Shown here: positions 1 through 64,000 of the stretch, piece by piece | Layout of the letters: every line of letters begins with the position of its first letter | How positions within the stretch are numbered: the first letter of the stretch is position 1 | From: Verrucomicrobiota bacterium | GTDB taxonomy: Bacteria; Verrucomicrobiota; Verrucomicrobiia; Verrucomicrobiales; Akkermansiaceae | Reading direction: 5' to 3' | NCBI GenBank assembly: GCA_046051965.1 | Contig: JBJONG010000018.1 | Span: 13,094-77,093, forward strand | DNA length: 64,000 bases | Program-made: the position numbers and the translations under genes | Notes under the pieces: generated by a model | Told to the model about the DNA's origin: nothing | The model's input: only the letters and a program-made list of their open reading frames with translations | The model's database searches: none

Positions 1-875
1 CGGGTGCGCCTGCCGGGCATGCGAAACCGATGGCGGCTAACTCCGCCATTACAAAGCCTCTTCCGAAAGTTTCCACCGCACCCGTCCACACCGCCCTATC
101 CCGACCCGTCCACACCGCCCTTTCCCGGCCAACCGCTGTGTCGTCCATTCCCGCCGCAGCCACCTCCCCGCGCCCGCAAATCCCGTTTAACCAATCGAAA
201 TCCCTGTCCAAGGAATCATCCGGCTCCGGCTTGGTCATTTTTCTTGTGATCGCGTTGATTGCCGCTGTCGTAGCTTATTTCGTCATCAGCGGCAGGCAAA
301 ACGAAGCTGCTGTGCCGGATTCCCCCCCGCCTGTAGCCACTCCGAAAATACCGCCGTCCCCGAGTCCTGCGCCTGCGTTGGAAGAAGCAAATGAACTCGA
401 TCCTGCGCTTGTTTTGAGCCGTTCCCGTTCCTCGATACGCCAGCGGCTCGGGCCGTCCGTAGAGAGTCACCGCCGCGACCTAAAGGACAACCTGAGTGCT
501 TACAAAGAAGCGATGGAATCCGCCGCCAAGGATCTCAACTTCCTGGAACGTGAGCGGATCAGCGAAAGCCTTTCGGAAAATCTGCGCAGCTGGGAAGGTG
601 ATGGGGACAAACTCCCGGAAACGCTTCCCACCGGTTTCGCGGCTGTGGAAGGCGCGGCTGATATACACGCCACCTATTTGGAAAAACAAGCCGCGATAGA
701 GCGCGACCTCGAACTGGAAATCGCATCCCTCGCCGGTGTCTATGTGCTGGAGTTGCAGAACCAGATCGAGCAGATCTCCAAGGACGGGAATGCCCGGGCG
801 GTTGAAGCCCTGGAGGAGGAAGTCCGCGCGGTGGAGGGGAATGCGGAGAGCTTTCGCGAGAGGGTTTCCGAGTGA
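1..875 (+). CDS. Hypothetical membrane-anchored protein (Pro-rich linker, one TM helix, helical C-terminus); probably 5'-truncated by the window edge
   Basis: ORF 30..875; the frame is open to the window start (GAPAGHAKP-M). TM segment GLVIFLVIALIAAVVAYFVI; 24-bp tandem repeat at 81-128 encodes PVHTALSR twice. Confidence 0.65.
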   Translation, partial: GAPAGHAKPMAANSAITKPLPKVSTAPVHTALSRPVHTALSRPTAVSSIPAAATSPRPQIPFNQSKSLSKESSGSGLVIFLVIALIAAVVAYFVISGRQNEAAVPDSPPPVATPKIPPSPSPAPALEEANELDPALVLSRSRSSIRQRLGPSVESHRRDLKDNLSAYKEAMESAAKDLNFLERERISESLSENLRSWEGDGDKLPETLPTGFAAVEGAADIHATYLEKQAAIERDLELEIASLAGVYVLELQNQIEQISKDGNARAVEALEEEVRAVEGNAESFRERVSE

Positions 876-881
876 GGCGGC

Positions 882-1289
882 TCAACCATTTTTCCCAAAG
901 CCTCGGGGCAAACGCAAAGGCCTGCCTTCCGGCATTTTCACCAGAGCCAAAGCCTGCCGCGCCGTAACCAAAATCACCCCATCCTCCTCGCGCCGCATCT
1001 CAAACTCGCACCAAAACCTCGCCGCACTCACCTCGCCGAGCTTGCCCCGGATCTCAATCCAATCACCGAGTTTCGCCGGTTTTTTGTAATCCACCTCCGT
1101 CCTGGTCAACACCGGGTAAATTCCCGTTTCCGACATCGTGCGCAGATCCATGCCCAGTGCCGCTGCGAGCCTCGTCCGGCATGTTTCGATCATGCGCAGG
1201 TAGGCCAGATTGTGCACCACGCCGCCGCAATCCGTGTCGAAAAACATGACCTCTTCGCGCGTCACCATCTCCTTGGTCGCTTCCTGCAT
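882..1289 (-). CDS. Acyl-CoA thioesterase, YbgC/4HBT hotdog family
   Basis: Motif VMFFDTDCGGVVHNLAYLRMIETCR, typical of 4HBT thioesterases; start reassigned to ATG at 1289 (MQEATKEM). Confidence 0.88.
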   Translation of the reverse strand: MQEATKEMVTREEVMFFDTDCGGVVHNLAYLRMIETCRTRLAAALGMDLRTMSETGIYPVLTRTEVDYKKPAKLGDWIEIRGKLGEVSAARFWCEFEMRREEDGVILVTARQALALVKMPEGRPLRLPRGFGKNG

Positions 1290-1374
1290 GTGGCCAGTGT
1301 CGCAGAAAACCACTCCGGTTCGCAATGTTCTCTTGTATGTGTGCGTAAAAATGCAACCGTTTCCCATTAAGGCC

Positions 1375-3195
1375 ATGAACACTGTCATCAGATTTTTTTT
1401 CAGTGCTGCGGTTTTCACCCTCCTCGCGGGGACGATCAGCGCTGCCACCAACTTCGTCCCGCCGACGGAGGCCGTCCCGCCTTTCCGCAGGGACAAGCTG
1501 CCGATCGATACGGATGCCATGCTTTCCCTTTCGCAGACGATGACCCTGCTATCCCGAAGCGCGGCCATGGATGAGGCTCCTCAACGCCGTGCCGCTGCGC
1601 AGGCTCTCGCCCTCGCCCTTGCCCTCGATCCGGCCAACGCCTCCGCCCGGGATATCCTATCCTCCATGATCGAGGAAAAGCATCTCCGCGATCCAGATCC
1701 GGAACGGCTCGACCAAGCGAAGGACAAAGTCTGGAAACTCAACGATTGGCTCTCCACACCCGAGGCTGGCAACGATGGCAATCTGCTGGCCGATCTGCTC
1801 GGTGACACCGCCGCCGCGCTCGATCCAGAGCATCCCTCCGCCTCCGGGTGGCTCGATTCCGGTGAACGCGGGAAATGGGACGGCTGGGTGGCTCCCGTGA
1901 CCTCATTTAAGGAACATGTGGATATCACCCCGCCCGTCATGGCCGGGAACGAACCGGAAGCCGAAAGCGATCCTGAGTTCCCCAACGAAAGCCCCGATGA
2001 GACAGAGAACCCCGGGCTGAAGCTCTCCAGCGCGTCCATCAAAACCGTGCTTTACGAATTCCGCCCCGTCACGAATTCCTACGTGCTCGGCCCCGTGACC
2101 GTGAGCATGCAAGCAAGCCCTCATCCCGATGAGCTGGAAGGCGTGCCTGGCGGTGAGGGCCTGCAGATCAATGTGACCTGCCAGGAAACGATGCGTTGGG
2201 AAGTCTCTCAAAAAGTATCCGACCCCATTATCCAAGCTCTGGCCAATTTGCATCATGTGAAAAAAGGCAAGCTCACGGAGGGTATTGTCAACATTAGCAC
2301 CGGAAAGGGCGAAACCTATTCCTTTCGCCGCAATTCCAGCGACTTGACCGGCCCGGGCTTCATCCTCGCAAACTCCGCGCTCACCGGTGTCGCGCCCGAT
2401 GCTTTCTTCGTGGGCAAGCTTGATCCCAAGGGAGAAGGACTGGAAATCCCCGAGTTCTTTTGGAAAAAATTAGCCACCCTTGACGACGGTCCGGGTGGCA
2501 GACTGGTGGTTCCCGCCGCTGCCGAGAAATATCTCACCGCCCTACTGGCCATGGAGAAGCCGGATTTCTTTCTGAAATATGAGGTGCTAATCGCCTCATC
2601 GCCTGCGGATGCCATCCGTCTCTGCGCGATGGAGCCAGACCCCGAACTCGCCTCCACATTGGCGAAGTTCCAGGAGATCAAGGACAAGTCCTCCACCGCC
2701 GCGCTCGGTTCCTACCTTGCCAACACGCACGTGCGCAAGCGGTTGGTGGAGATTTCCCAAGCCGCCCCCTACCACCTCTCCGCCAAGCTCCTCGCCATCC
2801 AGGGTGCCGGTGCGCGCCCCCGCGCCCTGGAGAAAAAGATCCTCGCGGCCGAGATCTTTGCTGCGGTCGATCCGCTCGATGCATTTTCGGAAATGGAACT
2901 CTGGCAACTCGACGCGGCGAAGATCTCCGCCATGGATAAAACCCAAGAGGAAACCCGTGAACGCCTCGGCCGCATCTTGCGTTACGCCGAGATGCGTGAC
3001 AGGGAGCTTGTCAAAAGCGCGGAAGACGTCCTCGCCGATCTGCGCACGATGATTCGCTTCATGCGCGACAGGAGGGAGCTTTTCGAAAAAACCGAAGACA
3101 TCACCCGCGCGCACCGCACCTTCAGGGAGGCGAACCAGACGCTGCGCCGCGAACTGGCATTACTCACCGGAGACCCGCTGCCGAAACACCAGTGA
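1375..3195 (+). CDS. Secreted protein with a Lon-protease C-terminal (S16)-like domain
   Basis: Signal peptide MNTVIRFFFSAAVFTLLAGTISA. Segment NSSDLTGPGFILANSALTG...WKKL...RLVVP aligns by eye with Lon GPSAG...SALTG...KEK...VLIP. Confidence 0.55.
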   Translation: MNTVIRFFFSAAVFTLLAGTISAATNFVPPTEAVPPFRRDKLPIDTDAMLSLSQTMTLLSRSAAMDEAPQRRAAAQALALALALDPANASARDILSSMIEEKHLRDPDPERLDQAKDKVWKLNDWLSTPEAGNDGNLLADLLGDTAAALDPEHPSASGWLDSGERGKWDGWVAPVTSFKEHVDITPPVMAGNEPEAESDPEFPNESPDETENPGLKLSSASIKTVLYEFRPVTNSYVLGPVTVSMQASPHPDELEGVPGGEGLQINVTCQETMRWEVSQKVSDPIIQALANLHHVKKGKLTEGIVNISTGKGETYSFRRNSSDLTGPGFILANSALTGVAPDAFFVGKLDPKGEGLEIPEFFWKKLATLDDGPGGRLVVPAAAEKYLTALLAMEKPDFFLKYEVLIASSPADAIRLCAMEPDPELASTLAKFQEIKDKSSTAALGSYLANTHVRKRLVEISQAAPYHLSAKLLAIQGAGARPRALEKKILAAEIFAAVDPLDAFSEMELWQLDAAKISAMDKTQEETRERLGRILRYAEMRDRELVKSAEDVLADLRTMIRFMRDRRELFEKTEDITRAHRTFREANQTLRRELALLTGDPLPKHQ

Positions 3196-3251
3196 TCAAC
3201 CCGGCTTTTTTCCTTCTTCCCTAGCGTTCCAGATTTTACGTTTTCCGCAGG

Positions 3252-4268
3252 ATGATCCCCGCGCGAAAAATCATGTATGAGGTTTCCGCGCCCCTGCGCC
3301 AATACCTCTACCACTTCGACCGTCTGCGCGACATCCCGCGGGTCTATTCCGAACTGACACGCTTCTCCGGCGCGATCCCTTACGAAGACCCGAATGGCCG
3401 CGAAACCCTTTGGCTCACCGTGATGTATCCGCCCGAAGTTCTCGAGGAACTCCGCCCGCGCCTGATCCGCATCTACAGCGAACTCAAGATCGGGCGTGAT
3501 GCGGCGGAACACGGACACCTCCTTGTGGATCGCATCGACTTCGGGGATTTCGGCAACTCCAAGCCCTTCCGCATCCGCGTTACCAACCTTTTCAACGACA
3601 ACTCGGACTACTTCTACGTGAAGCAGGCGGATGCCTCCCGCATCTACGGCCTGGAACTGGAGCACATCCTCTCGCCGAACCGGATCAACTACATGGTCAA
3701 AGGCAACACGCTGATCGAGGAGCACATCGCGGGCGTCCCGGGAGATGTCTTCCTGCGCGATTACCTGCCCGATCCGAAGCTCAACAAGGTGCGCATCGCC
3801 AAGGAGTTCACGAAATTCACCGAGCGCTCCTTCATCCGCCTGCTCGGCGACATGCGCAGCGTGAACTACGTCGTCGATATCACCCCGGACTTCGAGGAGG
3901 TGCAATATCGCGTCCGCCCCATCGACTTCGACCAGCAGTCCTACGAGGGCAACGGCAACATCTACCTCGCCTTCCGCTTCAACTCGAACCGACCCGTCAC
4001 GCGCCTCGCCTTCCATGTGCTGAACCGGAAATCCATCGACCAATACGTGAACGAGGAACACGCCCAGATGGCGCGCCGCGCGAAAGTGGAATCCACCCGC
4101 CTGCGCGCCCTGCTCGGAATCATGCGCCGCGAGGAAATCGCCCCCTTGGAGCATGTCCAGCGCCTCGCGCTCGAACTCAACCGCATGCACGGCACCACCG
4201 ACTTCAGCGACTGCAAATCGATGGGCGAACTCACCGCCGAGCACATCTCGCTGATGCTCGGGGTGTGA
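3252..4268 (+). CDS. Conserved hypothetical protein with atypical (PI3K/HipA-like) kinase motifs
   Basis: YVK (beta3 Lys), LELE (alphaC Glu), GDMRSVN (DxxxxN catalytic loop) and PIDFDQ (DFG-like) appear in the correct order. Confidence 0.6.
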   Translation: MIPARKIMYEVSAPLRQYLYHFDRLRDIPRVYSELTRFSGAIPYEDPNGRETLWLTVMYPPEVLEELRPRLIRIYSELKIGRDAAEHGHLLVDRIDFGDFGNSKPFRIRVTNLFNDNSDYFYVKQADASRIYGLELEHILSPNRINYMVKGNTLIEEHIAGVPGDVFLRDYLPDPKLNKVRIAKEFTKFTERSFIRLLGDMRSVNYVVDITPDFEEVQYRVRPIDFDQQSYEGNGNIYLAFRFNSNRPVTRLAFHVLNRKSIDQYVNEEHAQMARRAKVESTRLRALLGIMRREEIAPLEHVQRLALELNRMHGTTDFSDCKSMGELTAEHISLMLGV

Positions 4269-4277
4269 TCGGGGAAC

Positions 4278-5420
4278 TCACGAAAAAATGTCCGGTATTT
4301 GCCTGATCGAAAGCACGGTAATGGTTTCGTCCAAGGCGTAGGTGTCCGGCCCTGGATAGACGATCCAGAGCTTGTCGAGTTTGAGGTCTTCGATCGCCTG
4401 CACCATGGATTTTGTTCGCCGTGGGGCATCGGCATACTTTACTTCCACGGCGTAGTTCTTGCCGTTCTGCTGCCAGAACAGATCGACTTCCGCACCCGTG
4501 TGGGTGGACCAGAAATAGAAAGCGTTTTCCGGAAGGGCGGAAAGACTGATGATCTGGTTGATTACGAAACCCTCCCATGAATCACCGAGCTTCGGGTGCG
4601 ATTCCAGTTGCGCAAGATCGCCGATGAGCTGCAGGCGGTGGAAAATACCCGAGTCGCTCAAATACACCTTGGGACTTTTCACCAACCGTTTTGATGTGTT
4701 GTTGAACCATGGCGGCAGCACCCGCACCATGAATGTGCCTGCCAAGACATCGAGGTAGCTGCGCACCGTTTTATCGGTCACTTGCAGTGATCTCCCGAGC
4801 TCGGAATAATTTACGATTCCTCCGTGGCAATGGCTCAGCATCGTCCAGAAACGGCGCATGGTGGGCGATGGGATGCGGAACCCGAACTCCGCAAGATCTC
4901 GCTCCAGAAATGTCGAAATGTAGTTATCCAGCCAACTGCAACTCACCCGATCCGAGGGAGCCAGATAGGCGCGGGGAAAACCGCCGCGGAACCACCGTTG
5001 GGCGACATGCTCCACACCCGTTTCCGCCAGATCGAAACCATGAAGGTGTAGAAATGCGACACGTCCCGCCAGACTCTGGGAACTTTTCTGGATCAACTCC
5101 TCGGTGGCGCTGCCAAGGATCAGGTATTGTGTCTGCGGATGCTGGTCCACCAAGTGGCGTAGCAGTGGGAAGAAATCCGGCTTGAGCTGGATCTCATCGA
5201 TGCACACCACGCCTTGCAGCTTTTCCAAGACGGTCTGCGGGTTTTCCAGACGGGCCAGATCACGCGGGTTTTCCAGGTCAAAGTAGTGATCCGCAGCAAT
5301 CATCTTTGCCAAGGTGGTCTTGCCGCACTGCCGCGGGCCAAGAATCGCAACCACAGGGCTGAAGGACAACAACTCACGGAGCTGCGCCAGCCGAGCGGCG
5401 CGATCTACGATAGGACGCAT
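4278..5420 (-). CDS. AAA_14 ATPase with DUF4143 domain (ATP-binding protein)
   Basis: Walker A GPRQCGKT, Walker B CIDEIQ, ILGSA, SLAGR, GGFPRAY, KSPKVYLSDSG and C-terminal EVDLF...AVEVK, typical of AAA_14-DUF4143 proteins. Confidence 0.9.
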   Translation of the reverse strand: MRPIVDRAARLAQLRELLSFSPVVAILGPRQCGKTTLAKMIAADHYFDLENPRDLARLENPQTVLEKLQGVVCIDEIQLKPDFFPLLRHLVDQHPQTQYLILGSATEELIQKSSQSLAGRVAFLHLHGFDLAETGVEHVAQRWFRGGFPRAYLAPSDRVSCSWLDNYISTFLERDLAEFGFRIPSPTMRRFWTMLSHCHGGIVNYSELGRSLQVTDKTVRSYLDVLAGTFMVRVLPPWFNNTSKRLVKSPKVYLSDSGIFHRLQLIGDLAQLESHPKLGDSWEGFVINQIISLSALPENAFYFWSTHTGAEVDLFWQQNGKNYAVEVKYADAPRRTKSMVQAIEDLKLDKLWIVYPGPDTYALDETITVLSIRQIPDIFS

Positions 5421-5428
5421 TGCGTGCT

Positions 5429-5475
5429 TATTTATTATTGAAAGTTCGGATTGTCAATACGGATTTTCAATGATT
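5429..5475 (-). promoter_or_regulatory. Putative sigma70 promoter inside an imperfect inverted repeat, upstream of the AAA-DUF4143 gene
   Basis: On the minus strand, TTGACA (5457-5452), a 17-nt spacer, then TAAATA (5434-5429). Inverted repeat ATTGAAAGTTCG (5437-5448) / CGGATTTTCAAT (5460-5471). Confidence 0.5.
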
Positions 5476-5490
5476 AATACCCCGCTATGC

Positions 5491-8355
5491 TTACGGTTTC
5501 TCACCCCTCTCGTCATCCAGCAAGGCTTTGATGGCCTCTGAGAACTTGTTGTAGAACAGGCCGAGCAGGATCAGCGCCGCGCCGAGGACGATGAAGGAGA
5601 CCACGCGCATGAAGGTGGTGAAATCCCAGACATCCATGGCGAACAGCTTGCAGAACGAAATGATGAGCAGGCCGAAGCCGCAGACGCGGAGGATGTGGAG
5701 GCGTTGCCAGAGTCCGGCGCTGACGAAGGCGAAGCCGAGGATCGTCCAGAGCACGGCGGCCGGTTTCCAGCCGAAGCGCCAGACCAGCATCTGCGTCGCC
5801 CAGAGCATGGCGACGAGGCAGGTGAGACCGGCCAGCGCGGCGATGGCGGATTTCCTGGTCTGCGGATTGGAGATGAGGGCGGGGCGCTGGCGATAGGTGA
5901 AGACCAACGCGAGCATGGCCGCGACGACGGTGATGCCGCGCCATGTGTCCGCCCCGGCGATCCGCCACCACGGGCTGGTGAGCATTTCGAAAACAAGGCC
6001 AAGCAGCGCGATGGCGATGAAGCCGAGGCACTCGACGAACATTTTCCGTTTTATGACGACTGAGACGATGGTCAGCGCGATGGATGTGAGCGCGAGGAAA
6101 TCGGTCCATGCTCCGGGCGCGAAGGCATGCCATGCGGTGCAATAGGAGACGAAGGCCGAGAGCCGGAAAATGGAAGAGGACACCGGCCCGTCCTCGCCAA
6201 CCACACGTTTCCCCCACGGGCTGAGAACGAGGGCGGCGGAGGCCGCGGCAAGCAGGGATGCGCCGAAAATCATCGGAGCGTTTCCGGAGGGCAGGACGAA
6301 CAGGTATCCCAAGGTATAGCACGAATACACGCCCGCCGTACGCACCAGGCGAGGGCAACTCATGGCGAGCGCGATGGGAACGAGGAGGAAGGCGCAGAGC
6401 TGGTTCAGGCCGAGGGCGAGGCCGACATCATCCGGGATCAGCAGGAATCCGCCCGCGGTTTTCCCACAGATGAGCCAGAGGAAAAACGGAACCGCAAGGG
6501 CGAAGGCGAATGCGCCGAGTCCGCGATAAGCGGCGGCGTCATGCGGCTCGCCATCCTCCAAGGTGCGATGCTGCCAGAACCAGCCGCCCAGCAACGAAAG
6601 GCCGGCGGCGACAAAGAGCGGCCATATGGCCGGTTCCTTGTAGCCCAAAGTCAGCGATAGGAGAGCAGCCAAGCCAAGGAACCAAAGCGAAATCCAGAGA
6701 ATCTCCGGTTGTCGGCGTTTCACATCGAGCTCCAGGGAACCGATGGTCAGCGCGGCGGAAAGCAGGATCGCGGTGAGAAGTTTCCACGGATTTTCGAGGA
6801 GGAAGACGCAGAGGTGGCTTGCGATGACCGTGGCGGTGAGGAAAAGCAGGCAGGCGGAGATCCGCCGGAAGCGACCGATGCCGGATTCCTTGTCCGAGGA
6901 AACGGCAGAGCACACGGAGGCGGCGGCTACTAGGAATCCAGTAATCGATGAAACCCATGTGGGGATCGCGGCATAGTCCGTGAGGATGAGGTTTGCCGCA
7001 CCGAGACCGCAGAGCAGGGAAAAGACGGACTCGCTCTTTCCGCGGAATTTCCATGCGGCGATGGCGAGCGCTAGCGACTCGAAGCCCAGCATCAGCGCGA
7101 GATGATGGCCGTCGAGTTTGAGCACGATCGCGAAGGTGGCGATGGCGATGCCCTGCCCGATGTTCACGCCGCCCGCGGTGGTGTTGCGGCGGCGGCCGAG
7201 GATGCCGAGGAGGATAAGGACGGAGCCGAAAACGGCGGCGACCTTCCAGTAGTTTTCATCGCCGTTCTGGTGCAGCCATACGCCGGAGAAGAGCAGGAAG
7301 AAGAGGGCGTTGTTCAGGGCGGTGAACCAGGCCCGGGCGCGGTCGGACAGGCTTTCGCGGAAACGGTCGAGCGAGCCGGGAATGGCAAACATGACCCAAA
7401 CCGGCGGGAGGAACCAAAGCGTGGCGGGATCATCCGTGCGGACATTTCCACCGGACGCACCGAGGAGCTGCCAGCCGAGAAACGCGCCGTAGGAGCCGAG
7501 CATGGACGCCCAGCCCGGGCCGGCCCAACCGGGGCGGAGCATGAAAAACAGGCCGAGGCCGCCGAGCAGGAGATTCGACAGGCAGGACATCCAGCCGATG
7601 GGCTGGAGCATCGTCGCGTAGGAGGCGAGGACGATGCCGAGGACGGCGGTGGCCTTCGCCTGGCGCAGCCATGAGACGGCGGCGATGGCCAGCGCGGCGG
7701 CGGAAAGCAGGATCGCACCGAGGGCGGGGCTTTCGATCACTTTCAGCCGCGCGACATGATGCGCGGCGAAGGTGCAGTAGTAGAAAAACGCCATTCCGCC
7801 CGCCAGCAGAACCTCGCCGAAGCGGCTGAGGCTTTCCTTCGCAGCGAGCCGCCTTCCCGTTTCCACCAAAGCCAGCGCGCAGGCGAACAGAGCGGCGAGG
7901 CGGACGCCGTTCGACATCTCGCGGATCCAGTTCTGGTAGGCGTAGTTTCCGAGGAAAACCAAACCTGTCAGGAGGATCACGATGCCGATGCGGACGAACC
8001 ACACTTTCCCGAAATCGAGTTCGAAGGAATTGTCGGGAGCGGGAGCAGGAGTGGGAGCAGGCGGTTCGGAGGGAGGGGGAGAAAGGGGAGCGGCCTCCGC
8101 CTTTTCGGGAGCGACCTTCAGGCGCGCCTCGGCGAGGGCTGGCATCAAGGCAGGTTTTTCGGCGGGTTCTTCCTTCGGTAGCGGCGGCGGTGTGGCGGCG
8201 GCGTGGGCTTCCGCTTTCCCGAGCTGCGATTCCAAATCCGCGATGCGGATGCTGATGCGCATGAACTCGTTGTGATGGCGGTCGCTGAGGTCGGTCAGAT
8301 CCCGGCGCAGGCGCTTGATCTCATCCCACAGCGGGCTTTCCTCGGAGGATTTCAT
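5491..8355 (-). CDS. DUF2339 family multi-pass membrane protein
   Basis: N-terminal coiled coil and Pro-rich linker, then FELDFGKVWFVRIGIVILLTG; C-terminal CKLFAMDVWDFTTFMRVVSFIVLG. The ATG at 8355 overlaps the lnt stop (ATGA). Confidence 0.85.
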   Translation of the reverse strand: MKSSEESPLWDEIKRLRRDLTDLSDRHHNEFMRISIRIADLESQLGKAEAHAAATPPPLPKEEPAEKPALMPALAEARLKVAPEKAEAAPLSPPPSEPPAPTPAPAPDNSFELDFGKVWFVRIGIVILLTGLVFLGNYAYQNWIREMSNGVRLAALFACALALVETGRRLAAKESLSRFGEVLLAGGMAFFYYCTFAAHHVARLKVIESPALGAILLSAAALAIAAVSWLRQAKATAVLGIVLASYATMLQPIGWMSCLSNLLLGGLGLFFMLRPGWAGPGWASMLGSYGAFLGWQLLGASGGNVRTDDPATLWFLPPVWVMFAIPGSLDRFRESLSDRARAWFTALNNALFFLLFSGVWLHQNGDENYWKVAAVFGSVLILLGILGRRRNTTAGGVNIGQGIAIATFAIVLKLDGHHLALMLGFESLALAIAAWKFRGKSESVFSLLCGLGAANLILTDYAAIPTWVSSITGFLVAAASVCSAVSSDKESGIGRFRRISACLLFLTATVIASHLCVFLLENPWKLLTAILLSAALTIGSLELDVKRRQPEILWISLWFLGLAALLSLTLGYKEPAIWPLFVAAGLSLLGGWFWQHRTLEDGEPHDAAAYRGLGAFAFALAVPFFLWLICGKTAGGFLLIPDDVGLALGLNQLCAFLLVPIALAMSCPRLVRTAGVYSCYTLGYLFVLPSGNAPMIFGASLLAAASAALVLSPWGKRVVGEDGPVSSSIFRLSAFVSYCTAWHAFAPGAWTDFLALTSIALTIVSVVIKRKMFVECLGFIAIALLGLVFEMLTSPWWRIAGADTWRGITVVAAMLALVFTYRQRPALISNPQTRKSAIAALAGLTCLVAMLWATQMLVWRFGWKPAAVLWTILGFAFVSAGLWQRLHILRVCGFGLLIISFCKLFAMDVWDFTTFMRVVSFIVLGAALILLGLFYNKFSEAIKALLDDERGEKP

Positions 8356-9725
8356 GAATCTTGGGTGGGCGCGGGGCGGGATGGCCGTGGCCTGAAAATC
8401 ATCCACACCCACAGTGCGGCGGCTATCGTGAGTGCGCACCATGGTAATACCCAGCCGAAGCGGGTGTAAAAGGTCAGGCCGGTTTCGCGCTTCAGGAAGC
8501 CGTGGATCGTGCCCTGCTTCATCGCACCGAGGCGGGCATGGAGATGACCCGCCGGATCGATGAGTTGGGAGACACCGGAAGTCGCCACCACGAACACCCA
8601 CCTGCCGTTTTCCGTCGCGCGGATGCGGGCCAGCTCCGCGTGCTGGTCATGCTGGCGGGCGGACCAGGATTCCGCGTCCATGGTGGGCACCACGAAATAC
8701 TCCGCCCCTCCGGCGGTCATGCCCCTCGCAATGCCTTCGTAATCGCAATCGAAACAGATCGGCGTGCCCACTTTTCCGAAGGGTGAAACGACAGGTTCGC
8801 TGAGCTTGCCCGGCGTGCCGTCGTCGAACATGTGGACGGTGTGGACTTTCGTGTGCTCGCCGAGAAAGCCGGTGGCATCCATGGTGATCGCGATGTTGCG
8901 CCATGCGTCGCCGCCGCCGGGCCGCGACTGGGTGCCGAAGGTCAGGGTGATGTCCTTTTCACGGCACAGATCCAACAGAATCTGCCAGTCCCGCTTGTTC
9001 TCACGGATGTCGTAGGGCACGGCGTATTCGGGCCATACGACATGATCGACGCCCGCCGGCATCGCCTTGGTGTCCTTGATATAGGAGTCGATGCTGACGC
9101 CTTCCAACTGCACGCCTGAAACATTCACCACATCGGTTTGTCTTGGATCGGGAGCGGGATGCGGACGGGAAAGCAGGATGGCGGTGGCCAGCACGGCAAG
9201 CGCGACGCAGGAAATTTTCCACATCCGCTCAGTGAGCGCGGCGGCTGCGAAAACGACAACGAATCCCACCAGATAGACACCGATCCACGGCAGCAAGACA
9301 TTCGGGCCGATCGCCAGGCCGGCGGTCATCCACGGAAATTTCAGTGGAAATATTTCCGCGCGGATGAATTCCCATGCACCCCAGTTGATCGCGGTAAAGG
9401 CGGCGAATTTCCAACTGCGGATACCGCGTAAGAAGGCGCGTCCCTGGAAGTGGGCGAAGGCGGTGGGGAATGCGGCCATCACCGCCCAAAGCGCGACCGA
9501 GAGCTGGGCGAAGATATTCCAGACCCAGGACAAACCCACGGCGAAGGCCGCGTAGCCGAAAAGAAACCCGAGAAGGCGGGCGCGGGTGCCGTGCTGGCCG
9601 TGGAGCGTCGCTAGGAATCCCGCGAAACCCGGCAGCACCAGCCACCGCCAACCAACGGGGGGGAAGGCCATTGCAAAGACGAGGCCGGAGAGGATGGCGA
9701 GGCCGCAGCGGGCGGGGAAGTTCAT
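8352..9725 (-). CDS. lnt: Apolipoprotein N-acyltransferase (nitrilase-fold)
   Basis: N-terminal TM helices (LAFPP, FPW) plus CN-hydrolase triad motifs VVWPE, HTKVH and PICFD, and RATENGRW. Confidence 0.85.
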   Translation of the reverse strand: MNFPARCGLAILSGLVFAMAFPPVGWRWLVLPGFAGFLATLHGQHGTRARLLGFLFGYAAFAVGLSWVWNIFAQLSVALWAVMAAFPTAFAHFQGRAFLRGIRSWKFAAFTAINWGAWEFIRAEIFPLKFPWMTAGLAIGPNVLLPWIGVYLVGFVVVFAAAALTERMWKISCVALAVLATAILLSRPHPAPDPRQTDVVNVSGVQLEGVSIDSYIKDTKAMPAGVDHVVWPEYAVPYDIRENKRDWQILLDLCREKDITLTFGTQSRPGGGDAWRNIAITMDATGFLGEHTKVHTVHMFDDGTPGKLSEPVVSPFGKVGTPICFDCDYEGIARGMTAGGAEYFVVPTMDAESWSARQHDQHAELARIRATENGRWVFVVATSGVSQLIDPAGHLHARLGAMKQGTIHGFLKRETGLTFYTRFGWVLPWCALTIAAALWVWMIFRPRPSRPAPTQDS

Positions 9726-9732
9726 GGTGGAG

Positions 9733-10344
9733 TCAATCCGGTTGCGCGGCGAACCATTGCTTGATCTTCGGACGGTTGAGAAGAATGAGCGCGAGTATCG
9801 GGTACGCGGACATGATGACGATTCCGAAAATCATCGAGCCGATCATGATCCATTCCATACCGCCGGGCATGGCGGTTCCTCCCGGCATCGAGGAGACCAT
9901 CTCTTTCATGGCGGGGACCGTGTAAATGAAAGCGAGCCCGATGTTTGCCAGCTTGGCGGCAAGCGATGTCCAGGCGTAGCGGTTCGACCACGACAGGGCT
10001 CCGCGGCGTTTCTTCAGAAGCATGATGCCCGCTTTAAGCATCAGCAGGCCGACGATCACCGTGATGAAGGTGGAGATCAAGGTCATCGGCATCATGTTCG
10101 CCTCCATCGCCGCCTGTGCTTTCGCTTGCGCGGCCATCTCGGGGGTCTTTGGCATCATGTTCAGGAAAGGGTTTCCCGCCACGATCACGAAAATGGCCCA
10201 TAAGGAACTCAACAAGCCGAACGCGGCGAAGATCACATGCATGATCCCGAAAACCTTCACCATCTGCGGCTGGCCGGTCTCGGCGTATTGTGCCGTTTGC
10301 AGGGCGGCTATGTCTTGAGGCGATAGGGGTGGGGGCTGTTCCAT
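9733..10344 (-). CDS. Hypothetical four-TM membrane protein
   Basis: 203-aa ORF with four hydrophobic stretches, co-oriented 7 bp upstream of lnt. Confidence 0.7.
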   Translation of the reverse strand: MEQPPPLSPQDIAALQTAQYAETGQPQMVKVFGIMHVIFAAFGLLSSLWAIFVIVAGNPFLNMMPKTPEMAAQAKAQAAMEANMMPMTLISTFITVIVGLLMLKAGIMLLKKRRGALSWSNRYAWTSLAAKLANIGLAFIYTVPAMKEMVSSMPGGTAMPGGMEWIMIGSMIFGIVIMSAYPILALILLNRPKIKQWFAAQPD

Positions 10345-10981
10345 GCTTACTCGATGAAACGCGTTTCCGCCGGGATGTCGAGCCTTTCAGCATGCCGTTG
10401 CGTGGTTGGCATGACGGCTGTGGGCAAACGTGCATGGATCTTTCCTGGGTTCGCAGCGATTGCCGGGGCTTTGCTTACCATTCACCCGCAATAACCACCG
10501 GCATCCGCGCGGCGCTCACCGTTTTCTGCCTGCACCCCGCCATTCCGATCATGGGAAAATGGTTCGAGGCGGGCGAGACGATGCCTGCCCGGAAAGATCT
10601 CCCAGCCCCTGCGTTTTCCGGATCGCCAGTGTTTGTCATCCACATCACGGACACTCCCGGCCCGACACCTTTATCGGTACAAAGGATATGCCTCACGGCG
10701 GAAACCACCGCGGAGGCGGAAGGTGATCTTTGTGAGCAATTAGGCACTAAAAGAATCTTGGCAAAGCGGTCTGGATAGCTACGCTCGCGGCGGATGAAAA
10801 TTGCCGTAATGTTCCAAATTCCAACCTATTACCGGCATAAACAGAGGATGATTCATTCCAAAGCAACACCCTAGGCATATTAAGCCTATCGTCACATTCC
10901 AGGCAAAGGTTGGCACACCCGATTCATACTCTTCCCCTTCCGAGCCTCATTCGCCCCACCCACAACACAGTCCTACCCCCC

Positions 10982-12238
10982 ATGGCTAATTCAGGAGTCT
11001 CCCGCTCTAAACAAATTCCTAAAAGGAACATCTTGATCATACAGGGAGATTGGGAAGCCGGGATGACACTGCTTGCGCAGGATCTGAAGGATGAGGGTCA
11101 CACGGTCGGGAAAGTTTTCTTTTGTGCTGCCGACCTGATGTATAAGATCCGCGGCATAGAAACCCACCTGTTTCGTGAACCGCTGGCGGAGTTCGAATCA
11201 TGGCTAAAAGAGCTGGTTAGGACGGAGCGTTACGACACGTTTTTTCTCTACAATCATTACAGGCCCTACAACCAAGTCGCTTGGAAGCTGGCCGAGGAGC
11301 TCGATCTCGGATGCTTCGTTTTTGAACTGGGACTCATTCGCCCGAACTGTGTGACCGTATTCAGCAGCAAATCGCAGCCGCTACCGACTTTGGCGCGGGC
11401 TTGGCCGGAACTGCTGGCCGGTGGTGATCCGCCGGAATCCGTAATCATGCCGCCAGCGCTGCGTCAGGTAAGCGGATTCTCCAAGATGTTCGCTATGTCC
11501 TCGAATTTTCTCTTCAGCCGTTTCGCAGCTCCTTTGTTTCCGCACTTCGTGGATCAGCAGGAAATGAAACTCTGGGGTCATTTCAAGCACGGGGTGATTT
11601 ACCTCTGGCGTTTTTTCGCGCGTGGCAGGGATAGCGAGATGAATCCGGTGTTTTCTGGCGTGCTATCCGGGAAATATTTCACGGTGCCACTCCAAGTCCA
11701 CAGGGATACGCAGGTCACCAAATGCTCAACCTTTCCATCAATCGAGTCGTTCATCGAGCACGTTGTCCGTTCATTCGAACGCCACGCGCCCGCTGACACC
11801 AAGCTGGTTTTCAAGGATCACCCCATAGACCGCGGCTATAAGGACTACTCGGATCTGATAGCCAGATTGGATCGTCGCCTTGGCGGCGGTCGGATCATGT
11901 ATGTGGATCGCGTTCACTTGCCCACGCTGCTGGCGAACTCGCGCGGGGTCGTCAACATCAACAGCTCTGTCGGTCTTTCGGGGCTGATCCATCACGTTCC
12001 TGTCATCACTCTCGGAGCCGCCGCATATAACTTGCCAGAACTCACCTTCCAAGGAGACCTAGACTCGTTTTGGACTGAAGCGATAAAGCCAAAGAAAAAG
12101 CGCGTGAAACAGTTCATTGATCTTTTGCTCTCCACCAGCCAAGGGCGCGGAACCTTGTCCCAGAGATGCTTTGATGTCCCCGGTCGGTGCAAGATCCAGT
12201 GGCCCGAGCCATTCAGGAAAGAGTTCTTCAATGAATAA
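10982..12238 (+). CDS. kpsS: Capsule polysaccharide beta-Kdo transferase KpsS/LipB family
   Basis: Motifs FELGLIRP, PLQVHRDTQV, FKDHP and NINSSVGLSGL, in capsule context; start reassigned to MANSG (10982). Confidence 0.88.
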   Translation: MANSGVSRSKQIPKRNILIIQGDWEAGMTLLAQDLKDEGHTVGKVFFCAADLMYKIRGIETHLFREPLAEFESWLKELVRTERYDTFFLYNHYRPYNQVAWKLAEELDLGCFVFELGLIRPNCVTVFSSKSQPLPTLARAWPELLAGGDPPESVIMPPALRQVSGFSKMFAMSSNFLFSRFAAPLFPHFVDQQEMKLWGHFKHGVIYLWRFFARGRDSEMNPVFSGVLSGKYFTVPLQVHRDTQVTKCSTFPSIESFIEHVVRSFERHAPADTKLVFKDHPIDRGYKDYSDLIARLDRRLGGGRIMYVDRVHLPTLLANSRGVVNINSSVGLSGLIHHVPVITLGAAAYNLPELTFQGDLDSFWTEAIKPKKKRVKQFIDLLLSTSQGRGTLSQRCFDVPGRCKIQWPEPFRKEFFNE

Positions 12239-12422
12239 AACAGCGACAAAGAAAAGCGCCATGTCATTCCTATCAGTCTGCTCTCACCATGCCACGCGAC
12301 TTGGCTCTTGACAGCGAATGGTCGGGTCATGTCTCCTCACAGCGTGGGCGGGAGGGACATATGAATCATAAAATTAACAATCACGATGTAATCAACACAT
12401 CACCGGTCCACTCCATCTCCAG

Positions 12423-13487
12423 ATGAACAAACTTTTTCATTACAGATTTATTCTTGGTGTTCTTCAAATCGCCGTTTTGCCGTCATGCGGATTGATTTCC
12501 GAAACCGGCCCACTCAAGGGCAGCATCGAAAGCGATTCCGCGCCCTACAACCTCGTCGAGGTAAAATCACGTGAAAACATTCCTGTCAGCAGCCGGGTCT
12601 ATGGTCGTGCGGACAAGCCTTCCATCATCTCCGGGCAGGGATATTCGGACAATGTGCGGGCAAGGGACACGTTGTCGTTCGTGATCACGGATCTAACCGA
12701 GCAGAGTCCCTTTTTCACGCGCGGAGATCCTTTCAGGTATGGCCCTATCGAAGTGCCTGAGAACGGCCTGATCCAACTTCCCTACGTCGGTGAACTCAAC
12801 GTGATCAGCCGAAACCTGTCGGATATTTCCGCCACCTTCGCGGAAAAGATCAAACCCGTATCCAGCACAGCGCAGGTTATGGTAGTCCGCACGAATCGTT
12901 TCCTTCTCACGGCAAATGTCCTTGGCGAGGTGCGCAATCCTGGCCCGGTGCCATTGGAGCGCAGTGGAATGACATCTCACGATATTCTCGCCGCATCCGG
13001 CGGCCCCGCCCAGGCGGAGCATCTTTATCAATACACGCTCAGGCGAGCCGGTCGTGATTACCGTTTCGATTATCAAGGCTTCCGGAAAAATCCTTTTCCT
13101 GTCGAAGCCGGGGATCTCCTGACGGTGACCACCGACACGTCCAATCGATTTCAGGTTCTAGGCGCGATCAACCGACCCGTATCCGTGCCATTTCCTGTCC
13201 CGGAACCCACCCTTGCCGACGCTCTCGGAGCAGCGAACGGCCTGGATGAACGCAGATCCGATGCCTCCGGCGTATTCGTCTTCCGAAAGGGCAATCCGGA
13301 CACCGTTTACACCTTCAATCTCAAGGATCCCGCTGTCATGCCCCTCGTGCAACGCTTCCCCATGCAGGGCGAGGACATCGTGTATGTGACGGATGCCCCG
13401 CTCGTCCGCTGGAACAGGATGATCACACAAGTTCTTCCCCTATCCACCTTGCAAACGGGATCCGCTGTGAGCCGTTTCTCCAATTAA
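12423..13487 (+). CDS. Outer-membrane polysaccharide export (OPX) lipoprotein, Wza/CtrA/BexD-like
   Basis: Lipobox LPSC; Poly_export motif GLIQLPYVGEL; SLBB repeats VLGEVRNPG and VLGAINRP; TLADALGAANGLDERRSDASGVFVFR. Confidence 0.9.
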   Translation: MNKLFHYRFILGVLQIAVLPSCGLISETGPLKGSIESDSAPYNLVEVKSRENIPVSSRVYGRADKPSIISGQGYSDNVRARDTLSFVITDLTEQSPFFTRGDPFRYGPIEVPENGLIQLPYVGELNVISRNLSDISATFAEKIKPVSSTAQVMVVRTNRFLLTANVLGEVRNPGPVPLERSGMTSHDILAASGGPAQAEHLYQYTLRRAGRDYRFDYQGFRKNPFPVEAGDLLTVTTDTSNRFQVLGAINRPVSVPFPVPEPTLADALGAANGLDERRSDASGVFVFRKGNPDTVYTFNLKDPAVMPLVQRFPMQGEDIVYVTDAPLVRWNRMITQVLPLSTLQTGSAVSRFSN

Positions 13488-13624
13488 CGACAAACGCCAG
13501 TCCATACATCCTGCCGATCGCCCCAATGTGGTCTCTTCACAGAAACAGTGCCTGATGCGTTCCTACGTCACAGTTTATTCTCTCTTCATAAACTTACGTT
13601 GAGGCTTCCGATTCCTCCGCGCCC

Positions 13625-14440
13625 ATGTCCAACCCCATCCCCATTCCAAAGCACTCGCCGTGGGTGACTCAGGTTCTTGTTATCCGGGCGCTCCTCATCA
13701 GGGAGGTGACCACCCGTTTTGGGAAATACCGGCTGGGTTTTTTCTGGATGCTCTTCGAGCCGCTTTTGGGGGTGATCGTCATCGGCTTGGTCATCGCACC
13801 CATCGCACACCGCACGGTCGGCCAAATGCCGTATGCGTTTTTCCTGCTCAACGGCTATCTCCTGTACAAACTTTTCACCAGTCCGATGACCAGCGGTGTG
13901 AATGCCATCAGCTCAAATCAAGGTTTGCTGGTTTATCCCTCCGTCAGGCCCTTAGACCCGCTGCTTGCCCGCTTTATCTTCGACTTGATGGTGACCATGT
14001 TCGCGTACGCCGTGTTCTGTGTCATTGCGATGTGGTTTGGCGTTACCATTTCCCTTGGTGGGCTGCACATCATTTTGGCGGCCCATCTGATAACATGGTT
14101 CTGTGGTTGTGGCTTTGGCTTACTTTTCGGTGTCGCCTCTGCGTACTACAGGGAAGTGGAGAAAATCCTGCCCATCATTCAACGCACCCTGCTGTTTGTC
14201 TCAGCGGTTTTATTTCCCACCAGTATCCTAACTAGGGCCACAAAGGAATTGTTCATGTATAACCCATTGGTTCATACCATTGAATTAAGTCGCAACGCCC
14301 TGTTCCCATCCTATCATGCGGAGGGTGCCAATCTTCTCTATCCGGGCGCTTTCAGTATTGTGGTGTTTGCCATCGGCATCACGTTTTTTCACAACAATCG
14401 GAATTTCCTAAGTAGTCCTAGACGCAATGATCGAGCTTAG
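13625..14440 (+). CDS. kpsM: Capsule ABC transporter permease
   Basis: REVTTRFGKYRLGFFWMLFEP and YNPLVHTIELSR, hallmark KpsM/BexB/CtrC segments. Confidence 0.92.
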   Translation: MSNPIPIPKHSPWVTQVLVIRALLIREVTTRFGKYRLGFFWMLFEPLLGVIVIGLVIAPIAHRTVGQMPYAFFLLNGYLLYKLFTSPMTSGVNAISSNQGLLVYPSVRPLDPLLARFIFDLMVTMFAYAVFCVIAMWFGVTISLGGLHIILAAHLITWFCGCGFGLLFGVASAYYREVEKILPIIQRTLLFVSAVLFPTSILTRATKELFMYNPLVHTIELSRNALFPSYHAEGANLLYPGAFSIVVFAIGITFFHNNRNFLSSPRRNDRA

Positions 14441-15257
14441 AAATGTCACGAAATCATATCCGGTGCAGAGCGGTAAGCGCTTTATATTGCGCGACGTATC
14501 GCTTGTGCTTCCCGAGCGCTTGAATATCGCAGTGCTTGGGCCGAATGGTGCCGGAAAATCGACTTTCCTGCGGCTGATCGGCGGTGTCGAGCCTGCCGAC
14601 AGCGGGACAATCATCACCGATTCGGAAATTTCATGGCCGCTTGGTTTGACCTCCGGTTTCCAAGGCTCCCTGACAGGGCGACAAAACGTGCTTTTCGTCT
14701 GCAGTATCAATGGCTTGGGCAGGGTCCAAACCTCTGATGTGGTCAAGCAGGTCACCGGTTTTGCGGAAATCGGCGAATATTTCGACATGCCGGTGAGCAC
14801 ATACTCATCCGGCATGCGCGCCCGCCTGAGCTTCGGGCTTTCCATGGCTTTTAAATTCGATGTCTATCTCGTTGATGAGCTGACTTCGGTGGGTGACGCC
14901 ATTTTCCGGGAGAAAGCAAGAGCGGCCTTTGAGAGAATTCGCAAGCGGGCATCACTGATTTTTGTTTCGCACAACATGAGAACCCTCAGGGAATCATGCC
15001 AGTCGGCACTTTTTTTGCGTGATGGCATGGCGGATTTCTATCCCAACATAAATGAAGGCATAAGCGCCTACTCGGAATACATTCGCGCGCGCCGCAACCA
15101 AGGCGCGTCCCATGAAGTCACAGATGAGGGAGAATCCGCGATTCAAACCGTTGGCGCTGCGCCAATCGCCCGCAAACAAGCACTTAAACGAGCCAAGAAG
15201 ATCGCCCGCCACCCAGTCGATGCGGACGATCCAGAGTCACCAACCAATCTGCCCTGA
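14427..15257 (+). CDS. kpsT: Capsule ABC transporter ATP-binding protein
   Basis: Walker A GPNGAGKS, signature YSSGMRARL, Walker B YLVDE and H-switch VSHN. Confidence 0.93.
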   Translation: MIELRNVTKSYPVQSGKRFILRDVSLVLPERLNIAVLGPNGAGKSTFLRLIGGVEPADSGTIITDSEISWPLGLTSGFQGSLTGRQNVLFVCSINGLGRVQTSDVVKQVTGFAEIGEYFDMPVSTYSSGMRARLSFGLSMAFKFDVYLVDELTSVGDAIFREKARAAFERIRKRASLIFVSHNMRTLRESCQSALFLRDGMADFYPNINEGISAYSEYIRARRNQGASHEVTDEGESAIQTVGAAPIARKQALKRAKKIARHPVDADDPESPTNLP

Positions 15258-15262
15258 TCCCA

Positions 15263-16387
15263 ATGTCATTCACATACATACGTAGCAAACAAAAAGCCGG
15301 ATTCGCGAAAACCATCCTGAAAGTTTTGGCGGTTCTCTATTTCCTGAGCCTTCTGATCGCAATCGCCTACATGTGGCTGCTGACGCAGGATCGTTATGTG
15401 ACGAAGGCAGCGTTCAAGATCTCCAGGCAAGAAGCGTCAACGGGTCTGGATACGACGATTGCTCAACTCGCGTTGCCAGGTATTGCCGATTCGGGTTCCA
15501 TGGATTCGCAGGTGACGATCGGTTACATCAACTCGGCTGATTTGCTGCTGGATCTCGAAAAACAATTCAACCTTATCGAGCATTTCAGTTCGCCCAGCCA
15601 GGATTTTGTCTTTCGCTTGGATCCAAGTGCTGGTTTGGAGGATCGGCTGAAGTTCTACCGGAAGCACATCACGGCCGATTTCAACAAGGATACAGGCCTG
15701 ACGGAAATTACCGTGGATACGTTCAAGCCCGCCTTGTCGAAGGAGATCGCAGCTGTGGTTCTCGAGAGAGCCGAGGGTTTTGTAAACTTGATCGATCAGA
15801 ATGTGGCGGACCAGCAACTGGCATTCATTCGCGGTGAAGTGGATCGCACTTCGGAGCGGGTCAACGAGATCCATCGGGAGCTTCTTGAGTTGCAGAACAA
15901 GCATCGGTTCATCAGTCCAAGCGAAGTGATCAATGCCAGCCTTGCGGCGGTTCATGAGATGCAAATGGAGCGGTTCCGTGCCGAGGCCGAACTCGCCTCA
16001 CTGGTGCGTGATTCCCCTGAATCGCCGAGAATCGACAATCTGGAAAGTCGTCTGCGTTCACTCAATGAGTTGATTGACAAGGAAACGGCCAAGCTATCCG
16101 GCACCGAGCGTGACCGGTTGAACCAAATCCTCATGGAGTTCAAGGAAATCGAGCTGAGGCTCTCGACCGCGACACGGCTCAGAAGTGGTGCTGAGATGTT
16201 GTTGGAAAAGAACCGCATTGATGCCGCCTCACGGTCGAGATTCTTTTCGGTGATCCAGACTCCTTATCTCCCTGAGGAAGTGGCGCTTCCCCGCAGGACT
16301 TACACCACCTTGACGATGATGTTCCTTGGCGTGCTGTGCTTTTTTATCATGCGCGCGTTGCTTCACTCTGTCTTCGAGCGGTCATAA
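15263..16387 (+). CDS. kpsE: Capsule export inner-membrane polysaccharide co-polymerase (KpsE/CtrB/BexC)
   Basis: Two terminal TM helices flank a coiled-coil periplasmic domain; DRYVTKAAFKI; position follows kpsT. Confidence 0.88.
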   Translation: MSFTYIRSKQKAGFAKTILKVLAVLYFLSLLIAIAYMWLLTQDRYVTKAAFKISRQEASTGLDTTIAQLALPGIADSGSMDSQVTIGYINSADLLLDLEKQFNLIEHFSSPSQDFVFRLDPSAGLEDRLKFYRKHITADFNKDTGLTEITVDTFKPALSKEIAAVVLERAEGFVNLIDQNVADQQLAFIRGEVDRTSERVNEIHRELLELQNKHRFISPSEVINASLAAVHEMQMERFRAEAELASLVRDSPESPRIDNLESRLRSLNELIDKETAKLSGTERDRLNQILMEFKEIELRLSTATRLRSGAEMLLEKNRIDAASRSRFFSVIQTPYLPEEVALPRRTYTTLTMMFLGVLCFFIMRALLHSVFERS

Positions 16388-16505
16388 TGATCTTGTTTCC
16401 AGTGCGGCAAGGGCGGCGGCTTGAGTGGGTCGGGCCCGGCGGTATTGGAATCCGCCTTGCCCAGTAATTTTTTTCATGTTGAATCGACTGAGCCAAGGGG
16501 TAGCA

Positions 16506-17870
16506 ATGAGGTTTTTCGATATCACCAGATTGTGCAAGAGCGCGGATGCGAAGGGGCCAAGCGGTATCGACCGGGTGGATCTCGCTTACCTTCAATGGCT
16601 TCGGAGCTTCGGTTCGGTGAAGTATCTGATGCACGGTGTGGCGGGATTTTCGCAGATTGACGGGCGGCTGGGTGGTGCTTTCGCCGACAAACTGCAGTCG
16701 GCATGGCAAGGCAAGGCGGGGGGGTTCAGCCGCAGGCAACTGCGTCCATTCGAGGATGCCGCGCAGCGGTTGAGGGTGCGGTTCAGAGTCGCGGGGAACT
16801 GGCGTGCGCGTCAAACGGGCTTAGAGGCGCTTCATGCCGTAAAGAGCTTGTATGATCTGTGTGGAGAAGGAGTGAAGGAATTGGAATTATTGGATGCCTC
16901 TGCGGGCATGGGCGCTTATCGGGTGGATCCCAATTGGCGTAGAAACGACAAAAGCGGGTGTTTCTTCGGGATTTCCCATGGCATGCTCAGCCGCTCGGCT
17001 TACCTGGCCGCTCTGGCGAGGCATAAAAACCTGAAGCGGGTTTTCTTCATCCACGATACGATACCCTGCGACTATCCCGAATACTGCCGCGAAAAGGAAG
17101 GTGCGAAGCATCTTCTGAGGCTGAGAAATACCTTTCGGTATGCGAGCCATGTCGTGGTGAACTCGGAATACACCCGGCAGCGGCTGGAGCATTGGAGGCG
17201 GCTGTTGGGGGCGGCGGAAGTCGAAGTGGAGGTGATCCCTATAGGAGTGGACGAGGGTTTGCGTGCGCTTGCGCGTTACGATGCTTCGCTGTTTGCGGCA
17301 AAGCGCCCGTATTTCGTTGTTTTAGGCACGATCGAGCCCCGCAAGAATCATGCGTTGCTTTTGCACCTGTGGCGCGATTTTGCAGAGACCTTGCCCGCGG
17401 AGAAAGTGCCTGAGTTGGTGCTCATCGGGCGGCGTGGCTGGGAAAACGAGTCGGTGGTCCGGATGCTCGAACGCTGCGAATGCCTCCAAGGCCACGTGCG
17501 GGAAATGAATGGGGTTCTGGATGACGAATTATGGCCACTGCTGCGGGGTGCCCGGGCGGTGCTTTTCCCCTCGTATGTGGAGGGCTGGGGTATGCCAATG
17601 GTGGAGTCATTGGCGTTGGGGGTTCCGGTGATTGGGTCTGACATTCCCGCATTCCGGGAGGCGGGACAGGGGGTTCCCGAGCTTATTTCCCCCATAGATG
17701 GGAATCTGTGGGCGGCAAGAATCAGGGAGTATGCTCGGGAGGATTCGATCGGCAGACTGGCGCAAAAGGAGCGGCTCAAGAAATATTCCCCTCCGACATG
17801 GCAGCAACATTTCGCAAAGGTGGAAGCCATGCTGGGTTCCGAGGTGGTCGGGCGGATGTATGAGGGTTGA
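16506..17870 (+). CDS. Glycosyltransferase family 4 (GT-B)
   Basis: LGTIEPRKNH and PSYVEGWGMPMVE (EX7E) motifs; start reassigned to MRFFDITR. Confidence 0.88.
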   Translation: MRFFDITRLCKSADAKGPSGIDRVDLAYLQWLRSFGSVKYLMHGVAGFSQIDGRLGGAFADKLQSAWQGKAGGFSRRQLRPFEDAAQRLRVRFRVAGNWRARQTGLEALHAVKSLYDLCGEGVKELELLDASAGMGAYRVDPNWRRNDKSGCFFGISHGMLSRSAYLAALARHKNLKRVFFIHDTIPCDYPEYCREKEGAKHLLRLRNTFRYASHVVVNSEYTRQRLEHWRRLLGAAEVEVEVIPIGVDEGLRALARYDASLFAAKRPYFVVLGTIEPRKNHALLLHLWRDFAETLPAEKVPELVLIGRRGWENESVVRMLERCECLQGHVREMNGVLDDELWPLLRGARAVLFPSYVEGWGMPMVESLALGVPVIGSDIPAFREAGQGVPELISPIDGNLWAARIREYAREDSIGRLAQKERLKKYSPPTWQQHFAKVEAMLGSEVVGRMYEG

Positions 17871-17904
17871 CAAAGTCTGCGGTGGACGAGGAAGCTGAGT
17901 CTGG

Positions 17905-19935
17905 ATGAGGCTGAATCAGGGTAAGGCTGCTTGGATTTATCGAAAGGTGCTGCGGCATTCTCTGCTCCCCGCCTTTCTCCGTGAGCAAACTCTCGACTCC
18001 CAAACGATACATGTGGGCTGGGGATACCGGCCTAGTGGCCGTGCCGCTTGCCGGGCTGCGGCGCGTAGCGGTGATCGGCTGCTGCTTATGGAGGACGCTT
18101 TCGTCCGCTCCCTCCGTCCCGGAAAAGGGCCTGTGGTTTATGGAATTCTGGCGGATTCCTGCGGGATTCACTACGATGCGGGCGGGCGGTCGGATCTTTT
18201 GAAAGCCTTGGATAGCGGCACGCCGACAGGCTGGATGCGGGCCGGCCCGACGCAAGGTGAGGCTCCCGGCCCGGTGATGGCCCGCTTTCGTGAAATCGGA
18301 GCATCGAAGTATAACTGGTTTCCCGATGAGTTCCTCGACCCGCGAGTACCGGAAACGCCCGGCATCCTGGTGGTCGATCAGGCGCGCGGTGATATGTCGA
18401 TCCGTCACGGCTGTCTGGTGGAAGCGGATTTCGGGCGGATGTTGCAGGCGGCATTGGAGGGGAGCGAGGGCTGTCCTGTTTACCTCCGGGCGCACCCCGA
18501 TCACTTGTTCCGCTCGAAGCGCACCTGTTTTCCGAAGGAATTGCTCACGGATTCCCGGATTCGTTTCCTATCCCCGCACCTCTCGCCCGCGCAGTGTTTT
18601 GATTTCTGCCACACGGTCATTGTGGGCAGCTCGTTGATGGGGATGGAGGCGCTGATCCATGGGAAAAAAGTCATCACCTACGGGGTTCCGTTTTTCGCAG
18701 GGAGGGGACTGACAGAGGATCATGCTACGTCCATGGCATTGGCCGGAAGGCGGCACGTGACTCTGCCTGAGCTGTTTGAGGCGGCCTATCTCCGGTATTG
18801 CCATTATTTCGATCCCGATACCGGTGAACCGTGCGGACTTGGCGAAATTCTCGACCATCTGGCTCTGCAAAAGGAGATGTTCCGCAAGAACAGCGGGCAT
18901 TCGGTGACCGTCGCGTTTTCTCCGTGGAAAAGGAAAATCGTTCCCGACTACCTCCGCAGCCCGGCGGGGAAACTCAGCCAGGTGAACGAAATGGCGGAAG
19001 CGCCGCCGGACGCCCGTATCCTCGTATGGGGAAGCAAAACGGAAATTCCGGCGGGTCTCCGCAGCCGCGCCGTGCGGGTGGAGGACGGCTTCATCCGCTC
19101 CAAGGGGCTGGGCGCCGCTTTCAACTACCCTTATTCGTGGGTGCTGGATGAAACCGGAATTTACTTCGATCCCACCACGCCTTCGGATTTGGAAAACCTT
19201 TATCAAAATGAATTCGACGCCGCCAGCCTGGCGGACGCGCGCGAACTCATCCACGTGCTCCGCACCAATCGGCTGACCAAATACAATCTGGCAAAAAGCG
19301 CCATCGTGCTCGACCCGCAGCACGTCGCCGGGCGCAAGGTCATCCTCGTGCCCGGGCAGGTCGAAGCGGACGCGTCCATCCGTTTCGGCAGCCCGGAGGT
19401 GAAGTCCAATCTCGCGCTGCTCCAAGCTGTTAGAAAAGCCGAACCAGACGCTTTTCTCCTGTTCAAGGCGCACCCGGATCTCGTCGCGGGCGTCCGTCAC
19501 GGCCAGATCCTTCCCGATGGTCTGGAAGATGCTTGCGACCTCGCGGTGACGGAAGGAAATGTGTTGGATTGGCTCGATGTGTGCGATGAAGTCCACACGA
19601 TGACTTCCACGGCGGGCTTTGAGGCGTTGATACGGCAGGTGCCGGTCGTCACCTACGGCCTGCCTTTTTATGCTGGCTGGGGACTTACCACGGATCGTCT
19701 GGAATTCCCGCGGCGGCAGCGGAAGCTTAGCTTGGAGGAGCTCGTCTGTGGAGCCTTGGTGAAATACCCGCGCTATCTCAACCCTGCGACCGGAGAATTC
19801 ACCACGGCTTTGAAAGTGACCCGGCTTCTCACTTCCGATACGTTCGTCCGCAACCTGCGCCCATGGCATTTGAGGATTGTCTCGCAGTTGAAAAAAGCTT
19901 GGGTAAAGGCCGTACGTGTGGGAGCCAGGCCTTGA
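17905..19935 (+). CDS. kpsC: Capsule polysaccharide beta-Kdo transferase KpsC/LipA (tandem domains)
   Basis: Duplicated motifs EDAFVRS / EDGFIRS, DSCGIHYD / DETGIYFD, RAHPD / KAHPD and YGVPFFAG / YGLPFYAGWG. Confidence 0.93.
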   Translation: MRLNQGKAAWIYRKVLRHSLLPAFLREQTLDSQTIHVGWGYRPSGRAACRAAARSGDRLLLMEDAFVRSLRPGKGPVVYGILADSCGIHYDAGGRSDLLKALDSGTPTGWMRAGPTQGEAPGPVMARFREIGASKYNWFPDEFLDPRVPETPGILVVDQARGDMSIRHGCLVEADFGRMLQAALEGSEGCPVYLRAHPDHLFRSKRTCFPKELLTDSRIRFLSPHLSPAQCFDFCHTVIVGSSLMGMEALIHGKKVITYGVPFFAGRGLTEDHATSMALAGRRHVTLPELFEAAYLRYCHYFDPDTGEPCGLGEILDHLALQKEMFRKNSGHSVTVAFSPWKRKIVPDYLRSPAGKLSQVNEMAEAPPDARILVWGSKTEIPAGLRSRAVRVEDGFIRSKGLGAAFNYPYSWVLDETGIYFDPTTPSDLENLYQNEFDAASLADARELIHVLRTNRLTKYNLAKSAIVLDPQHVAGRKVILVPGQVEADASIRFGSPEVKSNLALLQAVRKAEPDAFLLFKAHPDLVAGVRHGQILPDGLEDACDLAVTEGNVLDWLDVCDEVHTMTSTAGFEALIRQVPVVTYGLPFYAGWGLTTDRLEFPRRQRKLSLEELVCGALVKYPRYLNPATGEFTTALKVTRLLTSDTFVRNLRPWHLRIVSQLKKAWVKAVRVGARP

Positions 19936-21071
19936 GTGAAGATCGAACAGATTGGGAAAGTGAACCGCTCCATATCGAGGTGGTTACGGATACGTTTGTG
20001 CCGGATATCAATGGTGTCGCCAATTCATTAGGGCGCCTTTGCAAAGGACTGCGTCTGCGCGGACATCGCGTGGAAATCATTCGCACGGGGCGGGCAAATG
20101 GAGACTTTGAAACCTCCGTGATGTCGTGGCCTTTGCCGGGATATTGGGAAATCAAAGTGGGTGCGCCATGGCCGGGCGAGCTGCGCCGGCGCTGGCGGCG
20201 GGATCGGCCAGATATCGTGTATGTGGCCATCGAGACGCCCTTAGGTTTTTCCGCCGTGGCCGCAGCGCGTCGCCTGGGGATACCGGTGGTCGGCGGCTTT
20301 CACACGAATTTCTTCGAATACCTCAAAACATACGGGGTGAACTGGGTGGGTCAGCAAGTTTGGCGTTATCAAAAATGGTTTCATGGACGGCTCGCCCGCA
20401 CCTTGGTGCCCTCGCCCGATACGCGTGAGAAATTGTCGCGCGCAGGGTTCGGCAACGTGGCGGTTCTCGGGCGCGGCGTGGATACGGATTTGTTCACACC
20501 CGCGAAGCGGAGCGAAGCCTTGCGCCGCGAGATCGGCGTGAAAGGTGACGCGCCGGTGGTGCTGGTGGTGGGGCGGGTGGCCCCGGAAAAGAACATCGAA
20601 CTGACGCTCCGGGCGTTTGTCGAGATGCGCAAATTGCGCCCTGATCTCATCTGCCGCGTCATCGGCGATGGCCCGGTGCGCGGAAAACTGCAGCGTGAGC
20701 ACCCGCAAGTGCAGTTTCCCGGATATCTGGTCGGCGAGGAATTGGCCGCGTGTTATGCCTCAGCGGATATCTTGCTGTTTCCGAGCGCGACGGAAACATT
20801 CGGCAACGTCCTCCTCGAAGGCATGGCCAGCGGTCTTGCGATCCTAGGCTACGACCATGCCGCCGCTGCCTGGCACGGTGTGGATGGCGAAAATTTATTG
20901 AAGGTGGAGAAAGGCGATGAGGCCGCTTTTCTGGCAGCTTCCGTGAAACTTCTCGATCCCGCGATGCGCGCCAGGCTCGGTGCCGCTGCCCGCCGAACCA
21001 GTGAGACACTTTGCTGGTCGGGAATCGTCGCCGAGTTGGAAGGGATCTTCCGAGAAGTCATTTCGGAATAA
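19932..21071 (+). CDS. Glycosyltransferase family 4 (PimA/MgdA-like)
   Basis: VTDTFVPDINGV, VGRVAPEKN and FPSATETFGNVLLE; the probable TTG start overlaps the kpsC stop. Confidence 0.9.
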   Translation: MSEDRTDWESEPLHIEVVTDTFVPDINGVANSLGRLCKGLRLRGHRVEIIRTGRANGDFETSVMSWPLPGYWEIKVGAPWPGELRRRWRRDRPDIVYVAIETPLGFSAVAAARRLGIPVVGGFHTNFFEYLKTYGVNWVGQQVWRYQKWFHGRLARTLVPSPDTREKLSRAGFGNVAVLGRGVDTDLFTPAKRSEALRREIGVKGDAPVVLVVGRVAPEKNIELTLRAFVEMRKLRPDLICRVIGDGPVRGKLQREHPQVQFPGYLVGEELAACYASADILLFPSATETFGNVLLEGMASGLAILGYDHAAAAWHGVDGENLLKVEKGDEAAFLAASVKLLDPAMRARLGAAARRTSETLCWSGIVAELEGIFREVISE

Positions 21072-21178
21072 GCGATGCTGCCCGCGCTTGCTTTCAAGCG
21101 GCTCCCGGCCGCCTGCTCGCCATCGCCGACTCGCGAAGACTTGCGGGTCTGGAGCCGACCTGTCAGAAACGGGTGACG

Positions 21179-24100
21179 ATGGACGGTGAAGGCGAGTGGA
21201 AAGGCCCCGGTGGCGGGCGGCGCGTGGCGGGCAAGCGTGGTTGGCTCGCCAAACTGCCGGCTTGGCTGCCGGGTGCCGGGAAATTCAAGCGCATCGGGAA
21301 GCGTGCCGAGGGACAGGTCGGGGCATTGGTCGATTCCTTCGCAGCCTTTGCCACGCTGGACGACGTGCTCAGCGCGGCCGAGGCGGATCTGATCCTCGAC
21401 ATGCTGCGCAGCGCCTTTCCCGAGGTGGATCATGCCTGGCTCACGCGGCGGCTGCGGCGCGCGGTGAAAAGCCCCAAGCCGATGCAAGGGCTCGCCACCG
21501 AGCTGCGCGAAAGCCTCGACGACACCGGCAAGCTCGCCGTGGGCTTGCAGCTTTTCACCCTGGTGGATGCGGCGGGCCGTTCCGAGCGGAGCCGGGCGAG
21601 CTTCGAGATTTTCATGCGCCGCCTCGGCCAGCCCGAGATGGGCACGGCGATCATGCGCGAGATGCGCGGCGAAGAGGGTGATCTCCCGGTGGCGGAGCTG
21701 CCTTTCGAGAAACTCGTTTTCGGCGGCAAGGAAGCGGATGTCACCCTGCCTCCTGCGGCGGGCGCGCAGGAATTCCGCATCTACCGCGCCGGGGATCTCA
21801 TCCTCCTGCGCAACACCGGTGCGCTGCCTCTCTGGGTGCGAGGGAAATCCCTGGCCACCGGTGCGTTCATGCGTGTCCGCGAGCGGCAGGAACTCGTCAT
21901 CCCCGGCTGGCTGATGACCTACGACGACCTCCGGTTTTTCCTGGATGTCCGGAAAATGGGCAGCATGCCCGCGCTCTATTTGGAGGCCGGCGATGAGGGA
22001 CTGATCGCGGAACGGACCCGCATCCGCACCAGTGAACTGCGCGTCCGCTTCGGCCTGGAGGCGGAGGTCGAGGCCTTGGCGGACACGGAGCTTCACGTCG
22101 GCAGCAAGGGAGCCTTGAAAAAGGGCGATATCGTCACGTGCCACAACCATGAACGCGTCGGCGGCCCGTCCGGATTCAGCCTCACGGTAAATGATTTGCG
22201 CAAACGGGCCCTGCAATCGGGGCGGCGGTTCCGGCTCGCCTCAGAGAAGCAGGAATATCTTGTTTCCAACGACGCGACCGCGCTCAGGAGCGGAGATCTG
22301 CTGCTCGGCGCAAAGCTCGCGCCCAAGACCGTGCTCTTCATCCACTACGATGGCGAGGGCTCCAGCGGGTTTCTCGAAATCCGTGAGTCCGGCGGCCCGG
22401 TGCTGGTGGATGGTTTGCCCGTCAGACAGCGCGCCACCTTGCGCGACGGATCGCTCATACGCCTCTCCGGCAGCCAAGCCGTGCGCTGCCGCTTTTCCGA
22501 GGGCTTCCTCGACGAGGAGCGCACACAGATCGAATCCCTTGAAGTCGATGGCCTGAACCATGATTTCGGAAAAGGCGCACGGGCCCTGGATCAAATCAGC
22601 TTCGAGGTGAAGCGCGGCGAGATGCTCTGCATTATCGGCCCCAGCGGGAGCGGGAAAAGCACGCTCCTGGCGGTGCTTTCCGGTCAACGCAAGCCGACGC
22701 GCGGTCGCGTGAAGCTCAACGGCATCTCCCTTTACGATCACCGAAAAAGGCTGGTGCCCTTCATCGCCCACATGCCGCAGGAGGAGTCGCTCAACCCGCA
22801 GCTCACCGTCCGCGAGCACCTGCTCCACGGCGTCATGATACGCCGCCCCGGCCTCACCCGCGCCGAACACGAACGCCGCGTGGACAGCATGCTCGCAGAG
22901 CTTGGCCTGCAAAGCATCGCGCGGCGCAGGGTCGGCTCGCCCGGCGACAAGACCATTTCCGGCGGCGAGCGCGGGCGGCTCAATCTCGGAGTCGATCTCG
23001 GCAGCCGCGCGGAGGTCTTCCTTTTCGACGAACCCATCTCCGGCCTCTCCTCAAAAGACTCCGAGCACGTCGCCGAAACCTTGCGAGCGCTCGCCCGCGA
23101 AAAAATCGTCATCGCCTCCCTCCACCGACCCGGCGCGGGAGTGCTCAGGCTGTTCGACAAAGTGCTGCTTCTCGATAGCGGCGGGAAACTCGCCTACTTC
23201 GGCACACCATCCGCCATGGTCGGCTATTTCCGCGAAGCCTGCGAGGAGCTCGGCATCCCTCACCCTTCCATGATCGCCAAGACCCCGCTCGGCGCGGACT
23301 TCGTCTTCGATATCCTGGAAACCCCGCTAAACGCGATCGGCGACGGCGGCAACACCGGCGCGGCCCGCCGTTTCCCGCCGACCTTCTGGCAGGAGCGCTT
23401 CGAGAGCGCGGCCCTGCTGAAATCGCTGGCGCGCGATACCGCACCCCCCACCCGCATCGGTGAGGTGCAGGTCGGCGCGAGGCTTCCCATCCCACCCACG
23501 CCCAGCCGTCCCTGGCGCGCCGTGCTTCTCGTTTTCCTGACCCATTTCCGGCGCTCCATGCTCTCGAAAGTGCGCAATCGCGGCACGATCTACAGCACGT
23601 TTCTTGAAGCTCCGGTTCTCGCCGCGCTCATCGCCATCACCCTCCGCTCCTCGCCGCATGGAAAATACGAGTTCGCCACCGCCCTCCACATACCCGCCTA
23701 CCTTTTCCTCAGCGTCACCGTGGCGATGTTCCTCGGCCTCACCAACTCCGCCACGGAAATCCTGCGCGACCGCGCGGTGCTGCGCCGGGAGCGGAATTGC
23801 CAGCCCGGCGGTGTCTCCTACGTCAGCGCGAAATTCCTCGCGCTCGGCATCGTCGGCGGCGTGCAATGCCTCACCTACCTCCTCGTCGGCAACCATTTCC
23901 TGGAGATCAAGGGCGTCCTCCTCTACCACTGGATCTGGATGACACTCACCGCGCTGACCGGCACCAGCATGGCGCTCCTCGTCTCCTCCTTCGTGAAATC
24001 CGAACGCGCCGCACTCACCGCCGTGCCGCTGCTCCTTGTCCCCCAAATGCTCCTCGCCGGCGCGCTCGTGCCCTTCAAGGAAATGAACCGCGGTCTCTTC

Positions 24101-24706
24101 GATGAAGCAAAGCTCGAACGTGAACGCGGCGGCGTCCCCGTGCCCGCCCGCGTCATGCCCCTGCGCTACGCCTTCGAGGGCATGCTTGTCGCACAGGCCA
24201 CACGCAACCCCTTCGAACTCGAACGCATACGCCTCCAGCGGAAAATCGAACGCGCCCGCGATATGGGCGATGGGCTGAACAAAAATGACATCGAGCGCTT
24301 CGAGATGGTCAAGGAAGGCCTCCGCCGCCTCCTCGCTTCCGGCGCGGAAAACGAGCGTGAAGCCCGCCTGCTCGTCGAGCGCATACGCCGCATGGTCAAC
24401 AAAGGCACACCCATCGAAGTCGCCACCATGAAAGTCTGGCCCGACGGCGCGGGCGCAAAACCGACATACACCTTCTTCGTCAACGAGCGCATCGACCTCC
24501 TCGTCCGCGAGGCCGAAACTTTCCGTAACGACTACCGCAATGAGAAGCCCCGCCACGTCTTCCTCTCCCTGGAAAAACCCGTGCCGTTTCTCGACAAGCA
24601 ACTGGAGAGCATGAAATTCTGCGGCTGGGTGCTGCTGGGCGTCTGCATCAGTTGCGGAGCCATCACCGCCTGGGTCATCGGCAGGCAGAACCGCAGCGTA
24701 ACCTGA
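21179..24706 (+). CDS. ABCG-type fused ABC transporter (TerB-like + FHA-like + NBD + ABC2 membrane domain)
   Basis: GPSGSGKS, ISGGE, FLFDE and SLH; C-terminal ABC2 permease (RAVLRRERN, LLLVPQMLLAG). N-terminal ATLDDVLSAAEADLILDML is TerB-like; GPVLVDGLPV...LRDGSLIRL is FHA-like. Start uncertain. Confidence 0.8.
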   Translation: MDGEGEWKGPGGGRRVAGKRGWLAKLPAWLPGAGKFKRIGKRAEGQVGALVDSFAAFATLDDVLSAAEADLILDMLRSAFPEVDHAWLTRRLRRAVKSPKPMQGLATELRESLDDTGKLAVGLQLFTLVDAAGRSERSRASFEIFMRRLGQPEMGTAIMREMRGEEGDLPVAELPFEKLVFGGKEADVTLPPAAGAQEFRIYRAGDLILLRNTGALPLWVRGKSLATGAFMRVRERQELVIPGWLMTYDDLRFFLDVRKMGSMPALYLEAGDEGLIAERTRIRTSELRVRFGLEAEVEALADTELHVGSKGALKKGDIVTCHNHERVGGPSGFSLTVNDLRKRALQSGRRFRLASEKQEYLVSNDATALRSGDLLLGAKLAPKTVLFIHYDGEGSSGFLEIRESGGPVLVDGLPVRQRATLRDGSLIRLSGSQAVRCRFSEGFLDEERTQIESLEVDGLNHDFGKGARALDQISFEVKRGEMLCIIGPSGSGKSTLLAVLSGQRKPTRGRVKLNGISLYDHRKRLVPFIAHMPQEESLNPQLTVREHLLHGVMIRRPGLTRAEHERRVDSMLAELGLQSIARRRVGSPGDKTISGGERGRLNLGVDLGSRAEVFLFDEPISGLSSKDSEHVAETLRALAREKIVIASLHRPGAGVLRLFDKVLLLDSGGKLAYFGTPSAMVGYFREACEELGIPHPSMIAKTPLGADFVFDILETPLNAIGDGGNTGAARRFPPTFWQERFESAALLKSLARDTAPPTRIGEVQVGARLPIPPTPSRPWRAVLLVFLTHFRRSMLSKVRNRGTIYSTFLEAPVLAALIAITLRSSPHGKYEFATALHIPAYLFLSVTVAMFLGLTNSATEILRDRAVLRRERNCQPGGVSYVSAKFLALGIVGGVQCLTYLLVGNHFLEIKGVLLYHWIWMTLTALTGTSMALLVSSFVKSERAALTAVPLLLVPQMLLAGALVPFKEMNRGLFDEAKLERERGGVPVPARVMPLRYAFEGMLVAQATRNPFELERIRLQRKIERARDMGDGLNKNDIERFEMVKEGLRRLLASGAENEREARLLVERIRRMVNKGTPIEVATMKVWPDGAGAKPTYTFFVNERIDLLVREAETFRNDYRNEKPRHVFLSLEKPVPFLDKQLESMKFCGWVLLGVCISCGAITAWVIGRQNRSVT

Positions 24707-24768
24707 TCGCATTTGAAACCGCTTCATTCCCATCTCTCCCGTCGGATAGAGGGATCACACAAACGGAC

Positions 24769-25448
24769 CGCGGATCTTCAGTCCGCCCCGGAACCCAAGC
24801 CACATCCCCCCGCATCGCCTTCGCGAGCCGCACGCATATCATCCTGGAATCCGCAGTGGGCATTGCGGTATTTCGGATCAAAGATTTTTACAGAAGGCAA
24901 CGAAGTGAACGAAGGATGTTCCAACCCATCCTTCACAGCCCGGTGGCCAAAGAAGCATGTTGGACCATTTCTCAGAAGTCTTTCCGTTTATGGGCGAGTT
25001 GAGATGGTTCTTCGTCCCCAACGGGGACAACGGTGATAGCGAAGGGTGAATCCCCCAAGGATTCACCCTGGTATGAAAAATCCATATCTCCGCGCCCCAA
25101 CGGGGCGCACGGAACTTTGCCTACATCAAACGTTCATGTTTCATCGGCCTCAGTGCGCTCCGTTGGAGCGCGGATCTTCAGTCCGTCCCGGAACCCAAGC
25201 ACATCCCCCCGCATCGCCTTCGCGAGCCTCATCCGCAGTCGGCACTGCGGTATTTCGGATCAAAGATTTTTTACAGAAGGCAACGAAGGGAACGAAGGAT
25301 GTTCCAACCCATCCTTCACATCCCTGTTGCCAAAGAAGCATTTTAGAAATGCCAAGCCTCACGCGAAACCCCTCCGTTGTCTTCGTTGCCTTCTGTAAAA
25401 AATCTGAATTCATTCATCCTCTTACGCACCACGGATCTTCAGCCCGCC
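24769..25448. repeat. Mosaic of REP-like palindromes and a ~180-bp imperfect direct repeat
   Basis: 24769-24958 is nearly identical to 25169-25341; third CGGATCTTCAG(C/T)CCG at 25432. Palindromes GTCCCCAACGGGGAC (25014), AGGGTGAATCC..GGATTCACCCT (25043-25069), GCGCCCCAACGGGGCGC (25092), and TTTTACAGAAGGCAACGAAG with its inverse at 25381-25400. Confidence 0.85.
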
Positions 25449-25475
25449 GTCTTCACCGCCTGGGCCCTGATTGCC

Positions 25476-25674
25476 TCAGGCAGTAGCCCTTTGCGCGATC
25501 GCATCCAGCGGACTCCGCACACCTTTCCCGTTCCCGATCTTCGCCGCGTGGGCATAGATCTCCGTTGTCTTCACGTCCGCGTGGCCCAGCAATTCCTGCA
25601 AAGTCCGGATATCCGCCCCGCCATCCAGGAAATGCGTCGCGAAGGCGTGACGTAGGGCGTGGCTCGTCAATTCA
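25476..25674 (-). pseudogene. intI: C-terminal fragment of an integron-type tyrosine integrase
   Basis: [38 protein letters not shown]...GVRSPLD; the terminal GVRSPLD is characteristic of IntI. Only ~65 codons are present. Confidence 0.8.
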
Positions 25675-25704
25675 CAATTCATAGGGACACAATTCATAGG
25701 GACA
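25668..25704. repeat. Tandem 15-bp duplication at the intI/transposase junction
   Basis: CAATTCA (25668-25674) then CAATTCATAGGGACA twice (25675-25689, 25690-25704). Confidence 0.9.
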
Positions 25705-25752
25705 GACAAAATGCAAGATTGACTCGCCGAAGTTTCCCGCTTTCATCGCCAC

Positions 25753-26817
25753 ATGCGTAAGGCAAGATGGTTGGCGGAATGGGCGGGCAAGGAGGGGAAG
25801 CCCGCGATCTACCACTGCATTTCACGTGTCGTGGATCGTCGTTTCGTGTTCGGGGATGGGGAGCGCGAGGCGTTCCGGATGTTCTTGCGTATGCAGGAGA
25901 ATTTCACGGGCTGCCGGGTTTTGTCGTATTGTGTGATGTCGAACCATTTCCATGTCCTGCTGGAGGTTCCGCCTGTTCCGGAGGGTGGGATTTCCGAGGA
26001 GCTGCTTCTGAAGCGGCTGGGGGCTTTCTATTCCGAGGCTTTTGTGGATGGGGTGGCGAAGGAGCTGGAAAGCGCCCGGAAAGAGGGTGATGAGGCGATG
26101 GTGGCTGAGATCCATGCGCGTTACACCTACCGGATGCACGACCTCAGCGAGTTCATGAAGACGCTGCTGCAAAGGTTCACTCGCTGGTTCAACCGGGAGC
26201 ACAACCGCCGCGGCACCCTGTGGGAGGAGCGCTACAAGAGCGTGATCGTCGAGAGCGGGGTGGCGGCGCGGACGATGGCGGCATACATCGACCTCAATCC
26301 GGTGCGGGCAGGGATGGTATCCGATCCGGCGGATTACCGCTGGAGCAGTTACGGCGAAGCGGTGGGTGGAGGAAAAAAGGGGAACGGGAAGAAGGCGCGG
26401 GAAGGGCTTGTGCGGGCGTGCATGAGCCACAGTGGAATCGGTTTCGAGGCGGAGAAATGGAAGGAGGTTTCAAGGATCTACCGGCGCGCGATGGGGTTGG
26501 CTCTCGGACGAAAGAGCGGTAGGGCGGAGGTTGGCGATGCAAAACACGTGACGATGAACGAGGAGGAGATGCTGTCATCAAAGGACAACGAGACGGTGTT
26601 GCCGGATCTCGGGATTGCCGGGATGTTGATGAAGCGGGTGAGGTATTTTACGGACGGGGCGGTGATCGGCAGCAAGGGATTCGTGAACGAGGCGTTCGCT
26701 GACGCCAGGTGGAGGTTCACGGAGAAACGGCAGGACGGCGCTCGGCGGCTTCGGGGAAGCGGTGCGCCTGCGGCGGGAACTCTTTGGAGCATGCGGGATT
26801 TGCAGGTGGGGATTTGA
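25753..26817 (+). mobile_element. Y1 HUH transposase (IS200-like / REP-associated tyrosine transposase, RAYT)
   Basis: YHCISR, YCVMSNHFHVL (HUH), GTLWEERYKS, AYIDLNPVRAG and YRWSSY. Confidence 0.88.
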
Positions 26818-27235
26818 AGACCCACTGTTGAAAGACGCTCACAAAAATTAGGGGCGATTATTCGAAGGGGCGGCAAGTTGCCGCATTCCAAGCGGATGGG
26901 ATTGCCAGTAATTCCTGTTTGATCCCGGGGGCGCTGTCGCTGGATTCCAGCCGGTCGGAACCAGGCGCGGGTTTCCGACGCAGGTGAATCCTGCTCGTGA
27001 GAAGATCGTGGTTGTGTATCCCTGACGGGCAAAGTTCGCATTGATATCTGATTGATGTTCTGCCTGCCGCAGTTCGTGCATCATGATCGAGCAAGCCTGC
27101 TTGCTGCAGCCCATGAAGGCGAAGTTCGGTTGTGTGCTGCTGTTCGTGGATCCCGTCCCTTTCCGACGGTTGTGTGACCGACTTTGCTTTGACGCTGCGA
27201 ATGGCGCGGCATATGCATCGCACCCCTCACACCGC

Positions 27236-28429
27236 ATGAAGCTCGCCATTCTCTCCTGCTCACCGAAGTGCCACTCCACCCGCCGCCTGATCGAGGCGGG
27301 CCGCAAGCGGGGGCACAAGATCGAGGTGCTCAACACCCTGCGCCTCACGATCGCTCTCGATCAGGGCGATCCGGCTCTTTATTACCACGGGAAATCCCTG
27401 CGCACGCCGGATGCCGTGCTGCCCCGCATCGGCACCTCGATCACGCGCTACGGCACCGCCGTCGTAAGGCAGTTCGAACAGATGGATGTCTTCACGCCGA
27501 ACACTGCGGCCGGCATCAGCAACTCCCGTGACAAGCTCCGCTCGCTCCAGATCCTTTCCCGGCATGATGTCGGCATCCCCACGTCCGCTTACGTCGATGA
27601 CAAGCGCGACCTTGAGGACGCCCTTCAGCGCGTCGGTGGCGCGCCGGTCATCATCAAACTTTTGGAAGGCACCCAGGGAGTCGGTGTCATCCTCGCGGAC
27701 AAGATCGAGATCGCCCGAGCTATCGTCGAGACCCTGCACAGCACCAAGCAACAGGTGCTGCTGCAGAAATTCGTTTCCGAAAGCAAAGGCAAAGATGTGC
27801 GCGCGTTCGTCATCGGGGATCGCGTGGTCGCCGCCATCCGGCGTGTGGCGCAGGGGCAGGAGTTCCGATCAAACGTCCACCGTGGCGGCAAGGCGGAGGC
27901 GATATCCCTTGATCCAGCCTACGAGGAGGCCGCCGTCCGCGCCGCGCAAATCATGGGCTTGCGAATCTGCGGCGTGGACATGCTGGAAGGAAAGGACGGG
28001 CCGCAGATCATGGAGGTGAATTCCTCGCCCGGCCTGGAAGGGATCGAGGGCGCCACCGGCCTAGACATCGCCGGGGAAATCATCGACTACATCGCGGATC
28101 AGGTGAAACTGCCGGAGATCGACATACGCCAGAGACTCACCGTTTCCCGGGGCTACTCGGTGGCGGATATCCACATTCCCATCGGCAGCTCCTATGTGGG
28201 GATGACGATCGAGCAAACGGGTTTGCGCGAGCACGATGTCGTGGTGCTTACCCTCCGCCGCAAGGGAACGGTCATTTCCAATCCCAAAGGCTGCCGCATT
28301 CTGGAAGCCGATGACACACTCCTCTGCTACGGCAGATCCGACCATATGAAAGGACTCATCCCCGCGAAAAAAAGAAACCGCAGGAGAGTGAAAAAGCTCC
28401 CTTCTAAACCGAAAGGCGGCGAGCCGTGA
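27236..28429 (+). CDS. rimK: RimK family alpha-L-glutamate ligase with C-terminal TrkA-C (RCK_C) domain
   Basis: ATP-grasp motifs PRIG, RDKLRSLQIL, KLLEGTQGVGV and MEVNSSPGLEGIE; the extension YVGMTIEQTGLREHDVVVLTLRRKGTVISNP...ILEADDTL is TrkA-C-like. Confidence 0.9.
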   Translation: MKLAILSCSPKCHSTRRLIEAGRKRGHKIEVLNTLRLTIALDQGDPALYYHGKSLRTPDAVLPRIGTSITRYGTAVVRQFEQMDVFTPNTAAGISNSRDKLRSLQILSRHDVGIPTSAYVDDKRDLEDALQRVGGAPVIIKLLEGTQGVGVILADKIEIARAIVETLHSTKQQVLLQKFVSESKGKDVRAFVIGDRVVAAIRRVAQGQEFRSNVHRGGKAEAISLDPAYEEAAVRAAQIMGLRICGVDMLEGKDGPQIMEVNSSPGLEGIEGATGLDIAGEIIDYIADQVKLPEIDIRQRLTVSRGYSVADIHIPIGSSYVGMTIEQTGLREHDVVVLTLRRKGTVISNPKGCRILEADDTLLCYGRSDHMKGLIPAKKRNRRRVKKLPSKPKGGEP

Positions 28430-28881
28430 GCATGACAATCGGCTGGCGTGAGTGGGCGGAATTCCCCAACTGGGGCATACGCCTCAAGGCCAAGGCCGAT
28501 ACCGGCGCGCGCAGCAGCGCCATTGACTGCGCGGAGATCACCGAGCTACCCGGTGACCGCGTGCGTTTCACCGTCCGCCTCGACCGCAAGGACAAGAAGC
28601 TCATCACCCTGGAAGAGGACATCCTGGCGCGGAAAAAAGTCCGCTCCTCCACCGGCCGCCCGACAAACCGGATTTTCGTGGAAACCACATTGTGTCTCGC
28701 CGGAGTTGAGAAACGGGTCGTCGTTTCCCTTGTCTCCCGCAAGCGCATGATCCACCGCCTGCTGCTCGGCCGCGAGGCGCTGGCCAATGATTTCGTTGTC
28801 GATCCCGCCGTGGATCACTGGGCGACGCCGAGAAAGATGCTGCGTAAAAAAATCACGCGGCAGGCACTCCCCGAGCCCTGA
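28426..28881 (+). CDS. RimK-associated putative ATP-dependent zinc/aspartic protease
   Basis: IGWREW, KAKADTGARSSAID and LLLGREAL; GTGA overlap with the rimK stop. Confidence 0.88.
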   Translation: MSMTIGWREWAEFPNWGIRLKAKADTGARSSAIDCAEITELPGDRVRFTVRLDRKDKKLITLEEDILARKKVRSSTGRPTNRIFVETTLCLAGVEKRVVVSLVSRKRMIHRLLLGREALANDFVVDPAVDHWATPRKMLRKKITRQALPEP

Positions 28882-28893
28882 ACCCACAAAAAA

Positions 28894-28926
28894 TCAAAGC
28901 GCGAATGGATGCCCATCGCGCTTTGA
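28894..28926. terminator. Bidirectional rho-independent terminator between convergent genes
   Basis: Stem TCAAAGCGCG(A)...CGCGCTTTGA flanked by A/T runs. Confidence 0.7.
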
Positions 28927-28968
28927 AATCGACCTCTTCTGTGAGGTTTGAAATTTAATCCTGGAGTT

Positions 28969-29439
28969 TCAGTCCTCCTCGGTCACATCGCCTGCATCGA
29001 CGGTGATTGTGAGCGTCGCGGTGACCTGCGGGTTGAGTTTGATCTCCACGGCGGTCTTGCCGGATTTCTTGATCGGCTTGTCGAGCTGGATGGAGTGGCG
29101 GTCGATGGAGATTCCGGCGGCTTCGAGTTCCTTGTGGATGTCCATGTTCGTGACGGAGCCGAACGCCTTGCCGCCTTGGCCGGTGGAAAGGGTGAAGGAC
29201 GGCTTGAGCTTGCCGATCTTGGTGGCGAGCTCCTGGGCGACGACGATTTCCTCGGCTTCGCGGCGGGCGCGCTCGGTCTTGAGGGCTTCGACGTGGCGGA
29301 GGTTCGCCTTGGTCGCTTCGTAGGCCTTGCCTTGCGGGACGAGGTAGTTGCGGGCGTATCCGGCGCGGACTTTGACGACATCGGCTTCGGCTCCAAGGCC
29401 TTCGATTTTTTCTTTGAGGATGACTTGTGCGTTGGCCAT
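28969..29439 (-). CDS. rplI: 50S ribosomal protein L9
   Basis: VILKEKIEGLGAEADVVKVRAGYARNYLVPQG and GKAFGSVT. Confidence 0.97.
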   Translation of the reverse strand: MANAQVILKEKIEGLGAEADVVKVRAGYARNYLVPQGKAYEATKANLRHVEALKTERARREAEEIVVAQELATKIGKLKPSFTLSTGQGGKAFGSVTNMDIHKELEAAGISIDRHSIQLDKPIKKSGKTAVEIKLNPQVTATLTITVDAGDVTEED

Positions 29440-29562
29440 GGTGGGAGAGGATTGTTTAGAAACGGGCGGCGGATTTAGGCTCGGGCATGGGGTGCGTCAA
29501 GGAGAATCCTGCCGCCCAAGGCAGCAACGGGTGATTTTTTTGAAAAACCGGGGGATCGAGAG

Positions 29563-30417
29563 TCAGGGTGCCTCCTCCTCCGACATGTCCCGGAGCTTGT
29601 CGAGGTAGGCGTTTTTGGGGCGGGGTTTCACGGGGCGGGGTTCCTCGGCGAGCATGCCGTTCACGCGGTGTTGGCTGGTTTCGATCAGTTCGGCAATGAG
29701 TTCGGCTTCCGGGAGGTTTTTCCAGTAACGCTTGGGCATTTCGGTTTGCATCATTTTCACCTTGAGGCGGGCGGGGTTGAAAATGCTGCGGTAATAGGTG
29801 AGCCATGCGGCTTCGAGGGCGTCGGGGCTGGCGATGGGGTTTTCGGCGAGGCCGGGGGTGAAGGTAAGGCGCTTGCCGTTCCAATGGGCGCAGCCTTTCG
29901 GGGTGAAGATGCTCCAGTCCATGTTGGCGAAGCGCTTTTTGAAAAACGTGGCGCCTGCCTCGACGATGAAATGATCCGGCTCGAACCACGCGGCGTAGCG
30001 CTCGCGGGCGGTCTCCGGGTCGGTATCGATGAGCCGGAAGCGGACGAAGGCGTGCATCTTGTGGATCTCGCGGCGCACGGCTTTTTCCAGCAACCTCGCT
30101 TTCGCGACATCCGGATCAGTGGCGATGCCGGTGAGATGCCTTTCGTCGCCGCGGGTTACGCGCCAGAGGATGCGGTAAAGCAGTCCCCAGCGTAGAGGAT
30201 CGCGGTGGCAGGCGACGCTTTGTGCCATTTCGAGAAACGCGGCGGGAACCTTGGGCGGGAGACCGGGGGGGGTCGGGGTAAAGTCCGAGGCGAAGAGCGG
30301 GTTATCCCCGCCATCATCACACCACAGGACTTCCCCAGGCGAAACCTGCCGCGCGAGCAGATCCCGGGCGGCATCCCGCCAGGATTCAAAGGACGGCTGG
30401 ATGAAGACGGTGCGCAT
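29563..30417 (-). CDS. TIGR03915 family putative DNA repair protein (DUF4130)
   Basis: WRDAARDLL, VRREIHKMHAFVRFR, WFEPDHFIVE, FNPARLK and MPKRYWKNLPEA; start reassigned to MRTVFI. Confidence 0.9.
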   Translation of the reverse strand: MRTVFIQPSFESWRDAARDLLARQVSPGEVLWCDDGGDNPLFASDFTPTPPGLPPKVPAAFLEMAQSVACHRDPLRWGLLYRILWRVTRGDERHLTGIATDPDVAKARLLEKAVRREIHKMHAFVRFRLIDTDPETARERYAAWFEPDHFIVEAGATFFKKRFANMDWSIFTPKGCAHWNGKRLTFTPGLAENPIASPDALEAAWLTYYRSIFNPARLKVKMMQTEMPKRYWKNLPEAELIAELIETSQHRVNGMLAEEPRPVKPRPKNAYLDKLRDMSEEEAP

Positions 30418-30564
30418 GGGGATATTTCCCCATACCGCCATTTGCCGAAGTCCGCAACCCACGACGCACCCGGTACTGGTGCCCTTTTCCTTTCCCTTGA
30501 TCTCAAGCAAAGATCCAACAAGTGCTAGACGGAGCGTGGGTGAACATACAGAATCTCGCCACTA

Positions 30565-32487
30565 ATGGATGACTTGGGAAAAATCCTGAACCGCCTCGAA
30601 TCGTGTGTCCGGCGGGGGGCTTACGAGTCCTTGGAAACGGACTGGCTGGAAGTCAAGCCCGTGCCTGCCACCGGGAACGCTTGGGACAGCATCAGGGAGT
30701 CGATTTGCGCTTTTTTGAACACCCGCGGCGGAGTTGTCCTGTTGGGCTTGAAAGACGAACAAAAGCCCGAACGCCGCTACTTGTTCACCGGCTACACCGA
30801 GGATCAGAGCGGCCAGCTTTCCGAACTTCGGAACCATTTTAAGGACACGCGGCGCAATCCGATGGATGTCGGCGAGTTCATCCGCTTTGAGGTTCGCCCT
30901 TTCATGGACGGACAGGTGGCGCTGGTGCGGGTGAGCGCCTTGCCGGAGGATCGCAAGTTCTGCCTGTTCCGGGAAGAGGCCTTCGAACGCGTGGCCGACC
31001 GGGATGAACGGATCACAAAGGCACGCGTACAGGATCAGGAGGAGAGGAAAAGGGAAATGGAGACGTTCCGCGAACTCCGTCCGGTGGAGGGAGTGACGGC
31101 GGATGACCTGAGCCTGCAACGGATTAACGAGCTCATTTTCCTGATTAATCAGGGACAGGCACAGCCGATCGAATCACTGAAGAGTTCGGTGCCAGACGCC
31201 GTGCCGTTCTTGGAACGCAGAAGGTTTCTCCTGAGGGATGGAAAGGTCACCACGCTGGGGATGTTGGTTGTGGGCACCCACCCGGAGGAGCATCTACTAT
31301 TCCGCAGCCATATGGATGCTTTCGTGGCGGTGCCCAACCTGGTGGCGCAGGATAAAAAGACCTTCCGTGACAACATCCTCCAACTGATGGAATCAGGGCA
31401 AAACTGGACGCTCAGGAACATCCAGACGGGAGTTTCTCATGAGGCTGGGGGTACGATGGTTTCTGAATATCCGGAGAAGCTCATTCGCGAATGCATCAAC
31501 AACGCTCTCGCGCACCGCGACTATTCAATCAACAGGCCTGTTCAGCTGACACTTAAGCCGCGCGAGTCGCTCGAAATCCGCAACGCGGGGCATCTTCCCC
31601 ACGAGTTGGTTTTCGAGAAGCCAGACGAACTAGTTCCAGTACGTCGCATTTTTCCTAACCCAAGGGCTCGCAATCCGCGGCTTGCGGACGTTCTCAAGCT
31701 GCACAGCAAGTGGGAAGGCAAAGGCATCGGCATGTCCGATCTCGTGAATTACGCGCTCGGGAACAAGATCGACCTACCCTACTACCTTTTTCATTCTGCG
31801 GATGAACTGTCGCTTTGTATTCCATCGGGCAGGTTGCTGGACGACTCGATGGAGGAATGGATGGAACTGATGGACGGTTTGATCGCCACCAAAACCAAAG
31901 ACCGAACCCTGACGCATGAGCACCGGATGGTGCTGGCCTACCTGCTCAAAAGCGAACGCAACAACCGTCTCGGACGATATACCCTGGCGCTGACACCCAG
32001 CAACAACCACTTCGAAGCCATCACCGATCTGAAATTCTGGGGTTTGATCGAGCTTCACCCTGCTAGTGACCAATTCCGTGAGGTCTATGTAGTGTGCCGC
32101 AGCTTTGCGGAGGACGATCATTACGATGAAATCCGAGAGGTGATGGGAGCCGACTTCGACCGGATGGATGAGATGAGCCGTCTGACATTGAACATGATTA
32201 GCATCGCCGAAAAGCATTCTAAACAGGGGGGGTTGAACGCCAAACAAGTTTATCGTTTGATCCGTCACCACATGCCGGAGGAGCTTCGCAAGCGAGGAGA
32301 AGACGAATTTTATCGGGCTGTCCGTTATAGAGTTGAAAGAATGGCACCGGACAAAATCAACCGTCCAATCAAGGACTTGTTCGATGCCAAATGGCACAGC
32401 GTTCCCGAACGCATACTCAGTGTGCGCGGCCCTTCTAACCGCCCCTCATTCCGTCTGAACCGTGGATTCCACAAACCCATGCTTTGA
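30565..32487 (+). CDS. Schlafen/AlbA_2 domain + HATPase_c_4 (RecG-C-like) protein
   Basis: ETDWLEVK (ExxxxExK), ICAFLNTRGGVVLLG, YPEKLIRECINNALAHRDY, RNPRLADVL and EGKGIGM. Confidence 0.82.
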   Translation: MDDLGKILNRLESCVRRGAYESLETDWLEVKPVPATGNAWDSIRESICAFLNTRGGVVLLGLKDEQKPERRYLFTGYTEDQSGQLSELRNHFKDTRRNPMDVGEFIRFEVRPFMDGQVALVRVSALPEDRKFCLFREEAFERVADRDERITKARVQDQEERKREMETFRELRPVEGVTADDLSLQRINELIFLINQGQAQPIESLKSSVPDAVPFLERRRFLLRDGKVTTLGMLVVGTHPEEHLLFRSHMDAFVAVPNLVAQDKKTFRDNILQLMESGQNWTLRNIQTGVSHEAGGTMVSEYPEKLIRECINNALAHRDYSINRPVQLTLKPRESLEIRNAGHLPHELVFEKPDELVPVRRIFPNPRARNPRLADVLKLHSKWEGKGIGMSDLVNYALGNKIDLPYYLFHSADELSLCIPSGRLLDDSMEEWMELMDGLIATKTKDRTLTHEHRMVLAYLLKSERNNRLGRYTLALTPSNNHFEAITDLKFWGLIELHPASDQFREVYVVCRSFAEDDHYDEIREVMGADFDRMDEMSRLTLNMISIAEKHSKQGGLNAKQVYRLIRHHMPEELRKRGEDEFYRAVRYRVERMAPDKINRPIKDLFDAKWHSVPERILSVRGPSNRPSFRLNRGFHKPML

Positions 32488-32520
32488 GAAGACCATATCC
32501 TCTGATAGCTCACAGCCGGA

Positions 32521-33762
32521 TCAACGGATCTCATGGGGCGCGAAGAGGTCGAGTTGCTGCGGCTTCGGTAGGAAACGGGCGCGGAGGCGGTCGGAATCTA
32601 ACAGAAGCGACGAGGGGTTGTAATCGGCGGTGATGAGGAAGGGCTGCACTTTTTTCAGCGAAACACGGAGCCTCACGAGATCGGCGAGGCGGATTTTTCC
32701 GAAGCGGCGGATGTGGAGGATGCGATCCACGTTGCGCACGCCGAGGCCGGGGACGCGGAGGAGGGTCTCGCGGGGGGCGGTTTGGACATCGACGGGGAAA
32801 TCGTGGCGGTTGCGCAGCGCCCAGGCGAGTTTCGGGTCGAGATCGAGGTCGAGGTTGGGTGTTTCGGGGGTGAGGATTTCCGAGGTTTTGAAACCGTAGA
32901 AACGCATCAGCCAATCCGCCTGGTAAAGCCGGTGCTCGCGGACGAGGGGCGGTGCTTTGAGCGGCAGGACGCTGGATGGCTCGGGGATGGGGCTGAAGGC
33001 GGAGTAATAGACGCGCCGCATCTTGAAGTTCCCGTAAAGGTCGTCCGAGCGGGCGAGGAAATCGGCGTCCGTGGAGGCGTCCGCTCCTACTATGACTTGC
33101 GTACTTTGGCCGGTGGCGTGGCGGAGTTTCCTGTCGCCGTTTTTGCGACGCTCGCTGGCTTCATCGAGCTTGGTGCGAATGCGTCCCATCGCGTGGCGGG
33201 TGCGGTGGATGTTTTTCTCGGGGGCGAGGAGGTCGAGGGATTTCTGGGTCGGCAGCTCGAGGTTGATGCTGATGCGGTCGGCGTAGCGGGCGGCGATCTC
33301 GATGAGCTCCGGCGAGGCTTCGGGGATGGTTTTCAGATGGATGTAGCCGCGGAAATCATGCGTCTCGCGCAGGGTGCGGGCGACGTCGATGACCATTTCC
33401 ATGGTGTGGTCGGCGTTGCGGATGATGCCGGAGCTGAGGAACAGCCCCTCGATGTAGTTCCGCTTGTAGAAATCGAGCGTGAGTTTCACCACCTCCTCCG
33501 CCGTGAACGCGGCGCGGCGGACGTTGCTGGAGCGGCGGTTGATGCAGTAGTGGCAATCGTAGATGCAGAGGTTAGTAAGCAGCACCTTGAGCAGCGAGAT
33601 GCAGCGCCCGTCCGGAGCGTAGCTGTGGCAGATGCCCGCGCCGCCGGTGGAGCCGACGCCTTTCCCGCCGAGCGAGTTTCCCCGCACGGCTCCCGAGCTG
33701 GCGCAGGAGGCATCGTATTTGGCGGCGTCGGCGAGGATGGCGAGTTTGGAGTCGAGTTCCAT
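32521..33762 (-). CDS. Putative DNA modification/repair radical SAM protein (TIGR03916)
   Basis: KLAILADAAKYDASC, CxxxCxxC motif CIYDCHYC, REHRLYQADWLMRFYGF and a HhH segment LRVPGLG. Confidence 0.93.
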   Translation of the reverse strand: MELDSKLAILADAAKYDASCASSGAVRGNSLGGKGVGSTGGAGICHSYAPDGRCISLLKVLLTNLCIYDCHYCINRRSSNVRRAAFTAEEVVKLTLDFYKRNYIEGLFLSSGIIRNADHTMEMVIDVARTLRETHDFRGYIHLKTIPEASPELIEIAARYADRISINLELPTQKSLDLLAPEKNIHRTRHAMGRIRTKLDEASERRKNGDRKLRHATGQSTQVIVGADASTDADFLARSDDLYGNFKMRRVYYSAFSPIPEPSSVLPLKAPPLVREHRLYQADWLMRFYGFKTSEILTPETPNLDLDLDPKLAWALRNRHDFPVDVQTAPRETLLRVPGLGVRNVDRILHIRRFGKIRLADLVRLRVSLKKVQPFLITADYNPSSLLLDSDRLRARFLPKPQQLDLFAPHEIR

Positions 33763-33863
33763 GTGTCCATGCGAACACTATCCGGATGCAGCGTGAAAAC
33801 CAGTGGAAAAATCGATAATGCGATCCCGCTTCCGGTTGGGGGCGTTTCTGCTAGGTGTGGGAA

Positions 33864-34967
33864 ATGGACACGGAGGAAATCGGGAAACGGAAGGGCAGGG
33901 ATCTGGTGGCGGCGCTCGATTTCAGGAAACTTCCGAAGGTTTTGCTCCACGAGCATTTGGACGGCGGGCTTCGGCCTTCGACGGTGATCGATCTGGCTCG
34001 GGAGAGCGGATACAAGGGTTTGCCTACGGAAGATGCGGGCGAATTGGCGGCGTGGTTCCATCGCGGCGCGCAACGCGGGAATTTGCCGGAGTATCTGCAG
34101 GGCTTCGCCCATACCTGCGGGGTGATGCAGTCGAAAGCCGCGCTGGAAAGGGTGGCCTACGAGTTCATCGCTGACATGCATGAGGACGGCGTGGTCTATG
34201 CGGAAGTCCGCTTCGCCCCGCTGCTGCACACCGAGGGCGGGCTCTCGCAGGACGAGGTGGTGAACGCCGTGCTGAAAGGCCTGCGTCGCGGGGAAAAGGA
34301 TTTCGGCGTGAAATGGGGCCTCATCATCTGCGCCCTGCGACACCTCACAGACTCGATGGTTGCAGCCGAACTCGCCATCCGCTGGCGCGATGCGGGCGTG
34401 GTCGGCTTCGACCTCGCGGGCGGCGAATCCGGCTTTCCCCCGAAGAAACACGTCGATGCCTTCCATGCGATCCAGCGCGCCAATTTCCACATCACGATCC
34501 ACGCCGGCGAGGCCTTCGGGCTGGAGTCGATCTGGCAGGCGCTGCAATATTGCGGCGCGCACCGCCTTGGTCACGCGACCCGGCTCAGGGACGACATCCA
34601 CGTCATGGACGACGGCTCGCTGAAACTCGGCACCCTCGCCCAATACGTGCTCGACTGCCGCATCCCGCTGGAAATGTGCCTTTACTCGAACCTCCACACC
34701 GGCGCCTGCCACGACCTCGCGCAGCATCCCTTCGGCCTCTTTTTCCGCAACGGCTTCCGCGTCTGCCTCAACACCGACGACCGCCTGATGAGCGACACCA
34801 CCATGACGAAGGAAACCATCCTCGCCGCGGAGCTTTTCGACCTCAGCCTCGCGGAGATCGAGAAACTCAGCATCAACGCGATGAAAAGCGCCTTCGCCCC
34901 CTACGGCAAGCGGCTCGAGATCATCTACAACACGATCAAGCCTGGATACGCGGCGTTGCGGGTATGA
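33864..34967 (+). CDS. add: Adenosine deaminase
   Basis: LHEHLDGGLRP, GFDLAGGE, TIHAGE, RLGHAT and NTDD; alternative GTG start at 33855. Confidence 0.92.
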   Translation: MDTEEIGKRKGRDLVAALDFRKLPKVLLHEHLDGGLRPSTVIDLARESGYKGLPTEDAGELAAWFHRGAQRGNLPEYLQGFAHTCGVMQSKAALERVAYEFIADMHEDGVVYAEVRFAPLLHTEGGLSQDEVVNAVLKGLRRGEKDFGVKWGLIICALRHLTDSMVAAELAIRWRDAGVVGFDLAGGESGFPPKKHVDAFHAIQRANFHITIHAGEAFGLESIWQALQYCGAHRLGHATRLRDDIHVMDDGSLKLGTLAQYVLDCRIPLEMCLYSNLHTGACHDLAQHPFGLFFRNGFRVCLNTDDRLMSDTTMTKETILAAELFDLSLAEIEKLSINAMKSAFAPYGKRLEIIYNTIKPGYAALRV

Positions 34968-35009
34968 TTCCTCTTGGCAAGAGCCGCGCCGCCGGGAAAC
35001 CTTTCCGCC

Positions 35010-35798
35010 ATGAACACCAACGCATACCTCAAGGAGCTTTTCGATCTCAGCGGCAAAACGGCGGTCGTAATCGGCGGCACGGGTGAACTCTGCGGCACCA
35101 TGGCCGTCGGCCTCGCGCGGGCGGGAGCCGAGGTGGTGCTGGGCGGACGAATCCCGGAAAAAGCGGAGAAGCGCCTCGCGGAAATCGAGAGCTACGGCGG
35201 CAAGGGATACTTCGTGCCGGTTGACGTCACTTCACGCCAGTCCCTTCATGACATGCTCGAGACCGTGTTGGAAAAATCCGGAGGCGTGGACATCCTCATC
35301 AACGGCGCGGGCACCAACTCGCCGACCCCTTTCCTCGACATCACCGAGGAGGAATACGCCCGCATCATCGATACGAACCTCACCTCCATCTTCCGCGCCT
35401 GCCAGGTCTTCGGGCAGTATTTCGTCGATGAGATGCGCCCCGCCTCCATCATCAACCTCGGCTCCATCTCCGGGCTGAACCCGCTCTCCCGCGTGTTCAC
35501 CTACTCCGCCTCGAAGGCCGCCGTCCACAACCTCACCCGCAACCTCGCCCGTGAATGGGCGGACAAGGACATCCGCGTCAACACCCTCGTCCCCGGCTTC
35601 TTCCCCGCCGAGCAGAACCGCAAGGTGCTCGACGAGTCCCGCGTGCTCGACATCCTCCGCCAAACCCCGGCCTCCCGTTTCGGTAACGCCGAGGAACTCA
35701 TCGGAGCCACCCTCCTCCTCGCCTCATCCAAGGCCGGCTCCTTCATCACCGGCATGGAAATGATCGTCGACGGCGGCTTCCAGGCGATGAGCATTTAG
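35010..35798 (+). CDS. SDR oxidoreductase (KduD/gluconate-5-dehydrogenase-like)
   Basis: [12 protein letters not shown] and YSASK (YxxxK); start reassigned to MNTNAY. Confidence 0.9.
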
Positions 35799-35803
35799 GA
35801 AAG

Positions 35804-35828
35804 TGGCGGCGATCTTCGGTCGCCGCCA
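35804..35828. terminator. GC hairpin with C(UUCG)G loop between the convergent SDR and helicase genes
   Basis: TGGCGGCGA-tcttcgg-TCGCCGCCA. Confidence 0.65.
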
Positions 35829-35835
35829 GTCCACG

Positions 35836-38800
35836 TCAGATCCGCATCAAATAAACCGTGGTTTCATGGCCTTGATCGATCAGATTTGAGACACCACCCG
35901 TCAATTCTAGCAGATACTTAGGGTTAGTAGCTGCAGGCCGACGATTCGAACGACCGCTTGCCGCCGAACTGTTTGTCATCTCAGTTTCACAATGGATTCT
36001 CCGGTCATGGTAGTTGCGGGTTCGCTTATCAAGCCGCAACTGGCCGTCAATCCGGGTGTTGGAGAAGTTTCCTAGCTTCTCCAATCGTTTCTTCAAATTT
36101 TCAAACCGCCTCTGCATTGGAAGTTGATCCCTAAGATTAGCCGCAGGTCCATACTCCAGTTTCAATTCGGCGATAGGTGACGCGGCTATCTCGCCAATCT
36201 CGCGCATAAACTCGAAAAGATAGTCTTCCGCCCAATCCTCCGCCAGACAATAGCGATCCGAAATCCTGAGCCGGGCTATTTTTTTCGCTGCGAGAAATCC
36301 GAATAGTTTCCGGAAATCACGGACTTGCCCGCATCCGAAGTTGAATCTTTCAGCACCCGCTGGAGGGCGCAGTTCATATTCTGAAATTTTTCCTTGGATA
36401 GAGTCATACTTCACCAAATCTTCGGCATTTGGGGTTTTGACGATCAAAACAGATCCCGAATTGATTTCCACAGATGAAAGTGGCTGCAGCGATTGCTCGA
36501 TGATATGAACCCCAGTCCGCTTGCCACCCGGTTCCAGTAAAAGAAAATCCGGAGGATTCGCGATGAACGCACGCTCGATGACCAATGATCCCGAACTCAC
36601 TTCAGGCAGCAAAGACTCAGCGAGTCGTCTTGCCTTTGGCTGTGCGGGATCCTGGAACGAAGGAATGTTGGACGCCCTCAGTGTCACTTTTTTACCATCA
36701 GCGATCCACCGTTTGATCTGCTTCCACCCTTTAAATGTTTCCAAAACGGGAAGTTCCACCGTGCCCTCCTCTTGCATCGGAATATCACCCCCAAAATCTC
36801 CCAGAGATCTAGAAAACACCACGATCTCAGTAGAATTTTTCAGCAATACATCCAGCACTTCCCGGCTGATTTCCGTCCCGCCCATTTCCTGAACCGTCTT
36901 CCGCTTGAGTCGCAAGACGCCTTCAAACCAATCAAGTGCTTCGATCCTGCGGAAATCATCCCAGTAACGCTGGTTTGTGAAACTCCTTAGACACCCGGAG
37001 CAACTCGCCGAGCATCCTTTCGAGCACGTGAGCACATGGATGGCTTCGCGAAAAAGTTTCTCGAAATCCCCGCCGACCACACGCTCGCTATATCCGGCAC
37101 CACCGGATACGCTGTCGAAAAGAACGATCTCCAACCCGCTCGAAAGCGGTCGATACGTCACACCGAGCTCCCGTTCTGGAATCTGGTAAAGATTCGCCGC
37201 AGCCTTTCTGAGAGCCTCAATGATCGTCCGGCAGACGATCTCGCGATCAAGAGCAGTTCCATCGGTAGCCAAAGCCAGCGGCACGATTCTACCGACTCTG
37301 ATCTGGGCGACATCGGTATAAAAACTGTGAGCTAGATCAAAACCACCGAACGACAAGCCCTGATCGCAGGCTGAATCAGAGTATGGCAGACGATGAGGCT
37401 CCATCGCTCTCCGGCTATTCGGCACCGGCTCGCTGTAGCCGCAGCGACAGCTGCGAAAACCTCCGCCGCGACCACGGTTGATGATGACAAGCTGGGCATC
37501 CCGCGCCTTTCTCGAAGCATACGAAACTTCCTGCAGAACCGTCCCTTGGAAATGGGAATCAGGTGCGCCCGTGACCAGTTGGGTTTCCATTGCTGGCTTT
37601 GGGATCTCCCGGCTACTACGTGGTTCCTTTCCACGACGTTCGTAAAAAGCGGTGGAGAAACAGGATGGTTCGATGAAGGGGCGTGGCGTGCTTCCCGGAT
37701 CGCTCTGGCAAGCCGGGCATAGCTTAGGTAGATCGTCCTTTTGATCTGCCGTTACAATGTGTCGGCACTGTCCGCAGGTGATGTAGTACATCGTCGGTCT
37801 AAACTCGCGTGGTTGGTAAGGAATGCAGCGAGAGGTCCAGATTCTCCCGTTCGCGACCACCTCTGCCCCTGGAGCGTATTCGGTGATTCCCAGTTTCGCG
37901 TCACGAACCAACTCGATCTGGTCGGTGCTCCAGCGATTCTCCTTCACGATTTCCAGCTCGATGCTATCGACTGGGAAACTGTATGTCGGGATCATTCCGT
38001 GTCGTGAAAGGAAATTCACGATTGGCTGGTTCGCCCAGCGGTAAGCGTTTTCACGGAGATAATCGCTTCTTCCCCCCGCATTATGTGCTTCTCTCGCTTT
38101 CGCCGTGTAGTAGCGGTAACGTTGTGCGAACTTTTCGGAGAGAATCGTCATCCCTTCGACGAACCGCTGGACAAGGAAGACCTGTTCCCCACCAAGAAAA
38201 GTTATTTCCTCAGCCGTAAGACCGTCATTGATCGAGAGTATTTCGAACAAATCCGCGCAGGCGGTCTTCGCCGGTTTGGATTCTGTTCCGTTAATCCAAA
38301 CTGCGAGGCCAGAGAGAAACGCAGCCTCTTCCTGCTCACCATAAGTGATCCGCGAGGGATCAGCGGGAGTGACATTGTTTCCCGTTAGATCGAAGCGGGT
38401 CAGACCAAAGAGTTCCCCGATCTGTAGGCCTCTGCCAATAAGAGCTAGGTGGGTAAGAAAATCTCCGAGCAAAATGGAAAACTGATGGCGCTCGAGCAAT
38501 CGCTGGTTCCCAAGGTGGACGGTTGGCGTAGGCGGTGCCTTTGTGAGGAATTGCTGGGCTTCCTCGAATTGCAACTGATCGTAGTTTCTGTTGCGGGCGA
38601 AAGTAACTGCCACGGGAGCCGCTTGCGCCCGTCGCCCGGCACGTCCCGCCCGCTGCTGATAATTTGAAATTTCCGGGGGAACGTTTCTCAGGAATACCCC
38701 TTCTAGATCCCCGAGATCAATCCCGACCTCCATCGTCGTCGAAGATGAAAGGACGTTCACTTGCTGCTTCTTGAATTTTTCCTCGATCTTCTCACGCTCA

Positions 38801-41800
38801 TCAGCGGAAATTGCAGCCGTATGTTCTCGCACGATCGCAGAAGGAAACGCGCCTTCCTGCAATCCTGAGTAAAGGAAGCGGTAGTGGTTTTCATTTTGAC
38901 GAGTCTCCCATTCCACTTTGGGAATCTCTCTCATTTCTCCGCCGCAGTTCCACTTGGTGCATTTTCCTCCTACCGGATGCGCTGTGATGTGGACACAGCG
39001 GGTGCATCCAAATCGAGGCGTATTTCCATCGCTTAGCTTGATCTTTATCCGGGAGGAATCCAGCACTCGAATCAGGTTGCTATCCGGTGTTTCTACGAGA
39101 AGAGGATTATCATTATCCTGACCCAACAGGCTCCACACGCTTCGCAAAACATCCTCCCAATTCCCCAACCCCAACTGATCCCGCAATACGTGTCTGAAAC
39201 TGGTCGCGTAGGAATTCCCAGCAGCATTGTAATTCAAAAAGCAAAATCTCGCCAACCCCGGCTCCTTGCCCTCAAGCCGGTACGCGCGATCAGCCTGAGC
39301 GTAACTCCCCCACACAAAATCATCTTTCGCGCTAATACCTCGCGGCAACGTCACCGCCCTGCGATTGCGTAACGTGTCCACGATCCAACGGACAAGGTTT
39401 CCTCCGATTACAGAAGGAATACCCGAATCATTTGCGACAGCATCAAACTCGATATTGCCAAACTCAATATCCACGAGACCAAGTTCCTCGAGCGATGTCC
39501 GGCTTCCCCCTGGCGCACTGAACTCACGGTAGAGATGTCCTGCGATCAAAGTCTCACGGTCATCTTCCGATGGAATTTTATTATCCTTGTCTGTCAGCCC
39601 GTGCTTCAGAATAGGTAGTCTGGCCAACTCGACTGAAAGTTCTTTTAGACGAATGTTTCCTTCTCTTTTAAGAATCCTCAGCAGCTCCCGCTTCACAAGA
39701 ATCTCCTCGTGCGAGCGCTGGAAGTAGGGATAGAAGAACGCGGCATCCTGGCGACTATCGCTGAATACCAGCATGTTTCGCCCGCGTCCGGGTGTTTTTC
39801 GCCTCGTAGTCTCGTCGGCTTTGATTGTTGGCAAATGAGAGTATAGAACTTCGCTAATTGTCGTAGAAAACGCCTGATCGCCCTGATGAAAGCCGGTAAT
39901 AATTTCCGACTCGTCTCGGCTTCCGCAAGATTCGCACTCGGTAAAGCGATCACGCAGGTCTGGATTCTCCGCGAGTTCCTCGGGAGTCGGCCTGGTGCTT
40001 TTCGCATAATCGCATAGCGCCCATTCCGATGCGTCCTCGTCTCCGAGGTCATCCCTGAGAGTTCCATTCTTGAGATGGATAAACACAGGCCGCAGGGTGG
40101 TTTGCGCAGAGTCGTCTTCCATCTCCTCATGTTGCAAGCGGTTACGCTGCGGTTTAATCCAAAAGAGCGTTCGTTTCCGTCCACTCTCGTAAATAGGCGA
40201 GAGGCTTCGTTCACCACCTATACGATCCGCCTCATATCCCTCGATGTAGAGTTCCCCGCATTTGCGGCAGGTCATCAGACGGTAGCGTTGCCCGTCGGTG
40301 CGATTTCCAAAATTTCTACGGAATTGCAGATCGCAGGCACCCTCTGGATTTTCGCTGGGATGCGCGAGCCGGACGGTCGCTTCCTCGATGCCTTTCGTGA
40401 AAAAGTGATACCGGGCGGGTAGTAGCGGAAAGTCCTGTTTCCTCAGCCTAGCGAAAGCGCCCATGGCGACCACGCCCTTCAGAGCTTCGAGTCGATTTCC
40501 CGATTCCGGGAAAAGCTCATCCGCCAGTTCGCTGAAATCAACCACTGACCTGTCAGCCAGTATCCGGGATATTCGCCGCACCACCGGTTCTTTCGCAAGC
40601 AAGCGGCACAACTGTCCCGCAAGATTGTCGGAGGCCTCATCCACTTCAAACCTGCTGATTCCCGCAGCCCGGATTTTTTCATTCCACGCGGAACATGAAG
40701 CACCGCCTAGGCGAACTTCTTTTAGCACCCTGTGCGAAGCTTGCCACTCATCGTCCGAAAGACCCGCGACCGATTCTCCCACGGCCAGCAATTCGTGAGT
40801 CTCCCTCTTCGAGGTGATCACATCTTCCTGTTTGAACGCCGCACCAAACAGACGTGACGCGAACTTCGCGACATCGCGCTTCGCCTGCTCCCCTTCCCCG
40901 AGGCTGGCACTGGTCGCGATGCAACGGATTTCCTCATCGCCGCCGAATTTTACCCTCAACTTCCTTAACAGCAGAGCTACTTCACTGGCCTGCGTTCCCG
41001 CATAAATGTGCACCTCATCGAGCACAAGAAACTTGAGCTTCGAGCGGGTGAACAAAGCACGGTTCTGCGGCAGGAGCAGCAAGTGCTCGAGCATCGCGTA
41101 GTTTGTCACCAGCACATTGGGAGGTGTTAGTAGCATCTCATCGCGGGAAAGAAGCCAGTTCGGCGGAATCCGATTGCCGAGCAGTGCTTTCATCGAATCC
41201 CTTGCCAACAGTTCGTCAGCGAGTTGAGCGCGGGTTTTCCGCCTATCGGTCTGGCCGGTGAATCGACCGATGCTGATTCCGTAATCCTCCAGTTCCTTTG
41301 CCAGGATCGGCACGAGTCGGCTGTAAAGCTGGTCGTTCGCGAGCGCGTTCAGTGGGTAGATGAGAATGGCTCTGATACCATCCTTGTTTTTCAAATCCTC
41401 CTTCAACAACGCATCCAACATCGGGTAAAGGAAAGTCTCCGTCTTTCCCGAACCGGTGCCGGTAGCCACCACGATGTTCTTTTTCCCGACCACGCGCCGT
41501 ATCGCAATCTCCTGATGTTCATGCAACTTTCTGTAGCGGTAAACATCCTCAGGGAGTTTGGAAAATCCTTCATGGATCACATTATCATTCACCAGCGATT
41601 CCAGCGTTGCCCCTTTTGGAAAATCCGGCAGAGCCTCGAGAAACGGCCCCTTGACCAGTGTGTCGGGAGCGCGGAACTGCGTCCTGGCCGCTTCCCGCAG
41701 ACGGGGAAAACGACGGCTGATTGGGAGAGCGGTAAGCAAATACCGCTCCATCCGATCACGAAGATCCTCCTCCAGATGGATAGGGTCAACTTCTATGGGG

Positions 41801-41817
41801 TCGATGAGTGATGACAT
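35836..41817 (-). CDS. DEAD/DEAH SF2 helicase with DUF1998 and a C-terminal PLD/MIT_C-like extension (DruE/MrfA-related)
   Basis: GTGSGKT, YPLNALANDQ, TNYAMLE, LDEVH, SAS, FSDSRQDAA, EHTA, STTMEVGIDLG and NYQQRAGRAGR; several CxxC clusters; DUF1998 CSKGCSASCSGC; tail with SDRY and HDRRI. Confidence 0.88.
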   Translation of the reverse strand: MSSLIDPIEVDPIHLEEDLRDRMERYLLTALPISRRFPRLREAARTQFRAPDTLVKGPFLEALPDFPKGATLESLVNDNVIHEGFSKLPEDVYRYRKLHEHQEIAIRRVVGKKNIVVATGTGSGKTETFLYPMLDALLKEDLKNKDGIRAILIYPLNALANDQLYSRLVPILAKELEDYGISIGRFTGQTDRRKTRAQLADELLARDSMKALLGNRIPPNWLLSRDEMLLTPPNVLVTNYAMLEHLLLLPQNRALFTRSKLKFLVLDEVHIYAGTQASEVALLLRKLRVKFGGDEEIRCIATSASLGEGEQAKRDVAKFASRLFGAAFKQEDVITSKRETHELLAVGESVAGLSDDEWQASHRVLKEVRLGGASCSAWNEKIRAAGISRFEVDEASDNLAGQLCRLLAKEPVVRRISRILADRSVVDFSELADELFPESGNRLEALKGVVAMGAFARLRKQDFPLLPARYHFFTKGIEEATVRLAHPSENPEGACDLQFRRNFGNRTDGQRYRLMTCRKCGELYIEGYEADRIGGERSLSPIYESGRKRTLFWIKPQRNRLQHEEMEDDSAQTTLRPVFIHLKNGTLRDDLGDEDASEWALCDYAKSTRPTPEELAENPDLRDRFTECESCGSRDESEIITGFHQGDQAFSTTISEVLYSHLPTIKADETTRRKTPGRGRNMLVFSDSRQDAAFFYPYFQRSHEEILVKRELLRILKREGNIRLKELSVELARLPILKHGLTDKDNKIPSEDDRETLIAGHLYREFSAPGGSRTSLEELGLVDIEFGNIEFDAVANDSGIPSVIGGNLVRWIVDTLRNRRAVTLPRGISAKDDFVWGSYAQADRAYRLEGKEPGLARFCFLNYNAAGNSYATSFRHVLRDQLGLGNWEDVLRSVWSLLGQDNDNPLLVETPDSNLIRVLDSSRIKIKLSDGNTPRFGCTRCVHITAHPVGGKCTKWNCGGEMREIPKVEWETRQNENHYRFLYSGLQEGAFPSAIVREHTAAISADEREKIEEKFKKQQVNVLSSSTTMEVGIDLGDLEGVFLRNVPPEISNYQQRAGRAGRRAQAAPVAVTFARNRNYDQLQFEEAQQFLTKAPPTPTVHLGNQRLLERHQFSILLGDFLTHLALIGRGLQIGELFGLTRFDLTGNNVTPADPSRITYGEQEEAAFLSGLAVWINGTESKPAKTACADLFEILSINDGLTAEEITFLGGEQVFLVQRFVEGMTILSEKFAQRYRYYTAKAREAHNAGGRSDYLRENAYRWANQPIVNFLSRHGMIPTYSFPVDSIELEIVKENRWSTDQIELVRDAKLGITEYAPGAEVVANGRIWTSRCIPYQPREFRPTMYYITCGQCRHIVTADQKDDLPKLCPACQSDPGSTPRPFIEPSCFSTAFYERRGKEPRSSREIPKPAMETQLVTGAPDSHFQGTVLQEVSYASRKARDAQLVIINRGRGGGFRSCRCGYSEPVPNSRRAMEPHRLPYSDSACDQGLSFGGFDLAHSFYTDVAQIRVGRIVPLALATDGTALDREIVCRTIIEALRKAAANLYQIPERELGVTYRPLSSGLEIVLFDSVSGGAGYSERVVGGDFEKLFREAIHVLTCSKGCSASCSGCLRSFTNQRYWDDFRRIEALDWFEGVLRLKRKTVQEMGGTEISREVLDVLLKNSTEIVVFSRSLGDFGGDIPMQEEGTVELPVLETFKGWKQIKRWIADGKKVTLRASNIPSFQDPAQPKARRLAESLLPEVSSGSLVIERAFIANPPDFLLLEPGGKRTGVHIIEQSLQPLSSVEINSGSVLIVKTPNAEDLVKYDSIQGKISEYELRPPAGAERFNFGCGQVRDFRKLFGFLAAKKIARLRISDRYCLAEDWAEDYLFEFMREIGEIAASPIAELKLEYGPAANLRDQLPMQRRFENLKKRLEKLGNFSNTRIDGQLRLDKRTRNYHDRRIHCETEMTNSSAASGRSNRRPAATNPKYLLELTGGVSNLIDQGHETTVYLMRI

Positions 41818-41822
41818 ATTTT

Positions 41823-44800
41823 TTAGGAAATGTTAGATGGTGAAAATGCGAGATCGAAGAGAGCCACGTAGAAAGCGAAGAGTTCCGGACCAAAGCTAAA
41901 AAGCTGGGAAACCGTGAGTCCTTCGCCGGGTTTATTTGGAAAACTGAGAAGTTTCTCGAGGCGGGAACTGGCCTCGGATTCATTCGCTTTCCCGTGGGCC
42001 GCTAGGCGGCAGAGTCCAGCGACGCACCAGATCATGTTAGCAAGACGACGAGAGTCTTCATTCGCCAAACCAGGAGGAACCCAATAGGCATTAAAATTTC
42101 CCGCTGGCCCACGAAATTCCATACGAATACCCGCCCGTTCCTTAATGAAAATCGCAGCGGATTCAACGTTCCGCTGCACCGCCTCCAGTCCGATCGTAAG
42201 CCACCGAAGATCTCTCCGATTTTCTTGTTGGCTTGTTTGTGCTAGAATTCTTGTTCTTCCGTTCAGCTTTACTACAGCTTCGAGAAGGTGCGATGGTGAC
42301 AAAAGCAGGCCGTCTTTCTCGGCATCAAAGTTAGGTTCACCCAGCGAAGATAAAAAATTCTGAAAATCGAAACTTCCCAGATCTCCTGATCCTGAACTTT
42401 TCACAAAAGACCACCGCTCGAATGCCGAAAAACAATTCAAGTTGATGGATGGTGACTGCTCAAAAATTTCACTCTTCGCGAATTCAATCAAACCGCCGAT
42501 AGATTGTATTTTCACCCCGAGCATCAACGAAGATTCAAGACGCCCGACAGTCTCCTCGCTATCCGGCGATTCAACTCCTGCCAACCGTAGTAGAACCTGC
42601 GGCGCTATTCCAAAGAGGAATAACTTCACTTTCGCATGCTCACGCATTTGCGAAAACTCTGCCAATTCATGAATCCCTTCTTGCCACCACGCGGAATGAT
42701 CGGCGGTCGTAAAAGGTTGACGGCTTGCCGCAAGAATCCACGGCCAGTTTTCCAGCCATACGGCGCAGTGCCTCGATTCTCCGCTCGACCATACCGTGGA
42801 GGGATATTGGAAATTCAATACGTCACGACAGAGTCGCAGGGCATCACGGATTTCATCATCCGACATTGCGCTGAGCTTCGCGTTGACTTCCGCATCGACC
42901 TTTCCTCCTTTCGGCTTTCTTGCGCCGAAAAGATACATCCACCACGGCTCGCCCTCCGGCATCCGGGTGACACCGAAGACGGGAAACCTTAACTTCGAGT
43001 AGCCATGTTCCTCACGCGCGTGAACGAAATCCCATTCTTCGCGAGATGAAGCCCTGTGAACCAAGTCGAGAAAATAGAAGCCCTGCGGGATGATGTCCCG
43101 GTCGATTTGCAAAGAAACTCTCAACGAAGATTGGTCCTTGTGGCGGTTCGGTTTGGCGTGAACCGCAATTCCTTCCCCTAGATCCATTTTGATGTCGTCG
43201 AATAGCTCGTCGGTCACATCGCCTGGCTCTTCTACCGTACGCCGGAGCGCGATGCTTTTCACGTAGCCTGACTGCCGACAGGTGAGGTCATCACCAAGGT
43301 TTCGAATTCTCACACCGACTTCATACAACTCCGCCATCGGCAGGTTGATCGACCAGCGATCATAATTCCCTTCAGTTTTTGGATGGGGACGCTGGGTGCT
43401 CAATGGCCGCCTAATACGGAAAAGGTGAACCTTCGCACCGCCAGCGTTTTCCGCCCAAACCTTGCCGTGCCCCTGAAACATGAGTGACAGGCTTGCCAGC
43501 GAGACCACCTCCACGGTTCTTGTCGGCGACAGGGAAACCACATGCTCTCCATTGCAAAGAATTTTCCAGACTTCAAAGCCCCCAGAAGAGAATCGGATTC
43601 TTCTTCTGTCGCTTTTCAGCGCGATCAGTTCCTCATTATGCTGAATGGAATGTGCTTCGGGATCGTCTGGAGAAAATTGTTCGCAGCGGATTCCGGGACG
43701 TTTCAAAGAAAGAGTGGTTCCGTCATTCAATCGAATCTGAACATGCGGACATTTCATGCCGCCTTCGAAAACGAGATCGTCACCCTGTTTCTTCAAACCA
43801 ACCGATTTGGCTAAGTCCACATTTCCTGGAAACTCTACCAGATGGAATCCCCGTCTCTCATCCACCTCGGACAAACCTTTCCAATAGTAGATCTCACTCG
43901 CCACCGTCCGGTCACCCCACTTTGCCTTCAATACAATTCGGTGGATTCCAGGTTCTCGCATCCGTGTATGATTTGTGATAATTTCATCGAGAACTACGGA
44001 TTCCCTCAAGGCGGATTCACCTGTTGATGGAGAAATCCGGATGGGCGATTCCTCGCTCCCGATCCTCAGCATCGCGTGGCTTTCTCCTTTGTCATGCAGC
44101 CACAGCCGTAGTCCGGCCTGCTCTCCCCAACATAATCTGCTGCCATCATCAAGAAGGAGGCTGCCACCCAGCCCCCCGAAGTAGAACTGGTTCCTGAACT
44201 CACAAGTGAGGGAGATTTTCCGCCCGCGAAATGAGAGATTCACCGCCGGATCCCCCGGGCGAAACTCCGGCAGACTGGCCACCGATGGAACATCGCCATG
44301 GAAAGCACAAACCCTGAAACCGTTTTTCCGGACAAAGCACTCATCATCCGATCCTCCTTCCGCTTCCGGGTGTGTGAGGACATGATACGCTCCTGGTGTA
44401 AGTGAAATCACATCTCCCGCTCTTGTCCTCGTTTCCTTTCCGGTTCCGTATTGGAATATCCGAAAAGGTGTCGTCTCGTTGAACCCACTTTCCAGCTCGA
44501 ATGGGAGAGCTGCTTTGCCATCGCGCAGACCATCCAATTCGATCTTATAGTTGCGGGCCTCCGCATCAATTCGAATAACGACTTCATGGCGTGCCCATCG
44601 CGACACCCCATCGACTCTCCACACGGTCTTCTCGTCCGCCATTGCGGGTGGTACTGCGGGTAGAACCATCACCAAAGATTCATCGAACGGGTCGTATGCA
44701 AGGTGAGGACGAGGTAGGATGCGGTTTCTTCCCGTGGATTTCTCGGCAGCGAAGGCCTTGCGCAGGTGCTCGGGCAGTGCGGCTTCATCCCCCTGATAAA

Positions 44801-45590
44801 AAGATACCAGGCGGGAAACGAGCATCCCGCCTACTTCCGATTCGAGGATGTCCTTGAGATTCTTGCTGTGATGGCAATGGGTAGCCAAAACCTTTGAGAA
44901 TTGGTTGCATCCGGTCACGTCGTCTGAGGATGGCAGGTATTGCTGATGGTTAAACGCAGCACGGTAGGCGGACGTGAGATATGAACGGCCATCCAGCTCC
45001 CAACAATGGATGATGCCGGCTTGGAAAAGGAAGGGGGCGATGTTACGGCGCTCGCCAATTTCCCCGATTCGAAGCCCCAGAATGTGACAAGCCTTTTGGA
45101 ACGCTACGCTGAGATCGGTTCGGTCACCTGAAGGGATTGTCCGCTGCATACCATTTTCAAAGCATGGCCAAAACTCTCTGAGATTATCTTCGGATGTCGC
45201 CCTCACCAGAGCCAGTCCGTATGCAGTGGCGGCAGGATACCGGCTCAACAATCCCACCAGCGATGCGTTGCTTAACTCGATTAATGTCGCTGAGATTGCC
45301 TCCTGTTCTTCCTTTGTAACATCGAGCAATCCGAGAATCGCACTGTCTCTTTCAAACGCGGAAATTTTCTCTCTGATATTCTGATCATAGAGTTCAAGCC
45401 TCTGGAATGCTGTCCGACTAGTTTGTTCCACGTTCGTTCCTTTGGAGTTTTTTGGTTCCGCGCTATTCTGGCGAGAAGATAATTCAGGATCGCACTCATC
45501 CATCTCAGCACGAATAAAGTGATTACCCTCGCGACGTCTTGCCGTGCGGCTTTCAGCCTTGAGGATCTCGGTTCGATCCCAATGCGTCAT
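41823..45590 (-). CDS. Large hypothetical protein, partner of the helicase
   Basis: 1278-codon ORF (41823..45659; start uncertain, 45590 or 45502 plausible) ending 5 bp before the helicase start, with the same lower-GC style. Helical N-terminus, beta-rich middle, helical C-terminus; no recognised family. Confidence 0.8.
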   Translation of the reverse strand: MTHWDRTEILKAESRTARRREGNHFIRAEMDECDPELSSRQNSAEPKNSKGTNVEQTSRTAFQRLELYDQNIREKISAFERDSAILGLLDVTKEEQEAISATLIELSNASLVGLLSRYPAATAYGLALVRATSEDNLREFWPCFENGMQRTIPSGDRTDLSVAFQKACHILGLRIGEIGERRNIAPFLFQAGIIHCWELDGRSYLTSAYRAAFNHQQYLPSSDDVTGCNQFSKVLATHCHHSKNLKDILESEVGGMLVSRLVSFYQGDEAALPEHLRKAFAAEKSTGRNRILPRPHLAYDPFDESLVMVLPAVPPAMADEKTVWRVDGVSRWARHEVVIRIDAEARNYKIELDGLRDGKAALPFELESGFNETTPFRIFQYGTGKETRTRAGDVISLTPGAYHVLTHPEAEGGSDDECFVRKNGFRVCAFHGDVPSVASLPEFRPGDPAVNLSFRGRKISLTCEFRNQFYFGGLGGSLLLDDGSRLCWGEQAGLRLWLHDKGESHAMLRIGSEESPIRISPSTGESALRESVVLDEIITNHTRMREPGIHRIVLKAKWGDRTVASEIYYWKGLSEVDERRGFHLVEFPGNVDLAKSVGLKKQGDDLVFEGGMKCPHVQIRLNDGTTLSLKRPGIRCEQFSPDDPEAHSIQHNEELIALKSDRRRIRFSSGGFEVWKILCNGEHVVSLSPTRTVEVVSLASLSLMFQGHGKVWAENAGGAKVHLFRIRRPLSTQRPHPKTEGNYDRWSINLPMAELYEVGVRIRNLGDDLTCRQSGYVKSIALRRTVEEPGDVTDELFDDIKMDLGEGIAVHAKPNRHKDQSSLRVSLQIDRDIIPQGFYFLDLVHRASSREEWDFVHAREEHGYSKLRFPVFGVTRMPEGEPWWMYLFGARKPKGGKVDAEVNAKLSAMSDDEIRDALRLCRDVLNFQYPSTVWSSGESRHCAVWLENWPWILAASRQPFTTADHSAWWQEGIHELAEFSQMREHAKVKLFLFGIAPQVLLRLAGVESPDSEETVGRLESSLMLGVKIQSIGGLIEFAKSEIFEQSPSINLNCFSAFERWSFVKSSGSGDLGSFDFQNFLSSLGEPNFDAEKDGLLLSPSHLLEAVVKLNGRTRILAQTSQQENRRDLRWLTIGLEAVQRNVESAAIFIKERAGIRMEFRGPAGNFNAYWVPPGLANEDSRRLANMIWCVAGLCRLAAHGKANESEASSRLEKLLSFPNKPGEGLTVSQLFSFGPELFAFYVALFDLAFSPSNIS

Positions 45591-45683
45591 GTTTGAATGC
45601 CCTCGTTTACCCCCCTGCCCAGCTTCGGTTTTCATGGGATGATGAATATTCCCCGGCATGATTTTTGGCTAGACTTTTAGGAC

Positions 45684-45696
45684 TCATACCGTATGA
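45684..45696. promoter_or_regulatory. Candidate LysR binding site (T-N11-A dyad)
   Basis: TCATAC-C-GTATGA, a perfect 13-bp palindrome 10 bp upstream of the LysR ATG in the divergent intergenic region. Confidence 0.6.
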
Positions 45697-45706
45697 TTGA
45701 AGAGTC

Positions 45707-46633
45707 ATGTCAGGAGACCCTCTGCTTAAAAAAGGAATCTCGCTCGAGCGCCTTCATGCCTTCGCAAGCATCGTCTCCAATGGGAGCATCGTGGAAGCGG
45801 CGAAGAGCGATCCCACCCGCCAGAGCCTACTTAGCCGCCAGGTTAAGGAGCTTGAAAGCACGATTGAAATCACACTGCTTGACCGCTCCACCACCCCCCA
45901 CCCCCCAACGGAAGCCGGTAGAAAGTTAGCCCGCTTAATTCAGGATTTCTCCACCGATTTTAGAGATTTCGTAACAACCAACCGCCTCCTGCCCGCGCCG
46001 ATTCTGATTGCATCGAACGAGAGCCTTCTCTCGTGGTTCGTCATTCCAAGGCTCAAGCGTTTGATCGCTGGAGACCAGTCACTCCAGATTGAGCTTCACA
46101 ACCTACGCTCCCCACAAGCGGCGGATTCCCTCCGCACAGGCAAAGTCGATTTTGTCATTCACCACTCATCTGCTGAATTCTCTGATTTCGAAAGCACGCC
46201 CATCGGACACTATGGAGTAAAAGCCTTAGTGCCTCATTCGAAAAAAATTCGCTCGGATTCACCGCTATCCTGGGGCGATTTGCCTCATTGCCCGCTGGCG
46301 CTTTTGGGTGGTTCTGGAAAACTCAGCACGCTTGTAAAGCAACTCGCAGGTGAGACGCCTAACAGGCAGATCATCCATTGTGCCTCCTACAACCAAGTCG
46401 TACGCAGTTGCGCAGAACTTGGCGCTTTGGCAATTCTTCCGGAAATCGCTTGCTTGGGTGTAAAGCCACAAACCCATCTGATCCTTGATCTCAAAGAAAC
46501 CTTGGATTTCAAATACGATGTCCGGCTGTTCTGGAAAAAATCCAGACTCGATAAAAATCTTCTTCTTGGGAAATTTCTAGAAAATTTGTTACGATCAGCA
46601 ACAGGAATTACGGCTCTAAGATTATCGAAATAG
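45707..46633 (+). CDS. LysR family transcriptional regulator
   Basis: N-terminal HTH SLERLHAFASIVSNGSIVEAAK...QSLLSRQVKELESTIEITLLDRS...TEAGRKL and a substrate-binding-type C-terminus (LRTGKVDFVI). Confidence 0.88.
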   Translation: MSGDPLLKKGISLERLHAFASIVSNGSIVEAAKSDPTRQSLLSRQVKELESTIEITLLDRSTTPHPPTEAGRKLARLIQDFSTDFRDFVTTNRLLPAPILIASNESLLSWFVIPRLKRLIAGDQSLQIELHNLRSPQAADSLRTGKVDFVIHHSSAEFSDFESTPIGHYGVKALVPHSKKIRSDSPLSWGDLPHCPLALLGGSGKLSTLVKQLAGETPNRQIIHCASYNQVVRSCAELGALAILPEIACLGVKPQTHLILDLKETLDFKYDVRLFWKKSRLDKNLLLGKFLENLLRSATGITALRLSK

Positions 46634-46841
46634 AGCGTTGGCATTCGACCCTAAAAACTCCACCTCCGTCATATCAGGTGAGGCGTGTAAACACCTTACC
46701 GGTACGGGAAATTTCGTCCAAAATAAAAAGCGTTCCAAGGAACCTACATCAATACCCGACGCATAACGTTGTTCTCCAATTCCCCAGAATCGCATGTGGA
46801 AATTAACCTTGGCATCGCTCCATCTCAACGACCCAGTACCC

Positions 46842-47513
46842 ATGAAAATCGACATCCTCACCCTCTTCCCGGAGATCGCGCTCGCGCCGCTGGCCGATTC
46901 GATCATCCGGCGTGCGCAGGATTCGGGGATCGTGGAGGTGAATGGGCACAATTTGCGCGACTGGGCCGAGGACAAGCACCGCCGCGTGGACGACACGCCC
47001 TGCGGCGGCGGGCCAGGGATGGTCTTGCAGCCGGGGCCGCTGCACGCGGCGATCACGGCGCTGAAAAAAGAAAACACCCGCGTGATCCTAATGACTCCGC
47101 AGGGCGCTCCGCTCAAGCAGGCTCGCGTCCGCGAACTTTCCGCCGAAACCCACCTGCTCATCGTATGCGGCCACTACGAGGGCATCGACCACCGCATTGT
47201 CGAGACGTTGATCGACGAGGAAATCTCCATCGGCGATTACGTCCTCACCAACGGAGCCATCGCCGCTGCGGTTTTGTGCGATGCCGTGATCCGCCTGCTG
47301 CCCGGCGCGCTCGGTGATTCGCAATCCGCCGTCGAGGAATCCTTTTCCGATCCGAACCTGTTGGAAGCGCCGTGCTACACGCGACCCGTCGATTTCATGG
47401 GAATGAAAGTCCCGGAGGTTTTGCTCTCCGGAAACCACGCGAAGATCGGGGCATGGCGCAAGGAAAAGGCGCTTGAACGCACCCTCCAAAACCGCCCTGA
47501 TTTGCACCCATGA
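46842..47513 (+). CDS. trmD: tRNA (guanine37-N1)-methyltransferase
   Basis: MKIDILTLFPE, VDDTPCGGGPGMV, CGHYEGID, SIGDYVLTNG and VPEVLLSGNHAKI. Confidence 0.97.
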   Translation: MKIDILTLFPEIALAPLADSIIRRAQDSGIVEVNGHNLRDWAEDKHRRVDDTPCGGGPGMVLQPGPLHAAITALKKENTRVILMTPQGAPLKQARVRELSAETHLLIVCGHYEGIDHRIVETLIDEEISIGDYVLTNGAIAAAVLCDAVIRLLPGALGDSQSAVEESFSDPNLLEAPCYTRPVDFMGMKVPEVLLSGNHAKIGAWRKEKALERTLQNRPDLHP

Positions 47514-48679
47514 AACCCAGCCTCCTCCTTCTCTTCCTCGCCACCGCCGCTCACGCCAAGACCCTGAAAATCGAGGCCGGCGAACACCATCGCATCAACA
47601 CGGTCGTTACCGTCCCCACTCCCGATGATGTGCTGGAAAACCCCGGCCTGAAAACGGCGGATGGGAAAATCCTGCCGCTGCAGCTCTCCGACGACGGCAC
47701 GGCCAGCTTCATCCTGCCGGAGCTTGCGGCGGGGAAAACGGCGGAGTTCGCGCTCGTTGCCATGGAGAAACCTGCAGATGACATCGCGCTGGCTGAGGAG
47801 AAAGGCGGTGATGTCGCTCTTGGCGTTGGCAAGCGCCCGGTATCCGATTTCGTGGGCAAACGGACGGAGCTGCCCCGCGCGGACATCCCGCCGATCTACC
47901 TGCGCGGCGGCTACCTTCATCCCCTGCGCACACCTACGGGAAACATAGTAACCGACGACTATCCCGCGAACCACATCCACCACCACGGCGTGTGGACGGC
48001 GTGGACGAGCACCGTGTTCCAAGGCCGCAAGCCGGATTTCTGGAACATGGGCGACGGCAAGGGCAAGGTGGATTGCAAGGAGACGGGTTTCTCATGGTCG
48101 GGGCCGGTGCACGCCGGGCTGGAGGCGGAGAACGAATACACCGACCTGACCGGCGGTGCGCCGGTCATAGCGCTGAACGAAAGCTGGACGGTGAAAGCCT
48201 ACGCCGTCTCGGAAAAATTCCACCTGCTGGAACTGGAGTTCGAGCACACGATGGCGGGCGATGACGATCTGAAGCTTCCGGAATACCGCTACGGCGGCCT
48301 CGGAATCCGGGGTGCCAAGGCATGGAACGGCATCGGCACCGTGGATTTCCTGACCTCCGAAGGCCTCACCGACCGCGATGGGGCGAATGGAAAGCCCGCG
48401 CGCTGGATCGCGATGTCGGGAGCGGCGGGGGAGGGGAAAGCGGGCATCGCCATTCTTGGCCATCCGGAAAATTTCCGCGCGCCGCAACCGATCCGTATCC
48501 ATCCCAATGAGCCGTTCATCTCCTTCGCCCCGCAGATGGCGGGGGACATGGAGATCGCCCACGACAAGGCCTACCGCTCCGGATACCGCTTCGTCACCTT
48601 CGACGGTGCACCCGACAAACAGCTCCTCGACCGTCTCTGGAACGACTACGCCACCCCGCCGACTGCGGCTTGGGAGTGA
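47510..48679 (+). CDS. Secreted PmoA-family/DUF6807-like protein
   Basis: Signal peptide; YLHPLRTPTG..VTDDYPANHIHHHGVW, YGGLGIRG and HPENFRAPQP, typical of this PVC/Bacteroidetes family (not a true methane monooxygenase). Confidence 0.75.
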   Translation: MKPSLLLLFLATAAHAKTLKIEAGEHHRINTVVTVPTPDDVLENPGLKTADGKILPLQLSDDGTASFILPELAAGKTAEFALVAMEKPADDIALAEEKGGDVALGVGKRPVSDFVGKRTELPRADIPPIYLRGGYLHPLRTPTGNIVTDDYPANHIHHHGVWTAWTSTVFQGRKPDFWNMGDGKGKVDCKETGFSWSGPVHAGLEAENEYTDLTGGAPVIALNESWTVKAYAVSEKFHLLELEFEHTMAGDDDLKLPEYRYGGLGIRGAKAWNGIGTVDFLTSEGLTDRDGANGKPARWIAMSGAAGEGKAGIAILGHPENFRAPQPIRIHPNEPFISFAPQMAGDMEIAHDKAYRSGYRFVTFDGAPDKQLLDRLWNDYATPPTAAWE

Positions 48680-49797
48680 GCGCGTTTTCCAAGATCCTCC
48701 AGCGCAGCCATGAAGGCGTCATAGGCCGCCTGCGGGTTGCGGTAGGGGGAGAAGTAGCTTGTCACCTGGCCGTCGCTGCCGCCTTTGGTGGACATCCAGT
48801 AGAGGTGGTCCGATGACTGGAGCGCACCCCATGCGGCGATGAGTTTTGCGTCGCCGCCGGCCATCACCGGCGTTTCGAGGGAGCGGATTTTCGCGAGCGC
48901 CTCTTTCTGCATCGCGTTGCCCGTCCATGCGGAGAGGTCGCGCTCGGCGTCCGCCCACGAGGTGGCGCGGGGGCAATCGTATTCGCGTATCGCCGGATAG
49001 ATCGCCACGGCCTCGGAGGGCGTGACCCATTGGGAGCCGGATTCGATCAGGATTTCCGGAACTTTCCGCCAGAACTCATAGATGCCCTGCTCCTTTTTCT
49101 GGTGCTCGCCGATCGATTCGTAATCCATGAAAAGGTTCACGAGATCGCCGGGCGATTGGCCGACCCAAGCGGTGAATTTTTCCCACGTCAGCGGGAAGCC
49201 GGACCATGAGGGATCGGAGAAACGGAAGGCGAGGTCGTTGGAAAGCGTGTGGTTGCGCAGCAGGGTCTTGATGCGCGCGGTGTCGGGCGCGCGGTAGAGG
49301 AAGTTGGGGGAAATGCCGTCGGTGAAAGCCGGAGTGCCTTCGGCGATCACGCCATCGAAGCCAAGCGTCTCCGCCCGCGCGGCGATCGCGTTGTCATAGA
49401 TCAGCTCCGAGTTCCGGAACACCTTCGGGCGCACGGAGAAGCACTGCTCCATGAGATCGAGGTGCATGTCGGACTGGCGTTGGAATTCCTTTTCCGAATA
49501 GAGGAAAGCGAGCGAATGATGATACGTTTCCGCGAGCAGCTCCACGCCGCCGGTGGCGACGAGTTCCTGGAAGGACTCCAGCACGTCCGGTCTGAATTTC
49601 CGGAACTGCTCGATGACCGTGCCGGTGAGTGAGAGCGCCATGCGGAACAAGCCGTGGCTTTCCTCGATGCGTTTTCTGAACATGTCGTTGGCGGGCAGGT
49701 AGCACCTGTCGGCCACACGGTTGAGGATCTCGCGGTTGAGCTTTTCATCGAGTCGGTGCGGCTGGTGCACCTGGAAATAGAGGCAAACGTCGGGCAT
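48646..49797 (-). CDS. Glycoside hydrolase family 57 (alpha-amylase-like)
   Basis: YFQVHQP, FRNSELIY (nucleophile Glu), FMDYESIGEHQ (acid/base Asp) and SWADAERDLSAW; start reassigned to MPDVCL. Confidence 0.9.
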   Translation of the reverse strand: MPDVCLYFQVHQPHRLDEKLNREILNRVADRCYLPANDMFRKRIEESHGLFRMALSLTGTVIEQFRKFRPDVLESFQELVATGGVELLAETYHHSLAFLYSEKEFQRQSDMHLDLMEQCFSVRPKVFRNSELIYDNAIAARAETLGFDGVIAEGTPAFTDGISPNFLYRAPDTARIKTLLRNHTLSNDLAFRFSDPSWSGFPLTWEKFTAWVGQSPGDLVNLFMDYESIGEHQKKEQGIYEFWRKVPEILIESGSQWVTPSEAVAIYPAIREYDCPRATSWADAERDLSAWTGNAMQKEALAKIRSLETPVMAGGDAKLIAAWGALQSSDHLYWMSTKGGSDGQVTSYFSPYRNPQAAYDAFMAALEDLGKRAHSQAAVGGVA

Positions 49798-49966
49798 GGG
49801 TTGTGGAGGGTTGGGGAGAAGCGGAGGCCGCCATGAATCGCAGGAGAGAGCAAGGGTGTTGTCGGCTGGCCGATATCCTAATAGCAACACGCAGGCCAAG
49901 GCCAGCCTAACGCTTGATTGGGCGCATGAAACCGCTGAATGGGCGGAGCATATCGGCAACCCCTTC

Positions 49967-50599
49967 TCAGTGATCGAGTTTCAGCTTCTTGAGCTTAGGC
50001 TCTACGACATATTTGCAGTAGCCGTTCTTGGATTTGTTCTGGAAATAGTATCCTTGGTGATAGTTTTCAGCCGGATAGAAAACGGAGGCTTTGGTGATCT
50101 CGGTCACGATGGGCTTGTCGAAGTTTTCCTGCGCCGCCTTTTTCGAGGCTTCCGCCATGGCTTTCTGCGCGTCGTTTTCGTAGAAAATCGCGGAGCGGTA
50201 TTGGGTGCCGATGTCATTGCCCTGGCGGTTGAGCTGGGTGGGGTCGTGGAGATCCCAGAACCAGGCGAGAACCCGTTCCAAGGGGATTTTCTTGGGGTCG
50301 AAAACAACGCGGACGACCTCGGCGTGGCCGGTGGTGCCGGTGCAGATGTCCTCGTAGGTGGGGTCTTTCGTTTCCCCGCCCATGTATCCGGAAACGGCGG
50401 AATGCACGCCGTCGAGTTGATCGTACGCAGCCTCCGCGCACCAGAAGCATCCAACGCCCACGGTAATCACCTCATGGCCTTCGGGGACTTCAGGCATCGC
50501 AGCGGGTTTCTTGTCGTTTTCGTCCATCATTTTCTCGGTTTGGCAGGATGCCAATGTCGGCAACGCGAGGCACAAGGCAAGCAGCAGTTTTTTCATCAT
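49967..50599 (-). CDS. msrA: Peptide-methionine (S)-S-oxide reductase, lipoprotein
   Basis: GCFWCAE, SGYMGG, GTQYRSAIF and AENYHQ; lipobox LASC. Confidence 0.95.
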   Translation of the reverse strand: MMKKLLLALCLALPTLASCQTEKMMDENDKKPAAMPEVPEGHEVITVGVGCFWCAEAAYDQLDGVHSAVSGYMGGETKDPTYEDICTGTTGHAEVVRVVFDPKKIPLERVLAWFWDLHDPTQLNRQGNDIGTQYRSAIFYENDAQKAMAEASKKAAQENFDKPIVTEITKASVFYPAENYHQGYYFQNKSKNGYCKYVVEPKLKKLKLDH

Positions 50600-50711
50600 G
50601 CATCTATGATACGTGGATCGCCGGGAAATTCCTCAAATTTCGTGACCTTGCGCACAGAGCCGAAATGAGTTTTCTTGGAAACCACCCGATACACACTTGG
50701 AACCCAAACCC

Positions 50712-52904
50712 ATGGCCGCCTTCATATCTAGAATCCTTTGCCTGGCTGGAGGCTTTCTTCATTTCGTGGCCGCCGAGACCGTTTCCGAAACGGAGCCCAT
50801 CACCCGTCTGGCGGACATCCGCTTGATGACATCGGCTGAGGCGGCAAAGTCTTTGCCGGTATCCGTAACCGGCGTGGTGACATGGAGTTCCAGGGGGCGG
50901 CTGCCGGGAGGTTTCATGATCGATCAGGACGGGGCGGGCATCTTCGTCATTGGGAAAGGAGTTTCCATAGATGGCGGGAAAGATCCCGAACCGGAGGCGA
51001 ACCCATCCTTGTCCGTGGGAGATCAAGTGGAAGTGGCGGGCGTGACACAGGAGGGCGGATACGCCCCTTCCATTCTTGCCACTAGGATCCGCAAAGTGGG
51101 AAAGGTGGAGATCCCCAAGGGTAGGGATCGGGGATTGGGGCATCTTCTTACCGGCACTTATGATGCCCAGCGGGTGGCGCTCAAGGGCGTGATCACCGGC
51201 TGCCGACCATCCGACTATGGGGATGGCAGCTGGGTCATGGTGCTGGCCGGAGCCAGCGGCAAGGCGCGGGCGGTGGTGCCTGCCATGCCGGGAAAAATGC
51301 CGGAGGAAATGGAGGATGCGGGAGTGCTGATCCGGGGCGTGGTTTTCACACGCCTCAACAGCCGCGGGGAGTTTGTGGGCATCAGCATCGAGACGAACCG
51401 GGTGGAGGATGTGGAAATCTATCGGCCTCGTGTGCCTGATCCCTTTGAAGTGCCGTTGCTGGAAGCCGGGCGGCTGCGTGCCTTTGTCCCGAGCGGCTAC
51501 TCCCAGCATCGCCGCCGCATCGAGGGCGTGGTGACTTTGTCGAAACCCGGAGTCCTGTATTTGCAGGGGCCGAAGGGAGGCACCCGGGTGTCCACCCGCT
51601 CGCTGGAACAGGTTTATGCCTTGGGCGATGTGGTGGAGGCGGCCGGATTTGTGGAGACCTATCTGGGTGCATCCGAGCTGGCCGGTTCGCTAACCCGCAG
51701 GAAATCGCCGGGAGAACCGATTGCACCGGTGGTTCTAGCCCTTCCTGAAACGGCGGATCTGGGCGAGTTCGATGGCAAGCTGGTGCGCATTCGCGGGGTG
51801 GTTCTGGAAAGCCATCTATCGCCGGATGGCGTCGAGATGTTGCTGTCGGATGCGGGTCAGTCATTCGAGGCATTGCAGTTGAAATCATCGCCTGGCGCAC
51901 CCTTGCCAATCCCCGGCTCGGAAGTTTCCGTGACCGGTGTGGCGGAGATGACCTATGATCTGGGCGCGTATTTTCCGGATAGAAACACGGTTTCCCGCGT
52001 GCGCATCCTGTCGCGTGTCCCTGCTGACATCGTGATCCACAGCGTGCCGCCTTGGTGGAATACCCGCAGGCTGCTCATCGCCCTTGGTCTCGCTGTCGCC
52101 ATCGCGGCGCTTCTGGGCGGTGCGGCCCTGCTGCTGATGCGGCGCGTGCGTGCGCAAGCGAACCAGCTCGCGAGCGAGGCGCTGACGCACCGCCAGGTCA
52201 CCGCCGCCCATTCCGCGATACTGGAGGAGCGCGCGCGCCTTGCGGGGGAGATGCATGATGGTTTGCAGCCGATGCTTTCCGGGCTTTCGTTCTATCTCGA
52301 TGCGGCGGATGCGAAATGGAGGGATTCCGCGAGCGAAGGCGTGGGTGAGGCCCTGGATAAATCCCGCACGCTGCTCACCCGTATCCGTGATGAGTTCCGC
52401 CAATGCATCTGGTGCCTCTACGAGCTGGGCCGGCAGACAGGTGATTTGGACAACGAGCTGCGGCGGCTCGCGAGAATCCAACGCCAGTGGAGCCGCGCCG
52501 AGGTGAACACGGAAATCTCAGGCGAGCCCTTCCCGCTTCCCGCCAGCATTTCGAGAGGCCTGTTGCTGGCCTGCCAGGAGGCGGTGGAAAACGCCTCGCG
52601 CCACGGCAAGGCGGAGAAGATTGATATCCATTGCGGATTCTCGGCGGACGGGCTGGAAATCGAGGTGAAAGACGATGGCTGCGGATTTGACGTCCTCGCC
52701 GCCGCCCATGTGCCGGGAAACCACATTGGCCTGGCAAGCATGAGGCAACGGATTGAAAGACTGGGCGGGGTGCTGAACGTTACCAGCGCACCAGCCTTGG
52801 GAACCCGCCTGAAAATGAGCCTCAGCCGCGAGCGCATCGCCCGGGTGGAGACAAACCCGCTTTTGATGTCATCACCCCCTCCTGAAAACGAAAACAACCC
52901 GTGA
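50712..52904 (+). CDS. Sensor histidine kinase (HisKA_3/NarX-type) with a large repeated extracytoplasmic domain
   Basis: Signal peptide, TM helix, ERARLAGEMHDGLQP (H-box), EAVENASRHG, DDGCGFD and HIGLASMRQR. Confidence 0.92.
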   Translation: MAAFISRILCLAGGFLHFVAAETVSETEPITRLADIRLMTSAEAAKSLPVSVTGVVTWSSRGRLPGGFMIDQDGAGIFVIGKGVSIDGGKDPEPEANPSLSVGDQVEVAGVTQEGGYAPSILATRIRKVGKVEIPKGRDRGLGHLLTGTYDAQRVALKGVITGCRPSDYGDGSWVMVLAGASGKARAVVPAMPGKMPEEMEDAGVLIRGVVFTRLNSRGEFVGISIETNRVEDVEIYRPRVPDPFEVPLLEAGRLRAFVPSGYSQHRRRIEGVVTLSKPGVLYLQGPKGGTRVSTRSLEQVYALGDVVEAAGFVETYLGASELAGSLTRRKSPGEPIAPVVLALPETADLGEFDGKLVRIRGVVLESHLSPDGVEMLLSDAGQSFEALQLKSSPGAPLPIPGSEVSVTGVAEMTYDLGAYFPDRNTVSRVRILSRVPADIVIHSVPPWWNTRRLLIALGLAVAIAALLGGAALLLMRRVRAQANQLASEALTHRQVTAAHSAILEERARLAGEMHDGLQPMLSGLSFYLDAADAKWRDSASEGVGEALDKSRTLLTRIRDEFRQCIWCLYELGRQTGDLDNELRRLARIQRQWSRAEVNTEISGEPFPLPASISRGLLLACQEAVENASRHGKAEKIDIHCGFSADGLEIEVKDDGCGFDVLAAAHVPGNHIGLASMRQRIERLGGVLNVTSAPALGTRLKMSLSRERIARVETNPLLMSSPPPENENNP

Positions 52905-53542
52905 TGACCGCTCACCATCCACACCCGGCAAAACCCGCCATTTCCCTGATGATCATCGAAGATCATTCGGTCACCCGGGACGGATTGCGCATGATGTTGG
53001 AGTCTGTCGGCCTGCGCGTGGTCGGCGAGGCGGAGGATGCGGCGGCGGCCTCGATGGCTTTCAAGGAATGCAAGCCCGACATCACGCTTGTGGACATCCG
53101 CCTCGGCAGCGGGCCGGATGGCATCGATGTCGCCGTGGCGCTCCGTCAGATTGACCCGAAGTGCAAGATCATCATGTTCGCGTCCGACGCCCTTGAGGCG
53201 GATCTCCACCGCGCCCACAAAGCCGGCGCCTGCGGATTCCTCGTGAAAACCCAGCCCCGGGACGCCATCATCCAGGCGATCCTCGACGCGCACAGGAACG
53301 GTGTCTGCCATCCTTACGACCGCACCGACGCCACTCCGCTGGAGCCGCTGACGGAACGTGAAATCGATGTCCTGGAAGAGCTCCGCCGTGGCCTGACCAG
53401 CGCGGAGATCGGCCGTGTGCTCGATCTCAGCGAGCACACGATCAAGACCCACCTGAAAAGCATTTTCGCCAAACTCCACGCCGCGGACCGCACCGAGGCG
53501 GTGGCCGCCGGATTTCAGCTCGGTTATCTGCGCGTGAACTGA
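52901..53542 (+). CDS. NarL/LuxR family response regulator
   Basis: IIEDH, TLVDIRL (phospho-Asp), GFLVK and HTH LTEREIDVLEELRRGLTSAEIGRVLDLSEHTIKTH. Confidence 0.95.
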   Translation: MMTAHHPHPAKPAISLMIIEDHSVTRDGLRMMLESVGLRVVGEAEDAAAASMAFKECKPDITLVDIRLGSGPDGIDVAVALRQIDPKCKIIMFASDALEADLHRAHKAGACGFLVKTQPRDAIIQAILDAHRNGVCHPYDRTDATPLEPLTEREIDVLEELRRGLTSAEIGRVLDLSEHTIKTHLKSIFAKLHAADRTEAVAAGFQLGYLRVN

Positions 53543-53593
53543 TCCCGCCCGCTTTCGTTGAATGAAATCCGCATTCTGGAACGTTCCGCTGGC

Positions 53594-54592
53594 ATGAAAC
53601 GGATAACGGGTGTCGCGATCACCCTTCTAGCGATGGTTTTCCAGGTCTTTGCCGGGGAATATGCATTCGTCACTTCGCCGGCTTACATGGAGCTGGTGAA
53701 CATCCCGCGCACGGCACCTGCGGATTGGCGTGAGCAGAGCGGGGCGGTGTTCATGAACCGGGAATGGGAGAAAGATCCCGGCAGGAAATGGTATGTGGAA
53801 ACACAGCGGGACGGCGGACGCTGGGTGCAGTCCGGGCTGGCACACCGGAACGGGGAGTCGGTCGAATGGGGCTTGAAGCAGTTGGAATGGGGCTTCGCCA
53901 GGATGAAGGAGGATGGATCGTTCGATTGTGACGATGCGTTCCATAGCGCCAGTTTTCTCGTGGAGACCACCGCCCACTCGATCCTGCTGATCGAGGCCTC
54001 GCCCATGGCAGGCAGATTCCAGGCGCGCGTCGATGCCCTGAAGAAACCGTTGCTGAAGTGCGCCTTGTGGATGGCATCACCCGTGAATTTCAGGGCGGCG
54101 GAAAACCAGCGGATCTACGGGCACCGGCGATTTTTGGTAGGCTGCGGTTTGATGCAGAGCGCCTTGATCCATGACCATCAGGAGCTGCGGCGGGTCGCCC
54201 TTTACTTCATACAAGATGGCATCCGCCTTCAACGTCAGGATGGCGCGTTTCCGGAAAAAGGCGGGCATGACAGCAGCTACCACGCGGTGGCGCTGATCTA
54301 CCTCCAGCGCCTCTTGCTGGTGACGCCCGAGGAATTTCAACAGCCATCATGGCTTCCCGCCGCCCAGCGCGGCAACGCATGGCTTATATCCAGGATCGAT
54401 CCGCAGGGAGTGGTGAGCGTGAAAGGAAACACGCGCACCGGAAGCGGCCAGGAAGTGGGGCGGACCGGAACCCCGAAGACGGTCAGCCGACCCGAGGTCG
54501 CCACCGCCCTGCTTTATCAAAGACAACTCGGCGGCGGGGAGCCGCTTGAAAAACTCGCGGCTCTGGTGCTACGGGCTGCTGAGGAGCCGTAG
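53594..54592 (+). CDS. Secreted hypothetical protein, probably alpha-helical toroid fold
   Basis: Signal peptide MKRITGVAITLLAMVFQVFA; repeated helix-xDG-x motifs (KEDGSF, RQDGAFPEKGGHDSSY, DPQG). Confidence 0.7.
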   Translation: MKRITGVAITLLAMVFQVFAGEYAFVTSPAYMELVNIPRTAPADWREQSGAVFMNREWEKDPGRKWYVETQRDGGRWVQSGLAHRNGESVEWGLKQLEWGFARMKEDGSFDCDDAFHSASFLVETTAHSILLIEASPMAGRFQARVDALKKPLLKCALWMASPVNFRAAENQRIYGHRRFLVGCGLMQSALIHDHQELRRVALYFIQDGIRLQRQDGAFPEKGGHDSSYHAVALIYLQRLLLVTPEEFQQPSWLPAAQRGNAWLISRIDPQGVVSVKGNTRTGSGQEVGRTGTPKTVSRPEVATALLYQRQLGGGEPLEKLAALVLRAAEEP

Positions 54593-54612
54593 TATCGCTC
54601 GTTCGAGCGATT
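54593..54612. promoter_or_regulatory. Palindromic operator, copy 1
   Basis: TATCGCTCG-TT-CGAGCGATT, intergenic. Confidence 0.75.
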
Positions 54613-54638
54613 GACGGGATCGCGGGATTCCATGAAAT

Positions 54639-54902
54639 ATGAAAGTATTCATGGAAACCCGACCCATATCCCACATCCGCCACTGTGGCCATGCGCTTGT
54701 CGATTTGTTGGTCGTGATTCCGATCCTCGCCCTCCTTTCACTCCTCATGCCCACCCGGTTTAGGGAATCGGCGGACAAGGCGGTTTCCGTGCGGAGTATC
54801 GCCGATCGGGCGCATGCGAGCATTCCAAAGCAAGTTCCGGCAGACGATGCGCCGCTGATGGGTATCACCGGGCACCACCCGGTTATTTGCCGACACATAT
54901 GA
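54639..54902 (+). pseudogene. Degenerate prepilin-type N-terminal methylation domain ORF
   Basis: GHALVDLLVVIPILALLSLLMP..RESADKA resembles G|FTLVELLVVIAIIAILAALLxP..ARE.A; F+1 is His, E+5 is Asp, and the ORF is short. Its stop overlaps the next ATG. Confidence 0.5.
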
Positions 54903-57900
54903 AAAATGCACTTTCACAGCATCCCCGCCTCGACCATGTCCAAGGCGGCTTCGCTTTGATTGTCACTCTCAGCCTGATGGTGCTGCTCTTCATACTCGCC
55001 GTAGGGCTGTTCACTCTCTCATCCGTCACGCTGCGCAGTGCATCGCAATCCACAAACAACGAACAGGCACGCGCCAACGCCCGGCTGGCACTGATGCTGG
55101 CGATAGGTCGCGTGCAGTCCCTCGCCGGCCCCGATACGCGGATCACCGCACCGCGCGTGCCGGATGATTCATCGTTGGATTTGAACTCCGTGACTCCCGC
55201 CTACGGTGTCTGGCGCAGCTGGGAGGGAACGGATCATGAAGTGACCGGCCCATCCGCAGGCCGACCTCTCAAGCCGGACTATGCCTCAAAAAAATCCGCC
55301 ACTGGCGCGGGCGGGCGCTTTCTCGGCTGGCTGGTTTCATCGGCGGAGGGCGTGGCCCCCGATCCAGCGGTGGTTCCAGATCTGCAAAGCGAAGCGGCCA
55401 CAGGATTCGTGCCGCTCGTTGCGAGTGGCAGCGTGACCGATCCCAAGCGCCGGGTTTTCCTCAAGCCTACTCCGGTCAGGGCGACGAACACCGCCACGGG
55501 AACCCTCGGTTGGTGGGTTGGCGGCGAGAACAGCAAGGCCAACATCGCTCCAGACGTCAAACCCACGGCAGATGACACGATGGCCTGGCTGGAACGGGCC
55601 CGTGCGCACGCGGTGCCATCGCCCAAAGCCTTCGGACTCAGCGGGGCTCCTGACATGGCTTTGCCCAGCACAGGCTCACTCATGCTCGCCGCCACCGACG
55701 CAAGTGCCGCGAAAGGAAACTTCCATGATGCCACCGTCTGGGCTGCCGGACTACTCACCAATGCCGCCACGGGAGGCTGGAAACGCGACCTCTCGCTGAT
55801 GACGGAAAAATATGACGAACTGTCCGCCACCGGCCTGCCTTTCTTCACCCTCAAGCCGGGGCAACAACAAACATTTTCCAAAGCCGCACCTGCCCAGACC
55901 ACCCCTTTGGCCCACCCGCCCAACCCGCTTCTTTACGCGTGGTCCCAATACTCGGCCGCCCCCTCCGCAGGCAGCTTTAGCCAGATCCCGCCGATCGTGA
56001 GCTGGGACTACCTGCGCCGTGCCTGCGTCCAGTACAAGAATCTCATCGCTCTCAACCCGTCCAGCGGACGTGTCGGCATGCCGTGGGCTCTGGAAAGCTG
56101 GTGGAACAACGGCACCCCGAACCGCCAATACCGCTACGAGTTCCTTGACCAACCTCGCCGCTGGCCCGCACTCAGCCGCATCTATTTCATGTTCTCATTC
56201 GCATCCATCCCGGATGCCGCCAATCCCGCAAACCTCAAGGCCGCCCTCGTGATGAACCCGGTCATTGTCTTGTGGAATCCCTACAACGTCGAGATCACCC
56301 TCGACGCGCCTCGACGCTATGTAGTCAACACGGTGGGTCTGGAATTTTTGCCAATCAAGTTCAGCTTCACCGTCGGCTCCACCAAATATCCCGCCCTCAG
56401 CTTCAACCAGATCGGCGGCATCGGGAACATCGACATGCGTCTGATCGGCGGACTCAGCGGTGAATCCACCACCCTCAGTCCCGGTGAAACCCGTGTTTTC
56501 AGCCTCAAGGACAACACTCTGGTGGATGGGGGAACGAACACCTACAAGTATATGGATCTTTATCCGGGCTACCGCACCTACGGAGGATTCCAATACACGA
56601 GAATCGGCCCTTCTAACACAGAGGTTTCCGCTCCCAAGGACTCGGACTTCAAGGTGGATCTGACATTCGATGCGAAGATCAGCAAAGACGGACGCAGTGG
56701 ATACGGTTCGGCTCTCGATTTCGGTTATCATACTCTGGGAGGCAACAGCACAGACAACAACTTCTCCCACCGTGCCAGCCGACAATACCTGATGTTCAGC
56801 CAGCAGGCCGCCACGCAACTCTGGCCACCCATCGCCGCTGTCGATCTACCCTCTTGCAAGCTTTCCGAGGTGCAGGGTCATACCAAAAACCGCCTTTTCG
56901 CCAGCGGCGTGGTCGGCTTCCGTACCGCCAACGATGCGGTTGTGCCAAGCATCGGCTACGCGCAGGCCAACCCGCTCAACTACTTCAACGATCTCAGCAA
57001 CACCGCGTCAACAATGGGTGCCGGCACCCTGCATCCCGCAAATTCCAGCTACGACATCCAGTTCATCAACGGGGGTGATATCAGCGCCCGCCCGAACGTG
57101 GAGCCATTCACCCACCGTGGCTACATCGTCAGCGGCCTTGACGCCTCGTCCGGCCTCACCCGTTGCTCGGTCGCCGAGATCCCGACACGTCCGGTTCAGA
57201 GTCTCTGCGATCTCCAGCACTTCGACCTGCGCAATTGCAATCCCGTGCCGCCTTTCCAGTTCAATATCTTCGCCAACAGCCAGGCCTCACCTTTGATGCC
57301 GCCAGACCAGGTGATCCGCCCGGATTTCGTCGATACCAAACGCATGCAGCACGACGATGCCTACTGTCTCAACCACGTGTTTTTCGATGACTGGTTCGTC
57401 TCCTCCATTGCCCCGGATCTCAAGGACTGGACGAGCCAGGCCGAGCGCACGCTGGATGTGGTGTATAAGGATTTCCTGCGTCATTCCAGCGATCCGAATA
57501 CCGGCTCCCCGCTTCCCAACCGCATGTTTCGCCCCACCTCGGAAGCCGTGAGCCCTAACCCTGACACGGCCTATGATCGCGACGTGAAACCTGCGGATTC
57601 TTACCGCCACATAGCCTCTAAGCTCAGCGTCGATGGCATGTTCAACGTCAACAGCACCTCGGTGGCGGCATGGCGCGCCCTGTTGGGTCACGCGCTCGGC
57701 CAGCGGCAGCCCTACCTCACCGAGACCGGAACAAGCTGGAATGTGTCACTGGCACCGGAGCGCGACAACGTTGTCAGCCGCATGAGCGTGGCCGGTGGCG
57801 GCGCGGCTGGGTTCGATGCCGCACCTACAGGGAATTTTGCAGATGCCTTGGAGTTTTCCGGCCACCGGGCGCTCACCGACGAGCAGCTCGATGCCCTCGC

Positions 57901-58498
57901 CGAGGAGATCGTCAGGCAAGTCCGCTTGCGGGGGCCGTTCCTTTCGCTCTCGGAATTCATCAACCGTCGTCTCAGCTCCTCAAGCAGCGAGGTGCAGCTC
58001 GCCCTCGCCGGTGCCGTTCAGGCCGCCCTCGACGCACTGGCCGCACGCGGCACAACGGATCCCAAAAACCCATACCGGGAACTCCAAAAGAACTCCGACA
58101 AGATCACGCCAGCATTGATTCCCGCAATAGCCGATGCGAATTACCTTTTCAGTAAAGCCGCCGAGGGCTGGACGGCCAACGGCCTGCCCGGCTGGATCCG
58201 CCAAGCCGATATCCTCCGCCCGCTCGCGCCGGTGCTTTCCGTCCGCGACGACACCTTCGTGATCCGCGCCTACGGCGATGCCCGCGACACCCAGGGAAAC
58301 ATCACCGCCAGCGCCTGGTGCGAGGCCATCATCCGGAGAAACCCGGAGTTTGTCGATCCAAGCGATGCGGCCACCGACACACCCGTCCTCGGAACCGATA
58401 GCACTACCGAGAAATTCCTCCAATCCGCCGCCAATGAGCGGTTCGGGCGGAGATTCACCATCGTTTCCTTCCGCTGGCTCAACGCGGATGAGGTCTAG
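54899..58498 (+). CDS. Large PilX/GspK-like minor-pilin-type protein (Verru_Chthon cassette protein A-like)
   Basis: G|FALIVTLSLMVLLFILAVGL (prepilin-like, no Glu+5), ARANARLALMLAIGRVQSLAGPDTRITA, and C-terminal PGWIRQADILRPLAPVLSVRDDTFVIRAYG...FGRRFTIVSFRWL. Confidence 0.75.
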   Translation: MKNALSQHPRLDHVQGGFALIVTLSLMVLLFILAVGLFTLSSVTLRSASQSTNNEQARANARLALMLAIGRVQSLAGPDTRITAPRVPDDSSLDLNSVTPAYGVWRSWEGTDHEVTGPSAGRPLKPDYASKKSATGAGGRFLGWLVSSAEGVAPDPAVVPDLQSEAATGFVPLVASGSVTDPKRRVFLKPTPVRATNTATGTLGWWVGGENSKANIAPDVKPTADDTMAWLERARAHAVPSPKAFGLSGAPDMALPSTGSLMLAATDASAAKGNFHDATVWAAGLLTNAATGGWKRDLSLMTEKYDELSATGLPFFTLKPGQQQTFSKAAPAQTTPLAHPPNPLLYAWSQYSAAPSAGSFSQIPPIVSWDYLRRACVQYKNLIALNPSSGRVGMPWALESWWNNGTPNRQYRYEFLDQPRRWPALSRIYFMFSFASIPDAANPANLKAALVMNPVIVLWNPYNVEITLDAPRRYVVNTVGLEFLPIKFSFTVGSTKYPALSFNQIGGIGNIDMRLIGGLSGESTTLSPGETRVFSLKDNTLVDGGTNTYKYMDLYPGYRTYGGFQYTRIGPSNTEVSAPKDSDFKVDLTFDAKISKDGRSGYGSALDFGYHTLGGNSTDNNFSHRASRQYLMFSQQAATQLWPPIAAVDLPSCKLSEVQGHTKNRLFASGVVGFRTANDAVVPSIGYAQANPLNYFNDLSNTASTMGAGTLHPANSSYDIQFINGGDISARPNVEPFTHRGYIVSGLDASSGLTRCSVAEIPTRPVQSLCDLQHFDLRNCNPVPPFQFNIFANSQASPLMPPDQVIRPDFVDTKRMQHDDAYCLNHVFFDDWFVSSIAPDLKDWTSQAERTLDVVYKDFLRHSSDPNTGSPLPNRMFRPTSEAVSPNPDTAYDRDVKPADSYRHIASKLSVDGMFNVNSTSVAAWRALLGHALGQRQPYLTETGTSWNVSLAPERDNVVSRMSVAGGGAAGFDAAPTGNFADALEFSGHRALTDEQLDALAEEIVRQVRLRGPFLSLSEFINRRLSSSSSEVQLALAGAVQAALDALAARGTTDPKNPYRELQKNSDKITPALIPAIADANYLFSKAAEGWTANGLPGWIRQADILRPLAPVLSVRDDTFVIRAYGDARDTQGNITASAWCEAIIRRNPEFVDPSDAATDTPVLGTDSTTEKFLQSAANERFGRRFTIVSFRWLNADEV

Positions 58499-58568
58499 AT
58501 CTTTTCCAAAAGTAAGATCTTCCCTCTGTGTTCTCAATGCTCGCTGTGGTCAAAAATTTTCACAACCC

Positions 58569-59255
58569 ATGATCATCCCTCGCACCTTCCTTTTCCTAAC
58601 AGCCGCCCTGTTCCTCATTGTCCCCACGATGGCGCAGGAGCGAAGTCTCCGCGCCGTTTTTTTCAAGCGCCCGCCGGATATGCCGGAAACTGCCGTGCTC
58701 TACCATCCGGCAACCAGCATCGAGGTGGAATTACCGCCGATGAATTTGTCAGAACCGGTAGCCATCCCTGCGGGCGATCTGGTCTTCGCCCTCCTGCCGC
58801 AGGCACCGCAGTCCGGTGTTCCGATCCCGCCGGGCGCACCCCAGATCAAGGTGCCTGCCGCATGGCAGCGGGTGATCCTGCTGTTTTTCCCCGATCCGGG
58901 TAACAAGGTTTTTCCTGTCAGAGTACTGCCGGTGAATGGTTCTCTGGATCATTTCAAACCCGGTGATCTGCTCTGCTTCAATCTTTCCACCGCAGAGATC
59001 GCAGGCACCCTGGGCGAGGCGAAATTCCGCATCACCCCGGGGAAATCCGCCATCGTCAAACCCTCAAGCACGGAGTCCGGTGATTACCCGGTCGCCATCG
59101 ACTGCCTGCTGCCCGGGGAGACGCGTCCGAGTCCACTCTGCCGCACCACCTGGAGGCACGATACCGGGATCCGGCAGCTCCTCTTTATCGTCAACACAAA
59201 CGACCGCCCCGCCCCACGCATCTGGGCCATTTCCGAAACCGTAACCCCGAAGTGA
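58569..59255 (+). CDS. Secreted hypothetical partner protein (beta-rich)
   Basis: ATG at 58569 inside ORF 58278..59255; signal peptide MIIPRTFLFLTAALFLIVPTMA; follows the PilX-like gene. Confidence 0.7.
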   Translation: MIIPRTFLFLTAALFLIVPTMAQERSLRAVFFKRPPDMPETAVLYHPATSIEVELPPMNLSEPVAIPAGDLVFALLPQAPQSGVPIPPGAPQIKVPAAWQRVILLFFPDPGNKVFPVRVLPVNGSLDHFKPGDLLCFNLSTAEIAGTLGEAKFRITPGKSAIVKPSSTESGDYPVAIDCLLPGETRPSPLCRTTWRHDTGIRQLLFIVNTNDRPAPRIWAISETVTPK

Positions 59256-59395
59256 ATCGAAGCGGGGACTCACGTGAACTCTGAAGCAGGTCAACCGCTC
59301 CGGGGTGGCCGCAGCCCCGCCGTATCCATCCAGCTCTACGGCGGGAGATCCGAGGAAAAAATGCGCCAGTTTGCTGCTCCGGGCAAAAGGATTAA

Positions 59396-59415
59396 TATCC
59401 CTCGTACGAGCGATA
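59396..59415. promoter_or_regulatory. Palindromic operator, copy 2
   Basis: TATCCCTCG-TA-CGAGCGATA, intergenic. Confidence 0.8.
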
Positions 59416-59518
59416 GGTTTTAACCGCGTTGTGCAACTAACTAGGGCTTGCGATAGCCCTAGAAACCCAGTTCCTAGAGCCGCAGGCGACTCCACACACA
59501 CCGATCTCGAAAATATTC

Positions 59519-60343
59519 ATGAAAACCATCCTCTCTTTCTTCGTCTTGCTCCTGCAAAGCGTCAGCATCGCATCGGCTCACGACACAACGACCACTCCTG
59601 ACAAGGGCGTCGGCATGAAGGTGCTGGTGTATTCGGATACCGGCTACTATCGCCATCCCGAAATCCCGGCGATCAATCGCTGGCTGGTGTTGCTTGGTCA
59701 TGAAAACGGCTTCGAGGTGGATGTTACCGAGCATTGGAAGGACATGCAGCCCGAGGTGCTCTCGAATTACGACGTGTTGATTCTGAACAATGCCAACGAA
59801 CTCGACAAAGTGCTGCCGGAGCCGCAGCGCAAGGCCGTGGAAGACTGGTTTGCCACGGGCAAGAAAGGGATCGTGGGGCTGCACGCCGCACTGGTGCACC
59901 AGAAGAATTGGCCGTGGTTGAATGCGCTCGGTGGCTGCGATTTCAATAGCGACTCGGACTTCAGCAAGGCCAGGGTCACGATCGATCCCGCAGCGAAGGA
60001 ACATCCCAGTGTCAAGGGGCAGCCGGCCGAGTTTTGGATCGAAGCCGACTGGACCAACCACGATGAATCCGTCACCGGAAAGCCTGGCTTCAATGTGCTC
60101 ATGCGGGTGGACGAGAGCACATACACACCGGTGCGCGAGTACTTCCAAACCCGCAACGGAAAGCCGATGGGCGCAGATCATCCCATCGCCTGGACGCATG
60201 AACCCGAAGGCGGCGGCCGTTTCTTCTACACCGAGTTCGGACACGATCTTCGCTCCCTTAAAACCCCCTTCGTGCGCCAACATATCCTCGAAGCCATCAA
60301 GTGGACTGCGCATATGGCGGTGCCGCTGGAAAAAACGAAGTGA
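59519..60343 (+). CDS. ThuA-like (class I glutamine amidotransferase-like) domain protein, secreted
   Basis: KVLVYSDTGYYRHPEIPA, GIVGLHAA, DHPIAW and GRFFYTEFGH; signal peptide. Confidence 0.88.
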   Translation: MKTILSFFVLLLQSVSIASAHDTTTTPDKGVGMKVLVYSDTGYYRHPEIPAINRWLVLLGHENGFEVDVTEHWKDMQPEVLSNYDVLILNNANELDKVLPEPQRKAVEDWFATGKKGIVGLHAALVHQKNWPWLNALGGCDFNSDSDFSKARVTIDPAAKEHPSVKGQPAEFWIEADWTNHDESVTGKPGFNVLMRVDESTYTPVREYFQTRNGKPMGADHPIAWTHEPEGGGRFFYTEFGHDLRSLKTPFVRQHILEAIKWTAHMAVPLEKTK

Positions 60344-60370
60344 CTCCGGATTTTGACTGCGGAGCAGAAA

Positions 60371-60390
60371 TATCCCTCGTTCGAGCGATA
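60371..60390. promoter_or_regulatory. Palindromic operator, copy 3
   Basis: TATCCCTCG-TT-CGAGCGATA, intergenic. Confidence 0.8.
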
Positions 60391-60528
60391 TGTTCTAACC
60401 GATTCAGGCACTAGGCTTTTCCTTCCGTTGTCGGAAGGAGACAATTTCCTGCATTCGCAGGCGAATGAGTGGTTTTCCTGCAAAGGATTTTCCCAGCGGA
60501 TCAAACCCACACCCAACGACGCACGAAC

Positions 60529-62976
60529 ATGCCTACCCGTTTCTCCAAACCCCAAAGATCGCCTCTTTTCGTAGATTCACTCCGTCGCTGGCTTCCATGG
60601 GTGAGTCTGCTCATGTTTGCCGCCTCCCTCCATGCCGCCGCGCCCCCGGATACCGTCCTCTCCGGCGAGCCGGTCACGTGGAATTCCTGGCAACCCGTCC
60701 GCGACGCCTCCGACATCAGCCGGAACGGCACCGCCGACCGCGCCTACTCCTTCGGCACGCATCCCGATCCGATTGAAATCGGCGGGTTGAAATTCCTCCC
60801 GTTCGCATCCCAGAAAAACGACACGGCACCCGGCTTCACCGAGTCTTCCGCCGAGCACGGCTCGTCTTCCGGCCCTTTCGCCAAGCTTCCCCCCGCGTAT
60901 CGCGATCTCCTGAAGGGCGCCGTCGGTGCAAAATCGGGTAAAGCTTCGCTGAAACTCACCCGCCTGCGCCCCGGGCAGTGGTATGAAATCCAGCTCTGGA
61001 GCAACGACTCCCGCCCGGAAGCCTGCGGATTCTCCCAACGCGTCAGCGGATCCCCGTTTCTCCATTTCCACCCCGGCGGCGCCGCGGACAAGCCCGCGCA
61101 GGACGGCAACCTCGGAACCCGCATCACCGCCATCTTCCTCGCCCGCGAGTCCTCACAAACCCTCGATTTCACCGCCGCCGCGCCTAAGGGGAAATCCCCT
61201 CGCTGCCTCATCAACGCCCTCCAGCTCCGTGCCATCCCCGCCCCGGATCCCTTGCTCGTCGCCTACAAACAACGCCGCCAATACGTCCTCAACAGCTACA
61301 TCGATGGCAAGGCCCGCTCGTCCTTCCGCTTCACCAACGTCTCCCTCGATTTCGCCACCGGACAGATCGAAAAAGCCCGCGCAAGCTCTCTCGCAGAATC
61401 CCGCTGGATGAAATCGAAGGGCTACACCTTCGATCTCTGGCCCGCCGTCGATATGTGCATCCGCTGGAAGCCTTATCTCCACGCCGAAACCCGCGAAAAC
61501 ATCCGGGGCCGCCTGAAAACCATCAACTACCGCACTCCCGGCACCGCCAACCTTTCCATGCTCGCATGGGTCATCCGCTACCTCGGCTCCGAGGAATTCG
61601 GCGAGGAATCCTTCGAGCACCCGAAAAACGACCGCAAGCCGGACGATCCGAACACCCGCAACACCCTCCGTGACCGCTTCATGGATCAGGCCAAGGAGGG
61701 CTGCCGCGAGTTCGCCTCCTCCGACTACGGCTGGCTCAACATCCTTCCCATGCTCACCGTCGCACAGCTCGCGAAGGATCCGGAAATGAAACGCACCGCG
61801 GAAGTTTCCTTCACCGCCTGCATGGCCCAGCTTGCTCCCGTTTGGCAAAAGGAAGGCTACATCGGCATCTGGTCCTCGCGGAATTACGAGGAACAGGGAG
61901 GGCACCTCGGCAGCCTTGGCCGCTACCTCTGGCTCTGCTTCGGATCCGGGCCGCGCTTCCGCCCGGACTACAAGGAATGCAAGGAAATGGGCCTCTTCGC
62001 CGCCATGGACTACGAGCCTTCCCTTTCCCTGCTCCACGCCGCCGCCGACCGGGATGCCGTCTATCTCTCCAGAAGCCGCGGCGATGGCTTCCAGTCCGCC
62101 TATGTATGGAAAGACGAGTTCATCCTCTTCAGCCATCAGGACAATCGCGCCGCCGGCAGCGGTTGGTGCTACGGATACGGCGTCCGCTGGAAGGGCATGA
62201 AAAATTTCTTCTCCCTCGTGAAACCCGCCACCGCCGATCAGAAAAAACTCCGCGCCGCCGCCAACCACGGGAAAATGGGACTCGATTTCGCCACCGTCCA
62301 ACACCGCGATGCCGTCCTCTTCGCCTTCGACATCAGCCACCCCGGCTCCCGCGATCCGCGCCACGCCATGGGCAATATCCCCGGCGGCCACCTCGCCATG
62401 TTTAACGACGCCGCCACCGAGGGCAGGATCTTTCTCCACTACGGCCCGGTGATGATCGCACTCAGCTCCGACGTGAAATTCCAGTGGGATCCGGCCAAAC
62501 CACCCCTGACCGCCCGCAGCAAACCCCAGCCCGGAGACTCCCAGATCCACATCGCAAGCCCGTCCTTCGCCGCACCCAGCCCCACCGACAACCGCTTCGC
62601 CATGGCCATGGAGGTAGCCCACCCCAGCGAATTCCCCGCCGCCACCCCGGAGGCGCAGCTCGCCGCCTTCCGCACCCTCATCCGGGCGAAAACGAAGGTC
62701 TCCCACACTCCCGGCACCACCCCCACCATCGGCCGCTACGTCACCCGCCGCGGCGATGTCCTCATCAAGCAAGCCCCCGATCCCAAACGCCGCAACATGC
62801 CCGCCAGCATCAACGGGAAAACCATCGATTACAAAAACTGGCCCATGCTCGAGAACCCGTGGATGAAACAGGACGCCCACGGCGGCCCCCTCACCATCAA
62901 CGGCGGCGGCCAGCAGACCACCCTCGACTTCAAGAACTGGACGATGAAGCACACCGCCGCGAAAGCTTCCCGTTGA
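60529..62976 (+). CDS. Secreted multidomain hypothetical protein (beta module + helical domain + beta-sandwich), possibly glycan-active
   Basis: Signal-like segment ending ASLHAA; module LTRLRPGQWYEIQLWSNDSR; host-like high-GC codon use; start uncertain (60529 or 60613). Confidence 0.7.
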   Translation: MPTRFSKPQRSPLFVDSLRRWLPWVSLLMFAASLHAAAPPDTVLSGEPVTWNSWQPVRDASDISRNGTADRAYSFGTHPDPIEIGGLKFLPFASQKNDTAPGFTESSAEHGSSSGPFAKLPPAYRDLLKGAVGAKSGKASLKLTRLRPGQWYEIQLWSNDSRPEACGFSQRVSGSPFLHFHPGGAADKPAQDGNLGTRITAIFLARESSQTLDFTAAAPKGKSPRCLINALQLRAIPAPDPLLVAYKQRRQYVLNSYIDGKARSSFRFTNVSLDFATGQIEKARASSLAESRWMKSKGYTFDLWPAVDMCIRWKPYLHAETRENIRGRLKTINYRTPGTANLSMLAWVIRYLGSEEFGEESFEHPKNDRKPDDPNTRNTLRDRFMDQAKEGCREFASSDYGWLNILPMLTVAQLAKDPEMKRTAEVSFTACMAQLAPVWQKEGYIGIWSSRNYEEQGGHLGSLGRYLWLCFGSGPRFRPDYKECKEMGLFAAMDYEPSLSLLHAAADRDAVYLSRSRGDGFQSAYVWKDEFILFSHQDNRAAGSGWCYGYGVRWKGMKNFFSLVKPATADQKKLRAAANHGKMGLDFATVQHRDAVLFAFDISHPGSRDPRHAMGNIPGGHLAMFNDAATEGRIFLHYGPVMIALSSDVKFQWDPAKPPLTARSKPQPGDSQIHIASPSFAAPSPTDNRFAMAMEVAHPSEFPAATPEAQLAAFRTLIRAKTKVSHTPGTTPTIGRYVTRRGDVLIKQAPDPKRRNMPASINGKTIDYKNWPMLENPWMKQDAHGGPLTINGGGQQTTLDFKNWTMKHTAAKASR

Positions 62977-63136
62977 AACAGGCATGTATAGTAAACGGCG
63001 GCACGCCCGTGCGAAGCAACCTTGGACTGCTGCAGTCCAGGGACTTCGTCTCCAAGCGCGCTCAAAGGCGCACTTGTCTTTGGCCGGATCCCCTAGGGCA
63101 ATCCGCCTTTTCCCCGGGATGTTCCCGCGCACGAAA

Positions 63137-63156
63137 AACCCCTCGTACGAGGGATA
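63137..63156. promoter_or_regulatory. Palindromic operator, copy 4
   Basis: AACCCCTCG-TA-CGAGGGATA, intergenic. Confidence 0.75.
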
Positions 63157-63240
63157 CCGGATTCCGCAGCATTCGACTAAATCTAATTCGCAGCGCGGAC
63201 TCATAACTCCGCTTCTCCAATCTCCACCAAAACAAACTAG

Positions 63241-64000
63241 ATGAAACCTCGCTACAATCCATTCCTCCGCATACAATACCTTGCAATGCTGTGCGCAGCA
63301 GCGATCCCCGCCACCGCCGGCACGCTCCAGTGGGATGCAAATGCCGGAACTACTGGCACTTCCGATGCGCCAGCCGCTTGGAACGGCGTTGACGCTCGCT
63401 GGTTGGACGGCTCCACAAACGTGGTTTGGGCGGATAACAGCGATGCCCAGTTCGGCACCGGCACCACGGGCACTGCGGGTGCCGTTACCATCGGCACAAT
63501 CGACCCTACCGTAAACAGCATCACTTTCAACGCGGCTTCCGGAGGAGGCAACTTCAACATCACCGGTCGCACAATCAACCTGCTCAACGCCAGCACGGAT
63601 ATCACAGCCAATAGCGGCGACCATACGATCACTTCGAGCCTCGCCGGTATCGGTAAGGGCATCAACAAAAAGGGCGCCGCACAAGTGCGTCTCGCGGGCG
63701 CCATCACATACACCGGAACCACGACCATCACCGCTGGCACCCTGCGCGTCAACAGCGGCGCGAACACCCTTTATTCCAGCACTTCCGGTTTCTCCATGGC
63801 CGGTGGAAGCCTTGTCATCAGCGCTGGCTCAACCCAAAACATCGCCAAGGATTTCACCTTTTCCAGTGCCAGCGGAGACATCACCACCTTTGATGGACTC
63901 GGTAATACCGGCCACGCACTTGGCGGCACGATGACCATCAACAACGGTGCCGTCATGGCCATCCGTCCTCGCAATGCAAACGCGGGAGCGACCATGGTCA
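63241..64000 (+). CDS. Autotransporter-associated beta-strand repeat (PATR) surface protein, 3'-truncated by the window edge
   Basis: Absent from the ORF track (no stop in window). ATG at 63241 gives MKPRYNPFLRIQYLAMLCAAAIPATAGTLQWDANAG..., with PATR GINKKGAAQVRLAGAITYTGTTTITAGTLRV. Confidence 0.88.
   Translation, partial: MKPRYNPFLRIQYLAMLCAAAIPATAGTLQWDANAGTTGTSDAPAAWNGVDARWLDGSTNVVWADNSDAQFGTGTTGTAGAVTIGTIDPTVNSITFNAASGGGNFNITGRTINLLNASTDITANSGDHTITSSLAGIGKGINKKGAAQVRLAGAITYTGTTTITAGTLRVNSGANTLYSSTSGFSMAGGSLVISAGSTQNIAKDFTFSSASGDITTFDGLGNTGHALGGTMTINNGAVMAIRPRNANAGATMV

Follow-up and report, generated by a model that had tools for sequence, protein, structure and literature searches.

A three-gene insertion in the 64,000-nucleotide stretch of DNA analysed here (the window) probably carries a two-gene system against phages that belongs to Druantia type III and arrived by horizontal transfer, with its own LysR-type regulator and a diverged partner protein that is predicted to have the build of DruH (Table 1). 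The helicase is a clear DruE by its PADLOC score. The locus is best regarded as a divergent variant of Druantia type III that has so far not been modelled, and not as a new kind of system. An earlier interpretation made from the letters alone (the sequence-only reading) had suggested a new subtype or a new system; the first term is reasonable and the second is unsupported. The type III kind itself and the twin PLD tail of the helicase are already known, and what is new is a partner family that is unrecognised by DruH models.

Table 1. Features of the inserted block and its borders (positions in the window; strand in brackets; a dot marks features without strand)
Feature	Position	Strand	Basis or remark
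Inserted low-GC island, ~11.04 kb	35798..46840	(.)	Between SDR stop and trmD start; empty site in L020
GC-rich hairpin GGCGGCGA-TCTTCGG-TCGCCGCC	35799..35830	(.)	Between convergent SDR and druE stops; sequence
druE, 1993-aa YprA/MrfA-like SF2 helicase-nuclease (predicted)	35836..41817	(-)	PADLOC, Pfam, PDB matches
Second PLD-like (MITD1-like) domain, approx. residues 1816-1993	35839..36372	(-)	D1854-R-Y1856, H1937-D-R1939
First PLD-like domain, approx. residues 1640-1815	36373..36900	(-)	AF2 tail model, Foldseek, conservation
MZB/DUF1998 zinc-binding domain, residues 1534-1610	36988..37218	(-)	Pfam PF09369, E 5e-10
Helicase motif VI QRAGRAGR, residues 1055-1062	38632..38655	(-)	
DEVH box, helicase motif II, residues 267-270	41008..41019	(-)	
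Walker A GTGSGKT, residues 120-126	41440..41460	(-)	
DruH-like partner gene, 1278-aa ORF from first ATG	41823..45659	(-)	5 bp upstream of druE
Partner C-terminal helical domain, model residues 827-1199	41826..42944	(-)	AF2 model
Partner central region, ~six to seven Ig-like beta-sandwich domains, model residues 240-816	42975..44705	(-)	AF2 secondary structure
Partner N-terminal helical domain, model residues 1-235	44718..45422	(-)	AF2 model
Divergent control region, LysR ATG to possible partner starts, 47-203 bp	45504..45706	(.)	
LysR-type regulator, 308 aa	45707..46633	(+)	Divergent from partner, within insert; Pfam HTH_1 + LysR_substrate
AT-rich non-coding right end of insert	46634..46840	(.)	

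The block is a discrete insertion. In L020, a metagenome contig with about 90% nucleotide identity to the window, the SDR and trmD genes abut directly, with the trmD ATG 5 bp beyond the SDR stop, and lake-metagenome contigs of related strains depart from the window at positions 35790 and 46840. The GC profile gives 0.50–0.56 over 35.8–46.8 kb, compared with 0.60–0.63 in the flanks, which hold the SDR gene (34974–35798) and the gene for a TrmD-family methyltransferase. The sequence-only reading had placed a low-GC block at 35836–46633 between SDR and trmD; the island and the identity of its neighbours stand, but the right border lies at 46840, and the most likely start codon of trmD is the ATG at 46843 instead of 46794. 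The insert contains three genes only (druE, partner and LysR), and the two giant ORFs with their 5-bp gap and the divergent regulator have exactly the coordinates originally given for them. The reported lack of integrase, methylase and flanking direct repeats likewise holds: the insert has no tRNA gene and no integrase or methylase ORF, and direct and inverted repeats at its flanks are at chance level. The hairpin at the left end belongs to the insert, as it is missing from L020; it failed a scan for T-run terminators, and searches for promoters and terminators at the insert junctions and in the divergent region stayed at chance level. A search for expression found no RNA-seq run that contains the locus. 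As part of the preferred explanation, the two-gene system and its LysR were probably acquired together, horizontally, on this 11-kb insertion. The source is a freshwater bacterium, and the block measures about 11 kb.

The druE product has the Druantia signature, that is, a large YprA-like SF2 helicase in which Pfam identifies DEAD, Helicase_C and a C-terminal MZB (DUF1998) domain. Walker A, DEVH and motif VI are all intact, and all the motifs previously listed for a DUF1998 helicase (Walker A with GKT, DEVH, and HDR at residues 1937–1939) are found. PDB sequence matches include the DruE-like 9tu7_Y (2108-aa helicase, E 4.5e-65) and YprA 6znp, and more than 115 full-length homologues share 38–53% identity. 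PADLOC DruE models match the helicase at E values of 1e-98 to 3e-183, which bears out its earlier assignment to the DruE family; the highest scores are for DruE1 (610 bits, E 3.4e-183) and DruE3 (524 bits, E 3.2e-157). The type III DruE of E. coli scores 2180 bits on DruE3 and 571 bits on DruE1, and by this measure the window DruE appears to lie outside every PADLOC subtype clade. A variant in which druE is frameshifted by a 58-bp deletion is present in one metagenome assembly.

The C-terminal tail of DruE, described in the sequence-only reading as an extra nuclease-like addition, turns out to be the pair of PLD-like domains with which type III-A DruE normally ends (PMC12458937; 10.64898/2026.05.13.724313), and is therefore not a distinguishing feature. 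In the AF2 model (pLDDT 87.6), the whole tail aligns by Foldseek to two-lobed PLDs, with MITD1 (4a5z/2ymb, TMt 0.70) as the best matches; Bell et al. list these same matches for the domain called ‘active PLD’ in type III-A. The first PLD-like domain has no conserved His/Asp among 115 homologues and is thus predicted to be inactive. The last carries the D-R-Y...H-x-R pocket that marks type III-A, and its DRY and HDR motifs are invariant or near-invariant in the same 115 homologues. The spacing from DRY to HxR is 83 residues here and 82 in PaDruE, whose active-site residues are D1917/R1918/Y1919 and H1999/R2001 (10.64898/2026.05.13.724313). Mutation of the PaDruE residues equivalent to DRY/HDR abolishes defence.

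Translation of the partner probably starts at ATG 45590 (M24) or 45503 (M53) of the annotated ORF, because members of its family are about 1190 aa long and align from about residue 80. The AF2 model (pLDDT 81.7, pTM 0.75) consists of N-helical, beta-rich and C-helical parts. Two cryo-EM papers report such an architecture for DruH, in which six Ig-like domains lie between helical domains at the N and C termini (10.64898/2026.05.12.722862), and the order of parts in the partner is the same when the predicted model is set against this published description. Foldseek searches of BFVD and of a PDB copy that contains no DruH structure find generic Ig-array proteins only with the partner model (e.g., RPTP-sigma Ig1-6 and contactin Ig1-6), and in BFVD the partner model did not show the likeness to baseplate J that has been reported for DruH.

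By sequence, the partner is not a DruH as this protein is defined (STY4851/ECs_5259, or YjiT; PF27205 + PF27201; PADLOC DruH3). It matches no PADLOC model, and DruH models give nothing even at E ≤ 10, nor do they for 31 family members, whereas the positive control, E. coli DruH, reaches 2544 bits. Pfam returns no match, including PF27205 and PF27201 of canonical DruH, and NCBIfam returns none either, including STY4851/ECs_5259. BLASTP against DruH, per-domain hhalign and hmmsearch --max against DruH, and a profile search of the PDB all yield nothing, and whole-protein hhalign of the family with 29 DruH sequences gives a probability of 0.13%. The PADLOC comparison that had been proposed as a check, with strong DruE and DruH matches together as the refuting outcome, thus returned a strong DruE and no DruH. 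That the partner cannot be matched to DruH is correct at the level of sequence and HMMs, but does not extend to its being an unrelated kind of protein, given the predicted DruH-like architecture (DruH being compared by description). The partner is probably homologous, rather than analogous, to DruH.

About 88 representatives make up the partner family, mostly from Verrucomicrobiota together with one Ralstonia megaplasmid; in the Ralstonia locus (L016), an unannotated 1142-aa ORF upstream of the helicase gene aligns with the profile of the partner (hhalign 99.6%, E 1.5e-24). In all 15 of the other loci whose contig reaches downstream of the partner, the Ralstonia locus among them, the next gene encodes a same-clade DruE. 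In the window, one large accessory gene lies immediately upstream of druE on the same strand, and this layout is that of two-gene Druantia III, as the sequence-only reading had recognised. Between loci, DruE identity is 40–48% and partner identity only 22–30%, which mirrors the reported, much faster evolution of DruH than of DruE. Neighbours of the related loci include BREX, CBASS (TIR-STING + CD-NTase), GmrSD, type I RM, AAA_15 and WYL genes, so that the co-occurrence of homologues in defence islands, set out beforehand as a check, is borne out, related pairs often lying amid BREX, CBASS, RM and GmrSD. This context of related loci suggests an anti-phage function. In one related locus (L007), the partner is interrupted by IS copies.

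Among known systems, the closest is Druantia type III-A, the DruH–DruE pair of E. coli ATCC 8739/EDL933 and P. aeruginosa. The likeness comprises a two-gene operon with the partner followed by DruE; a DruE of about 2000 aa with an SF2 core, zinc modules, MZB and two C-terminal MITD1-like PLDs including the DRY...HxR pocket; a partner of about 1100–1200 aa with helical-Ig-helical order (predicted here, and taken for DruH from its published description); a defence-island setting; and a partner that evolves faster than DruE. The window locus differs in that its partner has no sequence or profile likeness to STY4851/ECs_5259, its DruE scores lower on DruE3 (524 vs. 2180 bits), its hosts are mainly Verrucomicrobiota and not Gammaproteobacteria, a LysR lies within the same insert, and no Zorya II or ARMADA II companion is found. 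Type III-B (‘type III-like’; Bell et al. 2025) also consists of DruH–DruE, with DruE on a branch apart from III-A that is reported to bear PLD domains occasionally; III-B DruE is described, however, as more compact and in most cases lacking a nuclease domain, whereas the window DruE has its full length and both PLD-like domains. Type I (DruA-E) shares the helicase, whose best single PADLOC match is DruE1, but DruA (DUF4338), DruB, DruC and DruD are all absent here, only DruE matching the Druantia models of PADLOC or Pfam, and the tail of type I DruE is described as an inactivated Vsr. DISARM, with split DrmA/DrmB, the DrmC PLD nuclease and a methyltransferase, was rejected, as helicase and MZB are fused in one ORF, DrmA matches are weak (E 1e-15) and a methylase ORF is absent. 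ARMADA, in which a BrxHII-like helicase and a PglX-like methyltransferase accompany a Vsr-tailed helicase of the YprA-like kind, was also rejected: the insert has only three genes, and the tail fold is PLD, not Vsr.

A less likely explanation than a diverged type III system, though one that deserves some weight, is that a non-homologous protein, which independently combines helical ends with an Ig array and may sense something different, has displaced DruH. The locus would then be a new Druantia type with DruE as the sole shared component. Consistent with this, every sequence and profile comparison with canonical DruH is negative, the window DruE appears to fall outside the PADLOC type I-IV HMM clades, Druantia types are defined by accessory-gene swaps around DruE, and Ig-like arrays are common enough for convergence. 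The partner nevertheless agrees with DruH in its length (~1190 vs. ~1120 aa), in the position of its gene and in its tight coupling to druE, and its predicted order of N-helical, about six Ig and C-helical parts is that of DruH as well; undetectable similarity is moreover expected, because DruH is reported to evolve much faster than DruE, as the partner family also does. Extended to a fifth Druantia type, mainly of Verrucomicrobiota, the displacement reading would involve a recruited Ig-array partner, a different DruE trigger and, in some lineages, ligand-responsive control through LysR (3 loci) or through a fused Sigma70_r4/alpha-CTD-like DNA-binding N-terminus in long forms; we consider this extension similarly unlikely.

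That the locus is a decaying or incomplete type I Druantia, with a lone, non-working DruE1-like helicase beside an unrelated hypothetical gene, is very improbable. DruE1 is the best PADLOC model and DruA-D genes are lacking, Ralstonia SL3022 was put among incomplete type I strains (PMC7251935), and the druE-frameshifting deletion and the IS-broken partner of L007 could be taken as signs of decay; but the DruE1 label is not diagnostic, because the DruE1 model gives as many as 571 bits with a bona fide type III protein, and type I DruE is described with the Vsr tail in place of twin PLDs. In addition, both giant ORFs are intact, and conservation of the pair in every other reachable locus, across 22–48% identity, argues for purifying selection on both genes. 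Even more improbable is a role in housekeeping DNA repair, with an MrfA/YprA-type helicase and an accessory protein that are regulated by LysR. MrfA/YprA–MrfB does resemble the window pair in the helicase core, the OB-CON-MZB canopy, the 3'-5' polarity expected of the family and the pairing of a helicase with a DNA-end-processing partner (putative in the window), and LysR regulation is typical of metabolic and stress operons. MrfA, however, is about 750 aa, without PLD tail or Ig-rich partner, and is not island-borne, whereas the window protein has about 2000 aa with DruE-specific regions and the PLD tail, and its DruE score of 610 bits compares with 97 bits for the highest-scoring YprA-like model of NCBIfam; the block is missing from a 90%-identical relative and has foreign GC, and related loci lie amid defence genes.

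For the preferred, type III reading, a mechanism can be drawn by analogy from the E. coli and P. aeruginosa systems, from which the biochemical activities of both proteins are inferred. Partner and druE are probably translationally coupled. The partner, a protein of about 1200 aa with a predicted DruH build, apparently too diverged for DruH models or profiles to recognise, would act on intermediates of phage replication or recombination by binding or trimming their exposed ssDNA or 3' ends, and may additionally sense infection. This step is the weakest part of the mechanism, because published roles of DruH conflict (ssDNA binder, 3'-5' exonuclease, or sensor-nuclease). DruE, a YprA/MrfA-family SF2 helicase that has zinc modules, MZB and two PLD-like domains and is putatively driven by ATP in the 3'-to-5' direction, would then load at ss/dsDNA junctions, unwind the duplex and degrade phage DNA via its final PLD-like domain, which is predicted to retain the nuclease pocket. 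The phage would thereby be cleared without killing of the host cell.

The partner of the window-DruE clade escapes Pfam, NCBIfam and PADLOC v2 (2023), and with those models such loci are missed or called “incomplete”, as Ralstonia SL3022 was. A model built from the ~88 partner representatives would recover such systems in Verrucomicrobiota and beyond. With the same predicted architecture and no retained sequence, the partner family is also a natural comparison for the disputed function of DruH: features that survive in both families (pockets, DruE interfaces) should mark the essentials. The clean empty site and the LysR in the insert offer a simple case of Druantia mobilisation and regulation without an integrase.

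A probable role of LysR is to adjust transcription from the divergent promoter region that it shares with the partner gene, in which a sigma-70-like site (45670–45697, + strand) is a match no better than chance. NCBIfam gives weak ArgP/LysG-like matches for the regulator. The LysR had been called dedicated; it does lie within the inserted block, but it is a sporadic partner of the system that recurs in 3 of about 14 loci, being divergent in L006 (34% identity) and L012 (26% identity).

The low-GC block between a short-chain dehydrogenase (SDR) gene, itself preceded by an adenosine deaminase gene, and a TrmD-family methyltransferase gene on the right is a discrete insertion. GC content is 0.50–0.56 over 35.8–46.8 kb versus 0.60–0.63 in both flanks, and the positions of the three ORFs, including the 5-bp gap, are confirmed as described in the sequence-only reading (see the table). 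In L020, a metagenome contig of a relative with ~90% identity, the SDR stop is followed after 5 bp by the trmD start (ATG AAA ATC GAC...); in the window this spacer is replaced by 11.04 kb (35798–46840), which establishes the block as an insertion. The LysR gene lies within this block, which has a GC-rich hairpin on its left edge and an AT-rich right end. The longest trmD ORF begins at 46794, but comparison with L020 places the true start probably at the ATG at 46843 (MKIDILTLFPEIA), which indicates that the first 16 codons of that ORF are inserted DNA. As the sequence-only reading had it, the block shows neither an integrase nor a methylase gene, and flanking repeats do not exceed chance level. 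Nor was a tRNA gene found. In lake metagenomes, the island is covered at the same depth as the flanks of the strain that carries it. Contigs from related strains in these metagenomes depart at exactly 35790 and 46840 into different, unrelated sequence, and the SDR/trmD junction therefore appears to be a variable spot.

Features of the insertion and of a second segment absent from L020 (window positions), with domains of the predicted partner model (residues)
Feature	Position	Strand	Length	Remarks
Helicase ORF (druE)	35836–41817	-	1993 aa	
Partner ORF	41823–45659	-	1278 aa	5 bp from helicase ORF
LysR ORF	45707–46633	+	308 aa	
Partner model, N-terminal domain	residues 1–235			helical
Partner model, centre			about 580 residues	roughly six to seven beta-sandwich modules
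Partner model, C-terminal domain	residues 827–1193			helical
DUF4130 gene	29563–30510	-		in second L020-absent segment
Schlafen/AlbA_2 protein	30565–32487	+	640 aa	low GC; between DUF4130 and radical-SAM genes
Radical-SAM gene	32521–33762	-		in second L020-absent segment

The helicase carries DEAD, Helicase_C and MZB/DUF1998 domains (Pfam), with Walker A (GTGSGKT), DEVH and motif VI all intact, and six CxxC motifs compatible with the zinc modules described in defence YprA helicases (PMC12458937). PADLOC matches it to DruE1 (E 3.4e-183, 610 bits) and DruE3 (E 3.2e-157, 524 bits); these scores do not signify type I, because the bona fide Escherichia coli type III-A DruE (L015), with 2180 bits on DruE3, still scores 571 bits on DruE1. 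By these scores the window DruE appears to lie outside the type III clade that PADLOC models. Over 10 kb, a JGI metagenome contig (L002) departs from 100% identity to the window only by a 58-bp deletion (40569–40626), which frameshifts druE near residue 398, and Logan contigs of run X2 likewise break at 40568/40674. Either naturally occurring loss of function in the population or faulty assembly may explain the deletion.

The nuclease-like tail of the helicase is not the extra element it had been taken for. Residues ~1640–1993 have no match by sequence, and the motifs I-x-D-R-Y and H-D-R ... E-x-x-G-G are conserved among 115 homologues. Modelled with AlphaFold from 16 tails (pLDDT 87.6), the region is closest in structure to the C-terminal PLD-like domain of MITD1 (4a5z, 2ymb; TM 0.70) and over its whole length resembles two-lobed PLD enzymes. 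Type III-A DruE is described as having two successive PLD domains, the first inactive and the second active, the latter with top matches to 4A5Z and 2ymb (Bell et al., PMC12458937). The same tail occurs in Pseudomonas aeruginosa DruE (PaDruE), where the pocket includes D1917-R1918-Y1919 and H1999-x-R2001, and where D1917A and R1918A abolish defence (Loeff et al., 10.64898/2026.05.13.724313). The window equivalents are D1854-R-Y1856 and H1937-D-R1939, with a DRY-to-HxR spacing of 83 residues versus 82 in PaDruE. The shared predicted fold, equivalent motifs and spacing argue that the tail belongs to the normal type III-A DruE build, and by analogy its nuclease pocket is probably active.

The partner has no match in Pfam, NCBIfam or PADLOC, even at E<=10. 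Apart from the partner itself, a word-indexed search of 5.8 billion proteins returned a single protein, 23% identical. By exhaustive HMMER search, 88 relatives were recovered among 1.84 billion cluster representatives; 43 of them score below 1e-30, and most have 1170–1215 aa. Their alignments begin at about residue 80 of the window ORF, which places the partner start probably at M24 (45590, GAGG before) or M53 (45503). A long-form subgroup, comprising L001 819–5624 (P0002) and nine representatives of 1600–1750 aa, is extended at the N-terminus by ~500 aa that contain DNA-binding domains of the Sigma70_r4 and RNA-polymerase alpha-CTD-like kinds; at L001, DruE is divided into a 1351-aa helicase gene and a 562-aa gene (MZB plus tail).

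Canonical E. coli DruH ("STY4851/ECs_5259 family", 1119 aa, PF27205 + PF27201) scores 2544 bits on PADLOC DruH3. No similarity between this protein and the partner family emerged from BLASTP, from hhalign (31 partner versus 29 DruH sequences, probability 0.13%; domain-wise also negative) or from reciprocal hmmsearch with filters off, which bears out the earlier failure to match the two. Predicted with AlphaFold from a 31-sequence alignment (pLDDT 81.7, pTM 0.75), the partner nevertheless has helical ends on either side of a beta-sandwich centre (see the table), and its model matches six-Ig proteins in the PDB, e.g., RPTP-sigma and contactin. DruH is published with a like order of parts, namely a helical N-terminal domain, six Ig-like domains and a helical C-terminal domain, and both cryo-EM papers (including 10.64898/2026.05.12.722862) report ICAM/NCAM-like fold matches and no informative sequence matches for it. 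Homology to DruH is our preferred reading and a reasonably likely one, the likeness being that of a predicted model to a published description. Strong DruE and DruH HMM hits together had been proposed as the mark of a known Druantia III; the DruE hit was found and the DruH hit was not. Because the partner is not DruH by sequence, leaving one defining feature of type III absent, and DruE appears to fall outside the modelled clade, we file the system, a divergent relative judged by analogy to work like type III-A, as a new subtype of Druantia, neither a plain member nor the new system also envisaged. With it, a system that has been studied intensively reaches a phylum in which present tools overlook it, and the partner family offers a useful comparison for the disputed function of DruH; the finding reveals no new principle.

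The pairing is conserved. A same-clade DruE directly follows the partner homologue in all 15 other loci whose contig extends past the partner (L001, L003, L004, L006, L008–L014, L016–L019), and it is full length, including the PLD tail, wherever the contig covers the gene end. Loci with a named source come from Luteolibacter, Verrucomicrobiales, Opitutales and Akkermansiaceae MAGs, with the Ralstonia solanacearum SL3022 megaplasmid (L016, CP023017.1) as sole outlier; there, an unannotated 1142-aa ORF upstream of DruE (5570–8998) belongs to the partner family by profile comparison (hhalign 99.6%, E 1.5e-24). SL3022 was tallied as "incomplete type I Druantia" in a 2020 survey (PMC7251935). Identity between loci is 40–48% for DruE and only 22–30% for the partner, an asymmetry comparable to that reported for DruH versus DruE in published type III work. 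Neighbours of the pair form a defence-island signature, contradicting the non-enrichment near defence genes that was to count against the proposal: BREX PglZ/BrxL, TIR-STING + CD-NTase CBASS and GmrSD (L017); BrxE/A/B/C/PglX and a WYL regulator (L019); AAA_15, type I RM and GmrSD (L014); and AlbA_2, TOTE-like and WYL proteins (L012). In a Verrucomicrobiales MAG (L007 10001–15022), two DDE_Tnp_1_4 insertion sequence copies break the partner gene and DruE is absent after it; here the system has decayed.

The LysR gene lies within the insert, divergent from the partner gene, but is less dedicated than proposed: among the loci compared, a divergent LysR adjoins the partner only in L006 (34% identity) and L012 (26%). 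Its family matches are weak, ArgP/LysG-like and far under cut-offs. We regard it as an optional regulator that accompanies some copies rather than as a core element of the system.

Analogy with the 2026 type III Druantia studies (10.64898/2026.05.12.722862; 10.64898/2026.05.13.724313) suggests a scheme in which DruE would be an autoinhibited dimeric 3'-5' helicase-nuclease engaging ss/dsDNA junctions, and DruH, possibly also a sensor of infection, would bind or trim ssDNA or 3' ends that are exposed. Acting jointly, the two would unwind the replication intermediates of the phage and degrade them, with no abortive infection. All DruE motifs required by this scheme are conserved in the window helicase. 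The partner's putative step is the weakest part, partly because published accounts of DruH disagree.

Two further segments of the window are absent from L020. One (47501–49956), right of trmD, holds DUF6807 and GH57 genes, so close relatives differ in mosaic fashion across the whole neighbourhood. The other (29553–34966) includes DUF4130 and radical-SAM genes, a pairing known from predicted DNA-repair/modification gene pairs. In PADLOC, the Schlafen/AlbA_2 protein between them weakly matches a domain found in pAgo-associated SIR2-PNTD proteins (E 9e-9), and the segment is possibly a further small insertion with a defence or regulatory role.

Follow-up and report, generated by a model that had tools for sequence, protein, structure and literature searches.

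A 20-bp palindrome with the consensus TATCSCTCG-WW-CGAGSGATA occurs four times, starting at 54593, 59396, 60371 and 63137, in the 64-kb window (the whole stretch of DNA analysed, 64,000 nucleotides), and comparison of sequences across related loci makes it probable that this repeat serves as the operator for the NarL/FixJ-type response regulator encoded next to it; an island of genes whose secreted products degrade glycans or sit at the cell surface would be activated in this way. Most likely, the four promoters that carry the palindrome are switched on by this regulator in a freshwater Luteolibacter-like bacterium. In the mechanism that we propose, a tandem-OB periplasmic sensor of the kinase (50712-52904) would detect an extracellular cue, probably an oligosaccharide, and the kinase would phosphorylate the regulator (52901-53542), a dimer of which would then bind one 20-bp inverted repeat per promoter. 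The half-site recognised would be T-A-T-C-S-C-T-C-G, with an outer heptamer, TATCCCT, that is NarL-heptamer-like and with the two heptamers 6 bp apart; centred near -43.5 and abutting a weak -35 region, the bound dimer would activate the sigma-70-type promoters of the island. The features of the region, with weight-matrix scores given for the sites, are as follows.

50712..52904, plus strand: sensor histidine kinase (Pfam HisKA_3 and HATPase_c)
52901..53542, plus strand: NarL/FixJ-type response regulator (REC and GerE HTH, from Pfam), the proposed palindrome binder
53558..54592, plus strand: 344-aa secreted or membrane-anchored protein, between the regulator gene and site 1
54593..54612: site 1, TATCGCTCGTTCGAGCGATT, 32.7 bits
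54634..54640, plus strand: -10-like GAAATA/AAATAT, 21-22 nt past site 1
54651..59255, plus strand: target unit 1, three genes (from translations and the gene calls in L120)
54651-54902: unit 1 gene 1, 83-aa prepilin-like ORF
54899-58498: unit 1 gene 2, 1199 aa with a pseudopilin-like N-terminus, sharing an ATGA overlap with gene 1
58569-59255: unit 1 gene 3, 228-aa secreted protein
59396..59415: site 2, TATCCCTCGTACGAGCGATA, 33.4 bits
59437..59442, plus strand: CTAACT at the fixed -10 offset past site 2, a weak match
59519..60343, plus strand: target 2, secreted ThuA-like protein (Pfam ThuA, E 3e-47)
60371..60390: site 3, TATCCCTCGTTCGAGCGATA, 33.4 bits
60412..60417, plus strand: -10-like TAGGCT, 21 nt past site 3
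60529..62976, plus strand: target 3, 815-aa secreted protein
63137..63156: site 4, AACCCCTCGTACGAGGGATA, 27.0 bits
63178..63184, plus strand: -10-like TAAATC/AAATCT, 21-22 nt past site 4
63241..64000, plus strand: target 4, PATR surface protein (Pfam PATR, TIGR02601)

The palindrome was found to be confined to these four places. Matches with up to three mismatches to TATCSCTCGTWCGAGSGATA occurred in the window only there, against 0.02 expected from shuffles, and the 10-bp core CTCGWWCGAG was restricted to the same positions. A weight matrix derived from 16 non-redundant palindrome sites gave 27-33 bits at the four window sites, no score reaching 8 bits in the rest of the window, and a best score of 16 in 30 shuffles. 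All four copies are intergenic and lie 5′ of a plus-strand gene or unit, with site 1 abutting the stop codon of the 344-aa gene. An earlier, sequence-only reading had reported the four 20-mers, and their coordinates and sequences proved correct throughout; the mismatch, core and weight-matrix scans bore out its remark that no copy lies elsewhere in the window, the intergenic position upstream of a plus-strand unit held for each copy, and the sequence GTTYTAACCG that it had noted in copies 2 and 3 is present in those two only. Among the 16 sites, seven of the ten symmetric position pairs are complementary in 13-16 sites, an inverted repeat that suits a symmetric dimer, and C4, C6, T7, C8 and G9 of the arms are invariant.

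The sites also stand in a regular relation to candidate promoter elements. In 8 of the 16 non-redundant sites, a -10-like hexamer of the form nAnnnT begins 21 nt past the palindrome, a count equalled by 0 of 2000 shuffles. The CTA-containing patch previously noticed about 21 nt downstream of copies 2-4 is real and general. Because this hexamer lies at a fixed 21-nt offset, the centre of the site would be placed near -43.5, which would put the site just upstream of the -35 element, as had been suggested, and reaching 2 bp into the -35 hexamer. At site 1, the last two bases of the palindrome open a -35-like TTGACG, and 38 nt separate the site from the ATG at 54651; transcription of unit 1 would start at about 54646-54648, 3-5 nt before this ATG, so that its mRNA would be nearly leaderless. 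The -35 hexamers are poor at most sites (TAGGTT, TACCGG and TAGCGG), as expected for activator-dependent promoters, and good in the regulator-proximal class (TTGACG, TTGTCG and TTGCCG). A scan with the strict sigma-70 consensus returned no promoter at the sites, and canonical sigma-70 promoters under that definition were rejected there.

NarL activates the Escherichia coli yeaR promoter from -43.5 and the ogt promoter from -44.5 (PMC10853779), and since the predicted site centre near -43.5 is the position of NarL at yeaR, activation appears to be the likeliest mode of action. The same regulator might instead repress from the palindrome, with the cue relieving repression: the site extends 2 bp into the predicted -35 hexamer, so that a dimer sitting there would keep sigma region 4 off the DNA, and those regulator-proximal promoters that have a good -35 might fire without an activator. 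We regard repression as unlikely, though deserving some weight, given that the poor -35 hexamers at most sites are typical of activator-dependent promoters, that the predicted geometry is the same as at NarL-activated yeaR, and that regulators of this family normally become able to bind DNA on phosphorylation, in keeping with a substrate cue acting as inducer.

The assignment of the palindrome to the adjacent regulator is supported by comparison with related genomes. The regulator orthologues form a tight group (68-90% identity, the next best being 42%), and the palindrome was found beside the kinase-regulator pair in 10 of the 10 independent orthologue loci fetched (L122 with L040, L124, L125, L127, L128, L129, L130, L131 and L173), in which the regulators are 71-90% identical and, throughout, the kinase orthologues 66-83% identical. 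The genes downstream vary by locus, including a GH29 fucosidase, GH106, GH79 with GH95, GFO_IDH_MocA, PATR, PA14/Big_9 giants and pilin-like genes, and therefore the palindrome is not one conserved promoter. The occurrence in all ten loci, before differing target genes, argues for the earlier proposal that the regulator encoded alongside binds the palindrome. At paralogues of the regulator the motif is changed or absent: a 42%-identical paralogue retains the outer heptamers with changed inner bases, and a 31%-identical one has a different palindrome. In about 250 kb scanned of the relatives' loci, every match with up to three mismatches was intergenic and inside a regulated cluster. The former description of a local regulon needs enlarging as regards extent, since L040 and L122 lie on one contig and the predicted regulon could extend over 25 kb or more in that relative, so that 'local' holds only at the scale of an island.

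Another transcription factor encoded elsewhere, for instance a global glycan-use regulator, might bind the palindrome, its neighbourhood to the pair then reflecting shared glycan-utilisation islands. Some sites do lie far from any regulator seen: 25 kb separate the L040 site from one within a single contig, a distance given also for one site in EUL_220, and L035, a Luteolibacter match, has no regulator within 3.5 kb. However, no genes other than the kinase-regulator pair are shared by all ten loci, no other DNA-binding gene recurs among them, and in eight of the ten the distance from a site to the stop codon of either the regulator gene or the 344-aa gene is at most 300 bp, the palindrome starting at the regulator's TGA in four. 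The window's other regulator is of LysR type and is encoded 8 kb upstream, with no site nearby. Binding by such a distant factor is thus improbable, and the adjacent regulator is retained as the predicted binder.

Wider searches with the motif were also carried out. Scanning a genome collection with an 18-mer gave at least 118 matches; among the matches listed, almost all were chance or coding occurrences in Actinomycetota and Gaiellaceae, and two matches in Luteolibacter MAGs were relevant. Two other verrucomicrobial 18-mer matches, L087 (Udaeobacter) and L095, had no kinase or regulator nearby. A metagenome scan with a 20-mer gave 39 matches, none adjoining a regulator orthologue, in a collection evidently without the recent freshwater assemblies of this lineage; some of these matches lay in coding sequence, e.g. 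ahead of a conserved ...HVMHIVSG... peptide, and the others were longer hairpins.

A role for the palindrome as structured nucleic acid (intrinsic terminator, REP-like element or mRNA hairpin) is very improbable. In favour of such a role, the repeat is inverted and near-perfect and separates genes of the same strand, site 1 stands directly against a stop codon, and site 4 passes a simple terminator rule in its minus-strand reading. Against it, the coding strand carries no T-tract after the palindrome, the RNA folds are no more stable than those of shuffled sequence (z -0.2 to -1.4), the best RNA fold of site 2 ignores the palindrome, the bases at the variable positions 5 and 16 can pair in just 6 of the 16 sites and hence show no compensatory change or covariation, and the arm sequence is invariant, which structure alone does not require. 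An intrinsic terminator was rejected on the T-tract, folding and covariation results. A REP or other dispersed repeat was likewise rejected, as the copies are few and both the remaining 54 kb of the window and the flanks outside regulated clusters (~250 kb) are free of them; the scatter regardless of gene orientation by which the sequence-only reading would have recognised a REP was seen neither in the window nor in the relatives' loci.

The kinase-regulator pair itself has the organisation of a two-component system. The kinase begins with an N-terminal signal/TM segment, followed by ~440 aa of periplasmic domain, a second TM segment, HisKA_3 and HATPase_c; in its AlphaFold model (pLDDT 88), the periplasmic domain is four tandem OB folds, and Foldseek gave matches to multi-OB proteins. 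The regulator start overlaps the kinase stop codon, coupling its translation to that of the HisKA_3 kinase. Response_reg (2.4e-20) and GerE (2.3e-16) were identified in the regulator by Pfam; it scored under the cut-off of every named NCBIfam equivalog, reaching 91 bits for the NarL equivalog against a cut-off of 250, and its best solved relatives are ChrA, VraR, NarL, DesR and DevR. The recognition helix SEHT(I/V)KTHLK is invariant across the orthologues. The 344-aa gene probably closes the kinase-regulator unit; its product had no match in Pfam and NCBIfam searches, and a 90%-identical homologue was found at the same position in L173 only among the loci compared. In the weight-matrix scan of the window, no palindrome site was found upstream of the kinase gene, and autoregulation through such a site was rejected. 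Further 5′, a gene called at 49796-50668 was rejected as a shadow ORF, the real gene there being msrA on the minus strand. The sequencing runs that contain the region are DNA metagenomes only.

Among the targets, the N-termini of unit 1 gave weak matches to T2SS GspK and to Verru_Chthon cassette protein A, and target 3 has a 49%-identical homologue within the regulated cluster of L125. Target 4 is cut by the window end, and its continuation was found in L119; PATR denotes the autotransporter-associated beta-strand repeat.

Verrucomicrobiota are abundant glycan degraders of freshwater, soil and gut. To our knowledge, and equally in the literature searched, transcriptional control of polysaccharide degradation in this phylum is almost unstudied. 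The motif string was not found in that literature, in line with the earlier impression that it was undescribed, and nothing relevant was found there on verrucomicrobial NarL-type regulators of glycoside hydrolases. Here, sequence alone is enough to name a regulator together with its predicted operator and the promoters that it would target. Conservation of the sites is clean enough for the weight matrix to be applied as it stands to other Luteolibacter-like genomes, in any of which the regulon could be predicted, and the tandem OB folds offer a candidate oligosaccharide sensor domain to deorphanise. The accepted picture of two-component regulation is unchanged, and the regulon prediction is solid but unsurprising.

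Compared with known systems, the half-site TATCCCT fits six of the seven positions of the NarL heptamer consensus, TACYYMT. As with NarL, a REC and GerE regulator is paired with a HisKA_3 kinase, and inverted heptamers would be bound by a dimer, with the predicted site centre just upstream of the -35 element as for NarL at yeaR (-43.5) and ogt (-44.5) (PMC10853779). In contrast, the heptamers here are arranged 7-6-7 over 20 bp, whereas those of NarL are arranged 7-2-7 over 16 bp, the inner CG-WW-CG is invariant, the sensor has a tandem-OB periplasmic domain rather than being a NarX-type nitrate sensor, and the targets are glycan-degrading and surface proteins. An assignment to NarL proper was rejected, as the arms are 6 bp apart and the regulator falls under the NarL equivalog cut-off. 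The box of Mycobacterium tuberculosis DosR (DevR), TTSGGGACTWWAGTCCCSAA, a string present in PMC2275270, is likewise a 20-bp palindrome with a WW centre for a NarL-family regulator, and DevR is among the solved relatives. Its half-site is unrelated in sequence, however, and the DosR kinases are cytoplasmic haem sensors serving a hypoxia and dormancy regulon. At the lux and tra boxes, inverted repeats of 18-20 bp have their centres between about -42 and -45, and GerE-type HTH dimers bound there activate promoters with a weak -35. These boxes resemble the present sites in repeat size, predicted position and predicted type of dimer, but their sequence is unrelated, and LuxR and TraR carry acyl-homoserine-lactone-binding domains in place of the receiver domain. 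The regulators of Bacteroidota PULs (hybrid two-component systems, SusR, and ECF sigma/anti-sigma pairs) also combine a sensor beside a CAZyme island with a cis-element per promoter, although their outputs are AraC-type or sigma factors, and the present island, from a different phylum, Verrucomicrobiota, has no SusC/SusD pair. We suggest only tentatively that this pair is the first example of a class of regulators of glycan islands, widespread among Verrucomicrobiota and planctomycetes. Each member would have a periplasmic four-OB sensor kinase, a NarL-type regulator and an own 20-bp 7-6-7 palindrome directly after the regulator gene, and would drive islands of CAZyme and PATR-adhesin genes from promoters that are activator-dependent or give nearly leaderless mRNAs. 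If so, the 6-bp spacing of the heptamers would imply a geometry of the dimer on DNA unlike that of NarL, and the class would fill the role that hybrid two-component systems have in Bacteroidota.

A search of the window that tolerated as many as three mismatches from the consensus TATCSCTCG-WW-CGAGSGATA found four sites, against 0.02 matches in shuffled sequence. These are the 20-mers picked out by the sequence-only reading, which had noticed no further copy in the window and had placed each copy upstream of a plus-strand unit; all four lie exactly at the positions it gave, with one site before each of four units, and no fifth was detected. The 10-bp core CTCGWWCGAG is likewise confined to the four sites in the 64-kb window. 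By a weight matrix built from 16 non-redundant sites, the window copies scored 27-33 bits and every other window position less than 8 bits; the top score over 30 shuffles was 16 bits. The gap between the copies and the rest of the window indicates that the motif is all-or-none, with no continuum beneath it. The sites and the genes around them are as follows.

49967-50599, minus: msrA (PMSR, E 3e-64), divergent from the kinase-regulator unit and called likewise in L173, the locus of the closest relative
50712-52904, plus: HisKA_3 histidine kinase, first gene of the kinase-regulator unit
52901-53542, plus: REC+GerE response regulator, its start overlapping the kinase stop
53558-54592, plus: 344-aa secreted or anchored protein, between regulator and site 1
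54593: site 1, TATCGCTCGTTCGAGCGATT, starting at the first base past the stop codon of the 344-aa gene
Unit 1, plus, behind site 1: 83-aa prepilin-like ORF, 1199-aa protein with a pseudopilin-like N-terminus, and 228-aa secreted protein
59396: site 2, TATCCCTCGTACGAGCGATA
Unit 2, plus, behind site 2: ThuA-like protein
60371: site 3, TATCCCTCGTTCGAGCGATA
Unit 3, plus, behind site 3: 815-aa secreted protein without assigned function
63137: site 4, AACCCCTCGTACGAGGGATA
Unit 4, plus, behind site 4: PATR surface protein, extending past the window end

A 290-aa plus-strand ORF at 49796-50668 was rejected as a shadow ORF, the true gene there being msrA on the minus strand. In unit 1, the prepilin-like ORF, which carries a GHALVDLLVV motif, is translationally coupled through an ATGA overlap to the 1199-aa protein (54651-58498), whose N-terminus gives weak matches to GspK, a minor pseudopilin of T2SS, and to Verru_Chthon cassette protein A. 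The 344-aa protein had no Pfam or NCBIfam match; it is 90% conserved in the same place in L173 and missing from the other eight loci compared, and may serve the two-component unit as an accessory particular to this lineage. The source organism is an uncultured freshwater bacterium; identical contigs were found in a JGI metagenome and in Logan assemblies of freshwater metagenomes, and among the matches listed the named genomes closest to it are Luteolibacter MAGs.

Elsewhere in the window, a minus-strand region of lower G+C (35836-45659; 0.51-0.54 vs ~0.60) encodes a 1993-aa DEAD/Helicase_C/MZB protein matching Druantia DruE (PADLOC E 3e-183), preceded by a 1278-aa protein without a family match; the two resemble an anti-phage system of Druantia type. 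Beside it lies a divergent LysR regulator gene (45707-46633). A Kps-like capsule cluster (10910-24706), with two Capsule_synth proteins, a Wza-like exporter, ABC-2 transporter genes and GT4 glycosyltransferases, is followed by an IS200-like transposase ORF (25753-26817). An AAA_14/DUF4143 ATPase (4278-5420, minus) is a match (E 2e-82) for PDC-S01, a PADLOC candidate system, and a Schlafen/AlbA_2 protein (30565-32487) has weak matches to Argonaute-associated models.

The regulator belongs to a compact orthologue group (P0001-P0036, 68-90% identity), the next match being only 42% identical. Ten orthologue loci, each from a different orthologue and drawn from various samples and species, were compared (kinase identity 66-83%, regulator identity 71-90%), and the palindrome was found beside the kinase-regulator pair in all ten loci. 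In L124, L127, L128 and L129 the first copy starts at the regulator's TGA stop (a weak copy in L128) and a second follows ~200-1600 bp on; in L125, L130 and L131 a single copy lies 50-250 bp past the regulator; and in L173, which matches the window in this respect, it stands just after the 344-aa gene. One contig of Luteolibacter sp. EUL_220 carries four copies, 7.3 and 5.7 kb (L122) and 25 and 21 kb (L040) upstream of the regulator gene; a further Luteolibacter match, L035, is a short contig with no regulator within view. The genes behind the sites vary by locus (GH29 alpha-L-fucosidase, GH106, a GH79-GH95 pair, a GFO/IDH/MocA oxidoreductase, PATR proteins, PA14/Big_9/PKD giants), so that what is conserved is the motif with the kinase-regulator pair and not a single promoter. 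No second DNA-binding gene recurs across the ten loci. The scan of relatives proposed by the earlier reading covered ~250 kb, and every match at up to three mismatches fell in an intergenic stretch within these clusters. This comparative evidence was decisive for linking the palindrome to the regulator as its putative operator, as had been proposed. The regulon had also been called local; the 25-kb spread of sites in EUL_220 indicates an island-scale regulon not limited to adjacent genes.

The patch noted earlier ~21 nt past copies 2-4 corresponds to a -10-like hexamer, nAnnnT, that begins there (site positions 42-47) in 8 of the 16 non-redundant sites, several more matching given a 1-nt shift; at any other offset it occurred in at most four sites, and 0/2000 shuffles reached eight. 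If this hexamer is a -10 element, transcription would start near site position 54, with the palindrome centred at -43.5; NarL activates yeaR from this same position, and ogt from -44.5 (PMC10853779). In the regulator-proximal class the ATG stands constantly 36-38 nt past the palindrome (window 54612-54651; L124 10657-10694; L129 10612-10649; L122 2753-2790), regardless of whether the gene encodes a pilin-like ORF (window), a fucosidase (L124, L127, L129) or an oxidoreductase (L122), and the mRNAs would have leaders of just ~3-5 nt if the proposed promoter is correct. Site positions 19-24, 17 bases upstream of the hexamer, read TTGACG, TTGTCG or TTGCCG in regulator-proximal sites ending GATT-G, and form a poor -35 in the remaining sites (TAGGTT, TACCGG, TAGCGG). 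Such weak -35 elements favour activation, though the regulator may also repress by occlusion, chiefly at sites with a good -35.

Across positions 2-19 the motif reads A-T-C-S-C-T-C-G-W-W-C-G-A-G-S-G-A-T, with C4, C6, T7, C8 and G9 invariant in 16/16 sites, as are their mirror positions except G17 (15/16). The S positions 5 and 16 are complementary in just 6 of 16 sites, so that C or G can stand in one half-site whatever the other carries, a freedom that is tolerable for a putative protein dimer, not for a selected hairpin. Folded as RNA, the four window sites did not exceed shuffled sequence in stability (z -0.2 to -1.4), the best fold at site 2 leaving the palindrome unused, and no T-tract follows the palindrome on the transcribed strand. 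On these three grounds, the lack of covariation between positions 5 and 16, folds at shuffle level and the missing T-tract, both a terminator and a REP element were rejected.

The recognition helix, SEHT(I/V)KTHLK, does not vary among the orthologues. In L171, whose regulator is 42% identical and whose kinase-regulator-PATR layout is shared, AACCCCTATTTCTAGGGATA lies directly past the regulator's stop codon (10656-10675), with outer heptamers and spacing as in the window motif and the inner six bases changed. In L172, with a 31% identical paralogue, ATTGTCCGATCGGACAAT (9985-10002) instead separates the kinase gene from a divergently oriented PATR gene; the latter encodes a giant protein, and four sulfatase genes lie nearby. 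Each a single case, these point in the direction expected if the regulators read the palindromes beside them, and paralogous pairs with their own palindromes suggest a family of island-specific systems. Separately, two metagenome contigs of one study carry TATCCCTCG-WW-CGAGGGAT(A/T) (L143 64-83 and 1879-1898; L146 868-887), lengthened in 2/3 copies to a 26-bp palindrome, GCATATCCC...GGGATATGC; one copy lies ahead of a secreted F5/8-type-C/FN3 protein and one ahead of an ankyrin-repeat protein, with no regulator within view on either contig.

The periplasmic part of the kinase (50712-52076) was predicted with high confidence to form four tandem OB-type barrels (pLDDT 88), its best structural matches being multi-OB proteins, and homologous sensor domains are fused elsewhere to PAS and GGDEF outputs (P0190, P0191). 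OB folds bind oligosaccharides, and also nucleic acids. Since they can bind oligosaccharides and the targets include secreted glycosidases, an oligosaccharide cue is a reasonable guess, nothing more.

Collectively, the predicted regulon of this uncharacterised two-component system is well founded. The earlier view that the motif is undescribed agrees with our literature search, which found no paper with it or with such a regulator in Verrucomicrobiota. The system would work like NarL-family activators, yet it is not NarL: the regulator scores far under every named equivalog cut-off, and the heptamer-like arms are spaced by 6 bp, against 2 bp in NarL. The closest layout is the DosR box TTSGGGACTWWAGTCCCSAA (PMC2275270), which is likewise 20 bp and WW-centred but unrelated in sequence, and the functional parallel lies with the regulators dedicated to polysaccharide utilisation loci in Bacteroidota.
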